A stretch of DNA of 64,000 bases, taken from the NCBI RefSeq assembly GCF_964355755.1, contig NC_092675.1, positions 28,430,912-28,494,911 of the forward strand, written 5' to 3'. The notes beneath the pieces are model-generated. The model did not search any database. It worked only from the letters and a program-made list of their open reading frames with translations, and was not told where the DNA came from. Position 1 is the stretch's first letter. The number at the start of each line of letters is the position of its first letter. A program made the position numbers and the translations under genes. Shown in pieces: positions 1 through 64,000 of this stretch. The DNA comes from Antedon mediterranea (lineage: Eukaryota > Animalia > Echinodermata).

Positions 1-1600
1 AACGTATTTTTATCTATAAAAAATGTTTTCTTTATCGTTTTTTATTTTTCCTTAAATTCCGTCAACAAGCCATTTTCTCTCAAAACAAGCGAATATCTCA
101 TTAAAAATAATATCTTCTAGATATTGTCTTCTTAAGGTTGAATTAAGACATCATTCCATTGTAATTACAAATTGCAGTAGTGGCTCATAATTACCGATAG
201 CGCATCAAAACAATGCCCGAGGCATGTCATCATTAATTCATCACTAAACCTAACTTAATACGAGGATTTAAATTAACATTAACATAAATTACAATTTTCG
301 TCAATGTTTGAAAAGCTTCAATGTGTACGTTCCATGTCGTTTTTAATTTAATAACCTATTTGATTGGTGTACGTGTGTGTGTGTAAATGATGTAAATTTA
401 ATTTAGAACATTATATCATTATGCACTGAATGTATAATTTGTATTTTAATCCAATAGACAATATTGTAAATCTCTTGATTTACCTGAAATATGAGGATGC
501 TTTTAGCCTCTGGTAGACTTGAATGTCAAATCGGAAAACAGTTTGAAATTACCCTTTCCTGTATCTTTGTCATAAATGGAAACGACTAAATGTAAATGCA
601 AACGAAATGAATTAAATCTTAATACATGTCATTTTGTGTATATCAGTGATAGTTTTAGGCGGTGAATTACCCAGACGATGCCAGTCCATCTAGTTTGCGC
701 CATTAATTCACTTATATTTGCATCTTAATTCTTCGTAGACTGTTTATAGCCTTTTGTGGAATGACGTTTTGGATGTATCTTTTCGTTTCCATTCATTTAG
801 TATTGACAAATAAAACTCGTATAAGAACCATAAACATTAATTATAAAAAAATATTTGAAATTGACTGATGTTTTCTAGAATGTTCAAATTGCATTTCAAG
901 ATAGATTCATCGATTTCGTATCCTACGGTATATAAATAGGAAACGAAATGAATGAATGCGAAAAGAAGCTCCGGTTTTCAACGGTGTTCACATAGTTACA
1001 CTTACAGTTTTGTAAGAAAGTTTATGGAGAGCCGTTTGGGATAATGTTCATTTTGTTACAACATTTTGGGGTGGTTTTTTTTCGAATAACATTTGCTGAA
1101 TGCGCGTAAAACCTTTGAATCTTTACCAATTCTTACAAGGTTCGCTACCTAAACCACATCAAATGTTGGTGTGAATCCGGGACCGCAGGTTCGGGGGAAT
1201 CCCCCCTTTACAGCGAACCCCCCTTAACCGACTGCGAACCCCATCCCCGATATGCCCAATACCTCACCCCCATCTCTGAAAATCCTCCAAATACGTACCC
1301 CATAGTACAAGTGTCCCAAATACTCCCTGGCTGACAGATCCTGGCTATAGTCCTGTAATCTATAGGAGCCTACCTTGAAATACACCTGGATTTTAGATGT
1401 ACGAAAGCATACCAACTTTCACATCAACCATTTCAGGCCTAGTAATAATAATTATTATCTAAACTTCTAAAATGTATATATTGTACAAAACGTCCTTATT
1501 TATAGCCAATGCAGTTATAACCAATATATCAAACAGGGAAACCTTTTTTTTTTATTAAATTTGAGCTCAGCTCGTATTATGTTTCGACAATCACGAGTTA

Positions 1601-1769
1601 AGCGTGGTTCCCTTCCGATAATTGTGTTTGCCCCCGCCTGCGTGAAATCAAATCTGCGATGTTTGCTGCATTGTTACGTCGTCGGTTCCCACTTGTTATA
1701 TTACGCAATACAGCACTTTGGGTCAAAACCTCGCTGCGTTACGTTGCGTCGCTAGTGGGAACCACGCTT
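1601..1769. mobile_element. MITE family A (PIF/Harbinger-like), internally deleted copy
   Basis: TIR AGCGTGGTTCCC / GGGAACCACGCT flanked by TTA. The interior is the reverse complement of the copy at 30356..30542. Confidence 0.75.
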
Positions 1770-4700
1770 TAGAATAATTTGATTGTTGAGATGGAGACGT
1801 AAATGAAACTCATCATGTTTCTGACATAGCTCATCTTAAAACATAACATATTGTATTAATTAGTATCGCTTGATCGATGTCTACTAACCATAATGATTTC
1901 GCGTGCCTCGTGTTACTAATAATAATCGTTTATATTTATAAGGGCTAGCATAAAAATTAATATTAGTAGTGTACCATGGTTTGCCTGAGTGATTACTATG
2001 CTTAATGATTCAGTCAGAGAAGCCTATAAAAACATTCATTATTTAATCAATAGATATATAGGTATAGGCTCATGGAGTAATAATAATTACTCCAAGATAG
2101 GACTAAGTTATTTTAGCTCTCATCTCAGCACTTTTTAGCTTCCGTGCATATCGAAAAAACAGCATAAAATAGAATGAAAAATTCCTTGATCGACTGCAGT
2201 TTTTCCAATTATATATAAGCCTCATACATTTTATGTTATTTAACTTTAATGTATTAAGCAACGTATGTTTTATCTACACTCTAAGCGAGTTCAATCTTGC
2301 ATCGTCTTATTGCCTCTATATGCCTACATCACTCTAAAGTACCCAAGTCCATTAGGGCAATGGTCATTAGGTTATTGTTGTACCGCAGTAGTTTTCTACG
2401 TATTCACCGTATTTGTGATTAGATATAGCAATTTGATTATTTCTTCAATATATCTACACAGACCTTGCCTCGAGTCGTACCCTCGGCGCCGCTGCCGTAC
2501 CGTATATTACGCACAGCCGACACAAACCTACACACTTGGAAATGCCAACGGTTTCGATTGTTTTTCACCGATTATACATTTATACATTTCCATCTTATTA
2601 AGATAATTGAACATAATTCTAGCATGGGAGCCGCAACGCATCCTTGTTGGATCCATGGCGAGTACGCTATAACACTCTATGGAACGCCATTACCATCGTC
2701 TCCTGTTGCGAAGGTTGTTTCAAAAGTCATTACGTCAACCCACAGAACAGACAACGGCGTTTCATACTGCAGCATGTCGATTATAACGCGCGTAGTTTCC
2801 TCTTTATTGCTTTCACACTTGTTTGTTCTTTTGGATTGTATTTCAGCAATGTTCAATAAATCGTGACATTTCGTTCTGTTGACAAAAAATCATTCCATTA
2901 TCACAATTTGAACAGCAATTAACTGTAACCAAAAGAGATAGTCCATCAAGACAAAAATGAGAAAATCTATGTGTAAATAAGGTAATTCGAGAATTCGAAC
3001 TTGTGCTAAAAAATTACGCGTTTGTAACTAGACACTTAGACAAAACTAGGCCTACGTACGATCAATCAGTATGTAGAGTGTATGACTAGGCCCGCCCTAT
3101 TTAACTATTTTTCAAGTGGTTTTTTTTTTTCATATATGAAGCAATAACTGACATTAATTGAAGCCTTCTACTTCAAGTCTGTTTTGTTTTAATCAAGAAC
3201 GACCGATTAATGAATCGGCATGTAATTTCACAGACCTTGCTTGTTCGTTCACAGCTGTAGTTATATAAAAGTAAATTACGTTTTGATTTCTATAGGGGGC
3301 GTTGTTGTGTTTTTTGCAGACTATGTCGGAAATGATAAGTATTAGGCTACTGTATCAACGATTATTATTGAAAACATTACAACAATTGTTGGGGTGGTGT
3401 CCCTAACCTACATTGCGGTTAATTTGAAGTATGAATTATCGACATTATCCTACTTTAATTGGGCTAAAAATTAACATCATTTCTAACTTTGAATAGGCCT
3501 AAGAGATTGGTATCATAGAAATATATCCCTTAAGTATCCCGTGACGTACACATTTGAATTCCAAGCATTTTATATGTAAATCCTGACTCATATTCGGATG
3601 ATGAGAACATTGTATTAGTGATCATCTTTGATGAGTCATATTGCATATAATATCACGAACACAAGGAAGATCATAACAAAACAACGCTAAGCCCTATAAC
3701 ATGCAGCTTTAATATTCTGTATACAACCTCAGATTAAAATCATAATGAGTAAAATTAAAAAATGACAAATATGAATAATTATGTAAATTGTATGAATAAA
3801 TGCTTGAGGGATTAATTGATTGGAATTTTAATTATGATAATATATCAATTACAAAAATGTTATGACAGAGAAGTTTTTTAAAACGGAATATATAAAAATG
3901 AAAGAAATAAATTGGAAATGGAAGCACAGTATCAGCTCGTTACCATCCCACGCACGACTATAGGACTGCTTAAACGAGGCTCTGCACGTAATAATTATAA
4001 TAACGATAGTGATGAGGATGATGATACTGATGATGATGATTATATATCAGTATATCACCTAAGTAAACCTAAGTAATAATTAATTAAACAATAATGTTAT
4101 GCAATTTACATTAGTTGTTTGCAATTTCTCTTGTTTGAATATGACGTCATGGTTGTAGATTGTTATTATTCCTTTGTTATTAACTGTGTTAAGACTTTTT
4201 GTCTCCTACACAACATAACGTAACTCAGTATTGTTGAATCGGTTTCTTAATTTGAAACATCGCGACCTCCACTTTGGATGCTACTTTTGATCACGGTCGA
4301 TGTTTCCGAATGTTTTAAAAGATTTAAAAGGCTTTAGTGTCTTTTTATTATCAAGACAGATTTAGGTTAACGTTATATGGATAAAGAGGGCGCGTGGATG
4401 CTTAGTGTTTTTGCTAAATAGCATGGATCGCCACCAGCAGTACATGTTTTACGGCATGATTTTTAAAAAACTTTTTTTAGTTTTGACAAATTATCATAAA
4501 CGAATTTTATTCGATTAAATGAATATTTTATAATTTTTATAGCATTTTTATCAGTCCTTTTAATGTATTTTATCTATTTTTAACTTGTGAATTATTTTAC
4601 AAAGCTTTAAATCTATACATTTTCTTTTCTTTTTCTCAATTTTCAGATTTTAAATGTTTTTAGGAAACCAAGCTTTATTGTTTATAGGTTATTCTAATTT

Positions 4701-5647
4701 TCTCTGTTACGTTTTGTTTTATTTGTTTCCGTTTTAATTTATTTTATTGTTTTATGAGAATTTCGAATAAAGTCAATCATTTACATCTTTTTAAATTGTA
4801 CAACCAACTTTTTTTTTCTCAATTTATATAAAGACGAATAAGATGATATTGTACTATGTTTTCAGTGCCATCATCACTTTTCAACAACTAACGATTTTCT
4901 GAGGTGTCTACTTAATGTGTCAGGCGCCATCAAGTTGTTCCTAACGTTTTTGAAGAATAATATTTCCACGTTAAATTAGTATTATAGTGCCCTCTGTATT
5001 TTCTACATTTTACCCTCTATTTTTAAAAAATTAATCAAGTTTACTTTTTTTTTTTCTATCAAAGTTAGTTCATAGCTGTGATTATTATTTAACTAATACA
5101 TTATTTGTTACTCGAAAATATCTGGAAAAAAATAATAATATAATATGTATAAATTGACGATTTTACTTTTGATTCCTAAAAAAAGTGAGTAGATCGTATA
5201 ATGTAGGCCTACGAATTTATGATTTTTTTAAAGACTTTCTCTTTTTTAAAATAAATGTTGAATAATAATATTATATGCCATAAATAATGTTAACAGACAA
5301 TGTTTTAAATGTTAGTGCTATGTAATTATATTTACTGTTAAATGCACTGTTATTAACTGTGAACAGTAACAAATAACAACCACGGATCTGCAGTGAGAGT
5401 GTGGATATTCACACATATGATTTCATTCGGTTCTCTAAACTTTCAATCAATGTATATTTAACCGACAGTAACCATGGCAAATGCGAAGGCGTGTGTTATG
5501 TTATTTACTGGCATTTTATAGACACGTTATATCAATGTTTTGTATCGTTAGTTACAGTAGTTCTTAAGTTCAATTCTTTTAATGTATAAATAACTGAGAA
5601 AAATAGATAACTGACACGTTATTCAAAGTCAAACGTAACATTTATTT

Positions 5648-5883
5648 ATAACGACCAGTTCCCATCAAACGTGCATTTATAACAGTTTTTATATCTTAAA
5701 TTTGTTAGCTACGGCCAAACAAGGCAAAGCTTGAGATGCAGCAAATAAAACTGAAAAAGAAAAACAGGACAGGACAAAACTGTACCGTAGCTAACGAATT
5801 TTAGTTTCAGAGTAGGGCCTACCGACTAATTTAAGATATAAAAACTGTTATAAATGCACGTTTGATGGGAACTGGTACGTTAT
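5648..5883. repeat. Foldback inverted repeat (MITE-like)
   Basis: About 55-bp near-perfect arms (5648-5702 and 5828-5883) plus an inner inverted pair (GTTAGCTACGG / CCGTAGCTAAC). Confidence 0.75.
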
Positions 5884-6716
5884 CCCAGAGTTTTGGACCA
5901 GTGAACTAAATACTAGGCCTATGTAATAGACGTACAGTAGTTTTGTAAAATGGAATACGTATTTGGTTAGTGCTCCGAGTTTTGTGATTATGTATGATTG
6001 AAACTAAATAAATCATCAAATTGTGAATTGTGAGCAAATTCGGCCATGAAAAAAGAAAAAAAAACACTTTCTCAATAAAGACACCAATGTGTTGATCCTT
6101 CAGTCCCGTCCCATCTAATGTTATTATCAATCAATTTACTAATTTACTTTGTTAAATAGAATCCATGTTTATTATGTAACGGACGTTGAGTGGTCTCTCT
6201 TCCCTATAAAGATTATAAACTAGGAACGTACGTGCATTTTATACTATGGAGCTTGTTTGAAAATGATTGGCATTTGTACTTAATATGTTGTGCTTAAACA
6301 CTTTACTGTGTTCACGTTTCATGAATGTGTCATGTATAATTGTATGGATTTAGTGAACATGTCCATACATGATTCACTACCGTTAAACTAGGACGTTACA
6401 TTTTTAAATGGTTTAAAGGTTAACCTGCTATAAACAATGAAACGTGTTGATGTATTATTTGTTTGGTTAAAAATAATTTTAAAAGTTTATTCACTGGTCT
6501 TTCTGACCTAATAAATGAGAACGTTTTTGTAATCTCTAGATGATTTGCAAAAAAAGTACCGTAATACCGTACCGTCACTTTTCAATTACTTCATTTTTTA
6601 TTTATTTTGGGGTTAATTATTAGGGTGTGTGCCATACAAAGGTGAGGAATCGACGGCTGTAATTAATGTTCGTTTTTATTTGCGCGTCGCTGTGCGCACT
6701 TGCGCTTTCCTTTCAC

Positions 6717-6787
6717 TTGCGTTTCTCTAATGTTCATTTGCGTTTCTCTAATGTTCATTTGCGTTTCTCTAATGTTCATTTGCGTTT
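6717..6787. repeat. 21-bp minisatellite
   Basis: Three-plus copies of TTGCGTTTCTCTAATGTTCAT. Confidence 0.85.
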
Positions 6788-6989
6788 TCATTGTATTCAC
6801 GTTTAACCCGTTTATCTGGCATTGTTTGTTCTGTGATGTAGCGTTATATGTGTATGATTCGTGGAACTGGACTGAATAAAATAATAGATGTAGACAGTAC
6901 TACATTTTACGCACACGATAGACCTAATGCTAAATCACGGAAACCAGAAACGTAACAGTACTACGTCAGGCAAAAGCATGGGAAGGCTA

Positions 6990-7120
6990 AAGCTCAGTTC
7001 CTTTGTAGTTGGAGGCAATGACTTAGCGACGCAAGGCGGTTGACCAATCACAATCGCGTCATGATTTGTCAAACGGCTTGCGTTACGCTTACGCTATACG
7101 TTGCGTCCTAGTGAGAATCA
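6990..7120. mobile_element. Degenerate MITE family A copy
   Basis: Shares ACGCAAG...TTGACCAATCACAA...GTTGCGTCCTAGTGAGAA with the family A consensus. Confidence 0.55.
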
Positions 7121-10100
7121 AACGGAATAGCCAATTATCTGTTCGTTCTAATTATTTGATGTAATCTTGTTTACGTCAATTTCGTTTAACGCATAACTAC
7201 TTAAGTACAATCAAGTAGCTTCCATTTTACAGAAATTAAATCGTATTGAGGTAAAAGGTGTGAAGTACATTGATCAGGGCAGATGCAGTCACTTGATAAC
7301 AATGCTATTTTGGGTACAAGAGACCCGACCAAATTATCACTCGAACCCGAGGAGACATAATTAGGGTTGGTGGGGGTGGGGGGGGGGGGGGTTTAGGATA
7401 TAGATATCAAACATATTACATTGTATTATAATACAAAGGTAGTAAAGCCGATTAAAATTAATTATAAAATTGATTAAGACAAAAATACCAAGGGAAAATG
7501 CCTTTCATTGAGCGCCTGAACTAGGTGCCTGTGTAACGAAAGCTGACCCATCCTTCATATAGAATGGTGTTCATTGCTCTAATTACGTGTGTGATGGATG
7601 GGTGTAGAAAATGTCTGAATATTATTAAATCCCACATATTGCCTACATATTCGATTTCTTATGTATTTTCCTGTTCCAATTCTTTCTTTCCCCATTCATA
7701 GCGAACATTGGTCCATATGTGTCTCGTGTCCCTAGAGAACCAATCTGATTGGTTCCGACAATGTGCATTTCTTTTAAACGCTGATTGCTCGAGAATTTAC
7801 ATGTCTTTCAACAATATGTCTATAAATGACGATTCGTATCGTATCAGTATTGTAAAATTTCCTCAAAATTTTCCTTATAATAAATTAATAATGAATAAAC
7901 TATAATAAATAGAGCAATGAAAGATGTGTGTGTAGGCTATGGATATGGTTACGGATACAATGTAAACGCTGTTCAGAGCAGCACTAAAACAATGTTTTGC
8001 CGGGGGCAAACCAACAAGAATGTAGCCCAGCTTGAATCTCTTGAACCTATGAAGTTTTTTTAGAAAGAGGTTTGATTTTGAGGGTCTAATTTAGTCTTTA
8101 GCGTCAGAATGTCTGAAGAAGTTTTAGAAAAATGTAATGTTACTGTCAAAACAAAATGTAAAGAATGCATGTGATGTTTAATGTTGCATATTTTTTTATT
8201 TGTAAAATAAACATTGACATTTAATTCAATTCAACTTTTTTATCAACGGAGGTCCATCTCATCCAGCGCATTAATGCAGCGAAAACTCTTAATGTTATAA
8301 TTGCCCATCTTAATACACATTTTCCAATCTTCTCAGTTCGAGTCTCAGCCTAGGGCGATATTTTCATTCACGTATTATTTCTCATTCCACCTTAATTCAG
8401 CATTAATGTCGGGTGGTTTAGAGTTTTACTTTAGTTATTTGTTATTACTACAGTATTTCAGCTGAATGTTTGTCGAGATGAAGCCCTACTACATGAAGCC
8501 ATTTCACCTTATTTATCATTCATCAGTGTTACATGTCATTTTCAGCTGACTGTTATCGGGATGAAGCCCTGCTACATGACGTCCTTCGAAAAAGAAAACC
8601 CTTCTTAATGAGATGAAGTCCTTCTCGAGTTGAAGCCTTTCTCGAGATGACTAGACAACCTTGACCAGAAATCAGAACAGAACATAACAAAATAAGAACC
8701 TCACTGAAGAATGGTTTAAAACAACTTATTTTTTAAACTCGTTTAATTTTCTGAAGTTGAATCACCTTTAATATACTAAAAAATGAACTCAAACGAATTA
8801 TCGATATTCAACACATTCTAGACTACTAAATCACATTAGAAGCCATTCCTCACGAGAGATGCTTCAAATTGGAGAGGGCAGAACCATGCCTTGAAATTGA
8901 ACCAAAAAAGGAAATCAAAGAAACGGCCTAAAGGCTATTTTATGCCATAGAAATGTAAGTAGGAACTTGAATGCTTTGCCTTCGGGGTAATTACAGGTCA
9001 TTAATTGAAATGTAAGCATATTTGATTTATCAGGAAATTAAATATAATTTGAAATGCATAATGTATAATGATAGAAATTAACATGTCGATAAAAGAAACA
9101 TCAAGAAATGACCTTATGTAAATGCACGGTATAATTGTGATGTTTAGACAGGTCACATGACGTATCATCATGAAAAGGGCACTACAGACATTAGGGTCTA
9201 TGAGTGTAGGCGATAAATCTTAAACCTTCAATTTCAATACGGCAGTTTTATGTACACACTAAGGTGGGGGGGGGGGAGGGAGGGGATGACAAAAGGCCTC
9301 CTAATTCCTAGGAGTTTTAACAAATAATCTATATTGTTTTGACAACTCTTGTACCATAACCACTGTGTTGCCAATTCCCCCTAACTGCTATGGCAAATAG
9401 AGATTGGTCATAACTTTCTACCGTACATTATGAAGATGATAATGACATTATATATGGCAAATGGTAATATGCGCCCTCGACATCATAAACGTTGTACCGT
9501 AACATTACTCCTGAAACTGAAACATTAATTTTGTAGGCGCGGCATCACATTCAAAAATATCTATTGAAAAGAAACCTGGTTATATTAATACTGTTACTGT
9601 TAAATGATATAACCGATATGCATTCCACACCAGCCGAGTTAGACATGTATGATGAAGCAATCTATACTGGTAATCATGTCTGTATAATGAGTAAGGGTGT
9701 TATTGAAATTAGAATTGACAATTGAAATTATGTCGGTCGTTTTGTTCACATAATTATTGTCCTTTTGGTGTCGAATCGATTTATTCTATAGATATCATGG
9801 TGACGTATGTGAATACGTAGGCTAATTGCATTTCTTAAGATTATTTTGTTTTCTGATATTTTCACAGTTTAGAGACTGATGTAGGCATATTTTCATGGAC
9901 ATTCATTGTGTTTGTCTAAATACCTATTTCTTTCCTTCCGCTTTGATAAGGTCTAAGCCTAGGATACCCTTGTTATACACTGTTTTGGTCTCTGGTTTTA
10001 GTACGAGTATGCTATACCTACATAATTACTACATTTTCTGCCACCTCCGTCCACACACTTAGGCCTATGTTACTTTTGTAGATATTTTGACTTAAGTATA

Positions 10101-13100
10101 GTTATAGGCCTATTGTGTGTAGAATATAAATAAAAGAAAATGTTTCTCAGCAATGACTGTCTGGATAGAGTATAAAACTTCACATCTGTTGCAAGCAGAT
10201 CTGGTTGCAAGTGTCTAATTTTGCCAACAAAACAACTTTTCAACAGGGGGGTTAAACCCACATGGTGTACAGAGTTAAGTGATTTCATACTTAAACATGG
10301 AGTTATATTTATTGACACTGGGCGACTGTCATGAGGTGTTAAGGCGACGCATCGAGTACTAACTACATGTGCTGAAGGTTTAATTAAATCATTTTTATCG
10401 AAACCTTGAGAATTCTTAGAAAAAAACGTTTATTCTTTCATGTAGGCTTATTTTCTTTTTTTTTGGGATGGGGGGGGGGGGGTACATTTTATGTCTTATT
10501 ACCGGTATTAATAATTATTGACATCTTATTATGACCATATTAGGTCATTAATATTTAAAATTGTATTATACGATTATAAATTTTAAAAACTAGGCACTTT
10601 GATATGGCTAGGCCTATTGCTAATTGCTAGGTTTTATTATCAACTGATTTGATTTATACTTATGATACAAAGATCTTTGATAAAATTTAAACTTATTTAT
10701 ACTTATTTTAAATACTGCAGCTTTACTTGTATCCGGCACTTCAAAATTTGCTCTCACATTACACCAATTTTACATAAAGGAGAAGATTGAAATGTAGGCT
10801 TGAATTTCAAACTTGCAGTGCTCCAATAAGAGTAATATTGGGATTCCTCTCCTTGCAGAGCATGCCATCATGAACATTAGATATTTAAAACTCAGTTGTA
10901 ATATTACAATTTAAATATGGTACTCTCAGTACCAATCTATGTAATAAAAAATAATTTTATCATTTCGAGAATGTCGTCTTTTTAGATAAGATAATCTTGT
11001 CTTCAATCGTTAACTTTAGTTGAACTGTTTGAAATTGATTATACGGTGTTTTGCCATCGGGTAGCATCTTCAAATAGTCCCACTGGGATCTACACTGAAT
11101 CGAAAGTCACCAGGAAAAGAGTAAAAAACACAGCAGGAGTCATTTCTTTTTATATTGTATATATACTATTTGGCGTTTTCTAATGAATATGTGTGTGAAG
11201 ACGTTCAGACGTTTCTTCTTTCACAAAAGTATCATTTTAGAATTTATTCACAAATTATCAATATTAACCCTAGGATTCAGCTTTTGCGTTCCACAAATTA
11301 CAATGTGGTTTTAGTAAAATTGATAAATATTGCGAATCTTCTGCATTCTTTTCTAAGCCACACTTTACCAATTACGGTCTGGGTTCGGTAATTTAGTAGC
11401 ATTTCCAAAATAATTCATTTCATCTTAAGAAAGGTAGTTGTGTTGCCAAACCACGATTTTCAAATTATGTAGACGATTTAACTATCCCTAAATTGCAAAA
11501 ATGTTTGTTTTTGACAGCTTAGAGAAAAGGGACAATTTATAATTGGACAGTCATTAACACAATGTGGCTTGAGTTTAAACCTCGACGAGACCAAAGAATC
11601 TAGAATCTTTTATTAAAGGTTTCCGATTGAAACTTCGTGTAGGCCTAATTGTAATCCTAACAGAACAAACTAATTTATTTTAAGTCGTAATGTTACTGCA
11701 ACATACGTTATATAGATTCTTGGGACTTTAGCTATTTCCTCTTGGTCTGAACTGCTTGAAGCATGGGTACTTTACAAGTTGGGACAGGCAGACCAGTTTC
11801 GTGGTTCATTCTTCACCCTGTCTTATCGAGTTAGATTGTAAAGTAATAAGGAAAAGCGAACGTGATGAATTTACTTTCCGTGTTAACTCTGCAGTGTAAA
11901 CTATTCATTTAAATCCAATCATTTTGGAATTTTGAATATATACAGTTTCCGTGAAATTATCTGATTAACGACCAGGTGGGCATTCAACTACCGGTGATAT
12001 CTATAGGCTCTAATTTATTGGTGGGATAATGGTTCAACATGGGTTTGAAAACAAGGAAAACAGATTAGAAAAATTATAATAGTTGAGAAATATTCTATTC
12101 CATTTTAGATGTAGGCCTATATAGGAGGTCTGTAGATTTGAATAGAACTTCTGTTGAACATAAGAAGGAGAGAGAAGGGAAGAGAGGGGAGAAAGCAAAG
12201 ATAACATTAATATGATGCTGAAGACGATATCGCAAACGACGTGATGATGGTATTTGGTACAAAGAGCAAAATAGTTGATTTATGAAGCCTACTCTAGAAA
12301 GAGGACCAACACACTTGCTTATATTGGTCAACTATTTATTATGAATGGTTTAAGTTATACCAACATGTGTCAAATGTATGAAATAAATTATAAAAACGAG
12401 GTGGGTATAAGAAAATCCAATTGCCTGAATTACAGGAAGTACAATCGTCATTGACGAGTGTTTTCTTATTCGTATCTTTTAGAAAAATATACACACAATA
12501 TATATCGTTTCTTGACAACCAATCAGAAAGAAGAAACGAACATTTAGCATATAGTAAAGACACTTAAATTGTGATTTACTGTTTTATATATGCGTTATTT
12601 CAAATGTTTGTTATCAGAAAATAGTTGGTGGTATTTTAACCTATTAATTGCTGTTCCGTAAACATTGTGCAGAATAACGAGAGTAAAAAAGACATTTATT
12701 ACGATAGGTGCTACAGTTATGTATTTTAAATGAGTTAAGTTCAACATCCTATGTCTTGGACATACAGGTTTTGGTTCTACTTGGAAGAAACGCAACACGT
12801 AGGTGGTGCGAACGCAAGTGGGTTGACCAATCACAAGGGTGACTTTTACAATACCAAATTTAAGAGGCGATATAATGATACAATTTAGAGATTTATATAA
12901 AACATTATTGTACACATTTTAAAAAAAGGAAATAAATTAGGCTGGAAATAAATGTCAGTTATCTTCTTATGAAATAATTTATGAAAACGCAAACAGAAAC
13001 ATTCCAAACATTTAAGATGTGCGATAATAATAGGCGTGGCTGCCTATACAGAATTGCCAATGCGAAAATAAATAATGTAAACAGGTTCATTAACAGAATG

Positions 13101-13123
13101 CGAACGATCTGAAACGTTGTTAA

Positions 13124-13249
13124 AGCTCTGACTACACTATCAAAGTTTGTGTGACAAAACAATGTAACCCTATTTGGCCATATCATTACCATATTTGAGC
13201 ACATCACACTTTTTTTTTGTCTAACAAGTTTGATAGTGTATAGATAGCT
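13124..13249. mobile_element. MITE family C (PIF/Harbinger-like)
   Basis: TIR AGCTCTG(T/A)CTACACTATCAAA. Related copies at 42056, 56773, 58664 and 60427. Confidence 0.75.
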
Positions 13250-14199
13250 TCAGTTAGGTTATTATGAGGTAACCGACACCTACACTATATTCTATCAAAA
13301 AAAGGTGTTTGCATTGATTTATGTATCAAGTTGTCTTAAACGTAAACTTGGGCATATATTTGCCATCAAAGCTGGCTATAACACGTTTTTGCTAGACCAC
13401 AGTGATGACAAATAGCCTCTGAAGAACAGATTAATAGTATTATTTATTACTGTGGTTGTTGTTGTTGTGATATGGCACACACCACATAAACATAACAGAA
13501 GCATTTGCTGGAATTTAAGATAATAAATTGAATCCTTCCATTTTGTTTTCGTTGACGAGCTGTAAGGTAAACTGGTATCTTCCCTGATATATTAGCCTTT
13601 CATTCTGTATAGTGGTTTTAGAGGAGTTGGATAATAAAAATCTTGGTTGTGGTTTCTGGTCAATTTTTTCATTGAAGACAAAATGTAATATATTACACAT
13701 GTTCAAAGAATTTGGAACGTCAAGTCATCAACTAGTGGGCTGTAACTTACAATCGAAAACAATCAATTTATTTCATTTTTACCCATTACATTAATAACAT
13801 ACTACAGTAAGCAATAATTGTAATTTTTTTTTCAAAACGTCACAACATTTTATTTATTTCGGTATGATAATGCAAATCGAAGAAGATTAACCAAATTCAC
13901 ACTAGAATCCGACTTGGTTTCAGCTGTCTCAATTCGCATTTATTCTTACATGGACTTCGGGACAATCCAAATTGTACTTGTGGCTTTAATGTTGAGAATC
14001 CGCTTCATTTCTTATGTTACTGCCCTAATTATAATACACAAAGAGATATTCTACTTGTAAGCGCTAACTCAATTATTGAGGATATCTTAGCCAAGGATTT
14101 TTCTTTAACATTTAATTTTACATTTTTAAGTGAAATTTTTATTTTTGGTTCCGATCTTCTTTCGAATTGTGAAAATGCTTTATTATTTTATTATGTACA

Positions 14200-14357
14200 A
14201 CAATTTCTTGTTAATTCTGGAAGATTTAATTGATGTTTCTGTTAGTTGTTTTAAAATGTTGTATTTGTTAATCTGAGGCGCCTTGAAGCTAAGATGGTTC
14301 CATCTTGTAAGGCGCCTCTGTGTAATATACTGAATAAAAAAAAAAAAAAAAAAAAAA
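14200..14357 (+). mobile_element. 3' tail of a non-LTR retroelement (L2-like LINE or SINE) with poly(A)
   Basis: GGCGCCTTGA...AAGGCGC stem-loop-like end, then AATAAA running into a long A tract. Confidence 0.45.
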
Positions 14358-16550
14358 TGCAAATCGGTATAATATTGCAAATCGGCAGCCGGAAATGAAA
14401 TAAGATGCATTAAATAGAATAAAATAAAACACACATTTTACAAAATACATTGAAACACATAGCAATGTAAAAGAAAAAATTAAAATAGTCAAATAGCAAG
14501 TCCTAACCAAAAAAATGAAAACAACCAGAATTTATAATGAAGTATTGGCCTATTGCATCTTGCATCTTGAAATCAAGATCAAAATAATTACATTCAGTAC
14601 AATAACCGACAAACGAAATCGAGCACTTCTTTAAATGGTTCCATTTTTACTCCTATCCCATTAAAGCAATTATCTTGAAATATTAAACATATGATTGAAA
14701 CTGTCAAAATGAGTTGGAAATACTAATCATTGAAACGGGTATACTGGTAATAATCCAAAACCACCAACATGACAGGAAATTTAATTAATATATCTGTTAT
14801 CATTGTTTAGCTTAATATCGGGCCTTTGGGTTTAGATGTCAGAAAAAAAATAATTAATTACATCTTTCAAATGAATACGGTACTACATTTTACCGAAAAG
14901 AGAGATTATAACCTAAAAAGAATTTTTGTTTTAGAAACAATGTTAGGGCCTATATTTAAACATGATTTTAAAATTATATCTTTTTTAAAGGGCCTATTTT
15001 ACAAATGTACGGACCGGACCGAAAAAGCATATTGTATAGGAATAAAAAATAAGTAGGCCCGTGTTATTATTATTATAGGCCTAAATGACATTATTAACAA
15101 TATAAATCACGATAGGCTAGCTGCCAACAGTTACTAAGACTATAACTTGCATTAGTGTTGAACTGGCGATAGAGAACGTGAGAAACACACATCTTGTCCA
15201 TGCCAGAAATCATGTTACATGTAACATTGCCATCAACTGAGCGTAGACATGTCCCCCCGGGGGAGTATATCACAGGAAGGATTTCTGATGTACTTCCTAA
15301 AACTTTTTTGAACACTACTAATCTACATACCTCCATCAAACGTATATTTCGTTTCTCATCAATGATAAGTTTAGCAAGATAATGAATGTTTCCGTTGTCT
15401 TGTGTTTAGGATCTGACTCAAAATTATTTCAAGTTTGAATTATATTCTTTCTACACAGCGGCAGATACCTTTCTTTTTTGTAGTACCTAAGTATCTCAAA
15501 CATATAAACATTTTTTCTTTAATTACGTTGACCACGTATTGGGATGATAAGTGTTTAAATGTAGGTGGTATGACATACTTCTGAAAGATGCGGTACACGT
15601 GTGGAATTTATGTTTAAACATTGCCTTTAGGATCAGGACATCACGGTTACTTTTAAAAATGTATGGTATTTTAATAACAAATGATTACAAAATGTATTAA
15701 TATCTTTTTGAACGTATTTTATTGTTTTTATTTTGGCCACGTGAACGAAATTTACATTTCACAACTTATAATTTGATAAATCTTTCTAGGCCTACTAAAG
15801 AAGATATACATGGTCAAATCAGATAAGCGTATTTTCATTCTTCCCTGGTTAAATCCATAAATAAATACTGTAAACTAAATTCCAAAATACAAGAGGAAAT
15901 ATAGTTTCTACGAGTTTGTATAAATCAACCGTATTATTACTCCATTCTTAACCAACCGTCGCGCGCTCTCGACTCGAAGTTTGCGTCGATTCGCCACACT
16001 TGCGCGCTGCACGCGATCACGTAATAAACGTGTATTCATTGTCAATACAAAACACATCCTGTTCTAGGTTACGATTATTCTAATAGCTTGATAATTTGAC
16101 TTTAATCTTTTACAACAACTTACTTCCGAATAGTTCAATTGCTAATGAAGCACAGTCGAACCCCAGTAATAAATCAAGTGCAGATTTATTTATTTCAATA
16201 TGCATGATATACGACTCATAATTGAGTTCTTATAAATATAACATTGTGCCACACGTCGCTCATTACTGTATTAGCCACTGTTCCAAACAACCACTGTGTT
16301 TCGCACGACTTTTCACACATAAAAACTAAAGCAAAACTTTTGCTTCATAAGTGTATACGTTCCTCAGGGAGGTTGTAGCTTACATCATTAAAGCATTCAA
16401 AAATTGTTAAATTTAATTATTATATTTTGAAACGTTTGTAAGCCTGTAGAATTGGAGAATGATATAGAGTGCGATTAAACAATTACTTTTCTATCAGTCG
16501 ATTCCATTTTAGCTTTTACCCAGCTGGTGTGGTTTCCATACTCGTCTCTG

Positions 16551-16660
16551 ATTGGTCGCATGGGACTTCTAGTTATGACGTTGAATATTTCTCGTAGGCC
16601 TACCCATTGCTTGTTGAAAATGCAATTATTATTTTAGCTATACACTATTGCTATATATCC
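16551..16660 (+). promoter_or_regulatory. Candidate core promoter of the BMP3-like gene
   Basis: Reverse CCAAT box (ATTGG, 16551-16555) and a TATA-like TATATA (16652-16657) about 100 bp apart, roughly 340 bp upstream of the ATG. Motif-level evidence only. Confidence 0.35.
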
Positions 16661-16997
16661 TCGCGAGTCGAGTCACCTGTGTTTTAACAAATGCGTTATT
16701 TTAAGTTCAAGCTTGCTACGGAAACGACGAGCAGTGTGGACTGACGAGGTAAGGCGGTCGTTTATCTGACATCCTTAAAGCAACTTTGGAAATAGTGTGG
16801 ATAGTATCCACTTGGATCCTTCAGTATTATTTTTGAGTTTGAACGCGTTACAGATGTTTACATTGGATTAAAGTTTTATTATAATACTTTTCAAAACGAT
16901 TTTCTAGATAGCTACGAAAAATAAAGCTTATCAGGATACTTTATACATTCATCTATTGTGTGTGACATAAAAAATACAAATTATCGTAATTGCAAAC

Positions 16998-17286
16998 ATG
17001 GTGATTGTGAAAGCGTGTGTGGTGTTTTTATTCACAACCATGATAGCCGCTGCAGAGTTTACGGCATTGCAGGAAATTCTCTCAGGAAAATCAGCGGTAA
17101 GCTCCAAGTCGGACGGCCTGTTTGCAAGCCTTCAGGCGAAAATCCCAGCAGACCCTGTTGGCCGATCAAGGAAAGACAAATCTAACAAACCACATCGCTA
17201 CATTCTACGGATATTGGAACCTCTCGTAAAAAACGATACGGCGCTAGAAAAAGGCAGTACCGTATACAGTTTTGCAGCCGAAAAAA
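16998..17286 (+). CDS. BMP3: BMP3/GDF10-like TGF-beta ligand, coding exon 1 (signal peptide and start of prodomain)
   Basis: Hydrophobic signal peptide MVIVKACVVFLFTTMIAAA. GSTVYSF resembles the BMP prodomain motif (G/A)NTVRSF. The exon ends at a GTAAGT donor (17287) in phase 1, matching the phase-1 acceptor at 44974/44975. Confidence 0.8.
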
Positions 17287-20200
17287 GTAAGTACAGTTAC
17301 TAACTATTAATAATTAATATTAATAAATTATACATATCTAATCAAATTGTAAAATCAATAGGCTGAGATATAATTTTAATGATAAAATAACGTTATTATT
17401 AATTTTAAAAGTGTTTCTAAGATCGTTTATTCATATTATGTGTTTCGGACAAAGCGTTAATTAAGGAGAAAAGTAACGGGCCTTTAAGGTCGCGAACTTG
17501 ACACAAGAAGGTGTGAAAAATATGTGACAACTTTTTGTAGTAATGATGTAAATGTGGTGTGAGCGCAATTAAAAACATGTATAGTATATAGTAGTAGTAT
17601 TTAGGCCCTATACCTGGCCTAAAATGAAGAACAATTTTCATTAAAGGAGAGGGGTGAGGCTTATGAGAGAGTTGTATTAGAAAAAGAAAAAAGGTAACAG
17701 AGTATAAAAATACATAATGCATACAATAAAGCTTTAAAGGGACAATACATGAAAATTAAATGAGCACCAACTTTTTAATTAGACCTACTATTGTCAGGTT
17801 ATAAGGGGTAGTATTTCGTTATTGGGTAACCATTGCTAGCTATGATGACCACGCCTATGCCAGAGACTGAACTGATAATAAATATGTAATTGCATTATAG
17901 ATGCAAAGAACTGAAACTATTTAAATACAGATGTTTTCAAATTATTTAAACTGCATTTAATTATTTCCGGTATCTATGGACTGTCATTGGTGTAAAGATT
18001 GTTTGACAACAGTACAGGGCATGGTTAAAAGGGGAGTGACATGATAAATTGAAAGATTTAAGTGGTCACGTATAATGTATTTGAAATGTAGGAACTTTGA
18101 AATAAATGGATATTTGTTTCCCAAGAGGGTTACTTTTCCTTTGCTCGGTATATTCGGTAAATCCCGGAATAAAGTGCTCCCGTAGCGATACACTTGAGTG
18201 CCAAACATCACGATTTATGTCGGATTACACCTGATCCAGGTGGAAACGAACTATATAGTTTTTAATCGGTTACTCCGAACAACATTTAAATTCATTATAG
18301 ATTTTAAAATCAATTGCTTCTAGATAATACTTCATAAAAGGGCATAGATTAATATATCAAATTGACCTCGTCCCATGAATCGAAATATTCACGTACCATC
18401 AATGTTGCATACGGTTCCATGATTAAATGAAACACAAAATGATTATATTCGATTACGCCTTTAATATTATCAAAATCGTGCCTACATTAAAGTGCGTTTA
18501 CATACATTTTGTTTGTTTCCTAAATAAAAATAAATAAAAATAAAATATACCAATTTGCGATCACGGCATTTTGGTGCTACAGGATTTTGAGCTGGTGTTA
18601 AGGAGCAATTACTCAACATTTTAGACCATTGGAAATCGTTTGTTTTACATAGAAGCCAAAGTATAACGTGTCACACGTAAATGTAGGCCTATCATCATTT
18701 TTTCAAAACTATTTCTGGTTTGAAGTTCTGGCAAAATATGAATTTTACAATAATAATTTTGCTTCTTTGTATAAAGTTTGTTTTTTGAAAAAAATGTGAA
18801 ACCACTTTCCATGGATATGATGAAACTTGAACCTAATTTACATAATGTATAAGAAATATTTGACCAATATCATACGATGGGTCATCCAAGCTACGTGGAA
18901 ATGTGCTGACTCGTATGGCCACATGTAAACGAACCAAAACAACACGAAAGTAATTTTTAGTCATTATCGGATCTAAATTTATCGATTTTCAATTGATTAA
19001 TAATATTTAAAATGGTTGAATCATGAAACGATTAGTTCCCATCAGTCTGAAAAGTAAAAAATGAGTAAAAATATGGTCTATCAGGCTTCACGTGAAATGT
19101 TTGTTTGTGTTAAGTGGAGTTCGTGCAGTGAAAATGTGTGATAACTAACGATATCTGGTACTTGATTTAGATCTAATTATAGGCTTGATTAAGACATTAT
19201 TTGTCACACGACCGACAGACAGATTTAGCCGCGCCTCTTACCGCCCCACTAAGCCCTAGGCTAACAACTCAAACCATTTCTAATTGTCTTTATCCTTATT
19301 AAACTACTGTATAACTGGAGTAGACACACATTTTATCTTGGGGTTGAGGACATAAAAGTTTAAATAAAGTTCGCAAGAATTATTATATTTTAATTATTTT
19401 TTAATATTTTGTAGTATGTGTTCCTAATAATAGGTTGACATGTAAACATAACGTTTCGATAGTTAGTTGCTGTCGATGCTGTATCTAATGTATCCAGTAT
19501 CACATGCAAATTCCATCATCTTATGTGTTTCACATGTGAAGCCTTTGAGCATATCCACATCCTTAACTCAACCTTCCATGATACAGACAACATGTAATAA
19601 AAGCCTATTGGACAAATATTGTCAAATCGGTCAGGATTATATCACTTATCGATACAATTTGCATCGATTTAATCATACCTCATAATGCAATTAATTTACT
19701 CATAATTTACTTGTTAAGGTATTAATATTAATCCGTTATAACGGTTTATTATTATTATTATCAATGGATTTCAATGATTAACTTATTGACAGTGGTCACT
19801 TAGGTCAATACTTTGTTTCCATGTTTTCGTCATTTGGGGATTTTAATTGTTAAATCTATTAAAAAGCACTTTTAGCAACAACTTGGAAGTACTCAGTAGT
19901 AATACAGGATTATGGAGCTCAATTACAGATTGTTTATTTACAAATAATTATTTAGAAATTAAAGCCAAAACGTATATTATTTTTAACCTAAATTGTGGGC
20001 TATATATGGAATATTACTGTAATAGACCTAATTATTTCCATTAAGGAAACTTCTGTACCATAATCATCATCTTTAATTGGTCAAAACTAAGGCCTAGAGA
20101 CAGCTTCTTGATTTCTTACTAGCCTACATTATTTTTCATTAATTGATTGTTTAAAACAAAGAATATAACTGTGTCAAAATACAATATGAGTTATTGACAT

Positions 20201-20656
20201 TTTATCTTCAAAATTCACAATAATTAAGATTTATGGTTTTTGTTTCTATTCATGATATTAAACATCGGATTGCTTGTTATTTATATTAAACTTTATTCGT
20301 TCGAAAGTAGCTAACGATGCTCTATCGTCTTTTTGTCAAATCACCAACTACCAACCCTCGGGCCATCTATGAACTAGACCACAATGACATACTATTAATT
20401 TAAACCTCGAAATATGCAAAATCACACCAATTTTAAAGGAAGAAATATACTCAAATGTCAAGTAATTTTATAGATACGATTTTAGATGAATAAGCAGGCA
20501 TGTTTAACGACGATGATAAGGCGTATTGATAAATACCCTTCCAATTCCTTTATGCACTTTTAAAGTAGGCCTATTGCTAAAGAACTCTAACAATTTTAAA
20601 GATACTCGAGTCGGAAGCTCAACCAGTTCCAAAGAGGCCTATAAACATGGTCTTAA

Positions 20657-21204
20657 AGATGTATTGTCCCTTTGACTAATTCCAAAAAAATAAAAAATAA
20701 AAGATTTTGAAAAAAGGTGGCTCATTTTGAAGTATCATAATAATTATTAACTATCACCAAAAAATTTTCGAAAAAAAAAATCATTTAACTGAAATACAGA
20801 CGTTGTTTTTGTTAAAAAAATAACTTTGACTTCCAGTCAAAGTTTTCGATAAAAACATATGCCATAATGAAACGCGCTTGTTAGGCTACTCTGTATCCAT
20901 AATAATAAAACTTCCTTATGATCCGTGTGAAAATACCTTCTCAACCGTGACAAGTTGTAATCAATCCTAATTAACGTATGCATAATGCGTACTCATGGTT
21001 TGAAATCTTTGTTTACTTTTGCTTGCGATGATTTTCTAGATGAAATGTAATCAAACTAATTTACCTGTTAATTACGTAAACTTGTTGTTTTTAGCTCGAA
21101 TTTTCGACTTAAAGTGAATAACTTTAATATTACTTTGATATGGCCACTTTAAATTTAGAATATTTTGACCTTCATTTTTTTGTGTTTCAAGGGACAATAC
21201 ATCT
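20657..21204. mobile_element. Non-autonomous DNA transposon with TTAA TSD (Kolobok-like)
   Basis: 16-bp TIR AGATGTATTGTCCCTT / AAGGGACAATACATCT with TTAA on both sides. AG termini favour Kolobok over piggyBac (CC). Confidence 0.8.
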
Positions 21205-22683
21205 TTAAGAATTAATCATAAGATAAGAAACAAGACAAACCAAATCCCTCTTTGAGATTTCAAATTAGTTGGAATGTTAAGGAGTAGGCCTACTAGCCAT
21301 TTTACATGGATGAAATCGAAGATGTTCTTTCTTATAGAGAAAGTTTCCATTAAGTTATATTTATACAGCGACGTCAAACATTCTTTCAGACTTACTTTAC
21401 AATTTCCAAATTCCAGATAATTTAGAAAATATTGTTTAAGATTTTTTGAAACAAATCTTAAAAATGGAATCATTCAACAAGCAATGCTGAATTCCTAAAT
21501 CTTGATCTATTTACAGATTTTAATTCGTTTATAATATTAAAATAATACGATTATCCAATAACAGTTCTCAGCTTCCCACTGAGTATCTGATTTGATTTCT
21601 ACTGTTTTTGACCGATTTTAGGAGACAATCTTTTTTATTTTAGAAATTTGATATTTTCTTATGTTTTAACCACCTGATACAGCAACGCTATTTAATGAGA
21701 TTTACAATTATAATAATATGAGTACTCTGAAAATAGCAACATTCAAATGTTTCTTTTTAAGGTGTTTATCTTTGAATCTTGGACCTGTCAGCCTGTGCTC
21801 AGCAAGTCAACATTTCACGTGGCGCTAGCCCAGTGAACCTATTTGAAAAAGGTCATTAGTAAAACTAACATTAGTGTAAATTCACATTTTTGTATATCGC
21901 CATCAGCGAGTGGTTTTATCTTTCCGTGTAGTTCATCATATATACTTCTGTAGGTCGTTATATACTTGTAACAATGCGTGTTAATAGGCTACATAACATA
22001 TTCAAGTTCATTATATTCCCAGCGATGCATTTGCCTGCGGCTAGATATTGAGCAAATACCGAGGGTGCAGTATTTACACAGAATGGAACACCAACCGAGA
22101 TTCAAGCCAATGCGGGTTACTCTAGTTAAATTGTGTAGAAAAGTCTATAGAAAGATTAAATTGTCACGAGAGAGGCCTGAAGGGTGTTAAAGAATGGATT
22201 AATGAATGGATGAAATAAATACATGTAACAGAAGAAAATTACTACAAATATATTACAACTAAACGTGATGTGTTAAACTGGCAAAAGTGTCATTGCGTGA
22301 GAAATCATAACAGTTTTAAGTAACTTTTGAGAGAATATTCTTAAAAACTTGTACAGGAAGTTACGTGTCAGAATATGAACTGCAGTAGCCAACTATAATA
22401 AAAGTTGTTGTCTATAAGGTTAGTGACCCTTAGACCTATTAATAATAATTTAAATAAACAATAATAAGATTAAGCTTTCAAATTAAAGTCCTAAACCATG
22501 GAATTTATTAGGTCCATGTTAAGGAGAATTTACCCTTAATCTTATAAACCATACAAAATTGATTATTGAATTACATAATCATAAGATCTATGTATATGCT
22601 GATGTAATGATACCAAATGTTCTATATTGTATTGAGTGTATTGTGGCCGGTGGTAGGGAACATGTGTGTACGCCCTTTTAACA

Positions 22684-22903
22684 TTGGTTCTCATAGACCA
22701 AACGCAAGCGAGTTAACCAATCATAAGCGACATTTCGGATGATCCTTCAAATCACTTGCGTTGCGCTTATGTCCTTGCGAGTGAGAACCAAGAATTAAGC
22801 TTGAATATAGGAGTTGACCAATCACAAACGACAGCTTGAAAGGTACACGCGGGTAAATTACTTGCAGCGCGCGCTTTATTTTGCGTCCGAGTGGAAATCA
22901 AGT
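22684..22903. mobile_element. Two adjacent degenerate family A MITEs
   Basis: TTGGTTCTCA...AACCAATCATAAGCGA...GTGAGAACCAAG followed by a second TTGACCAATCACAA...GTGGAAATCAAG unit. Confidence 0.5.
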
Positions 22904-25900
22904 TTGTGACGCGTCAAATTCATTCGTATACAGATACACTTAATGTATTTTGTATCGTAAAGCTATGATGGGCATTTCTGCATTCTATACCAACATTTAA
23001 ATAATATAATATAATTCAGTTATTATGATAATTTTACATAATGTCTTAATGCAGGCGGTATATCGTGTGTATGAATATTAATGCAAATGAACCTAAGGGT
23101 ATATCGAGCATACAACCTTAATAACAAATGTAATTATTCACTTCAAACACAATTATGTCGGAAAAATGTCGGCACCCTGGAACAGATACATTAGTCCTAG
23201 ACCTGTAGTCTATAATCGAACGCCATCAAATTCAGTAGGCCTACATTTAGTGCATTCATGTGTACCCCGAACATGAATTATAATATCAGGAAAAAGTAAA
23301 ACATATCAACAGTAACTTTTTTTTAACTTGTGATTAAAACGATTAGGCCTACTTGTTTTTTGTTTGTTGTCTGTCTTCATTTCACGCTTAAAGTGTTCTT
23401 CTGAACTTTACTACGCATGTTAGCATTGATAGCAATGATTAAATTATTATAGACTCGAAAGTACCGCCGTAAACAAGATTATTATTATGCTTCCTGCTGC
23501 TCTTTCTGTTCTTAATTCTTGAAAAACAATATATTACTATCTTGTCATTTAGTTTACAGAAAACTAAGACTATTTCGGACTTATACAGTATACATTATAA
23601 TTTTTTTATTTTTTTTTTTTAATGTTGTGTCTTTTTTTGAAAAATTATTTCTAAATTTACTTATTTCTACTACATTTTCAAAATTGATTTTTAAATTTTA
23701 TTGTGCATAGTGTATTCTGTTTTTTATTACCTAACATTTTGCTAAATATTGTTTTATAAACGTTTTTTTTTAAATATTTATTTTCTTTTCTGCATGTCAT
23801 GCTCTTTTCATTGTTTTTTTACATTATTATGTTATTTCATTTTTATACTAGTATATTTATTTGGACAATAAATGAATGGTTATGAGTATAGTAATGATAA
23901 TAGGGCCTAATGCTTATATGAAAAAAAAAGTATCAAGAGAGATCTTCGTAATGTCAAGCAACCATGCATGTGATTGTGATCCTTAATAAACCTATTTCTT
24001 CAATTACTTAACTCTGTAACTTCGGTTTCATAAATACAGATATCATAGATAAATATGCGGTGTATTTCTTTGTTACATATTCATAAAAATATTGATTAGG
24101 ATTGATTAACAGCGGGATGCCTATGAACTGGATATGATCAGTGCCCTATATCAGCGGGTTATCAATCTTAGTTAGAAATATCTTAATATCTTACCATAGA
24201 TTGAACTCAATAAGACCTGAAGACAAACGAATTTCAAACGACACCGTAGCCTCCAGACTCAGTCAGTGATATAACTACAATATATTCCTAACTAGTCTAA
24301 TTCCATTAAAGAAATATATTTCATGAAACTGTACACGTTTCGACAAGACGTTATGTTAGCTATTTTTGTTGAAAATTCAATTAGTTAAGAGTTTTATTTC
24401 CAGTTTCACCCTTTCAGTATAACATATATCATTTTTATTGACTACTTGCTTCTATTTTGTAATTGATGTAAATGTTTTAAGGGTTTTGTGTATATTAGCG
24501 TTATCCTTTCTATAAATAAACAAAGAAATTAAAAAGCAATGGTAAATTTACAAGACCTTTTTATTTAGTTGTTGAATTGCACACACAAAATGCGATGGGG
24601 TCTATTAAAAAAAAAAACATAAAATGTTGAAAAAAAATTTTTTTTTTAATACGAAACTAGCATATCTAGACCGCAAATTCATATTTAATTTATTTGTTTC
24701 CTGAAAATAGTGATTTTTTTGTATAATAACCTACAGTGTTAATTCATTTTAAGAGAGTAGGCCTATATAATTTTATTATCACTGGCCTTCAGTAAAATCG
24801 TATTTTGTTGTTTTCTTAAGAAACAAACGTTTGATAATTGTATTTCATGGTCTGTGGACTTCAACATTTTATTTGCGTCAATTTTTAATTAATAAATACC
24901 AAGGTCAATGAATATTCTTAACCAAGCAGCTAAATATTAAAAACATAATTGGCATTTTAAAATATAAATAATATACAACAGTTTGATGTAAACATGAGCC
25001 TCAATTTAATGACAAAGAATTGATAATTTTAAGAGAGTGACTTAGAAAGAAAGTACATAACGTTTAAACTAATGCAGACATCTAAATATATCTGAAATGT
25101 TTAATATCATGAATCCGCAATAATATTTAAAAAAGAAAGGGAATGTATCCTACATACGTAAACTAAAATGAGTTGACATAAATATAAAACATTATAATTA
25201 TTTAGTTATTACGTAGTTATATCATTTTAAAGTTGAAATATGTTTATATATAATATTATATTATTGTATATATAATACGTTTAGAATAGTCTGTATAGTT
25301 GGAATATGAGAAATAGCAGGTTTTTGTCAAATAAAATGCACAAACAACTAGTTATTCTTCTGCTTAAAGCATACAGTAATTATATAATATCAAAATATAG
25401 CAGATAATTGAGAAATACTATTTTCTGCACTGTAGGCTTACATCATAAAAGAATTATTATTATATTATTATAAATGTTGATATAGGCCATTTCTGTTTAT
25501 ACTATCACAAATGTGTTAAGCAAAATAGATACTGTACAAATTGTTGGATGTTAGGTTGCAGGGGTTACCAGGATGTTTTGAGATTATTTAATCGAAAATC
25601 ATAACATAGGCCTAAATACATTTAGCAACAGTTACTAAAATCTTGGTGGCAAACAGCGTTAGTTTGATTTGTAATATTTGATCATGCAGTGATAATCAAC
25701 ATCAACCTCTTCAAATAATCAGAGAGCCTCCAAACCTGCAGAGATGCATTACTACCGCCAGGTGGACTCTACTGCTTTAGAGGAAATGATCTCTAGAGCT
25801 TGGCAATGAAATTTCGGCAGATCTGCTCCATAACCTCTGGGTCAACTTTACAATTTAATAAAGCGTCTCTAACAGATGTTACAGGCTAGTTACCCTGTTG

Positions 25901-28900
25901 CTTAGTGTCAGCTTTCATTAAAAGAATCACCGATAAAAAATGAATCTATGGAGTATGATTAATATATTTTGACAATCACAATGTAACAAGTTACGAAAAA
26001 GTCATCTTGTTAAAAAAGTTCAAAAGCACGCTCGCGGCTTTGGAGCTGCGTAAGACCACTCAGCGACTCTCATAATTGAAATTCCTGTCTTTTATAGCGG
26101 ACATCATATCATCATTACAACTATTACAAGTAAAGGGCATACTGAGATTATCGGCAGGTTTCCAAAAGTGTGTAATTCTTTCTAAAGGTATGAATCATGA
26201 TGATGGCCGAGGAAACGAGTGTTTTATCGCGTAACTTACTTCACTATCCCAGAGGAGGCAACACTATAGAGAGATACTACAAATTGTTACCTAAATTCAC
26301 TTTGTCCATAAACAAAAGAGTTTTACTATTAATAAAGTTTTTTTTTTTTACGCGTTGAGAAAATATTTTCTAATATGGCATTTACAGATTTATGATTTTC
26401 CCTTAACGTATTAATAATGTCCTAAAAGACTAATACATTTTTACCTAATGCTGTTTCTTCAAACCGAAACACTTTTGAATAACATGATATTTTCTTACGC
26501 ATTGTTAAGTAAATTTGATCAAAATAGCTTTTCCCCAAGCCAATTTAGATATTGAATAAAGCAAGTAAAAAGCATCAAACCTTCTTTATGTTGACATTTA
26601 CCTTTATCGGGTTAAATTTAACTAGAATTAAATATAATTCGCCAAAGTTATAATGAAGGTAAAAAAATGAGAGTCTTAAATTATTTATAGAACTTGTTAG
26701 CAAGAAACCGTCAGGTAATGGATAGCAAAACAAGTCTAAGTATCACAAAATTAATATAGTTTCATTAAATACCAATATTCTGCTTTCAATCAAATTGGTT
26801 CAGCGTACTTCTTTCAGTTTCGCTTTTAGTTATCAGTCTGTGTAAGTATAACACCAGTTCTGTCAAGATAGAAAATACTTTCTTGTTGGTTAAACATTAA
26901 ATGCCCCTCCTCCCCTGCCTCTAAATAAGACAGAACAATCAAATAGATAGAAAATTATGTTAATTCATGAAGAAACCTTTAAGTTCAGGCCATTTTTACA
27001 ATTTGTCAAAATCCTGGTTCCGTACACGAATTTTTGATGCGAGTTCAAATGAGTGTTGAAGCACGACGTATGTATCAACTATATGTGACTCTTCTCGTAG
27101 TGTACTTTGATAACATTACTAGGGAATCAATTTCTGTTTGTATATCTATTACGGCTATTAGTATCTAATGGCCTGAAAGTTTGTCAACGAACGCCTGGGG
27201 ATTCTGACTTTAGGATCATCGTTCGATTGATCCAAATACTCTTTAGTTTTGTAGTTGGCTAATGATTTTAAAATAATGTATGGTAATCTGTGATTACGTT
27301 AAAATGCAAGCCTTGATAAATACATCCGATGGCTTTATTTCATCAATTATCAACTATTTAATTTGGAACTTTAACTCGACAAAAAACGTTTATTAAAAAA
27401 GTGTTTATTATGCGCATGCGCTACACAATATTCCACATGCATGAACATAATTATTTGACTTTGAGAAATCTAACAATTTAATAATCATCACCTCTTCCAT
27501 AAATTTTAGTTTGTTAATGTTATTTTATGTCATCATATCGCTTGGAACTAAAATACGATGAATTTTAAAATAAAAAAATATTCTGTGTAAAATTCAATCT
27601 TGTTTAACCCAATCATGACAAACCCTACCGGGCCGTAAGCATTATTTTTTCCTATGAGGTTAAGGCAGAAATCGTGAATAATTCATTACATTAATTATTT
27701 TATTTTTTTATATAAAAAATGTATTGTTATTATTGCATTATTAATTATGTTTGCTGCTTTTTTTTCTTTTCAATCTCTTTCGTATTTTAAAGAATTCAGT
27801 ATCTTTTAATTATTGGTAAACATATTATTAAAAATAATTGATAATTTTTCTGAATTCCTCATGGATGTGTGCGACTATTTCCTGATTTCACTGTTTTTAA
27901 TTGTCACTGTCTTCAATTATTGTATTTTAAATGAAGATATTATAACTGCAATAAGTGATATCGTATCGTCTATAACGTGGATGGGTGTGATAAGAAAGTA
28001 ACAGGCGATCAAAAATAACCATCCACTTTGTTTTCCCATTCTAAACTATCTAATTTCTTCGTTTTGTGATTCCACCTGTTTTGCGGTAAAATTAAATTTT
28101 TTTACTTAAGAAAAGTCAGATTAATGTAATTAAGTAATTATTCGAACATGATCTCCAAGTACCTGGATAATTTAAAATACACATTAATTTGTTTAAATTT
28201 GCACCTGTTGCTGAAGAGGACTGTTACGTTTTCTTGTTTCCTGCGTTTGTTTGAAGTGACACGGGCTTAAGATGATTCATTCAACAGGCCTACATAATTT
28301 TAAATTCGATTTTCATTTTTTTGTTCCAAAGTGTATATATATATATATAATATTTGTTTAATAGGCATACATATTGGATTGTCATTATTCTGCATATTAC
28401 TCTGCATAGATACAGGATTCCTAGTCTATATTCTATTTCTGTAGCGTTTTCGTGGTAGTTTTGCCAAAAGATCAGAACCATTTAACTTGTTACTACTTCG
28501 CAGCAACCTTTGTTTTGTTGTTCTGTGTTTATATATCTATAGATTTGTTTCAATGGGCCTGTTAGTGGATAGCTGGTATCGGACGGTAGTCTTATCCACC
28601 AAAGTTGTGTTGGAATTGTATGTTGTGCCAAAAAATCAACCTATATCAACCTAATCTCCTGAGCACACTGCTCGTTCCGGGACAATGTAATCGAAGTATC
28701 CCGAATTTAAACTTACTTGGAGACGAGCTATGTGACTGTGACGTCATCAATTGTACTTTTGAACAATTTAATTTTTTTTCCCGAACTTTTTATGTTAAAC
28801 AGAATACCAGAAAAATATATTTATAATTTTTGATAAATATTGCTAATTATTGTTACATTGGGGTTGAAAACCACGACTGAGTTTTCTAATTTTTTTATAA

Positions 28901-29979
28901 TTTGGACTCATACATTGCGCGTGTATTAATTTATTTCGGACATGAATTCAATACAATAAATTAAGATACTACTAGTCATTGGGCTTGTAAATATATATAA
29001 CATCCTTCTATTTTATTAAAGGAAACATTATCGTGGGGTTGATGACTTTTAAAGACAAATCAGTAGTAAATGTCGTGATAAGTTTACGAAGTAATCGGCA
29101 AACCGTTGACCTCAAGTTGTATGTAAACCACGTCCAGGATTGAGACCCCACATTTTCAGACGGGGTGGTGCCTTGAATGTTGATGGAGCCACACTTTCAA
29201 CCGCTTTACAACATTTTATTTAATTCACCTACATTTGTCTGTTAGAATTTGATATAAGAATAATTGTTCAAGGTTTTAATCAATTATTCAATCTGTCATG
29301 TTTTTGTAAAGTTTTTACTTGTTTCAATATTTGAATCACTTTTTAAAAGGCACATATGGAATGTGTTTACATGTGATATGATCCACATCTCCGATTGAAG
29401 TTGAATGTGAGTACATTAGGCCTACGCCTGTATAAAGACTCATTTCCCCTATATTTACAGTCTACAATCTGCTGTTGATTTAACATTATAGAGGCAATGT
29501 GAAATAAAAAGTTAAAATATTGATACGACGGATAAACTTACCTTACTAACTTACCGTATGAACATTTGACTATATTTTTAATTAATGACCTATCTATGTT
29601 TGATTATGATTAGCTTTAGATCTTAAATATTGATACATTGAAGTGAAATTACTGCTAATTTTGTCTTAAACACATATAACCTATAATGTTCCGTAGACCT
29701 ACATTCTATAATTGAAATGTATTGTTCCTTCCCTTTTTAAAATGTGTAGAAATTAATTGAACTGGACGTTTCTTAGTAATCGAAAGTAACACAAAAATGA
29801 TATTAGGCCTATCTCTAAAGATCTTACAACAGCAGGGGAAAATACTAATACACAAACAAGCAATAGTGCAATTGAACTACAGTAGGTTATAAAAGAAATA
29901 CACGTAGGAGTGACCAGTCTAAAACGCAGTATTTGGATCAGTGGAGCAACGCAGAGGCTTGATTCCTCTGGAACCCAGA

Positions 29980-30158
29980 TGCGTGGTTCCCACTAGCGAC
30001 GCAACGCAAGGACGTAATGCAACGCAAGTGAATTGACCAATCACAAGCGATGGCTTATTCGATTGTGATTGCTAACTGTCTATAACTTCGCTTGTCATTG
30101 GTCAACACGCTTACGTTGCGTTTACGTCCTTGCGTTACGTTCTAGTGGGAACCAAGCT
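29980..30158. mobile_element. MITE family A, 179 bp
   Basis: TIR (A)GC(G/T)TGGTTCCCACTAG. Inverted near-identical copy of 30546..30724 and 41011..41189. Confidence 0.9.
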
Positions 30159-30161
30159 TAA

Positions 30162-30352
30162 AGGGCCTTTCACACCTGCTCCGGCACGGTTCCGGTCCGG
30201 CGACGGCAAATCCAATCGAACGTCAATGTTTCGTTTTTACGCGGCTACGCGCATATCGATTGGTGCTTGGCCGCGTGGAGCGTCGTGAAAACGAAACATT
30301 GGCGTTCGATTCGCCGGACCGGAACCGTGCCGGAACAGGTGTGAAAGGCCCT
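30162..30352. mobile_element. MITE family B, almost fully palindromic, 191 bp
   Basis: AGGGCCTTTCACACCTG(C/T)TCCGGCACGGTTCCGGTCCGGCGA mirrored at the other end, with TAA/TTA flanks. Second copy at 59643..59990. Confidence 0.9.
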
Positions 30353-30355
30353 TTA

Positions 30356-30542
30356 AGCGTGGTTCCCACTAGAACGCAATGCAGCGACGTATCGGCGCAA
30401 AGTGTTGTATTGCGTAATCACAAGTGGGAACCGACGACGAAATAGTTTTTAGGTTTTATTTTACGCAGGAGGGGGAAAACACAATTATTAGAAGGGCATT
30501 TGCTTACGTTGCGTAGATGGCGTCGCTAGTGGGAACCAAGCT
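30356..30542. mobile_element. MITE family A variant, 187 bp
   Basis: Same TIR as family A with a different interior, shared with 1601..1769. TTA on both sides. Confidence 0.88.
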
Positions 30543-30545
30543 TTA

Positions 30546-30724
30546 AGCTTGGTTCCCACTAGAACGTAACGCAAGGACGTAAACGCAACGCAAGCGTTTT
30601 AACCAATGACAAGCAAAGTTATAGACAGTTAGTAATCACAAGCGAATAAGCCATCGCTTCTGATTGGTCAATTCACTTGCGTTGGGTTACGTCCTTGCGT
30701 TGCGTCGCTAGTGGGAACCACGCT
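30546..30724. mobile_element. MITE family A, 179 bp
   Basis: TIRs intact, TTA flanks, near-identical to 41011..41189. Confidence 0.9.
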
Positions 30725-31313
30725 TTAGTGACACTCTGGATGCCGGGCGTATGTAGCCTTTTTTGACATATTTTAATGCCTGTTTTTTTTCTCTGGTCAC
30801 TTCGCAGGCCCTCTCCCCATTAACTCCGGGGCTCCTAGGTTTAGCCAGTGAGCGCTCATATCCGATCATTTTACAACTTGGCATATTTTCTCGTAAAAAT
30901 GCATGCAATGATATCAACCCAGCCAAAATAAATCTACTATGTACTTCAGAGCTCAACCACATAGGCCTAGTAAAATTTTCACTAATCTTTTATTTTTTAA
31001 AAGATCTGCAAGGAAATTTATCATTCTTCCTTTCGGTTATTATAAATGTCAGGTTATTATTCTTTTCTGATGAAATAAATCACTTACCGTATAATATATC
31101 TCAATGAAATGCTGTCTGTTGGCCATTCATTTTAATTATTTAGGCTAATACAGCTAAACTAATGCTTCCATCTTGTATACGCTGCACTAATTGACAAGTA
31201 GTGTGTTGATTGATGACGATGTAATAAGCCAACGTAAAAAAGAACACCCATACACAGTTCACTTTGACATTAACATTGTTGTCATTCATTTCATCTTTTT
31301 TTGCTTTTGTCAT

Positions 31314-31442
31314 AAAACAAGGCCATATACATGGCTGCAGTCGCGTGCTCAAATTTGAGTTAGTGTTTAACCGACCGACCAACCAACCGACCGACCAACC
31401 AACCAACCGACCGACCGACCGACATAGTGAGCTGTAGACTAA
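31314..31442. repeat. (CCGA/CCAA)n microsatellite, probably within a degenerate Helentron-associated element
   Basis: The tetranucleotide array at about 31370-31423 is directly visible. The element assignment is inference from the flanks. Confidence 0.55.
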
Positions 31443-32283
31443 CAATTGTGTTCTTAATTCTAAATTGGTAACGTATTATTTTAGACCATATAACCCCAAC
31501 CCAACCTGCCATGATACAGGCATTATATGTGATACACACGAGATGCTGTATTGCGGAATTGTCCTATGATATTTGGACAACTATTGTTATTTTCGACATG
31601 GAACTGTCAATCATTATGAAGAACAGATGTGCCGTTACCACTTGATTTAGTTATTTTCACTAATAGGCCTTCCTGATCATTAATTAAAGTAATTAGTTCA
31701 TCTGACACAACAACACAAATTAAGATCATTGTATTAATTCAAAAAAATCACACAGAAATGTAACATGATATTTTGATTGTGATTTTTTGACAGTTCACTG
31801 AAATGCAAATGAACATGCCACACCTGGCCGCCAGTCATTTAAGCGTGGATAATCATGTATTGGCGCTTGTTGTTGAAATCACATTATTTTCCTCAACATT
31901 ATAAACTCAAAAGCCATTTTCTGTGTTTAGTGACCAATAGTTGACCAGAGCAATCTTATAAACATTACGGTATTACTTTTCTGTGGACTAAAACTATTAT
32001 TATTATTATGCAGTCGGAAGCTACACTATTTATTAACAAAATAATTATACATGTATTACTATAGACTTGCCCCAATAAGTAGTTATTTCGAGGCTGTTCG
32101 ATGTTTGTTTGAAATACAAGCTTAAGTAGTATACGTATGAAACGCCATATGTGCCGAAATATTCATCCTTTTACTAATATTAAGTCAAAACTCCGTCTGG
32201 AACCCAGACTATACTAGTATTACTAGGTCCATGGTCTAATATCAAATTAAAGTTATTTGATCATTTGAATATTCAGAGACAGT

Positions 32284-32786
32284 TGTAACTGCAGCCTACT
32301 TATAGGAGGCCCTCTAGAGTTCAAATAGATAAAAAGTGATAAGAGAGAATAAGACATTTTATAAGACATTTTTTATGACATAAAGTTTAGAGATAATCGT
32401 TGTTCAAAGTATCTTTACCATAGGCTCCAATAAGGCTACAAGGTATTTACACGTGGTTATTCATGTGATTGTAATTATAACTTATGACATGTATTTTTAA
32501 TTAGTTGAGTTTTACTTCATTGCTGAAAGCTAGCCCTAGGCCTTAGGGTATCATGTTCCCCGGCCCCATGAGTCAGACCTGTGCTTGTCTGCCTGTACGA
32601 TGATGATATGATTAGGCCTACATTGTAATGCTAATCTTTGTTTTATTATAGTTTTCACGGTGTTTATTCAAGTTGCTAATGATACTGTAATTTGTAGAGA
32701 TACAAGAGATAGTTCAGAGAATAAATAAAGGAACATCAGTATCTACAAAATTTGTAATTTATTTATGATGGACGCCTACGGTAACA
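32284..32786 (+). repeat. 5' LTR
   Basis: TGTAACTGCAG...CGGTAACA. Reads as identical to 35822..36324. Overlapping AATAAA signals at 32720-32729. Confidence 0.95.
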
Positions 32787-35700
32787 GTGAAAACTTAGCT
32801 GATGAAAACTCAATGAATCTAAGAGAACAGAGTGAGAGACGCCCTACAGCTAAGGCCCTGTCAATTAGCATTGCTACTGAAGTAAAACTGTTGAGTCAAA
32901 CTCAGAGAAAGGCTCAAGAAGCATCAAGTGAACTAGAAGATGTTTCAAGTGACGAATTTGAGATACAAACTGCATTATGCAAAGCTAAAGCTGCATTAAA
33001 GGAATATAGTGATGCTTGGTGCGTATTGAATAAATTGTATGCACAAGATAGAGATGGTATTCATCGCGAAGATCACCTGGAGAATGAGAACATATATCTC
33101 ACCATTACCAACTCCATCCAAGCTAGTATAACAAGCGCTATGGATAGGGCACATGCATTAGCCCTGGAGTGTCAAGCCTCAAAATCTGCAGCATCAAGGA
33201 GTTCATGTCGATCTATTGTTAGCATTAAAGCTCAAGCTGTGGCGAATGCTGCTGCAGCCAACAAAACTGCTCAATTTGCTGAAAAAATGGCTAAACAGAA
33301 AGCAGACCTTACAGCAAAGGAAGCTGAAATGGAAATTAAAAAAGCAGAAGCAAGGCTTGAAGAAATAAGGCGGGAAGCACAGCAAAGAACAGAACATGCC
33401 AAAGCTGAAGCAGAGTTCAAAGTTTTAGAGGCTAAACAAGCTGCAGCTGTAGAGAATGCACGAGTTGATGCAATTCAACAGGAAATTCAGAACGGATATG
33501 GAGAAATTATGACCACACCACACCAAACCTCAAATGATCATGCACTAAGGTTTTGCAACCTAACCAAACCTCAACCTCTAATGACACAGACACAAGCAAC
33601 AACAGCCCAACCGACAATGCCTCAAAATCAATCTAGCAGTACCACAGACTTAAACGCTTTAGCAGAAGCCTTTTCTTCAGCCTTCAGTATGAACCGCATA
33701 CCAGCACCAGAGCCACCAATATTCGATGGCGATCCTCTTAAGTACTATGATTGGAACGCATCCTTTAGATGGTTAATCGAAAATAAAGGAATTTCTAAGG
33801 CAGACAGAATTCACTACCTTAAGAGATACATAGGAGGCCCAGCAAAGGAAGTTGTCAGTGGATACTTTCTGCTACAAGGTGAACATGCTTATGAAAACGC
33901 TAAAGCAGTTTTAGAAAAAAGATATGGAAATCCATTTATAGTTTCCGAAGCATTTAGAGACAAATTAGACAGCTGGCCAAGGATTCAAGCAAGAGATTAC
34001 AATGGCCTTAGGCGACTCTCTGACTTTCTGAACCAATGCAACATAGCAATGAAGGAAATGAAAGGCTTAGAAGTTCTTAATGACAGCAGAGAAAACCGGA
34101 AAATTCTTCAAAAATTACCAGATTGGTTAGTGAATAGATGGCGAAGAAACGCAGTGAGCGCTATGCAAATCAAGGGTAGTTATCCAACATTCAATGACTT
34201 TTCCACATTTTTGACGACCGAAGCCGAAATTGTTTGCGATCCTGTTACCTTAATACCAGAAAATGAAACAAAATTCACAGAAAAAAGTTCAAGATATCGA
34301 AACCAATCTCAAACGCTAGCCACCAGTATCAGTGCAATGCCATCATGCTTCATGTGTAAAATGAATAACCATCACCTAAGTGACTGCAGAGCGTTTGCCA
34401 GAAAACCTGAAACCGAAAAACAGCAATACATCAAGCAAAATGGTCTATGCTTCAGCTGCTTACAACATGGCCATGTGTCAAGGAACTGTAACCAGAAAAG
34501 TATTTGTAAAATTTGCCAAAGGAGACATCCAACAAGTCTCCATGTAAAGGAGAGAGATTCAGCTCACGAGATAACTGAAGCACAAATGCAGGTTATCAAG
34601 TTACAAGAGACCGTCACTAAGAAAGAGACACTATTGCAGGATTTAGCCACAAAGTATGCTAAGAAAAATGATGAGTTAGCAGAAATTAAAGAAGAAAGAG
34701 ATCTGGTTAAAGGGAAATCAGATGACGAACTTGCTTATATGAACAAACAACTTCAACAGGCTGTAGCGTCTAATCCATCTAACATTAGTGAACAATTGGC
34801 TTTACTACATGCAGAACTTGATGAGACTTATGGACAACAAATTGTTATGATTAAGTCACAGCTGCAGGAAAGACACCAGAATGAAATGCAAGAATTGCAA
34901 AAGAAATGTGAAGAAGATGCTGAAACTAACAACAAAATTAGAGATGCATTAGAACAGAATTTAAAGGAACTCCAAGACCAATTAGATGAGAAAGAGATGG
35001 ACTTAGAGGCTTGTCAGAACATCCAAAAAGACTTCGAAGATCAAGTTGCACTTCTTAATAATCACAACAAGGAACTAACAGAGAAAATGGAGAAAGAAGA
35101 AGATGTAACTTTGCAACTTCATCGAGAGCTTGATGAAGCTAACCAAGAAATAAAGAAGAAAACTTCAGAGTTAGATGAAAGAGTTACCCAGTTTATTGAT
35201 GAAAAGGAAAGATTGGAAAATGAATATCGGAAAAGGTTTGAAGATGAAAGTGCCCATCAAGAAGATATCCATCGCATTGCATTAAACCAACAGCGTTCTG
35301 AAGTTGTTGCTGAAATTGATCGCAAAATGAAACCCAAAGTAGAAGAAGTTGAAGACCATTTCAAGGTTCAATTCTGTACTGAAAAATCGGACAAAGAGAA
35401 CGAATTTGTTCAAGAATTCCAGAACATTCGACAGCAGTTAGCAGAATCTCATGCAGAAGAGATTGAAGCTGTTACAAAGAAAATCACAGATGAATTAACT
35501 GAAAAGCATGAGATTATGCTAGAGGAGGAAACGAAAAAGCTCTTCAAAGGAATAAATGATATATCTGAAGAGAAGGTATCAACGGAGCAGAATCGGAATA
35601 AAGATTGGATTGAAAATCAAGGAAAAGAATTAAAGGAACAAATTGTAAATATAAAAGTCGAGCTTCAACAAGTGAACAAAAAGAATTCAAAAATACAAAC

Positions 35701-35809
35701 TGTTAACTTATTCTTTATAGTTTTGGTAAATATTGTTAATATACTTCCAGTTTTGCATTACTTGTGTTTATTCTGGCAAGGGTGGGAGTTAAGGTTAAAT
35801 CATAGATGA
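32765..35809 (+). CDS. BEL/Pao Gag fused to an AKAP9-like coiled coil with a hydrophobic C-terminal tail
   Basis: BEL/Pao gag core (PEPPIFDGDPLKYYDW...YLKRYIGGPAKEVV...LEKRYGNP...KLPDW). Three zinc knuckles at 34346-34543: CFMCKMNNHHLSDC, CFSCLQHGHVSRNC and CKICQRRHPTSLH. Then about 380 aa of E/K/Q/L-rich coiled coil. No protease D(S/T)G, RT YxDD or integrase motifs. Confidence 0.9.
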   Translation: MMDAYGNSENLADENSMNLREQSERRPTAKALSISIATEVKLLSQTQRKAQEASSELEDVSSDEFEIQTALCKAKAALKEYSDAWCVLNKLYAQDRDGIHREDHLENENIYLTITNSIQASITSAMDRAHALALECQASKSAASRSSCRSIVSIKAQAVANAAAANKTAQFAEKMAKQKADLTAKEAEMEIKKAEARLEEIRREAQQRTEHAKAEAEFKVLEAKQAAAVENARVDAIQQEIQNGYGEIMTTPHQTSNDHALRFCNLTKPQPLMTQTQATTAQPTMPQNQSSSTTDLNALAEAFSSAFSMNRIPAPEPPIFDGDPLKYYDWNASFRWLIENKGISKADRIHYLKRYIGGPAKEVVSGYFLLQGEHAYENAKAVLEKRYGNPFIVSEAFRDKLDSWPRIQARDYNGLRRLSDFLNQCNIAMKEMKGLEVLNDSRENRKILQKLPDWLVNRWRRNAVSAMQIKGSYPTFNDFSTFLTTEAEIVCDPVTLIPENETKFTEKSSRYRNQSQTLATSISAMPSCFMCKMNNHHLSDCRAFARKPETEKQQYIKQNGLCFSCLQHGHVSRNCNQKSICKICQRRHPTSLHVKERDSAHEITEAQMQVIKLQETVTKKETLLQDLATKYAKKNDELAEIKEERDLVKGKSDDELAYMNKQLQQAVASNPSNISEQLALLHAELDETYGQQIVMIKSQLQERHQNEMQELQKKCEEDAETNNKIRDALEQNLKELQDQLDEKEMDLEACQNIQKDFEDQVALLNNHNKELTEKMEKEEDVTLQLHRELDEANQEIKKKTSELDERVTQFIDEKERLENEYRKRFEDESAHQEDIHRIALNQQRSEVVAEIDRKMKPKVEEVEDHFKVQFCTEKSDKENEFVQEFQNIRQQLAESHAEEIEAVTKKITDELTEKHEIMLEEETKKLFKGINDISEEKVSTEQNRNKDWIENQGKELKEQIVNIKVELQQVNKKNSKIQTVNLFFIVLVNIVNILPVLHYLCLFWQGWELRLNHR

Positions 35810-35821
35810 TTTGGGTGGGAG

Positions 35822-36324
35822 TGTAACTGCAGCCTACTTATAGGAGGCCCTCTAGAGTTCAAATAGATAAAAAGTGATAAGAGAGAATAAGACATTTTAT
35901 AAGACATTTTTTATGACATAAAGTTTAGAGATAATCGTTGTTCAAAGTATCTTTACCATAGGCTCCAATAAGGCTACAAGGTATTTACACGTGGTTATTC
36001 ATGTGATTGTAATTATAACTTATGACATGTATTTTTAATTAGTTGAGTTTTACTTCATTGCTGAAAGCTAGCCCTAGGCCTTAGGGTATCATGTTCCCCG
36101 GCCCCATGAGTCAGACCTGTGCTTGTCTGCCTGTACGATGATGATATGATTAGGCCTACATTGTAATGCTAATCTTTGTTTTATTATAGTTTTCACGGTG
36201 TTTATTCAAGTTGCTAATGATACTGTAATTTGTAGAGATACAAGAGATAGTTCAGAGAATAAATAAAGGAACATCAGTATCTACAAAATTTGTAATTTAT
36301 TTATGATGGACGCCTACGGTAACA
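35822..36324 (+). repeat. 3' LTR
   Basis: Direct repeat of the 5' LTR, preceded by the PPT GGGTGGGAG (35813-35821) and followed by the TSD ACAGT. Confidence 0.95.
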
Positions 36325-39138
36325 ACAGTAACCTGTAGGTATAGGCTACATAATAATGTTGTTATGCATCGCTATGTACAAGTCCCCCGACGTGAATTTG
36401 TCAACACAAGGACCTTTCGCATTGACGGACCTAAGGGAAGCCAATGTCAAGTATAATAAAGACTAACCCCAGAGAAGCGAACGCGTATGACTCGGTCAAG
36501 TACTATCGAGGATGGATGCTAAAAAGAGAGCTATACTCCCCAGGAAGGTTACTAACAAGCTGGATCTGGTATTTGTCCATTTTTATCTTTTCTCATTTTC
36601 TATAATAAAATCAATTACCACAGTTATAGTGGTACATAAACACTGGCACTTGTATAGTTATATAGTTGAATTCAATTTCCTTCTCAATTTATAAAATGCT
36701 CTTTTTAACCTCATTGACGCTTACCATTTGCTCAAGGTTTACATTTTAAAATGTTGCCTGGCTGATTTTCTTTGATAATGTTTGAGGAAGAGGAGTATAG
36801 TTAACCCTGGCGTTTTTAAACAGTTTAAGGTCAACCCAAGTTTGTTTGTCACACCAGTACTCTGGAATCTATTCTCAATCTTGTTTAGTTTGTACTTGTA
36901 AAAACGCAGGGTTGGTGAAATATGTCCATTATAGGGCCATGGTTTGTCCATAAGTTTTTTTTGTTCACAATTGAGGGCACTGTTGTTCAATTAGGGGCTT
37001 TTTTAGGATAAGAAGCGCCCTCTGTGATTTGCGTTGTAGAAACTTTTATGTGTTTGGCCTGGGGTCATCGTACTAAATAATGCTATGCTACCTATATAAT
37101 AATTCTATTGATCACGATACGATTCAAATTGACTAAATACTTGTAAATGTAAATGTTTGATGTACCGCTGAGGTCGTACTGGGCAACAACATGGTCTCCC
37201 TTTATAACTTGTTCCATCTCTACAACTCGTGTATCATTGCCCATTACACTTTCTGATTACATGAACTTACACGTTAATAGCTTGACTTGTGGGCACATAC
37301 GCGTGTGTTTGTTAACGTCGGGTCTTGTTTGTCACTGTCAGACGATGTACCAGTCTCATCGCATTCAATAATAATATTTTTGATAATAAACAGCATCTGG
37401 GAGTTTGTGCATTCCATTACAAAATAAAATTATAGTACAACATTCATGTATATTATGATTGTACTTTATGTTTTCTGACAAATATAATATTTGTTCTATA
37501 GTTCGTATAAAAAGTGAACATTGCAACATAGGATTGTCAACTCCACAAACTGTTAAAACTAGGTGTCTATGTATGCATTATATCCAGCCAGTTACGAAAT
37601 CAAACACATTTCCTCAAAATGCTCATCAAAATTACTATAGATCAATTATCAATTATTTTTTACTTAAACCTATAATAAATTTAAGTAATTTTTAATTTTT
37701 TTTTAAATGACTTATAAAGGTTTCGACTTTTTGTCAGATTATAATCAAACTGGATCAAACACTATGCTAATCCACATCACTGTAAGTCAGCGAACAGGAG
37801 TTTTCCAAAATATATTTGCGAACCCAATTTAATATTTGTATGATAGCTGTTTATATAAAATGTCACTCAAAGGGCTGTAAGTCTATGTTGTTCTAACAAT
37901 ATTTGCCTAGAGAGTTTCCTGTAGGCCTAATTAGTTTACTGAAGGACACGCTTGGTGAAATCTAAATAAAACGGATAAAATAGAACGCATTTTTTACTTC
38001 TGTTTACTAGATTCCTTTAGTACACGAACACGAATTATGAGTACATTCGAGAAAGTGATGTTCAAGACAAAACAAAAGCATTTGCGTACTGTTTAGTATC
38101 ATTCGGGTAATAAAATGCCCCTTTCTGCTCATTCGTGGCTGTTGTTTTTATAGGCCCTAATCACGTCACATCTAAAAAAGCGCAGAATATTATAACAAAA
38201 CTACACACCTGTTATCTTTCACTCAGGAATTTAATAGTTTTAAATTTTATCATTTCATCAAACAATTAGGTAAAGTAGACACGATTACCACGAGCACTAT
38301 TATTCGCCTGCTTAGCATCATAACACAACAAAGTAGCGATCGAATAAAACCCACAGAAATTCTTTGATTGACAATCAACTAAATAAACGTCGGCGTTAAT
38401 TTCCCGCAAAGTACAGATTAAACAAACCAACCGTCATTTAAAATATATACGTGGAAAAACATTGACTCAGTGATACTAAATTTTTCCCCTTAGCACACCC
38501 CTTATCTCCTTATTCGATAAATTGGAGAAGACTTTTTTAGTTGACTCTAATTTTTTCGTCTAGCTTGCGGTCAATGGAGCAAGGTCTTACGATTTTGTTT
38601 CTTTTTAAAACCCCTTGGCAGGTGGGAAGCAGCGGGTAAATTGATTTTAATACAAACGGGCAAATATCGTCGAGAACACAATTGGATGGCGGCAGAGATG
38701 AAGCCATGTTTTCGGCAAATCTGTCTCCATAAAAGAAACTCGTTACAGTCTTGTTTAGTTCCTCTGCACTACGATAGGGTAGTTGATTCGTACCTGTTAA
38801 GCTTTATCATCCAGTATTTTGGCGCATTTATTATATGCATTTTTTATTATGATTATGCTTAGCAGATTCTTGGTACTGTATCAACATCTATAGGCAAATT
38901 CCGTGATACATCATAACATGTGGTTCTCATTCGACGCCTACATCCTAATACAGTACAGTACAATAAGCTTCCCTATTTCAGAATCCTGGATCAGCCACTG
39001 TAGTCAGGGGGAAAATGGCAAAAGTTTTCCTACTTTCTAGGATTTTTATCAGATAATCTATAACATGACCACATTGCTAATTTTGCCATTTTTTGATCTG
39101 ATTGATAAAATTCATAACCCAAAACAAAGCCTTTTCAT

Positions 39139-39234
39139 TTCTTGTGGTGTAGTAATCTATGTGACGCGTGCCCCAGCAGTCTTTTGTACTTCTTATTGTG
39201 TAGTAATCTAGGTGACGCGTGCCCCAGCAGTCTT
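39139..39234. repeat. 51-bp tandem duplication
   Basis: GTGTAGTAATCTA(T/G)GTGACGCGTGCCCCAGCAGTCTT at 39147 and 39198. Confidence 0.85.
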
Positions 39235-40714
39235 ATTTATCATCAATCCATTCAACATTTTCTTAATCGCTTTCTTCACTTCACGTTGTCGGTTTTCTCA
39301 CTTGTGTCCATCATCATAAGCGTCTAGGTGTTTCCCTGTTTTCCTGTTAATTCCACATTGTCTTCACAACACGTCACGGGTGACATTTTATATTTAGCAA
39401 ACGTAGGTGTTAATCAACGATCGATTGCATCTCTGTTGGAAAGTATTGAGACCAGAAAATACTTAAAACGAATAAGCAGCTCAATTCCAAGCTGAACATC
39501 TTGGTTATTTGCAACAAAAACAAAATCTAAAACCTAAAACAATAATTGGATGTTTATCGATACTTTATTGTTCTATTGCGAATAAAGATCAGAGCTCTAA
39601 AAAGTATTGTTATTCATAAACATTTATTCAAAAAAGAAAGTCATCAAAACAGAGAATGTTAAATAAATCGTACATTTAAACGATAATTAAGGTAAATAAT
39701 ACACTAGACTACTGGGATTAAGACCAACCACTCGTTATCATTATAAGAACCAAATACATCTAAACTTCTGAATTAAAATTAGATTAACTATAAATCTCGT
39801 TACATGAATGTTTTAAAAAGTCACTGTAATCAATCAGCGCGTTTTATAAAAGGAAATACAGAATTAGTAGGCCTACCAAAAGGACAACTCAATCGGCAGC
39901 CAGGTGGGTCCAGACCTCGCCACATTAATGTTGTGTTCGTGCTATATTATAATTACTGGTATATGATTCATTTTATGCCGTAACCTACAGTAGATGTGGA
40001 CTCGTGAGAAGTTGATAGTAGAGTTTTGGGTTAAGTCTGACATCGCATGAAATCGTAGTCTCACTACCAAACTTTGAAAACTCGAGCAAACTCTAGTTGT
40101 ACAGCAGCAGTCATGTGGTTCTTCAGATGGACAAAATAACAGCCTCTAGTAACAGAGACTTTTAGTTTGAGACTCGTCTCCAAATGGTAAACTCTGAGTT
40201 CTCAAACAATTAATTAGTAAAGTTTGTTATAGTACAATGGGTTATTAAGGAGCTTTCGATGAAGTTGGGTACGTTAATTCGGATGTGGAGACACTCAATT
40301 CCTTAATACAGTTTTGGAGGATTCTAGGTCCAGGCTATGATGTATGCATTAGGCTCTAGGTCCTCAATTCAAAATTTTAAACAAAACTTTGTATATACAA
40401 TTACCTATACATCTAAACTATAGAAACATAATTGCTACTACATGGATTTTTACGAGGAAACACATCAACATACCCTATTTTTTTTTTTAAATGCTATAAT
40501 TATCGTCTGTCACGTATAGAATGTTTAAATCTAATTGATAAATGTTTACATCAAATCGAAAGTGCATACAGAGGTGGTTCAAACATTGAAAGTACAACAT
40601 ATTCTGTGGTTTATTGTTTCATAGTTTAAACTTGAAGTTTAGTAGCGGAGGCTTGGAATTGCCTACTTTAAATAAATGAAATACTTTCTATGCGCATGCA
40701 GCTAACCAATTACA

Positions 40715-41189
40715 GGACTAGGACGGACGCGCGCAAGAACGAAAGCACAACGCAAACGAATTAACCAATTACAAGCGACAGTTAAAATAAATTATTTGCG
40801 TTATGCTAATGTTCTTATGTTCTTGCGTTGCGTCCTAGTGGGAACCACAGATTAGTCTCATTTGAGCCTTAAACTTAGTTTTGCAGTGGGATGAAACGCA
40901 AGAAACGTATAGTGCACAGAGGTTAGTTGGCCAATAACAACCGATGGATCATCCGAACTGTCGCTTATGATTGGTCAACTCACATGCGTCCTTGCGTTGC
41001 GTCTCTCTCAAGCTTGGTTCCCACTAGAACGTAACGCAAGGACGTAAACGCAACGCAAGCGTTTTAACCAATGACAAGCGAAGTTATAGACAGTTAGCAA
41101 TCACAAGCGAATAAGCCATCGCTTGTGATTGGTCAATTCACTTGCGTTGCGTTACGTCCTTGCGTTGCGTCGCTAGTGGGAACCACGCT
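40715..41189. mobile_element. Cluster of family A MITEs: two degenerate copies plus a young 179-bp copy (41011..41189)
   Basis: The intact TIR-bounded copy abuts older copies ending ...GCGTCCTAGTGGGAACCA and ...GCGTCCTTGCGTTGCGTC. Confidence 0.8.
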
Positions 41190-42055
41190 TTAAGGAATAA
41201 AGTAGAAACAGACATGGGTTACTGTGGTTGAACCATGGACATTGGGATTAGAAGGAACGTCTTTTAACCATCTAGTGTACGGCTCTTCTGACCATCCTGC
41301 GACCCGTAATATTTCCATATTAATATAGGCCTATATTATTTGAAATGTTTAATATTTTTTTATAGGTTTATAATTTAAAGTCAAGGTCAACAAGAAGGAT
41401 TATAAAGCATACAAATAATCCCTCGATAATTTTGCTAATTTGTATTGACATTATTTTCTTATTATGATAACCAAAACACAACTTTGAAAATAATGAGTTT
41501 GAATACATTAATACATCCGCAATTCAATTACCGTATTTTTCAATCAAGATTTTCAATTTAAAAGATAGCTATAAAATAGGCCAATAACCCTAATTAAACG
41601 TCAATGCCTAATTAAATATAATCATTAACTATCACGAACACGCATTCGGACTCTTCTCGATTGATGTTGATAGAATAATTAACAATAACTTTGATGTAAA
41701 CCAGGCCTAGGCCAATCTTGTGTTTCTGGTTCGGAATCATCGCGACAAAGTGTCTCAGAGGGCAGGATTTCCGTTCTAACCAGTATCTGTGGGTTAGGCC
41801 TAACAGGTCTAACCTTCACCGGGTATATGTTTAATAAGGAACAGACTAAACCATATAGAAAAAAACTCACAAATAGATTTTATGAATTCGTACAATAGTC
41901 CCATGATTTGTTACAAATCAGGGCATCATTTTATTGACCCTATCAACAATTATATAACGTTCACACAAAATTGTTTTTTTAGAATTTCACTAAAGAACCT
42001 TTGAAAATCGTGAGAGCACAAGAATCTCGAGTGTTTAATACAGTCAATATGTTTA

Positions 42056-42215
42056 AGCTCTGTTCCCACTATCAAACTAGTCGGACAAAAAAGTGTGATG
42101 TGCCCAAATGTGGTAGTTATATGCCCAAATATGGTAGTGATATGACATCATCATGTTGTCCATTGGACACATCGCATTTTTTTGTCACATAAAGTTTGAT
42201 AGTGTAGACAACACT
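42056..42215. mobile_element. MITE family C
   Basis: AGCTCTGTTCCCACTATCAAACT ... AGTTTGATAGTGTAGACAACACT with TTA on both sides. Confidence 0.8.
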
Positions 42216-44974
42216 TTAGGCCAGGTCTATTTCAGCATTTTTAACAACAGTGATAATAAAATTATGATACGAAAGTTTAATCTATAGGATGACACACGTC
42301 ACGCGTATAGTATATCAATGATTTAAGATGTATCTATGCCCAAAATGTCAAAACAAGTAATAACACTGATCATGTTTACCTCGTTATTTAGGCCCATAAA
42401 TCAATTGATTATCATTAAGCCGGACAAAATGTATTTTTACGTCGTCGTGGGAGGCCCATAATGATACGGATATTTATATTTTGGGCCTAAATCATTCAAC
42501 ACTAACATTTATAACTATAGCAATGAGTCCTAAAGTTAATACAGTATACTTGAATCAACCTTTATTATGCAATGGAAATAAAATAACTTATCCATAGCTG
42601 TGCACCGTTTGTATATGGTCTCATGGACGGTATTAATGTCTTGGAGGGGTGTTGACACTTTTCGTGTCATCTCTCCATCGGAAAATGGCCTATGTCGGTT
42701 TATCCAGGTAGGATAGAAACAAGCACCGAAAATCGAATAATAACTGTAAATAACATAGTAAACAGTAGGCCATATGGAAAGTTGAAACAGAAATGGAGTA
42801 ACTGTAACAATATATAACAATGTCTGTAACAAGGTCTGACTAAATCAATGTTTTTTAAATATGTGTTTTGTCTTATGATTTATTCTAGGCTGATTATTTT
42901 TTAGCATGTTCTTATATAAAGTGTGTGGTATAGACCCGCATAATAAACGAATACATTTTCAAAGTGCTCCTACTAGTATAAGGTGAATAAGAAAAAAAGA
43001 ACAATTTTTGATTTCAGAATACATTAAACACTACAATTAAACTACAATTCATGAGAATCTTCGTCACTTTCAACGAATTGTGTAAAATTTTTTTTATTTT
43101 ATTTTTTCCCCTGACTAACACGGTAAAGCAAGTCTGTCTATTCATTTACATTCATTTACATTCAATGACACCTGGCCAGCTGTTCACCTGTAATTACTAA
43201 CAACCATCGTGATAAATGGTTAATAAGGCTAAACGACTAGATAAGAGACTTAACTCTCTTAATCATAAAAAATAAGGGTCGCCCAAGTACCATCATAATC
43301 CCCTTCCTATTAGTTTTGACAGGTATGGTTTCTTTGCATTTTTTCAAGGTACCTCATCGAATCAAGTACTTTTCCACTAGAATATATACTCGCCAAAATG
43401 GGTCCCACGAGAGGAGTGGATGTGAATTTGTAACTAGCAAACGTCTTTCCTGATTCTAATAAAATGGCCAGGATGTATTTCAACAGCTTGTCACCTGAGT
43501 AACCCAATAAGTAACTTTCATAATGTTAGGCATCACCTGTGGAAAGATTGAGATAAGAACGCCGCCGAACAAAACCTCAATTCTCCTCTCACTTTTCCTT
43601 TCAATCAAACGCTTGACAACTGTTAGTTTCTGAGATTTTGTATTCTATGAGGCTAACGTATCCATGTGACCCTTTATTACGTTTGGCTAATGGCTACTCT
43701 GTGACTTAGTTTTAAAACTTTGTTTTAGTAAACACTGAATTCAACAACAAAATTGTTTTTACATTATTATTTTGACACATGTCTTTGTAGAAAGGTAATT
43801 GTTTTTAGTATTAACATCACTATCAAATAAAAGTTTCAGTTTGACTAACCACTGGTGGCGCTCTATAATGCAAATAACTTTGAAATACTGATTTAGAAAA
43901 ACATGTAATGTTCATATAATTGTTATGTTAGAAAAACATTATTAAACGTAAATAATAAACCATTTTGTACGTATATTAAATGAATGAGTTAATTGAATAC
44001 AGCATCTTATACCAATACACCTGCATTTTAATTAGGCAGTGAATGCTCGTATACTCGGTGTAGTGAATCAGAATACACCATCGAATCAAGGAATTCCTTT
44101 GAATTCCATTGAGATTGGTGACGTCGGCATTCTTTGTGTGCCTATGTACGTTGATGGTGATAATAATGTTAGGCCTAGAATATGTTTATAAATTCAGCGT
44201 AAAACTAAACGAATACAACCTACCGTAATTATAACGTAATTTTAGTACGTATTTCTATGGGGTAAATCCAATTCAGTATTCTTGAATTCGTGTAATGGTA
44301 TCCGGCATGTTAGACATTGATGCATTTTACAACAACGGTTTTCACTAACCGCTTGACTGCCACATACCGTATATGTTACGTAATTTACTGTAGCAGGTGC
44401 CTAGTCAAATAAGGTCTTAAAAATAAAATAGATTCAGTATTGTCCAGGTTGTAATAAATCCAATAAATGTGATTGGTCAAGATAGTGATGTAGGTCTATT
44501 TATTGTTTTTAAATTAGACCACCACTATCGGTCTTAACAAAAATCGAATATTACCATTAACAACAACCGGCCTCTGCCAAATTCAAATGGTATACGTCAC
44601 AAAAAAAAATCACGGCAGTGAAAAAATACAATTACGGTGTTACAGAATAATTTAAAAAACTATTTATCCCTTTATTTGTATACATTTTGGAAATACGAGT
44701 GTATTTTTTTCATACTAACAAGAATTCATAGAGAAGATGAGTTCCATGTTTTAGGAACCTGCTACACAAGAAGTACCCATATGCTTCGAATAATCTATAA
44801 CATGAACAGATAATTTGCAACATATTTAATTGCAGATTGAAAACAAAGATTAGTCCACGAAAATACCTGTTTTATTCACTTTAACAAAGCGAATATTCAA
44901 ACTGTCTGATAATTTATTTGATGCAAACAGTTTGGATTTATATATTACAAATATTATTTATTTATTTCTTTCAG

Positions 44975-45930
44975 AATCTACTTGCACTGACAAGCACATG
45001 TTTCTTATAAAGTTGAAACCAAAAGGCGAAAAGAAGAATATCCTTAAATCTGAGCTTTACATAAGTAATCGAAAACCGCTACAACCGTCGCAATTTAAAA
45101 ATACCAACATGAGCGAACTTGTAATAATGGCCTACGATGTACAAGATAATGACAACTGCGCCAAAATCGGTACGTTTTCGTTAGCTGAGTTTGGGGGCGA
45201 AGGATGGCAAACGCTTGACATAACATCACTTCTTTCACAACTCACCGAAGAATTAACGAAGAAAGCAGTATTGGGACTAACATTCAAAGTAAAAAGCAAA
45301 AGGTCTGATGAAAATAACGAAATTGATTATAAAAACGACTGGTGGAATAAGTTGATGTCAAAGAAAAAAATGTTGCAGAAGCGAGGACGACCATTTATTC
45401 TTGTTCACGTAGAAGACAAGTCTGTGGATACATCCCTGACGTCACCACCATTTCAACGATTATCAGAAACCGTGACAAGCGCCATCAACAGTCGATCAGC
45501 AAGGAGTGTTTTTGTTCCAAACCCAAAGCCAATCAACGAATCAAATTATTACACGTATAATATGATGTCCAACGAATATCCAATGGCACCTGTTGAAGTT
45601 GTAAAAGCACCAGAACAAAAATTTCCCGAATTTCTTGACCAAAATTCCAGGCGAAGGAAAGAGAGAAAAAACAAAAAACGTAAAAACAGGCGAAAGAATG
45701 GAATTGCTCCTTTTGGTGGTGAAGATACCAAACCTTTATCAAATGATGCAGAACAAATTGTTAATCTGCAAAAGACTGAAAATGAAGGATACAAAAACAC
45801 AGAAGGACTATGCTCAGTTAGAAAATTGAGTGTTAATTTCAAAGATCTTGGTTGGGATAATTTTGTGATTGCTCCAGACTTGTTCACACCTAACTATTGT
45901 GCAGGCTCCTGTCCGTATCCACTTCAAAAG
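44975..45930 (+). CDS. BMP3: BMP3/GDF10-like ligand, coding exon 2 (prodomain, furin site, first half of cystine knot)
   Basis: Acceptor tttctttcag|aa. Prodomain motifs NILKSELY, GWQTLDIT and RPFILV. RSAR furin site at 45493-45504. SNEYP resembles NNELP of vertebrate BMP3. Mature domain CSVRKLSVNFKDLGW...IAP...YCAGSCPYPLQK ends at AAG|GTAATA in phase 0. Confidence 0.88.
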
Positions 45931-46191
45931 GTAATACAGGCAAAGATTATATCATCTTTGATACAGTAACAAGCATGATTATAAAAAAAAACATTCATTA
46001 ATATTGTATATTTTCAATTTTAGTTAACAAATTGATCATTCGCCTTATTGATCAAAAGTTCATAAACTTTTCAATTTTGGATTTGAAAACAGTCACTCTC
46101 TAAAAAAAACCTGGATAAATACTTTTTATCATGACTGATTTTCATATGGGGGTCTTACGAGAAAATAAATACTACAATATTCCATTGATAA

Positions 46192-46325
46192 GCCTGGTTC
46201 CCACTAGGATACAACGCAAGAGGAGTAAGCGCAACTCATTTACGTAATGTGACCAATCATGACACGATGGATCATCATCTATCACGTAGTGATTGATCAG
46301 ATCACTTGCGTTGCCCTTACGTTCG
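46192..46325. mobile_element. Partial family A MITE in BMP3 intron 2
   Basis: AGCCTGGTTCCCACTAG terminus plus GACCAATCA and CACTTGCGTTGC family motifs. Confidence 0.6.
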
Positions 46326-46530
46326 GTCAACTGTTAAAAGTAACTTTTACGCTCATTTGTTTTTGTTTTTAATATTTATTGCTATCCATAATATCCACAA
46401 TATCATAAATTTTTTTTTTAAATTAACAAAATCATACAGATACCCTACCACCACTACAAAGCGTATACTACCGGCATTCTTAATTATTATACTTATTTAT
46501 ATCTTCGAAATATTTCTTCTTTTTTTTTAG

Positions 46531-46716
46531 TCACTGAATCCTACAAATAACGCACTGATCTTGGGCATGGTGAAGTCAATGGGGATCCCAGTGCCGGCGC
46601 CTTGCTGTGTACCAACCAAAATGTCATCAATCAGTATTGTATATTTGGACGATGAATCGAATGTATCACTGCGCAACTATCCAAACATGCAAGTGGAGTC
46701 GTGCGGTTGTATGTAG
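46531..46716 (+). CDS. BMP3: BMP3/GDF10-like ligand, coding exon 3 (C-terminal cystine knot; absent from the ORF track)
   Basis: After a strong polypyrimidine-AG acceptor it reads SLNPTNNALILGMVKSMGIPVPAPCCVPTKMSSISIVYLDDESNVSLRNYPNMQVESCGCM*. The K|SL intron position matches vertebrate BMP3 (PMPK|SLKPSNHA, recalled). Spliced CDS is 1431 nt = 476 aa plus stop. Confidence 0.9.
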   Translation, partial: SLNPTNNALILGMVKSMGIPVPAPCCVPTKMSSISIVYLDDESNVSLRNYPNMQVESCGCM

Positions 46717-49314
46717 CCTGCGCATGGATATCGCGACTCTGCAGTTTTCATTATTGGACAACCATAAGAGAGATTTCTCTCTGCAGTATCAAAATCTACA
46801 TGGACACAATGTTTTCTAGTGCAGAGCCTGATATCTTCAACAGTATTACAATTTATATTGATCTGTTAGAAAAAGTTACCTCATAAAATAAACTGGAAGT
46901 GCTTAAGTCGATGTGCGCATGTCTGTTGTGACCGTTTGTCACTGCCATATTGTATCGCTTTGTCCTAATCTCCAACTCCATCTCTGTGTGTTTCTATATT
47001 TAAGATTTTAAAATAAATTTAATTATTATGAAGTAGATTCTTTATAAAAAAAATATGTTAAAAGTGCTTATTAATTTAAATTATCAGCATTGCCCAGTTT
47101 GTCGCACTTTTGTGAAAACTAAATTGTATGTATAACTGCTAAAATTTAACTTATTTCAAAAACACTTATATAATAAATTTGTACAAGTGATATTGTATTA
47201 TGTAATAAGTACACTCTCCGATATGAAAATAAATGTATTAAATTTGTACACAAGAAAAAACATTTTATAACTTGTAATAAAAAATTAAAGAAAATTGTAT
47301 AAAATGCTAAGGCTTACTTCTGTAATTTAGCGCCTTTTATGGAATCTAACAAAAATGTGCTTTTTGTCTAGGGTGTAACAATGAAGGTATTACAATAGGC
47401 CAACTTTAAATATCTATAACAGGTTTAAATAGCCTATTTAGTTTATTGAGAGGACTACCGTATTTCATGGAAAAGAAAAAATAGAAAAATTTTTAGGTAA
47501 ATTTAAATATTGTAAATTGTATGAACTATAAATAAATAATGACGTAATCCTTGTAAATGATCGAGTGAGTTTTTTATGTTGCCTACGACTATACCCACCA
47601 ATATTGTTTTTCAATGCAAATTTATCAACAAAAACAAAAATTGTTTCTTAGAATTATAAGCTTCGAAAGTTTATACTGTAGCATATTTATAAATAAAATG
47701 AATTTTAACAATGTAAGTCTGAATCGATTGTGGGTGGGTGATAGAGTTATTGATTCAGCTGCTATGTGATTTGATGAACGAAATATGTAATATGGAGTAA
47801 AGAATCTAGAATTGAAAGTATTTGTATATGATAGCATTAGATACATTTGAAATTATCGAAGTATAAAAACTACTAAGATATTTATTCCAACGACAGTTTA
47901 GATTTAGGTATATATTATATACTTATTTGATTGTAATAAAATTTAATCCTTTGTCTTGTAAATTGTTGTTTCTATTTTCTCTTTTTTCTTCTTTAAAAGT
48001 TGAGATCCACCATAGTGACAAAATTTGGCAAAACTATCTCATTTTACCCATCTAGAATCTAAGCATTATTGTTATGCATCATTTCCGAAAAATTTAGCAT
48101 GATGTTAAATAGCAATTTTGTATGCGTATTTTGGAAAAGTAATATTATATTTTTAAAATCTTTAGCATAATTTCCAGTCAAATCTAACATTTGTCGAAAA
48201 CACAATAACCCATTTTTATGTCAAATCTAGCATTTGTCGAAGATACAACTTTTTTTTGATAGATCAGACCTCTTGTACAATGAAGGTATTGATGAAAATT
48301 GGGCATTTATATCAAGTTTCAGTACGTCTAGCATAATTGTGTGCTGTATCTGACATTATCTGTCCAATCACTGGCCACCCTGGATTCCACATAAGCACTA
48401 TTTGATTTTGTTTATCTTCTAGTAACTTCAACGGGACAATGAAACAGCCTGGTTTACAAGTATTGGTGAATCCAAAAATGAATTGATTCCATGTGCGCAT
48501 GCGTTAATAAATGTAGCATGAACCTCGATCACCACCGGGACCTTGTCTTTTCTCGCTTTCTTTTGATAAGTGGTTCGGAATTGTTACGGCATGCAGCATT
48601 ATAACAACCGATTAAACTAACTCACAGACACTAAGATCTATATACATTTATCATCGCGTGTCAACTATTAAAATGTGTGTTCCTCGTGCGGAACAACTAA
48701 ATCAAATTATTGTTGAAGTTAAAGTTTAGTGCGTGTTCCGACACAACGTATTATTAGATCTGCCGTCTGTTGTAATTGCCTTGTTTAAATCAAACTCATT
48801 CAACATTAAGATCTATTTCAACCCTAATGGAATTATAATGTAGGCTACAAATTGATTGGTAATTCATCTTAAATTCATCATCTGTTTACAATCGAATTTT
48901 AATTGCTAGAAATTTAGACATTTTTTCACAATCGGAAAACCAAACGTCTGAAACTTTTGAATTGTGACCAGGATATCAGTACATTGAATAGTATAGTTTA
49001 TTTGTAGATCTAGAAAACTCAGATATATTTGAGATCCGAGTTTTCTAGATCTGAGTTTCTAGGCACCCTATAGTTTACGTTCTTTCCTCAGTTTCAAAAT
49101 GTCAATTTGACTGCGCCACTTTATTTGCTATTTTCACATCCTCAAATTCCAATTATTAATTCAAAATTTTCAGATACATTATATTAAGATGTCATATTTA
49201 TTTCACCACCAGACATTATCTAAAATGAAACCTTGTTCGGATACTGAATCATTTCGAGTGACTTCGGTATTTACAAAACATTTTTTATAATAAAACACAG
49301 GGAACACTTTCTTT

Positions 49315-49640
49315 AGAGAAGCTTCACTGGTTTCCTGTTGTGTAGAGAATCTCATTTAAGATTATGTTGCTTATATACAAAGCCATACACAACTCTTCAC
49401 CAACATTCATAAAGAACTTATCAAATTATAATATGCTCCTAAAAGAACTCGGAGGTCTTCTTCTGGGTCTAATCTCTTACACTCTGTCCGCCCTTCTACA
49501 CAGTTTTATAGAAGTCGCTCATTCATCTGTGCCTCAGTTGCTCTTTTGAACGACTTACCACCTGCAATTCAACAAGCATCCACCATCGTTACATTCAAAC
49601 AATTATTAAAAACTCGTTTTTTAAAAGTTATCTTTTGACT
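49315..49640 (+). mobile_element. Decayed L2/CR1-type LINE ORF2 C-terminus
   Basis: Reading across stops and frameshifts gives LHWFPV..RISFKIMLLIYKAIH..SP...NDLPPAIQQASTIVTFKQLLKTRFF, the typical LHWLP/RIxFK/WNxLP/FKxxLKTxLF end of L2-clade RT. Followed by a roughly 55-bp tandem duplication. Confidence 0.8.
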
Positions 49641-50721
49641 AATTTTTCACTGTCTATTTTTGTTTTAATCATTTTTTAAAAGTTATCTTTTGACTAATTG
49701 TTCACTGTCTATTTTTGTTTTAATGTAAAGTCTGATTTATTATTATTATTGAAGATTTTGATTAGCAATAAATTCTGATCAATCTAGGAAGTGGGAAACA
49801 TATTTGAATTGTGTTTTTTGGCTATACCATTTGATAATGTGTAGCAGTGAGGTGGTACTGTACTCGAAAATATTCTTTGAAATAGTAGTATAGCACAAAC
49901 AACATGAAGAGAAGACAAGTTACTTGATAGTGATCACATTCTATTCCATTATACAGCAATCTATGTAACACCCTATGTCAGTCACTATTACATATACGTA
50001 CAATTGTTATGTATATACAATATACAATTCTACAAAATACAGTTTACAATAAAATACTTGAAGAAATCCTAGAATTACGGCCGCAATTCGGCCGCACTGT
50101 AGTAGTCTTTACACTCGTTATAATATTAAGAAAAAATAGGTTTGGATTATTCGAATATTTTTCAGTTATTTACAAATCAATGTAATCTTTATCGTCAAAA
50201 ATATTTCCCTAGTCTCCATTAATACCATCAACTGTATTCCAAATGTTCAGGTCAAAGGTTAACTTGAAAAAAGCCTTTTAAAATATTGAATAAAATATAA
50301 TATTTAAAATGCAAATACGATAAATATAACTCAGAGGAGGAAGCAATTTTTTATAACTAATTTTAAATACACTGATGCATATAATCAAAATCATAAATTA
50401 ATAGTATAAATCATATTTAAAACACACAAAAATGTAATGATTTTACATATTTGTTTACTACTAGGCTACTACTGGTAAACATATTATCATTTAAAACAAA
50501 ATAATATTTTCAATGTGAGAAACATTTAAATTATTTATTAATTAAATATTATACAATAGAACAGCTTTATGTTAAAGCATTTATGTGACAGAGGTTAGTT
50601 GAATGCGAAATGCCTGTGCCTGATAAACCTGTGTCTTTCATGTTGATTGGCTAAACTATGTATGGGCATGCACGCATTTGCTCTGTATTAATTGTACTTT
50701 CATGGCAAGGTACTCTACGTA

Positions 50722-50851
50722 CGCTTGGTTCCAACTTGGTCACAACGCAAGGACGTAATTTGACGCGATGAATCCACAAAACTGTGATTGGTAAGCGCAC
50801 TAACGTTGCACGTACATAATTGTGTTATGTACAACAAATGGGAACCAAGCT
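50722..50851. mobile_element. Degenerate family A MITE
   Basis: GCTTGGTTCCAA ... TGGGAACCAAGCT termini. Confidence 0.65.
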
Positions 50852-51327
50852 TTACATTTAGAAATTCATAAGAAATACTACTCATATACTAGATATCCAT
50901 TATATGAATTACATAAACTTCAAAATCTATCATTGTTGAACAAGTAAAGAAGAAATTAGTTGAGACTAGAATTAATTCATCCGTGGTGTAGTAATATAAT
51001 TATAGTTTAAAACCATGCTTGCTCTGAGCAAAGCAATGTGTATTAAATACAAACATTTTAACTCAAATTTATTTATTTTAAATAGTATGCACCCTGATAT
51101 TAGGTTAATTTGTTGGCAGTTACCAGTTAAGTTAAAGAAAAATTCAAAAAAATTTGAATTGATAAATGGGGCTAATCTCTGTCTAAGCAAATTGTCGATA
51201 AAAAATAAAATGCATTTGGCAAAAGCTGACAATATAAATAACATCTGGAAATGAGAGAAAGCAGCATATATATTAAAGGCTAGTTGAAGCTTGCACAAAT
51301 CAATTGGAAATACATACGGTAGTCTAA

Positions 51328-51482
51328 GCTTGGTTCTCACTAGGACGCTACACAATGTCGTAGTCGCAATCCAGGTTGACCAATCACAAGCAATAGTTTG
51401 GAAGATCTATCGTGTTGTGATTGGTTCAATTATTTATGGTGAGATTATGTCCTTGTTTTGCAATCGAGTGGGAAACAAACTT
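51328..51482. mobile_element. Degenerate family A MITE
   Basis: AGCTTGGTTCTCACTAG ... GTGGGAAACAAACT, with internal TTGACCAATCACAA / TTGTGATTGGTT. Confidence 0.65.
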
Positions 51483-53086
51483 AAGCAATGAAATAGAGTC
51501 AATATTTTCACATTATGGCATCATGAAAAGTATGACGATGATAATCACAAAACTGGACACACTAATTCCAAAACCGGACACCCTTGGTGCAAATCTGGAC
51601 TCCCTTGGTCAAGAATTGGACACGCTTGATCCTAGCTAAAACACTTCTCAGAATGCAATTCATATTAAAAATAAATAATTAAGGATTAGGAGTATAAGAA
51701 AATTTTGTTTTGGGGAGGGTTGACCATAGTAAAATAGCATTTATTTCATTTACAACATAATTAAATTAATGAAATAGGCAGTATACTTATGTTGTCTCTA
51801 CTAGGTAAATGTATTAAGTACAGTAAACCACCTTTCAAATTCATTTCAAAATATACAGTTTTAAATCACTTACAGACATACAGTCATATCATATCTGACA
51901 TGAATTTAAACAATTTATGTATATAAATTAAATAACTAAAATTAGCCATGGTTTAAAATGAGGTTTTAAGATTTACATAGCAGTTATAATAAATTGAAAA
52001 TGTACACAAATGTATATTTTGTAAGACACAAGATGGTACAGTATTTTACATTTGCAGTTAATGCATATTTACATCTGATCAATCAGTTTGTGTTACTAGC
52101 AGATTCTTGGTACTGTATCTAAATTTAACCAGTATCATAGGCACATCAGTGATACAGTACGTCAAATGAAACACACATCACACCTGTATCACAGATCATA
52201 ACCTAACTTTTCATGCTACAGACATCACATGTGAAGCACATGGGATGCTGTATTACAGAATTTGCATATGACACTCTCTTAAACTCTCTTACACTCTCAG
52301 TAGGAATCATGGCTACAGGTTTTTCAAAAGCCTGTAGCCATGATTTCTACAGTGGCAACCAAGCGTAAGCAAACGATAGAGACCGAATAACAATAAATTA
52401 ATATAAAAGATTGTTTTAGGGTTAGCCTAGTAGAAATTGTCATGTTTTGTCATGAGCTAGTCCAATTTTTTTCTTTTTTCAGGTTACACTATGAACACCC
52501 CTGACTACAAGCTTAGAGTGTACTATACACACAAAAAATTTGGTAATTGGTGTACAACTTGTATTGAAAAGAATTTTGTGTAATAATAAAAATCCCCCCA
52601 AAAAATTCCAAAGATCTCTTACCCAAGTTGTTGCAAGGATTTAAGATTTGTAAAAATTTAGTTCTATAGAGAAAATAAAAAATGTCTCAGTTCTGTCCAA
52701 TGATGTTACAAAAACACTTGTATTGGTCCTGGTTCTTGCAAAATACGTCATAGTACCAAGCAATGAATAACCTACATTGATGAATTACTGGCATAGTGCT
52801 TCATGATTAACCACTCATTGGTGGCAAATTGGGCTGTGAACACAACGAGGAAAAACACGCCTTCTTTCCTACCCACTCACCACGGCCAATCAAAATTAAA
52901 TAAATAAAAATCCAAATGAGCAGAAGTGCTGAGGGTACAATGTTACTAACTAAGCTTACACAAATATGTAAATTAGTAAATAATGTAAAGATGTGGAGTC
53001 CCACTTGCATCTTCTGTCGCCCTAGTATCATACGAGTTAATTTTATCAATTAGGAGTCACTCCCAACATACCTAACCTATTCTTCA

Positions 53087-53279
53087 TCATATGCTACCAT
53101 TTCCTTTCGTCTTTCCGGCTGATTCTATGATTTGCATTAGACATCGGCCGAACTCCTCTAAAATGAGCTGTTCTCCTATATGGGGCAAGTCGCCGTTCCT
53201 CTCCGTCTCCTCAGCCTGGGCTAATAAACACTGACAGGTGGCTTCAGCAACATCGTTTGTTATAAATGAATAAGGTAAT
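53087..53279 (-). CDS. LIN54: LIN54 last coding exon
   Basis: LPYSFITNDVAEATCQCLLAQAEE...ILEEFGRCLMQIIESAGK, the conserved LIN54 C-terminus, with TGA stop. Spliced CDS is 2010 nt = 669 aa plus stop. Confidence 0.95.
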
Positions 53280-53737
53280 CTGAACAGTAAATAAAATGAT
53301 AACAATTTAATGTTTTGTATTCTATTCTCAATATTACCAATATAAACTATTATACAAATATTGCCTACTTAGAGGTGAAATATAAGATTTGATTTCCACA
53401 AGGGAATGATATTTTGCTCGAGGGAATATATATTCATGAGATATCATTCCCTGAGTCAATATCAAACTCCTGGAGAATTTACTAGATTTTATATGTTTAA
53501 TGACAGGGACACGATAATCACGCAAAAATTAATTAACAATCCTCGCAGCAGTAGTATTGTGATGCAGTTTTATCCAAACATGTTTACGTATTTATATAGG
53601 CTGTAATATAAGCAAATAATAATTGAAATCCATAATTATTAATTTTGTAATACGTGCTTGGTTTTTGTCTTCTGCTTTCTTTATTAAACCCTTTTGAATT
53701 TATTGATGTATAAATCAACAGCCAATTCTCGGTGCAG

Positions 53738-53905
53738 TATCTATTTCCAAAGTATCATAGGAATATTTGGTAATACAACATCACATGTGTTTCACATGTA
53801 TTTAGTAGTAACCTAACCCTTAACCTTACATGATACAGGCACAGCATGTGATATAAATCAGATGCTGTATTACCAAATATTCCTATCATACTTCGGAAAT
53901 AGATA
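53738..53905. mobile_element. Palindromic repeat family D with a central telomere-like TAACC(C)T motif
   Basis: About 45-bp inverted arms around TAACCTAACCCTTAACC. Related degenerate copies near 19480-19640, 31490-31575, 38860-38930 and 52097-52270. Confidence 0.65.
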
Positions 53906-53982
53906 GTATGTGGAGATAAAGAAATGGGAATCGGGTGATATCAAAGTAGAAATTAAATGAAAATTAATTATTTTTTTTAATA

Positions 53983-56320
53983 CAGTCGACTCCGCCTAAG
54001 TCGAATTCGCCTAAGTCGAAAAATCGCGAAAGTCGAATTTTTTGGAAAGTCCCAATTCTTTCCTATACATTACTGTGTAATTAGTTATCCGCACTTGGCG
54101 GATAACTCCTTGTGATTGTATAGGATCATCATTTTTTTTTTTTTTTCTGTATTATTCTTATTTCTTTCCTTCCATTTTTGTGTAGAGCGTTTCTCTAACA
54201 TGTGTAAACATAACATTTCATAACTTTGACAACATGTGGGCATTTATGTGAAGTTGTGCACCTCCTATTTTTGAATGACGTCAGAGTTGCGCAACGTGAC
54301 TTACGCGCGATTTTATAAATTTCGCGTATTTAACATAGGTCAAAAACCAAATAACATTTTGAATTGAAACTTTGCAGAAGTTTAATTTATATTGTGCGCT
54401 AACTTTCTGTGGAAAAAAAATTGCGAGTTTTACACAAATTTACGCGCGCACGCGCATTTAAAATTTGAAGATGCGAAAAAACTATTTCTAATCGAATTTC
54501 TACGCGTTTCATGTCATTTTGAGCATGTCAAAAATTCCCACGCGCCCGCAATTTTTTACGCGCGCGGTGGGCACGTAGCGTTAAAAACATCGCTTTTTTG
54601 AGTGATTTATGTTTTTCCAGCCTTTTCTAGTAATTTTACAAACTTTTAAACAATTTTGATTTAAAATGACGTTATACGAGCACGTAGAATTGAACAATTT
54701 GCACGGGTTTTTGATGAAAAAAATCAAAAATTCGTTAAAATTAAGCCTTTTTTTAAACAGTCGTAGTTTCTATACTAAACAATGAAAGTTATTTTTATTA
54801 CATATTCTGGAAGTTGATGAGTTGTAGATATCGGATCATGCATTAATATGGCTAACAGGACATTTTGATGTCATCGTAAGGCCACGCGAATATAAAATTT
54901 AGGATTTTTGTATCTTTCTTCATAGCTCATCACATTTAATAGAGCGCATCTACACTTATCCGTTTTCCATTTTAACCCCGATTTTGATATTGTCTAGGTC
55001 AATCAACTATCTTTCACATGAGTTAAAAATATTTTTATTTTTATGACGTCATCATGCCTAAAAATTTAAATTACGTGTGGCATAAATTTCATATTTACAG
55101 TAAAATTAAATCTGTTATAGCTCGTAAGAATGAAATGTGATAATCATGATTAAAACGTTTTCTGGAAGCTATTGAATTGTAGATACGAAATCATGTGAAC
55201 ATTTTGCTAATCGGATGTTGTGACGTCATCATATGGCCAGTTATATAAAAAAAGTCGTATTTTCATCTTTTGCGTTATAATTCATTACATTTAAAAGAGC
55301 GCGCATCAATATTTCACGTATTCAAATTTCTTGTACACGCTAATATGTTGTTGCTGAGATAATTTCCTTCCGAAATTGCTACCTTCGCGTTTCATTTTGA
55401 AACCGTCAGCATGTTAAAAATTGGAATAAATAGCGGGTCCCGTATTTTCCCCTATTCTACACTGTATGTGATTGTGATATGTATACAGATTATACTGTGT
55501 ATACTATATGACACAAAATAACAGAATTCAGCAATAACAACATAATCATATTCTTCAGTCCAGGTCATAATGCCATAATCTTTTTCCGTGTGCAATATTC
55601 CAACGCATGACGTGCTCGTGGCGTTTCTCGTGCGGATAACTAACTCGTCAAAGTGACGAGTTTCATGTCTAGTTTTTATTTGTAAGTCGAATTTTTCTAA
55701 GTCGAAATTCGTCTAAGTCGACGTCTTTTTGCGGTCCGAATACACACATTCTTTAGTGATTTATATCGTATAAGTCGAAGTCACAAATTACGCGGCAACA
55801 ACGCGCTAAAAAAGCCGATGAAACGTACGTAATTCGATAAACAAACAACAGAGGGGATAATGTGGGACCATATCGGTTCTCTCAAGCAGGTTGTATAGTA
55901 TAGGCGGCGTCCTACAACTCGCGCTAGTGTATAGTGTATGAGTTGTTTAAGCGTTGAGAACTTGAGCGGCGTTTTGTGGGTACCTATTTTGTGCTAGACA
56001 GATGGCAATAAACAATGGATACCGATTTCGAATAAGAACCGAAATGTATTTATTATACGTTTTTGTATTGTTTTGGGCTTAAACCATAAAAGAAAATACA
56101 GTTTATCATTGCCGATAAAGAGGCTTAGCATTTATTAGGCCTAGCTAGCTAGCTAAGCAAACTCAATTCAAGAAGGCTCATCGCGTGGGCCGCGATCGCG
56201 ACAGGGCAGGGTCCACTAGGCCTAGCCATAGCGCGGCTAGTGAGTGAGCCTAGGCCTAGCATTTTTTTGGCAAATCTGTAAGTCGAAGTTCGCGTAACTC
56301 GAATTTTTATACCGGTCCCA
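53983..56320. mobile_element. Tc1/pogo-like non-autonomous element, interrupted and right end truncated
   Basis: Starts TA|CAGTCGACTC with repeated TAAGTCGAA subterminal motifs. The pattern resumes at about 55680 after an insertion and again at about 56280. Confidence 0.65.
54081..55672 (+). mobile_element. Helentron-associated (HINE/DINE-1-like) non-autonomous element
   Basis: Subterminal inverted repeats TTAGTTATCCGCAC (54081-54094) and GTGCGGATAACTAA (55630-55643), a short 5' hairpin, a 3' stem-loop AACTCGTCA-AAG-TGACGAGTT, a CTAG end, insertion in a T run and no TSD. Confidence 0.75.
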
Positions 56321-56482
56321 TATTTTTATAATTTTTAATAATTTTATAATCCCTTCTTCTTTCATTTAGGAGAAAACTTCATTGCTGAAGGCTACTGTTC
56401 CACTGGCTCTAGATTGTGAAATTTCTGAATTGATAATAATTGTAATAAAAGATTTTTAAAAAATGCATTAACCACCACTAAC

Positions 56483-56679
56483 CTTTCACCAGACTCATTT
56501 GTCATAGGTGCTTTTGAAGGAAAGTCCTGGAATTGTGAAAGTTTTGATTTGGCTGCTGTTTGTTGCTGAACTCTGACCTCTGCGGCATCTGCTAAATGCA
56601 TCAGCGTTTTCCGTTCAGGACTTTCTTCAAAGTTTTTGCAGCCATAACACTTACAAGCTGACGAACACAGAATTTTGGC
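56483..56679 (-). CDS. LIN54: LIN54 coding exon 8
   Basis: [48 protein letters not shown], a highly conserved LIN54 segment. Phase 0 to 2. Confidence 0.95.
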
Positions 56680-56772
56680 CTGTAAGAAATCACATTAAAT
56701 TAAGATTTTTGTTCAATTGATATAATAAGGTGTGAACATGCATTATTTATATAAAGCAGACAGTAACATTCT

Positions 56773-56912
56773 ATCTCTGTCTGCAATATAAAAATGTATG
56801 TGGCAAAAAAATGTGATGCACCCATATATGGACATGATTATGTCATATCACTACCATATTTGGGCACATCACACTTGTTTTGTCAAACTAGTTTAATAGT
56901 GTAGACAGAGCT
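56773..56912. mobile_element. MITE family C
   Basis: Right TIR ATAGTGTAGACAGAGCT followed by TTA. Interior matches the other copies. Confidence 0.7.
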
Positions 56913-57150
56913 TTATGTAATGTGCTTCAAAGTTCTAAACATCATCAACATTTTTTTAATGAAATTTCACTTACAAAAATGGGCTAGAAATATCCAAATG
57001 CATGCAAATAGATTTAAAATAGGCAAATCGGTATAATTACGATTTAGTACACATAAGCGGAGATCAAAAGGACAAAAAATGAGAAATATAATAAGACTTA
57101 ATTGGTTCATTACTACAAAAAATAATGGTAAATAATTATGAAAAAGTTAC

Positions 57151-57391
57151 CTCATAACATTCACAATAGTTCTTGAGACATCCAGACCGTTTACAGTTGC
57201 ATCCTTTGTTATGGCGGCGTTCCCCTGCCGTGCCTCGTCCCTTCCCGATCTTCGGATGAAAAGCCTGGGGGTTCCTTTCAAGACATGAGCGGATTGCACG
57301 ACTTCTTTCATCTTCATGATCCAAATTATTCAAACAATTATTGCAGTTACAATTGCTACAAAATTCTCCATTCGCAAAACAATCGCAATAT
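57151..57391 (-). CDS. LIN54: LIN54 coding exon 7 (CXC-hinge-CXC)
   Basis: [11 protein letters not shown]...[14 protein letters not shown]...[21 protein letters not shown], the diagnostic tesmin/TSO1 CRC domain. Confidence 0.97.
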
Positions 57392-57936
57392 CTAGAAAGC
57401 AATTGGAACAGAGAATTATATATTTTACTATTGCACGCGACTAAAAACTGAAATTGGGGAGAACAGGGTGAACCTAAGTGAACTTAATCACTGTAGCTGA
57501 GCCGGTTGACACAACCCCAAATGAATAAAATGTTCATATACTGTATATATAAATCCAAAGGCAAATTACTGAAAAAAATGACAATCCTGTGGGTATCAGT
57601 GGCTGGATCTCAATGGAGATACAAAAATAAAAAGCGAAAAGCTAAATCAAAACGATAAAGTAAACAGCCAGAAAAGTTAGCAGAGCTTTCGGGCAACACT
57701 AGCCCTTCATCAGTGCAAGTGATACTGTCATCATCATTGTGATACATCAAATCAGAGGTGCTAATGTGTAGCTAGTGAGAATCAGACAAGCACATCATTA
57801 ATACAGTATACTATACTATATTTTACAGTACATTCTTTAATACAAGCAAATTCACTCTTACTTACCCATTTAAACTATGACGTACAGCTGAGATTGCTGT
57901 TGGTGCTTTGGTATATACTGTATATATATATATATA

Positions 57937-58580
57937 CAATATTCCAGTTTCATTGATGAAGGGCTAGTGTTGCCTGAAAGCTCTGCTAATTTTTCTGCAT
58001 ATTTTACTTTATTGTTTTGATTTAGCTTTTCGCTTTTGTTTTGTATCTCCATTGAGATCCAGCCACTGATACAGTATTGTCAGTATTTTGCCTTTGGATT
58101 TATATATATATATTATACAATATTCCAGTTTCATTGATGAAGGGCTAGTGTTGCCTGAAAGCTCTGCTAATTTTTCTGCATGTTTTACTTTATCGTTTTG
58201 ATTTAGCTTTTCACTTTTGTTTTGTATCTCCATTGAGATCCAGCCACTGATACAGTATTGTCAGTATTTTGCCTTTGGATTTATATATATATATTATACA
58301 ATATTCCAGTTTCATTGATGAAGGGCTAGTGTTGCCTGAAAGCTCTGCTAATTTTTTTGCATGTTTTACTTTATCGTTTTGATTTAGCTTTTCACTTTTG
58401 TTTTGTATCTCCATTGAGATCCAGCCACTGATACAGTATTGTCAGTATTTTGCCTTTGGATTTATATATATATATATATTATATAATATTCCAGTTTCAT
58501 AAATGGTGGGCTAGTGTTGCCCGAAAACTCTGCTAATTTTTCTGCATGTTTTACTTTATTGTTTTGATTTAGCTTTTTGC
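57937..58580. repeat. 181-bp tandem repeat, about 3.5 copies, in the intron after LIN54 coding exon 6
   Basis: Near-identical units. The repeated spurious ORFs at 58052, 58233 and 58414 are spaced exactly 181 bp apart. Confidence 0.92.
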
Positions 58581-58663
58581 ATATTTTATTATGTATATGA
58601 GATATCCACTAAAGTTAGCAGTAACTGTACACATGGAACCAACTTGCCTGGGTAAATAACTAA

Positions 58664-58802
58664 AGCTATGTCTACACTATCAAACTACTTTGACAAAAAA
58701 GTGTCATGGTACAGTAGCGATAGGCCGAAATATGGTAATGATATGACATCATCATGTCCATATATAGGCACATTACATTTTTTTGATAGTGTAAACAAGG
58801 CT
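58664..58802. mobile_element. MITE family C
   Basis: AGCTATGTCTACACTATCAAACT ... TTTGATAGTGTAAACAAGGCT. Confidence 0.75.
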
Positions 58803-58914
58803 AAAGAATTCAAGTTTTAAGAACGTACTTGAAAGAAACATATTGAAAGAACTTGGAAATGCATTGTTTTAGAGGAGGGCTGGTGATGTTTTCATAAAAT
58901 ATGAACATACTTAC

Positions 58915-58989
58915 AATTTTAAACACTGAGACCTTGTGCAGTTACATGGTTTTCTAGGCCTTGTTCCTGGAGGTTCTGGTTGACTGCCA
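58915..58989 (-). CDS. LIN54: LIN54 coding exon 6 (start of first CXC domain)
   Basis: Reads GSQPEPPGTRPRKPCNCTRSQCLKL. Canonical AG and GTAAGT, phase 2 to 2. Confidence 0.93.
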
Positions 58990-59390
58990 CTAGTGGATAT
59001 AACAGTAATGTTATCAGTTTAGTAAAACAATACAATAATTTGAATTGTGGTAGATGGTCTACCCACTTTACCGCAACTTTTACAATGTATGTAACAATTC
59101 AAGTGCATGCCTGTTTTTTAAAGACGAGCGAGTGAGATCACACTCCTAAACTACCCTTGAGGAGTGCGATTTACAACACTCTTAAATTTGGTAAACTTCT
59201 ACACACCAAAATACAAACAGCACACCTACAGCATCCCTGAATGTATTGAGGAGTCCAGTCATTGTGATACATCAAATCAGAGGTGCTAATGTGTAGCTAG
59301 TGAGAATCAGACAAGCACATCATTAATACAGTATACTATACTATATTTTACAGTACATTCTTTAATACAAGCAAATTCTCTCTTACTTAC

Positions 59391-59482
59391 CCATTTAAAC
59401 TATGACGTACAGCTGAGATTGCTGTTGGTGGTTTGGTTGAAATTGGAATATACGAAGCAGTATTTTGATTTTGCTGTCCAAC
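59391..59482 (-). CDS. LIN54: LIN54 coding exon 5
   Basis: Acceptor ttgttag|GTT. Reads VGQQNQNTASYIPIS...RHSLNG. Donor GTAAGT, phase 0 to 2. Confidence 0.8.
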
Positions 59483-59642
59483 CTAACAAGATATCAAATT
59501 ATATATTTAATTTGTAAAACATGTTTTTATTAAGGTACAAATATGGAAAATAACGTTTTAAATGCCTTGTGTCTTTGGTAGAGTAAATCAGGAATAGGTT
59601 CTCTATGGACCAAAGGCACAGAATGTAAAGCATCTTTCCTAA

Positions 59643-59990
59643 AGGGGCTTTCACACCTTTTCCGGCACGGTCCTGGTCCAACGTTGTCAAATCAAATGTC
59701 AATGTTTTCATACAGCTACAGTAGAACCTTCATTTTACGTACGGTATGGGACCGGAAGGCGTACGTAAAACAAGGGATTCGTAAAATCGAGGTTGACCTT
59801 AAATTGACCCCAAATACGTAGAGATCGTAGATATAAAGGCTACCGTGTTTGCCTACTTTACTGTACAGATTGCAGGTGGTCACTAGCTAGGCCTTGCCTA
59901 CTAGACTATTCGGGCCAGGCTGAAAACAAAACATTTATGTTCTATTTGATTTGGTTCCGGAACCGTGCCGGAACAGGTGTCACAGACCCT
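59643..59990. mobile_element. Older family B MITE with a nested Tc1/mariner-like fragment
   Basis: Both family B arms with TAA flanks. The insertion starts TA|CAGTAGAACC at 59719. Confidence 0.7.
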
Positions 59991-60171
59991 TAAAGGATAC
60001 AAGCAATACAGCACAGACAGGTCCCAAAAAAATGCAACTCCAAGGTTCCTTTATGAAGTTGGCAATTTGGACCATTTTAAGGCTACTATATCACAAATAA
60101 CATTTCACAAATAACATTTCACAATAGGGTTATGTTGTTTTTGTTGGCAAAAAAGTAAAGTATATACTTAC

Positions 60172-60369
60172 AGGAGCAATGTATTGTACAGGTAAAACTG
60201 TGATGTTCTGTGAAAGGTTATTTCCTGTTAAGAGTGTTCCTGCTGGAATGCTTAGTTTGCCAGACACCTGGCTAGTAGATGTGTTTGGTTGGATTTGAAC
60301 CGGCCTGTTTGGCATTATCATACGTTTGGCTGTTGTGGTAGAAGATGTGGATGCAGACCTTATGGCAAC
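60172..60369 (-). CDS. LIN54: LIN54 coding exon 4
   Basis: Acceptor ttcatag|GTT. Reads VAIRS...AKRMIMP...IPAGTLL...VLPVQYIAP. Donor GTAAGT, phase 0 to 0. Confidence 0.85.
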
Positions 60370-60426
60370 CTATGAAGAGAACACACCATCATTTACAAAC
60401 TATAAAACTACAAGAACCAAAACTTA

Positions 60427-60563
60427 AGCTCTGTCTACACTATCAAACTAGTTTGTGACCAAATGTAATATCCCCAAATATGGCAGTGATATCATATGAT
60501 CAAGTCCATATATGGGCACATCACATTTTTTGTCACATAAAGTTTGATAGTTTAGACAAAGCT
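60427..60563. mobile_element. MITE family C with TTA TSD
   Basis: TTA|AGCTCTGTCTACACTATCAAACT ... AGTTTGATAGTTTAGACAAAGCT|TTA. Confidence 0.85.
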
Positions 60564-60965
60564 TTATTTCTTCTAAACCAAGTACAAGCTACAAATATAT
60601 TCTTAAAATGCATTAGAATAATATGAAATACCACAAATTCTGCAACTACTGTTTATCTATTTGTAAAAATGCATCAATAAAAACTATTGATTTATCATTC
60701 TTTAGAAAGTATTTAACACTTTTTGTCCATACTGCACAGTTTATAATATATTCTTGAAGAAGTTGTAAGGTGTTCCACTAAGATTATGACCTATAAGATT
60801 TACACCTTTAAAAAAAATACTATTTAATATACAGTATAATCAAATTTTATTTGAACTACCTTTATGAGGTTGGTTCATCTGTCTAAAACGTCAAGGAAAT
60901 TTATTATATATAGCATAAAACCAGTACGTAAAATTGTTTGTGCTAGAGGCTGGCATTAGACTTAC

Positions 60966-61093
60966 TTGTGTGGCAGGTGCAATGGGGACCCCTTGCATTC
61001 TAAACTGCTGAGGCATAAGACTATTGTTTGATAAAATCACTTTATTCCTTGTTGCTTGTTGCTGGGGTGCTGCTTGTTGAATTATCTGCTTAC
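60966..61093 (-). CDS. LIN54: LIN54 coding exon 3
   Basis: Acceptor ttttttacag| and donor GTAAGT. Phase 1 to 0 keeps the frame (GKQIIQQAAPQQ...VPIAPATQ). Confidence 0.8.
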
Positions 61094-61584
61094 CTGTAAA
61101 AAATAAAAGCAATAATCTTCATCACTGCTATCAATATATCAATTATAAATAGCACTAACTATCTCCTCCTAAATCACACGACCATTGGTTTCCCTTTTCA
61201 AGCTTCAGCACCTTTTGATTCTCTTTTACCCTATGTCAGAATGATTTTAGACCTTTTTTTGCAATTAAAAAACCGCTAGATTGCTTATTGCTACATTTTT
61301 GTCCATTAAAACTTTTAGGATGACAAACTCCATCATTAATTATTCCACAAATAATACAATTATTATTATATGCTGCATTAAAAAAATTAATAATTATAAT
61401 ATTAACTAAAAAACCATTAAATTATAAACTTTTTTTTTTACCATATTTAATGAGGGTGATCCATCCAGCAATTGCTGATCATTAGGGACCCTCAGAGGTT
61501 CACAAGACAAACATACACAAGATGCTCTACATAAACAAAGTCTTATTACAAGTCTTTGGGAGTGGAGTTGTAATTTTGTCCTTA

Positions 61585-61670
61585 GAAAAAATCCTGACAT
61601 GTGACAGGACTTAAACCCAGGATCCTTGAAGTGGTAGACATGCATCATAACCACAAAGCCACAACTCCAC
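61585..61670 (-). mobile_element. Possible degenerate tRNA-derived SINE head
   Basis: A-box-like TGGCTTTGTGG and B-box-like GGGTTTAAGTCC followed by a T run. No intact cloverleaf. Confidence 0.3.
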
Positions 61671-61684
61671 TCCTAAGTTCTAAC

Positions 61685-61871
61685 CTGCAGTCGTTGAAAT
61701 TGAAGACGATGGTACAGTGACTAGACGAATGTATGGGAACTTGTTACCAGCCACTTGAATAGGTTGAAGATTGCTAGCGTTACTGAACGTCAATGATGTA
61801 CCGGCCTGTTGTAAACTTGCAATGCCAGACGCATTTTGCTGCAACACTAAGTTCGTTGATGGCACTGTGTT
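61685..61871 (-). CDS. LIN54: LIN54 coding exon 2
   Basis: Acceptor tttatgcag|AAC. Contains GNKFPYIRLVT, similar to the KFHYVRLV motif of LIN54 (recalled). Phase 0 to 1. Confidence 0.85.
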
Positions 61872-62083
61872 CTGCATAAAGAACAAAAGAAAAATCTTAT
61901 AGAATTTTTAAGCAAAAGTGTTTTATTGACAGTGGGTTTTGACAATTTCAAATCTTAACCATTTAATCTGGCAGTAATTATTCCATTCTTTGTGTTAGTT
62001 ATATGTTTAAGTTTTGAATCAATTTATATTTACAATATCTTTAACTAAATAAACCTCTGCAAAGATCACTACATTATACTTAC

Positions 62084-62782
62084 TATTCCACTTGCAATTA
62101 CAGTTGTAACAGAGGGGGTTGTCTTTGACGTTGTTACCAATCCTTTTATTATCACCTGCTGGGGTCGTGGCGGAGCTGGGGCTATTTTCTTTGGTGTTGT
62201 GACTGATGATTTCACAGGACTCTTAATTTGTGTAGAGCTGGAGGTGATGGTTTGACCAGCTATAAGTTTTGACATTGCACTACTTGATATTACAATGCTT
62301 TTGTTTAGTAGACTGCCCTGAGTGACTGTAATCACCTTTACCGGTGAACCTGGAGTCAATAATTTACCATCAACTGTTTGTAAAATTCCCGACGTTAACT
62401 TTGGTGTGGTACCAGCAACCGACACAATCTTATTTGTGGTAGGGTTTTTAGTAATGATTACTTTTGTGAGTACCTGATTCTGTCCAATTGATGGAGGGGG
62501 ACGTTTTAAAATAGCCTGAACGGCAGCTGACGTTGCAGTTGGATTTATACTTGATACGGTAACCACTGGCTTAGCAGGAGCTAACGATATGGGAATAACA
62601 TTTGTTTGTAAGTTTGGAGCTGATAGTACAATTGTCTGTCCTTTACTTGTAGTGATCACTTGACCAGTCTTTCCAGCTATACTGATAGTCTGGCCCTGCG
62701 AGGCAGCTGCAGCGATGGTTGTAATAGTCGCTGCTTCCATTTTGCTTTTGCTTTGACCACTGCCACTAGATGAGTCTTCCAT
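62084..62782 (-). CDS. LIN54: LIN54 (tesmin/CXC, MuvB/DREAM subunit) coding exon 1
   Basis: Low-complexity T/S/V/I/K/P N-terminus. ATG at 62782, upstream acceptor catag| at 62844, GTAAGT donor in phase 0. Confidence 0.8.
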
Positions 62783-63638
62783 GATATAATATCTTTTAAT
62801 TTAACGATTTGTGTTTCATTAAAAAAATTGACAGCAGTACATTCCTATGAGTACAAAGAAAATTGGAAATAAAGAATTTAAATGTTAAAAACAATGAGTT
62901 TGCATTCAGTATTGTGCAGTACAGTAGTGCAGTTACAATACCAAAAACTGGAAAAATTCAATTTAGGTACTGTACACTACATTTAATGGTTTTATATAAT
63001 AAGCACAAATAATTACTAAAGTCCCAGAGAAGGAGCAAATGTTTTTTTATACTACTAGTATTAACTTAGCAAAAAACAATAAGATAGAGAGGTAGAATAG
63101 TGTTTCTAATTAAAGCTGAAGTCTCATAAACCAAGAGTTGATGGAGAGTTTACCATCGCTCTATGTATGTCTGTATGTACAGTACTTATTGTGGACAAAA
63201 ACAAAGACTTTTTTTTGTTTTTTAGGATGACACAGCACTGCACACAGAATGTTAACTGCAAGTTTTTCAGCTGCTATGCTTATACGTGTTTTATAATTAA
63301 TATGTTTTTAAAATAATAACCATTTAGGCCTAAATTTCTTTAATTGTTTAATGTGTGCATACATTTTTTCTAGGCCTAGGCAAGGTCCTACACCACCTAC
63401 ACAACCACGACCGAGCTGTGTGGAATGACACACCGAAACCCGTGTTGACAATATCCGCGATCGGGAGGGTTTATATCGTGCCTCAGTTTCACACATATTT
63501 TTACATTTTGTATTAAAATAAAACACACAAACACATAATGTATAAATACCTCAATAGCTATATGTCTTACCTAAAGTATATTTTATATAAAATCGTTCTT
63601 TGGAAGGGAGTTTTGGGCTGATGATTTGGTGAAATTTG

Positions 63639-63654
63639 TTCAAAATCACGCGCC
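63639..63654 (-). promoter_or_regulatory. CDE/CHR tandem element in the LIN54-COPS4 bidirectional promoter
   Basis: The minus strand reads GGCGCG-TGAT-TTTGAA: a GC-rich CDE/E2F-like core, a 4-nt spacer and a consensus CHR. It lies just upstream of a candidate LIN54 5'UTR donor (TAG|GTAAGA at 63571/63570). Confidence 0.65.
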
Positions 63655-63892
63655 CACCATTACTATCCCATAATGAAAATTGTGCCACCAGAAAAAAAGT
63701 CAGGCTTGACACTAAATACTATAAAATATTTTATGATTTAAAAAAAATACGTATATACATTTGTTAAAATATTAATAATAATTTATTATCAATAAAGTAT
63801 TTCAAATCTATTTTTAACAATTTAAGTATTTTAAAAAGCTAAATTTATCTCGGTATGTAGCGGTAAACTGATTTCTGTCTCTCCAATTCAAA

Positions 63893-63966
63893 ATGGCTGC
63901 GTCCGTACGACAACAACTTTCTACTTTACTAGCGTCTTCTGGATCGCCTAAAGACCTCGCAGACAA
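63893..63966 (+). CDS. COPS4: COP9 signalosome subunit 4, coding exon 1 (gene continues beyond the window)
   Basis: Reads MAASVRQQLSTLLASSGSPKDLADK followed by a GTAATT donor. Closely matches the vertebrate CSN4 N-terminus [25 protein letters not shown] (recalled). Good Kozak context (AAAATGG). Confidence 0.88.
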
Positions 63967-64000
63967 GTAATTTTGTATTAACTGTTATATTATTACCTTT

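Follow-up and report, generated by a model that had tools for sequence, protein, structure and literature searches.

An LTR element in the genome of Antedon mediterranea carries a BEL/Pao-type Gag that continues, in the same reading frame, into a coiled-coil fragment of a host gene of the AKAP9/pericentrin family, whose products are scaffolds of the centrosome and the Golgi. We lean towards the view that this element belongs to a young, pol-less, BEL/Pao-derived chimeric family, which is mobilised in trans and in which the coiled coil is a passenger. The DNA that was analysed, hereafter the window, is a stretch of 64,000 nt of the forward strand (assembly GCF_964355755.1, contig NC_092675.1, positions 28,430,912–28,494,911), and the coordinates below are those of the window.

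Structure of the element

The features of the element are the following.
32279..32283, + strand: left target-site duplication, ACAGT (from the comparison of the flanks)
32284..32786, + strand: 5' LTR, 503 bp, TG...CA, containing AATAAA (32720) and the frame's first ATG (32765)
32765..35809, + strand: single 1014-codon frame, consisting of Gag, captured coiled coil and read-through tail (from the ORF translation)
32765..34556, + strand: BEL/Pao-type Gag, aa 1–597 (from DUF1759, the Cys-His knuckles and the similarity to the element L001)
34557..35695, + strand: captured N-terminal coiled-coil fragment of a host AKAP9/pericentrin-family gene, aa 598–977 (from homology and contigs; the 3' end, at about 35695, is read from depth arithmetic)
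35696..35809, + strand: 37-aa read-through of the T-rich 3' region of the element, hydrophobic from about aa 979 to 1003
35813..35821, + strand: polypurine-tract-like GGGTGGGAG adjoining the 3' LTR, with a second copy at 35780
35822..36324, + strand: 3' LTR, of the same sequence as the 5' LTR
36325..36329, + strand: right target-site duplication, ACAGT

The original prediction, which was made from the sequence of the window, described identical LTRs, an intact target-site duplication and a polypurine tract. The LTRs are indeed identical (503 of 503 bases, 32284–32786 versus 35822–36324), and ACAGT is found on both sides. A polypurine tract is present next to the 3' LTR as expected, but GGGTGGGAG includes one pyrimidine and occurs in two copies (35780 and 35813). 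A TGG-type primer-binding site is absent right after the 5' LTR, where the sequence is GTGAAAAC.

The frame starts at the ATG in 32765, within the 5' LTR, and runs to the stop codon at 35807–35809, so that the uninterrupted ORF of 1014 codons that had been predicted is confirmed (product of 1014 aa). Its Gag part contains a DUF1759 domain (aa 320–463, E 2.4e-13), which we take to be a Gag domain associated with BEL/Pao elements, and which is also found in the intact gag-pol element L001. Three Cys-His knuckles follow within aa 528–593 (motifs at aa 528, 562 and 581), the last of which ends, as announced, with HPTSLH at 34543; these triple motifs fit the patterns published for BEL/Pao (PMC554778). 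The single-sequence fold prediction of the Gag core has a mean pLDDT of 42.6.

The Gag of the element (aa 310–598) is 40.5% identical to that of L001, and the similarity ends at aa 598, the junction, beyond which L001 has protease and RT motifs. We count this observation in support of the replacement of pol by a host gene fragment fused in frame, as originally proposed. Domain searches and tblastn detect no protease, RT, RNase H or integrase after Gag; the pol part of the related intact element, used as a tblastn query against the whole window, gives no match at E<=1, and the ORF list shows no env frame in the element. The description as pol-less is thus correct, and the element is filed as a non-autonomous derivative of BEL/Pao.

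The captured coiled coil

Homology links residues 598–977 to the coiled coil near the N-terminus of those AKAP9/pericentrin proteins that carry a PACT domain, at 35% over 283 aa and with a score of 108 bits. The reversed sequence scores 28.5 bits and the best of 40 heptad shuffles 33.5 bits, which shows that the homology exceeds what coiled-coil composition gives, and that the term AKAP9-like used in the prediction was appropriate. Within the AKAP9/AKAP450/pericentrin family, the captured piece is collinear with the N-terminal coil of PACT-bearing proteins from Asterias and Saccoglossus, and it maps to aa 253–684 of relatives of 4800–5000 aa. Unlike the members of this family, the element carries less than one tenth of the sequence, and a domain search finds no C-terminal PACT domain in the fusion, which is therefore a fragment. 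Two sub-pieces of the captured part, aa 160–235 and 330–383, have no significant match when searched alone, Pfam returns only sub-threshold matches for the coiled coil, and the ESM Atlas returns generic coiled-coil clusters among which the name AKAP9 is absent.

About 380 aa had been expected after HPTSLH. In fact 421 aa follow, of which about 380 are host-derived (34557 to about 35695), as predicted, and another 37 are read-through. The hydrophobic stretch of this tail has a 19-residue hydropathy of 2.2. We considered that it might be a membrane anchor, but set this idea aside: among 5000 shuffles, 6.4% are open over an equal length and 3.3% have an open stretch that is equally hydrophobic, and the tail is likely a read-through.

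A polymorphic family

The site is empty in all three runs examined from the same organism (public contigs from two studies), and the empty-site contigs skip 4046 bases, that is the element plus one target-site duplication. A contig of 1833 bases from the second study covers 32757–34586, and hence crosses the junction between gag and the coiled coil, reaching 43 bases past the last knuckle. Relative to the flank, the depth in the three runs is 10.5, 21.9 and 11.8 for gag, and 7.6, 12.1 and 9.3 for the coiled coil; these ratios (about 8–22 times the flank) are contig depths, not copy numbers. The element copies differ by about 0.5–0.8%, and the protein cluster of the fusion holds three member sequences. 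The search of public runs gave 11 rows, five of which, from two studies, contain at least half of the sequence words; of the other six, which share a small part of them, only X8 was used.

The empty sites, the independent junction contig and the high depth together indicate that the element is real and polymorphic, and that it probably forms a multi-copy family. Identical LTRs, the target-site duplication and the empty allele in other samples support a recent insertion; the element's own duplication, the empty allele and the depth also support secondary retroposition as a non-autonomous element. None of the contigs listed covers the entire element, but nothing was found that speaks for an artificial joining of a retrotransposon and a host exon by the assembly. 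Such a chimera is extremely improbable, considering the junction contig from an independent study, the high depth in the captured part, and the intact LTRs and target-site duplication. Random frameshifts in the coiled coil, another outcome that would speak against the prediction, are not seen in the main-path contigs shown.

None of the runs listed as containing the element is recorded as RNA, although X2 is guessed to be RNA. In X2, the host-type contigs have a depth of 28–46 compared to 6 for the flank (23 and 25, respectively, in X4), a pattern that would fit RNA but which we do not count as expression.

A likely sister form and the probable host source gene

Contigs also reveal a sister form, which shares gag, lacks the captured part and rejoins the element at 35690. 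A second type of contig, of low depth, is found in the same organism and presumably represents the host gene; the parental gene would then still be present elsewhere in the genome. The captured part is collinear with the host-type contig in two pieces, with a single break at 35630|35631. Matches to the host type and to the sister type seem to share 34557–34558 (loosely to 34572) and 35690–35695.

In a related organism, a contig of 6717 bases matches 34557–35630 with 5.5% difference, at a depth (57) close to that of the flank (about 60), and is likely the host source gene. It has no gag or LTR match beside the captured stretch, which suggests that the capture occurred after the split from that organism, whose contigs show no sign of the fusion.

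Origin of the fusion

The fusion likely arose through an RNA intermediate, by template switching. A host mRNA would have been co-packaged, the polymerase jumping to it four codons past the last zinc knuckle and returning, in a second switch, some 130 bases short of the 3' LTR. Having kept the LTRs and the polypurine tract, the chimera could then be transcribed and copied again in trans, reaching about ten copies. The copying is likely done by Pol from an intact relative, a putative helper that was not seen directly. The intact Gag would aid the packaging of the element's own RNA. The frame may be open mainly owing to the youth of the family.

Alternatively, the host fragment may have been inserted as DNA into a genomic copy of the element, by break repair or ectopic recombination, and the chimera then spread by retrotransposition. 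The collinearity of 1074 bases with the genomic contig of the related organism (18 gap letters aside) would agree with this, since intron loss is unnecessary to explain that stretch. On the contrary, the sense orientation, the in-frame join and the fact that pol is replaced rather than interrupted are the pattern of template switching (PMC5131818), and an intron lost at 35630|35631 could explain the break there, as could a deletion; we regard entry at the DNA level as improbable.

It is very improbable that the fusion is maintained because it benefits the host, as it might if a dominant-negative Gag kept the intact family in check. Co-opted gag–host gene fusions do exist, including a Bel-Pao gag-PEX14 fusion in fungi, according to an excerpt of PMC8321522. 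However, co-opted gag genes are fixed, shared across lineages and immobile, whereas this insertion is polymorphic, with an empty allele, has identical LTRs, appears to be multi-copy and is unseen in the related organism.

Selection on the captured part

In the reading that we prefer, with template switching followed by mobilisation in trans, the coiled coil is most likely a tolerated passenger. The original prediction had instead suggested a selected chimeric Gag, which is not established: the copies are young, and the captured part shows no more than a hint of selection. Among the differences shown in the captured part, 6 of 9 are synonymous (p 0.002–0.016), as are 4 of 6 between element copies (p 0.012–0.051); these counts concern 6–9 sites in 40 rows that the program selected out of 230, and the same runs include host alleles. 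The excess of synonymous differences suggests protein constraint rather than a neutral passenger, against our preferred reading. Yet the probability that no stop arises after 6–12 substitutions without selection is 0.52–0.72 (indels not counted), so that, with copies about 0.5–0.8% apart, the frame should stay open in at least half of the cases.

It is possible, though in our view rather doubtful, that the origin is the same but that selection now maintains the captured coiled coil within Gag. The coil would then serve to dimerise the protein, or to anchor Gag together with its RNA at the Golgi, microtubules or centrosome, resulting in better packaging or germline delivery, and the chimera would out-compete its sisters. 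Apart from the synonymous excess and the main-path contigs free of frameshifts, this agrees with the greater depth of the chimeric form, compared to the sister without the capture, in all three runs. Passages of PMC3105543 report that human AKAP450 has a first N-terminal coiled coil (aa 159–463) which dimerises and binds GM130, and that aa 1–1029 bind p150glued and microtubules; the captured piece overlaps these regions by position only. Foamy virus Gag docks dynein via a coiled coil, according to an excerpt of PMC7828637. In flies, a gypsy element, BLASTOPIA, has captured in frame part of dPlp, the counterpart of AKAP450/AKAP9: the resulting CG33957_r, found in 20 of 40 lines, consists of 125 element, 248 dPlp and 97 element residues (PMC5131818). 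Against selection, the sites are few and mixed with host alleles, youth alone could leave the frame open, and the captured sequence is 64% purine, so that a purine-rich coiled-coil mRNA may simply be easier to capture. Besides, no other Gag fused to the AKAP9 region is found among 1.84 billion representative proteins.

All five BLASTOPIA captures concern genes of coiled-coil or helical-bundle scaffolds (dPlp, c(3)G, SMC2 and the counterparts of CLIP-170 and IRSp53; PMC5131818). A broader proposal, to which we give slightly less credit still, is that LTR retrotransposons repeatedly gain long host coiled coils on Gag because they are beneficial, the Golgi- and microtubule-binding N-terminal coil of AKAP9 routing or scaffolding the particles, which then out-replicate their sisters. 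If so, the dPlp capture and the BLASTOPIA series in flies and the Antedon fusion would be two instances of the same selection.

In animals, only a few captures of gene fragments by LTR elements have been published, all of them short and with low copy numbers. The Antedon element has kept a complete Gag and has apparently multiplied, and a likely sister without insert in the same genomes makes selection on the captured part directly measurable. In flies, an element of another superfamily has taken up part of a gene from this very family, which makes a bias for coiled-coil scaffolds a testable idea. An N-terminal fragment of AKAP9 tethered to Gag could also harm the host; such fragments disturb the organisation of the Golgi in human cells, according to PMC3105543. 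Should the coil be neutral, we would have here a clean yet ordinary example of LTR gene capture.

Comparison with known systems

Acutely transforming retroviruses have a defective genome in which gag is fused to a host fragment (gag-onc), and depend on a helper. The original prediction drew this parallel, which holds as an analogy. Unlike these viruses, the Antedon element has no envelope, nothing suggests that it is infectious or affects cell growth, and what it has captured is a structural coiled coil. A closer precedent, which the original prediction did not name and which lowers the novelty of the element, is LTR-mediated retroposition (PMC5131818).

Like autonomous BEL/Pao elements (Sinbad, PMC554778; L001), the element has the triple Cys-His box and DUF1759, with about 40% Gag identity to L001; unlike them, it has no protease, RT, RNase H or integrase. 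In a metagenome scan with Gag, 7 of 54 candidates were confirmed, of which only L001 is informative; with the coiled coil, none of 139 was confirmed, and a long-protein search with the fusion returned only the query itself.

Maize Bs1, as outlined in PMC5131818, is also a non-autonomous LTR element with captured host fragments, present in 1–5 copies with common switch points; it is a plant element that has drawn on three parental genes, as opposed to one animal gene here.

LTR-mediated gene capture in animals, with in-frame fusions and secondary spread, was described by Tan et al. 2016 (PMC5131818), including a capture in a Pao element, MAX (CG14796_r). As in the Antedon element, part of the internal ORF has given way to a host coding fragment while the two LTRs are kept, and the retrocopies are polymorphic, can be copied again and are often in frame with element residues. 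The differences are that the whole Gag is kept here (597 aa with three knuckles, versus 125 aa in the BLASTOPIA cases) and that, unlike CG33957_r, the Antedon element is a BEL/Pao element whose depth suggests about ten copies. The Antedon element thus fits LTR-mediated gene capture as it is already known in animals (PMC5131818).

Structure and genomic setting of the element

The BEL/Pao-type element consists of the following features:

32284-36324, + strand, element (LTR pair with flanking ACAGT)
32284-32786, + strand, 5' LTR (TG...CA, 503 bases)
35822-36324, + strand, 3' LTR (TG...CA, 503 bases)
ATG 32765 (within the 5' LTR) to stop 35807-35809, + strand, single frame of 1014 aa

The original prediction described identical LTRs, an intact target-site duplication and an uninterrupted frame of 1014 codons, and all three are borne out: direct comparison shows that 503/503 bases are the same in both LTRs, ACAGT occurs on either side of the element, and the frame is open from 32765 to its stop. 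A PPT-like GGGTGGGAG directly precedes the 3' LTR and is repeated at 35780. Downstream of the 5' LTR, a TGG-type primer-binding site is absent. There is no second copy elsewhere in the 64-kb window.

A TGF-beta-family gene (PF00019) is present on the + strand (16998-17286, 44975-45930 and ~46530-46719). Its first exon resembles a signal peptide and its splice sites match in phase (phase 1); the inferred linkage of these exons suggests that the element sits, in sense orientation, inside a ~28-kb first intron. Just left of the element, at 32112-32211, is a very high-copy short repeat, whose contig depth reaches tens to hundreds of thousands in each of the four runs compared. On the - strand, a low-complexity frame of 243 codons rich in T, V, K and P (62069-62800), which has no Pfam match, is probably a host exon.

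Gag and the loss of pol

The Gag part contains a DUF1759 domain (aa 320-463, E 2.4e-13, Pfam) and three Cys-His motifs at aa 528, 562 and 581, a pattern that fits the triple Cys-His box described as a hallmark of Pao/BEL elements (PMC554778). A metagenome scan for Gag relatives confirmed 7 of 54 candidates, including L001, an intact gag-pol relative in which a similar Gag continues in one frame into protease (LLDTQS) and RT (YVDD) motifs that the element does not have. The alignment of L001 with the window protein (40.5% identity, E 1e-67) goes no further than aa 598, and a tblastn of the L001 pol part against the window finds no match. Pol is thus gone after the third zinc knuckle, as had been proposed, with the break four codons past it.

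Identity of the captured part

When the 420 residues past Gag were compared with 1.84 billion representative proteins, four matches were obtained, the query itself and three others, none of the latter a Gag fusion. One of the three, a Lytechinus protein of 1940 aa named trichohyalin-like (P0004), looks like the N-terminal portion of an AKAP9/pericentrin orthologue: its first 450 residues match Asterias and Saccoglossus "A-kinase anchor protein 9-like" proteins, both of which have a PACT domain. The captured part matches the Asterias protein at aa 266-539 (35% over 283 aa, E 2e-28) and the Saccoglossus protein at aa 253-416 and 602-684, in the same order. The real match scores 108 bits, far above the reversed sequence (28.5), the best of 40 heptad shuffles (33.5) and Gag's own coil (19.6). 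The predicted AKAP9-like identity is therefore sound as a sequence-based assignment, at the level of the AKAP9/pericentrin family and from invertebrate proteins.

Copies, empty site and sister form

The element is a real, young and polymorphic chimera. Eleven public runs turned up, of which five, from two studies, contain at least half of the query words, and four were compared: X1 and X4, which come from the same sample, X2, from the second study, and X8, from a related organism. Contigs joining 32278 to 36325 reveal an empty site in each of X1, X2 and X4. The possibility of an assembly chimera fails on an X2 contig of 1833 bases (32757-34586) that crosses the gag/coil junction with 15 differences and one 3-base insertion. 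Relative to the flank, depth in X1, X2 and X4 as a set is 10.5, 21.9 and 11.8 for gag and 7.6, 12.1 and 9.3 for the coil; since contig depth does not equal copy number and the values for X1 and X4 are twofold apart, "about ten copies" is a rough figure. The 90% cluster of the element protein has three members. The LTR of the window copy is 12 bases longer than that of most family contigs (35887, 3' LTR), and in some of these contigs a joint inside the LTR (32440-32650) skips 209 bases with GT..AG ends.

A sister form, recognisable by an insertion of 2 bases at 35716, has the same gag and 3' end as the element but not the captured part. It was found in X1, X2 and X4 (3.2, 9.0 and 1.5 times flank depth, as a set); in X1 it departs near 34558-34572 and returns at 35690. 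It may be the helper.

In X8, a contig of 6717 bases (depth 57, right flank ~60) aligns to 34557-35630, showing 59 differences plus 18 gap letters. We read it as the host gene, since gag cover is patchy in X8 and this contig adjoins neither gag nor LTR. One large exon could be the source of these 1074 bases; X8 bin depths imply a second matching piece, to ~35695, and either an intron or a deletion may lie behind the break at 35630/35631. The contig differs from the window by 5.5%, equal to the flanks (4.5-5.0%), whereas element contigs differ by 0.5-0.8%, so that, judging from these divergences, the capture likely postdates the split between the A. mediterranea source organism and that of X8.

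Selection on the captured part

We used 40 of 230 variant rows, 25 of them inside the frame. Among the variant rows listed, 7/16 differences are synonymous in gag (p 0.03-0.13) and 6/9 in the coil (p 0.002-0.016 for a neutral share of 0.18-0.27). Differences between host alleles may account for three of these nine; with element copies only, the count is 4/6 (p 0.012-0.051). Main-path contigs show no gaps in the coil among the indel rows listed (12 of 61). This synonymous excess hints at constraint, short of proof, and makes it conceivable, though rather doubtful, that the captured coil is now selected. Against this, the variant sample is incomplete (an X4 contig has 5 differences, 3 of them in the table), and at the family's age a frame free of selection would stay open in about half of cases or more, with a no-stop probability of 0.52-0.72 for 6-12 substitutions. 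We slightly favor a passenger coil over the proposed selected chimeric Gag.

By analogy, the coil could plausibly have a routing role. In human AKAP450, aa 159-463 form dimers and interact with GM130, while the longer stretch aa 1-1029 binds p150glued and microtubules as well (PMC3105543). The captured piece overlaps that zone by position alone; foamy virus Gag docks on dynein via a coiled coil (PMC7828637).

Comparison with LTR-mediated gene captures

The anatomy of the element matches the retrocopies of Tan et al. 2016 (PMC5131818), in which template switching replaces part of an LTR-element ORF with host mRNA fragments, in Pao elements too, and the chimeras are re-copied as non-autonomous elements. 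In flies, 14 of the 17 cases keep the parental reading frame, for which the authors see youth as a possible cause. Capture of a host mRNA may likewise have taken place here, possibly with microhomology at the switch points.

As full-length proteins, SMC2, CLIP-170 and dPlp belong to the long coiled-coil type. A precedent from the same gene family is CG33957_r in BLASTOPIA, present in 20/40 lines, whose 470 aa join 125 residues from the element, 248 from the parent and a further 97 from the element in a single frame (PMC5131818). The parent, CG33957 or dPlp, is given in a table as the counterpart of AKAP450 (AKAP9) (PMC4659922), and thus falls in the gene family captured by the window element. 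All five BLASTOPIA parents are scaffold-type genes, the other four being c(3)G, which has a coiled coil in its centre (PMC4857336), SMC2 (PMC5351981), the fly sequence aligned with CLIP-170 (PMC7337496) and the IRSp53 counterpart (PMC5943408). Three of the five captures are in-frame fusions with 125 element residues, and the word "coiled-coil" has a count of zero in the main text of that paper (PMC5131818). Selection could lie behind this pattern, or else long, purine-rich, germline mRNAs may be captured preferentially; the captured piece studied here is 64% purine.

No AKAP9-Gag BEL/Pao element is reported in the literature covered, most subscription papers lying outside it. The interest of the element is tempered by the fact that LTR gene capture is already published (PMC5131818) and by thin evidence for function. 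The element joins this known class of LTR-mediated gene captures, and what speaks for its interest is the complete Gag, the apparent amplification and the repeat capture of an AKAP9/pericentrin-type gene family.

Follow-up and report, generated by a model that had tools for sequence, protein, structure and literature searches.

An LTR element within an intron of a TGF-beta family gene

The window, by which we mean the whole 64,000-nucleotide stretch of Antedon mediterranea DNA that was analysed, contains three exons of a TGF-beta family gene (16995-17286, 44977-45930, and ~46535-46720, plus strand; Pfam TGF_beta, E = 6e-10), which we take to be BMP3/GDF10-like. On the minus strand, exons at 53087-62800 belong to a gene, presumably lin-54-like, in which CXC-type Cys-rich repeats occur alongside Thr/Ser/Gln-rich exons. 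A MITE-like family with long inverted repeats (D2, D5, and I1-I3: 29979-30727, 41006-41192, 46186, 50717, and 51322) and a 181-nt tandem array (57933-58660) were also observed. An LTR element lies within the first intron (~27.7 kb) of the TGF-beta family gene and on the same strand, a position from which the TGF-beta family transcript could be affected.

The element measures 4041 bp and carries a single open reading frame (ORF) of 1014 aa (32765-35809, plus strand; Table 1). Its TG...CA LTRs, its short target duplication, and the presence of an empty site are as expected of a BEL/Pao element, and the two LTRs show 0 differences over 503 bp. We compared the window with read contigs from four of the 11 listed sequencing runs, X1 and X2 (organism A) and X8 and X11 (organism B). 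Empty-site contigs were present in X1 and X2, where 32278 is joined to 36325 and 5 letters fit either flank, and in X8, where 32283 is joined to 36350. The element is a recent insertion that is still polymorphic. Since the start codon of the ORF lies within the 5' LTR, the first seven codons are repeated in the 3' LTR (32765-32786 and 36303-36324). Inspection by eye of the sequence downstream of the 5' LTR revealed no TGG-type primer-binding site. Other copies in X1 and X2 have an LTR that is 12 nt shorter (at 35887), and X1 displays a skip of 209 nt within the LTR (35978-36188), bounded by GT..AG; these possibly represent LTR subfamilies, or a splice or deletion form. Just 5' of the 5' LTR, at 32112-32211, is a repeat of very high depth that both organisms have.

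Table 1. Features of the LTR element and its insertion site, numbered by position in the window
Feature	Position	Strand	Remarks
Target-site duplication, left copy, 5 bp	32279..32283	+	Identical 5 letters at 36325-36329
5' LTR, 503 bp	32284..32786	+	TG...CA; contains the ATG of the ORF (32765)
BEL/Pao Gag, aa 1-597	32765..34556	+	N-terminal part helical; Pfam and alignment with L001
Captured host coding sequence, aa 598-977, 380 codons	34557..35695	+	Host frame; donor contigs, homologs P0006-P0008, Atlas
AELDE-x-YG motif, conserved	34796..34876	+	aa 678-704
3' junction overlap, 6 nt, common to donor and parent-type element	35690..35695	+	Donor matches to 35695, parent from 35690
37-codon tail from the element's own 3' end	35696..35809	+	Hydrophobic stretch aa 979-1003
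PPT-like purine-rich tract directly 5' of the 3' LTR	35810..35821	+	Sequence reading by eye
3' LTR, 503 bp	35822..36324	+	
Target-site duplication, right copy, 5 bp	36325..36329	+	

The ORF joins a Gag to host-derived sequence and lacks pol

The ORF encodes, in this order, a Gag, 380 host-derived residues, and a hydrophobic tail of 37 aa. A Pfam scan identified DUF1759 (PF03564) at aa 320-463 (E = 2.4e-13), and three Cys/His knuckles follow at aa 528-593. Alignment of aa 310-598 with the Gag-Pol protein L001, used for this comparison in preference to L002-L007 (38-aa matches), revealed 41% identity over 306 aligned columns and stopped at aa 598. After the third knuckle L001 continues into an RT-bearing, Pol-like region (RVT_1, E = 0.003, below cut-off), whereas this element has host sequence in the same place. 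The Pfam scan detected no pol domain (protease, RT, RNase H, or integrase) in the ORF, and there was no further ORF of at least 150 aa between the LTRs; the element is non-autonomous. A Pfam match to Flg_hook in the ORF was below cut-off and was rejected. The protein cluster of the element has 3 member sequences.

The donor gene is present in two species

In organism B, contigs from X8 (6717 nt, depth 57) and X11 (4890 nt, depth 82) carry the segment without Gag. Both align with 34557-35630, with 59 differences and one 18-nt gap, pass over 387 nt, and align again with 35622-35695; the captured stretch corresponds to 1544 nt of the donor minus 18 nt (at 34911) and minus 387 nt (at 35630). The two contigs extend past both ends of the match into non-Gag sequence, with 30 letters identical in X8 and X11, and the flanking letters, read by eye, continue the open frame. 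No fusion was seen in organism B, these being the only X8 and X11 contigs on 34380-35821. Near-identical loose ends at 35695 in X1 and X2 indicate that organism A has the donor gene as well. The segment is captured host sequence, as the first-pass annotation had proposed, and its donor gene is present in two species; the annotation had drawn the segment at 34544-35700, slightly wider than the host-derived 34557-35695. Run X8 also contains a diverged match to the LTR at 32284-32787, with 40 differences and 31 gaps, as well as short pieces of gag at 34033-34286, so the element family predates the fusion.

The segment is intron-free, which had been read as compatible with capture from spliced mRNA. 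The donor is equally uninterrupted: its 1544-nt span has no intron in X8, which appears DNA-like (intron-flank depth 63, donor depth 57), or in X11, which appears RNA-like (flank 2-3, donor 82), where the nature of X8 and X11 is a reading from depth and X2 is merely guessed to be RNA. The absence of introns in the segment is therefore no proof of mRNA capture, and alignment to the host gene, the check that had been suggested for an mRNA origin, neither passes nor fails. Among the homologs described below, P0007 aligns with P0006 over aa 283-1645, and the unmatched ends of P0007 resemble intron read-through, which suggests that this region is a single giant exon in a relative too.

A parent-type element, two junctions, and many copies of the fusion

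In X1, a Gag contig of depth 460 stops at 34558, a parent-type contig (4339 nt, depth 142) connects 34572 with 35690, and fusion contigs have depths of 330-388. The Gag depth of 460 approximates 330 + 142. The ~4.2 kb interior of the parent is likely pol, judging from its size and from a loose end in X2 that reads RPIHKL at 35690 with a stop five codons on. We take RPIHKL, which was read by eye, to be the BEL integrase-end motif.

Template switching, which the first-pass annotation had called compatible with the segment, fits the junctions. Counted without a chance model, donor and parent-type sequence overlap by 6 nt at the 3' junction and by 2 exact nt at the 5' junction (where the parent-type alignment continues to 34572), and the 387-nt deletion has a 9-nt overlap. 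Short overlaps also mark microhomology-mediated repair, and the chimera could have arisen without RNA, through DNA-level recombination or repair involving a copy of the element and a host exon. Neither the uninterrupted donor, which makes an RNA step dispensable, nor the lack of intron loss favours the RNA route. We nonetheless consider a DNA-level origin quite improbable, because template switching, as outlined in the available text of PMC5131818, agrees with the sense orientation, with ends that lie within coding sequence, and with the almost exact exchange of the interval from gag to the 3' end. Host coding sequence in place of internal ORF sequence between LTRs, which the donor and parent-type contigs show here at both junctions, is characteristic of an LTR-mediated retrocopy, and the median overlap at the switch points of such retrocopies is given as 6 bp in the same text (Tan et al., 2016; PMC5131818). 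Reverse transcriptase thus likely switched template twice onto a co-packaged host RNA, which would have produced the in-frame gag-host fusion. The fusion element would then likely move in trans with the enzymes of its pol-bearing parent, and we infer that the fusion protein is made.

Comparison of fusion and empty-site depth yielded 330 vs. 43.7 in X1 (~7.5-fold) and 57 vs. 6.1 in X2 (~9-fold), and with the parent included, fusion : parent : empty site is ~7.5 : 3.2 : 1 (X1) and 9 : 1.5 : 1 (X2). Depth is not a count of copies, and X1 might come from the same sample as the window; these values suggest that the fusion is present in many copies. The fusion also exceeds the parent in depth, by 2.3 : 1 in X1 and ~6 : 1 in X2, which an advantage or a shorter length could explain equally. 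The fusion differs from host-type alleles of organism A at ~26 of 1074 sites (2.4%). Since the LTRs differ at 0 of 503 positions, the capture is older than the present insertion.

The donor is likely of the AKAP9/pericentrin family

The first-pass annotation had assigned the segment to AKAP9 on the strength of a 27-residue motif, LALLHAELDETYGQQIVMIKSQLQERH, whose position was given exactly (34796-34876, aa 678-704, with AELD at aa 683), and had argued that the match exceeds generic coiled-coil similarity. For the match to P0006 this was borne out, as the segment and the 27-mer both scored above every shuffle. Specifically, the score of the segment against P0006 was 321 (shuffle maximum 181, n = 300; heptad-block shuffle maximum 213, n = 300), and that of the 27-mer alone was 82 (maximum 55 in 2000 shuffles). 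Across the element and three relatives, 30 of 139 columns were invariant overall and 13 of 27 within the motif, which is the most conserved block.

A phmmer search of 1.84 billion proteins returned 4 hits, namely the element itself, P0006, P0008, and P0007 (E = 9e-13 to 2e-11), of which P0006 is a named sea-urchin (L. pictus) protein called only 'trichohyalin-like'. In the Atlas, the top cluster for segment residues 60-140 was 'A kinase anchor protein 9 (Fragment) family' (0.92), closely followed by CENPF (0.91) and FAM184A (0.90); shuffled proteins reach 0.9 in 4-10%. The Atlas returned no AKAP9 row for P0006 1-430. Neither AKAP9 nor any other vertebrate protein passed in the phmmer search (E = 0.001) or in the other homolog searches. 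The whole segment searched against proteins of 677-2000 aa retrieved the element itself alone (1 of 7989 candidates), and a search with residues 285-425 of P0006 among proteins 3396-5000 aa in length retrieved 0 of 128 candidates at E = 1, which is weak evidence and a slight counterweight to the AKAP9 name. For the segment, sequence searches of the PDB gave matches at the level of apolipoprotein noise (best E = 0.022); P0006 gave none, and a 4-sequence profile gave one bZIP chain; a single-sequence AlphaFold model (pLDDT 45.9, pTM 0.26) contained long helices only. Pfam found no PACT domain in the segment, and there was none in P0006-P0008, which resemble partial gene models. The available text of PMC4542290 and PMC6070874 contains no alignment of the AELDE-x-YG motif.

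We conclude that the donor likely belongs to the AKAP9/pericentrin family and that its N-terminal coiled coil was the part captured, as judged from sequence comparison. The top Atlas cluster is the family that the first-pass annotation had already named. Since no vertebrate AKAP9 could be aligned directly, the family name is likely rather than proven. The first 20 residues of P0006 resemble the AKAP9/pericentrin N-terminus. From these hits, the host is likely an echinoderm or something closely related. As far as is known, invertebrates have a single gene corresponding to both AKAP9 and pericentrin, so that 'AKAP9/pericentrin-like' is a fair name for the donor.

The captured residues change nearly neutrally

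Counts of dN/dS were made on 40 of the 72 variant rows, comprising 20 of the element lineage, 14 found only in organism B, and 6 varying among copies; the assignment of low-depth X2 alleles to the host gene is interpretive. Within these 40 of 72, the element lineage had 16 non-synonymous and 4 synonymous changes (omega 0.9-1.4) and the gene of organism B had 6 and 8 (omega 0.17-0.27), a difference with Fisher p = 0.036, or p = 0.13 without the dense cluster at 35144-35156. Rows varying among copies comprised 2 non-synonymous and 4 synonymous changes. For gag, 14 rows (among 40 listed, with 130 further) gave 8 non-synonymous and 6 synonymous changes, which was not significant. The counts do not support constraint on individual residues across the whole segment; with 16 against 4 changes and an omega of 0.9-1.4, the captured part mostly drifts.

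Near-neutral change in the element lineage, together with the lack of PACT, leads us to favour, with some reserve, the reading that the captured part is a passenger. Its frame may have stayed open because Gag is selected to be translated with no premature stop, and not because the captured residues are used. Some observations count against a passenger. The frame was kept through the 5' junction and the 387-nt deletion, which has a chance of 1/9, or of 1/27 if the 18-nt indel is included (the indel could be in either direction). In addition, a 339-nt tract that contains the motif (34782-35120) has 0 of ~26 element-lineage changes (p = 0.001, or p = 0.01-0.04 if just 16-20 changes are independent). 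Gene conversion from the host gene explains this unchanged tract as well as selection does. The element-lineage differences fall into three clusters (34678-34781, 35121-35231, and 35366-35417) with clean tracts between them, a pattern that may stem from selection, from conversion by the host gene, or from events that altered several bases at once.

Possible Golgi, membrane, or centrosome roles of the predicted fusion protein

Hydropathy analysis of the tail gave a Kyte-Doolittle 19-mer value of 2.24, compared with at most 1.01 across aa 1-968, and 0.8% of 100000 tail shuffles reached this value in a post hoc test. The hydrophobic stretch is a possible membrane anchor. The tail owes its existence to a difference of 2 nt in length, at 35716, between the element and the parent-type contig (either direction is possible), and the two alternative frames reach a stop within 7 codons.

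The first-pass annotation had envisaged the fragment as an address tag for the centrosome or Golgi. Certain retroviral Gags assemble pericentriolarly (PMC4486188, available text) and Cer1 capsids use germ-cell microtubules (PMC3315495, available text), both in keeping with a centrosome tag. The AKAP450 experiments, as presented in the accessible part of PMC3105543, argue otherwise: only the C-terminal, PACT-bearing fragment reached the centrosome, and the N-terminal fragment went to the Golgi and bound neither gamma-tubulin nor GCP3. As centrosome targeting requires PACT, which the segment lacks, the centrosome address was not upheld and we regard it as highly improbable. Capture from the N-terminal coiled coil leaves the Golgi as the sole address that the fragment could plausibly carry.

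With the frame open and the motif tract unchanged, a Golgi or membrane role is conceivable but unlikely. The coiled coil, perhaps together with the tail, would tether Gag particles to the cis-Golgi or other membranes, which would have helped the element outnumber its parent; we assign this a low probability. The vertebrate counterpart of the motif presumably lies near the end of human aa 159-463. That piece, the first coiled-coil stretch, binds GM130 and targets the cis-Golgi according to the available sections of PMC3105543, and the capture includes the motif. The unchanged tract, the kept frame, and the hydrophobic tail brought into frame by the 2-nt length difference also speak for such a tether. 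Against it stand the neutral amino-acid change in three tracts and the equally good account of the unchanged tract by host gene conversion. Moreover, the capture begins at the equivalent of P0006 aa 299 and the preceding coiled coil is missing, and the tail has two Asn, a Pro, and a His, while 5% of T-rich DNA shuffles reach a Kyte-Doolittle value of 1.6. The invertebrate protein is not known to bind GM130. Taken to its end, the tether would yield a golgin-like Gag, that is, a capsid with a stolen AKAP9 Golgi-binding coiled coil and a new C-terminal membrane anchor, which from sequence features we likewise hold to be improbable. If such a Gag exists, it would bring its particles, in germ cells, to the cis-Golgi or to membranes that organise microtubules, and the element could thereby outcompete its pol-bearing parent.

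The fusion might instead be dominant-negative, either poisoning parent capsids or driving the host scaffold off the Golgi. In human cells, N-terminal pieces of AKAP450 dislodge the endogenous protein and prevent microtubules from nucleating at the Golgi (PMC3105543, available text), and the fusion places an acidic stalk of 380 aa (net charge -35) after basic knuckles (+9). However, identical LTRs, an empty allele, and high depth are those of a mobile selfish element, not a fixed host factor, and we think a dominant-negative role very unlikely.

Relation to known gene captures

Plant TR-GAG elements are non-autonomous and have LTRs and gag without pol. The present element shares this organisation, but comes from an animal, is of the BEL/Pao type, and has its Gag fused to host coding sequence. 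The gag-onc fusions of acutely transforming retroviruses are replication-defective and helper-dependent and contain captured host coding sequence. These fusions and maize Bs1 (cited in the available text of PMC5131818) resemble the present element in being defective, helper-dependent, and built with captured host coding sequence; here, in contrast, neither overall constraint on the captured residues nor an effect on the cell is in evidence.

The closest likeness is to the retrocopies of Tan et al. (2016; PMC5131818), in which, as far as the available text goes, a portion of the internal ORFs between the LTRs gives way to part of a host coding sequence, switch-point overlaps are short, insertion is sense and in frame in 14 of 17 Drosophila cases, one mosquito case involves a BEL element, and some retrocopies re-transpose as non-autonomous elements. 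The present element differs in retaining a whole Gag with its knuckles, fused in frame, in a fusion that apparently outnumbers its parent, and in a donor span that is intron-free, so that there was no intron to lose. Closer Gag-fusion cases may be found in the supplementary tables of that study. Extra ORFs with coiled-coil and transmembrane features occur in bdelloid LTR elements (PMC5408684, available text), but as separate ORF3s beside intact pol and common to several element types, whereas here a Gag fusion takes the place of pol and the host donor is visible. The AKAP450/AKAP9 fragments AK1 and AK1B (Hurtado et al., 2011; PMC3105543, available text) likely derive from the same region, the first N-terminal coiled coil. 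In contrast to these, the captured sequence is invertebrate, shows ~35% identity even with the related sea-urchin proteins, is missing the first part of the coiled coil, and has two internal gaps.

A literature search that covered few subscription papers found no paper on the capture of AKAP9 by an LTR retrotransposon gag, on non-autonomous pol-less BEL/Pao elements, or on the motif itself, and none of the LTR gene-capture papers, judged by title, concerned this element. The element is a further, well-resolved case of LTR-mediated gene capture. It presents a clean polymorphic capture in an animal LTR element, with the donor, the parent-type element, both junctions, and the empty site all visible, and is therefore a good case in which to ask whether a captured sequence is a helper or a mere rider. 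If Gag were indeed steered to the Golgi, a transposon would have taken a host localisation signal, as retroviruses take oncogenes.
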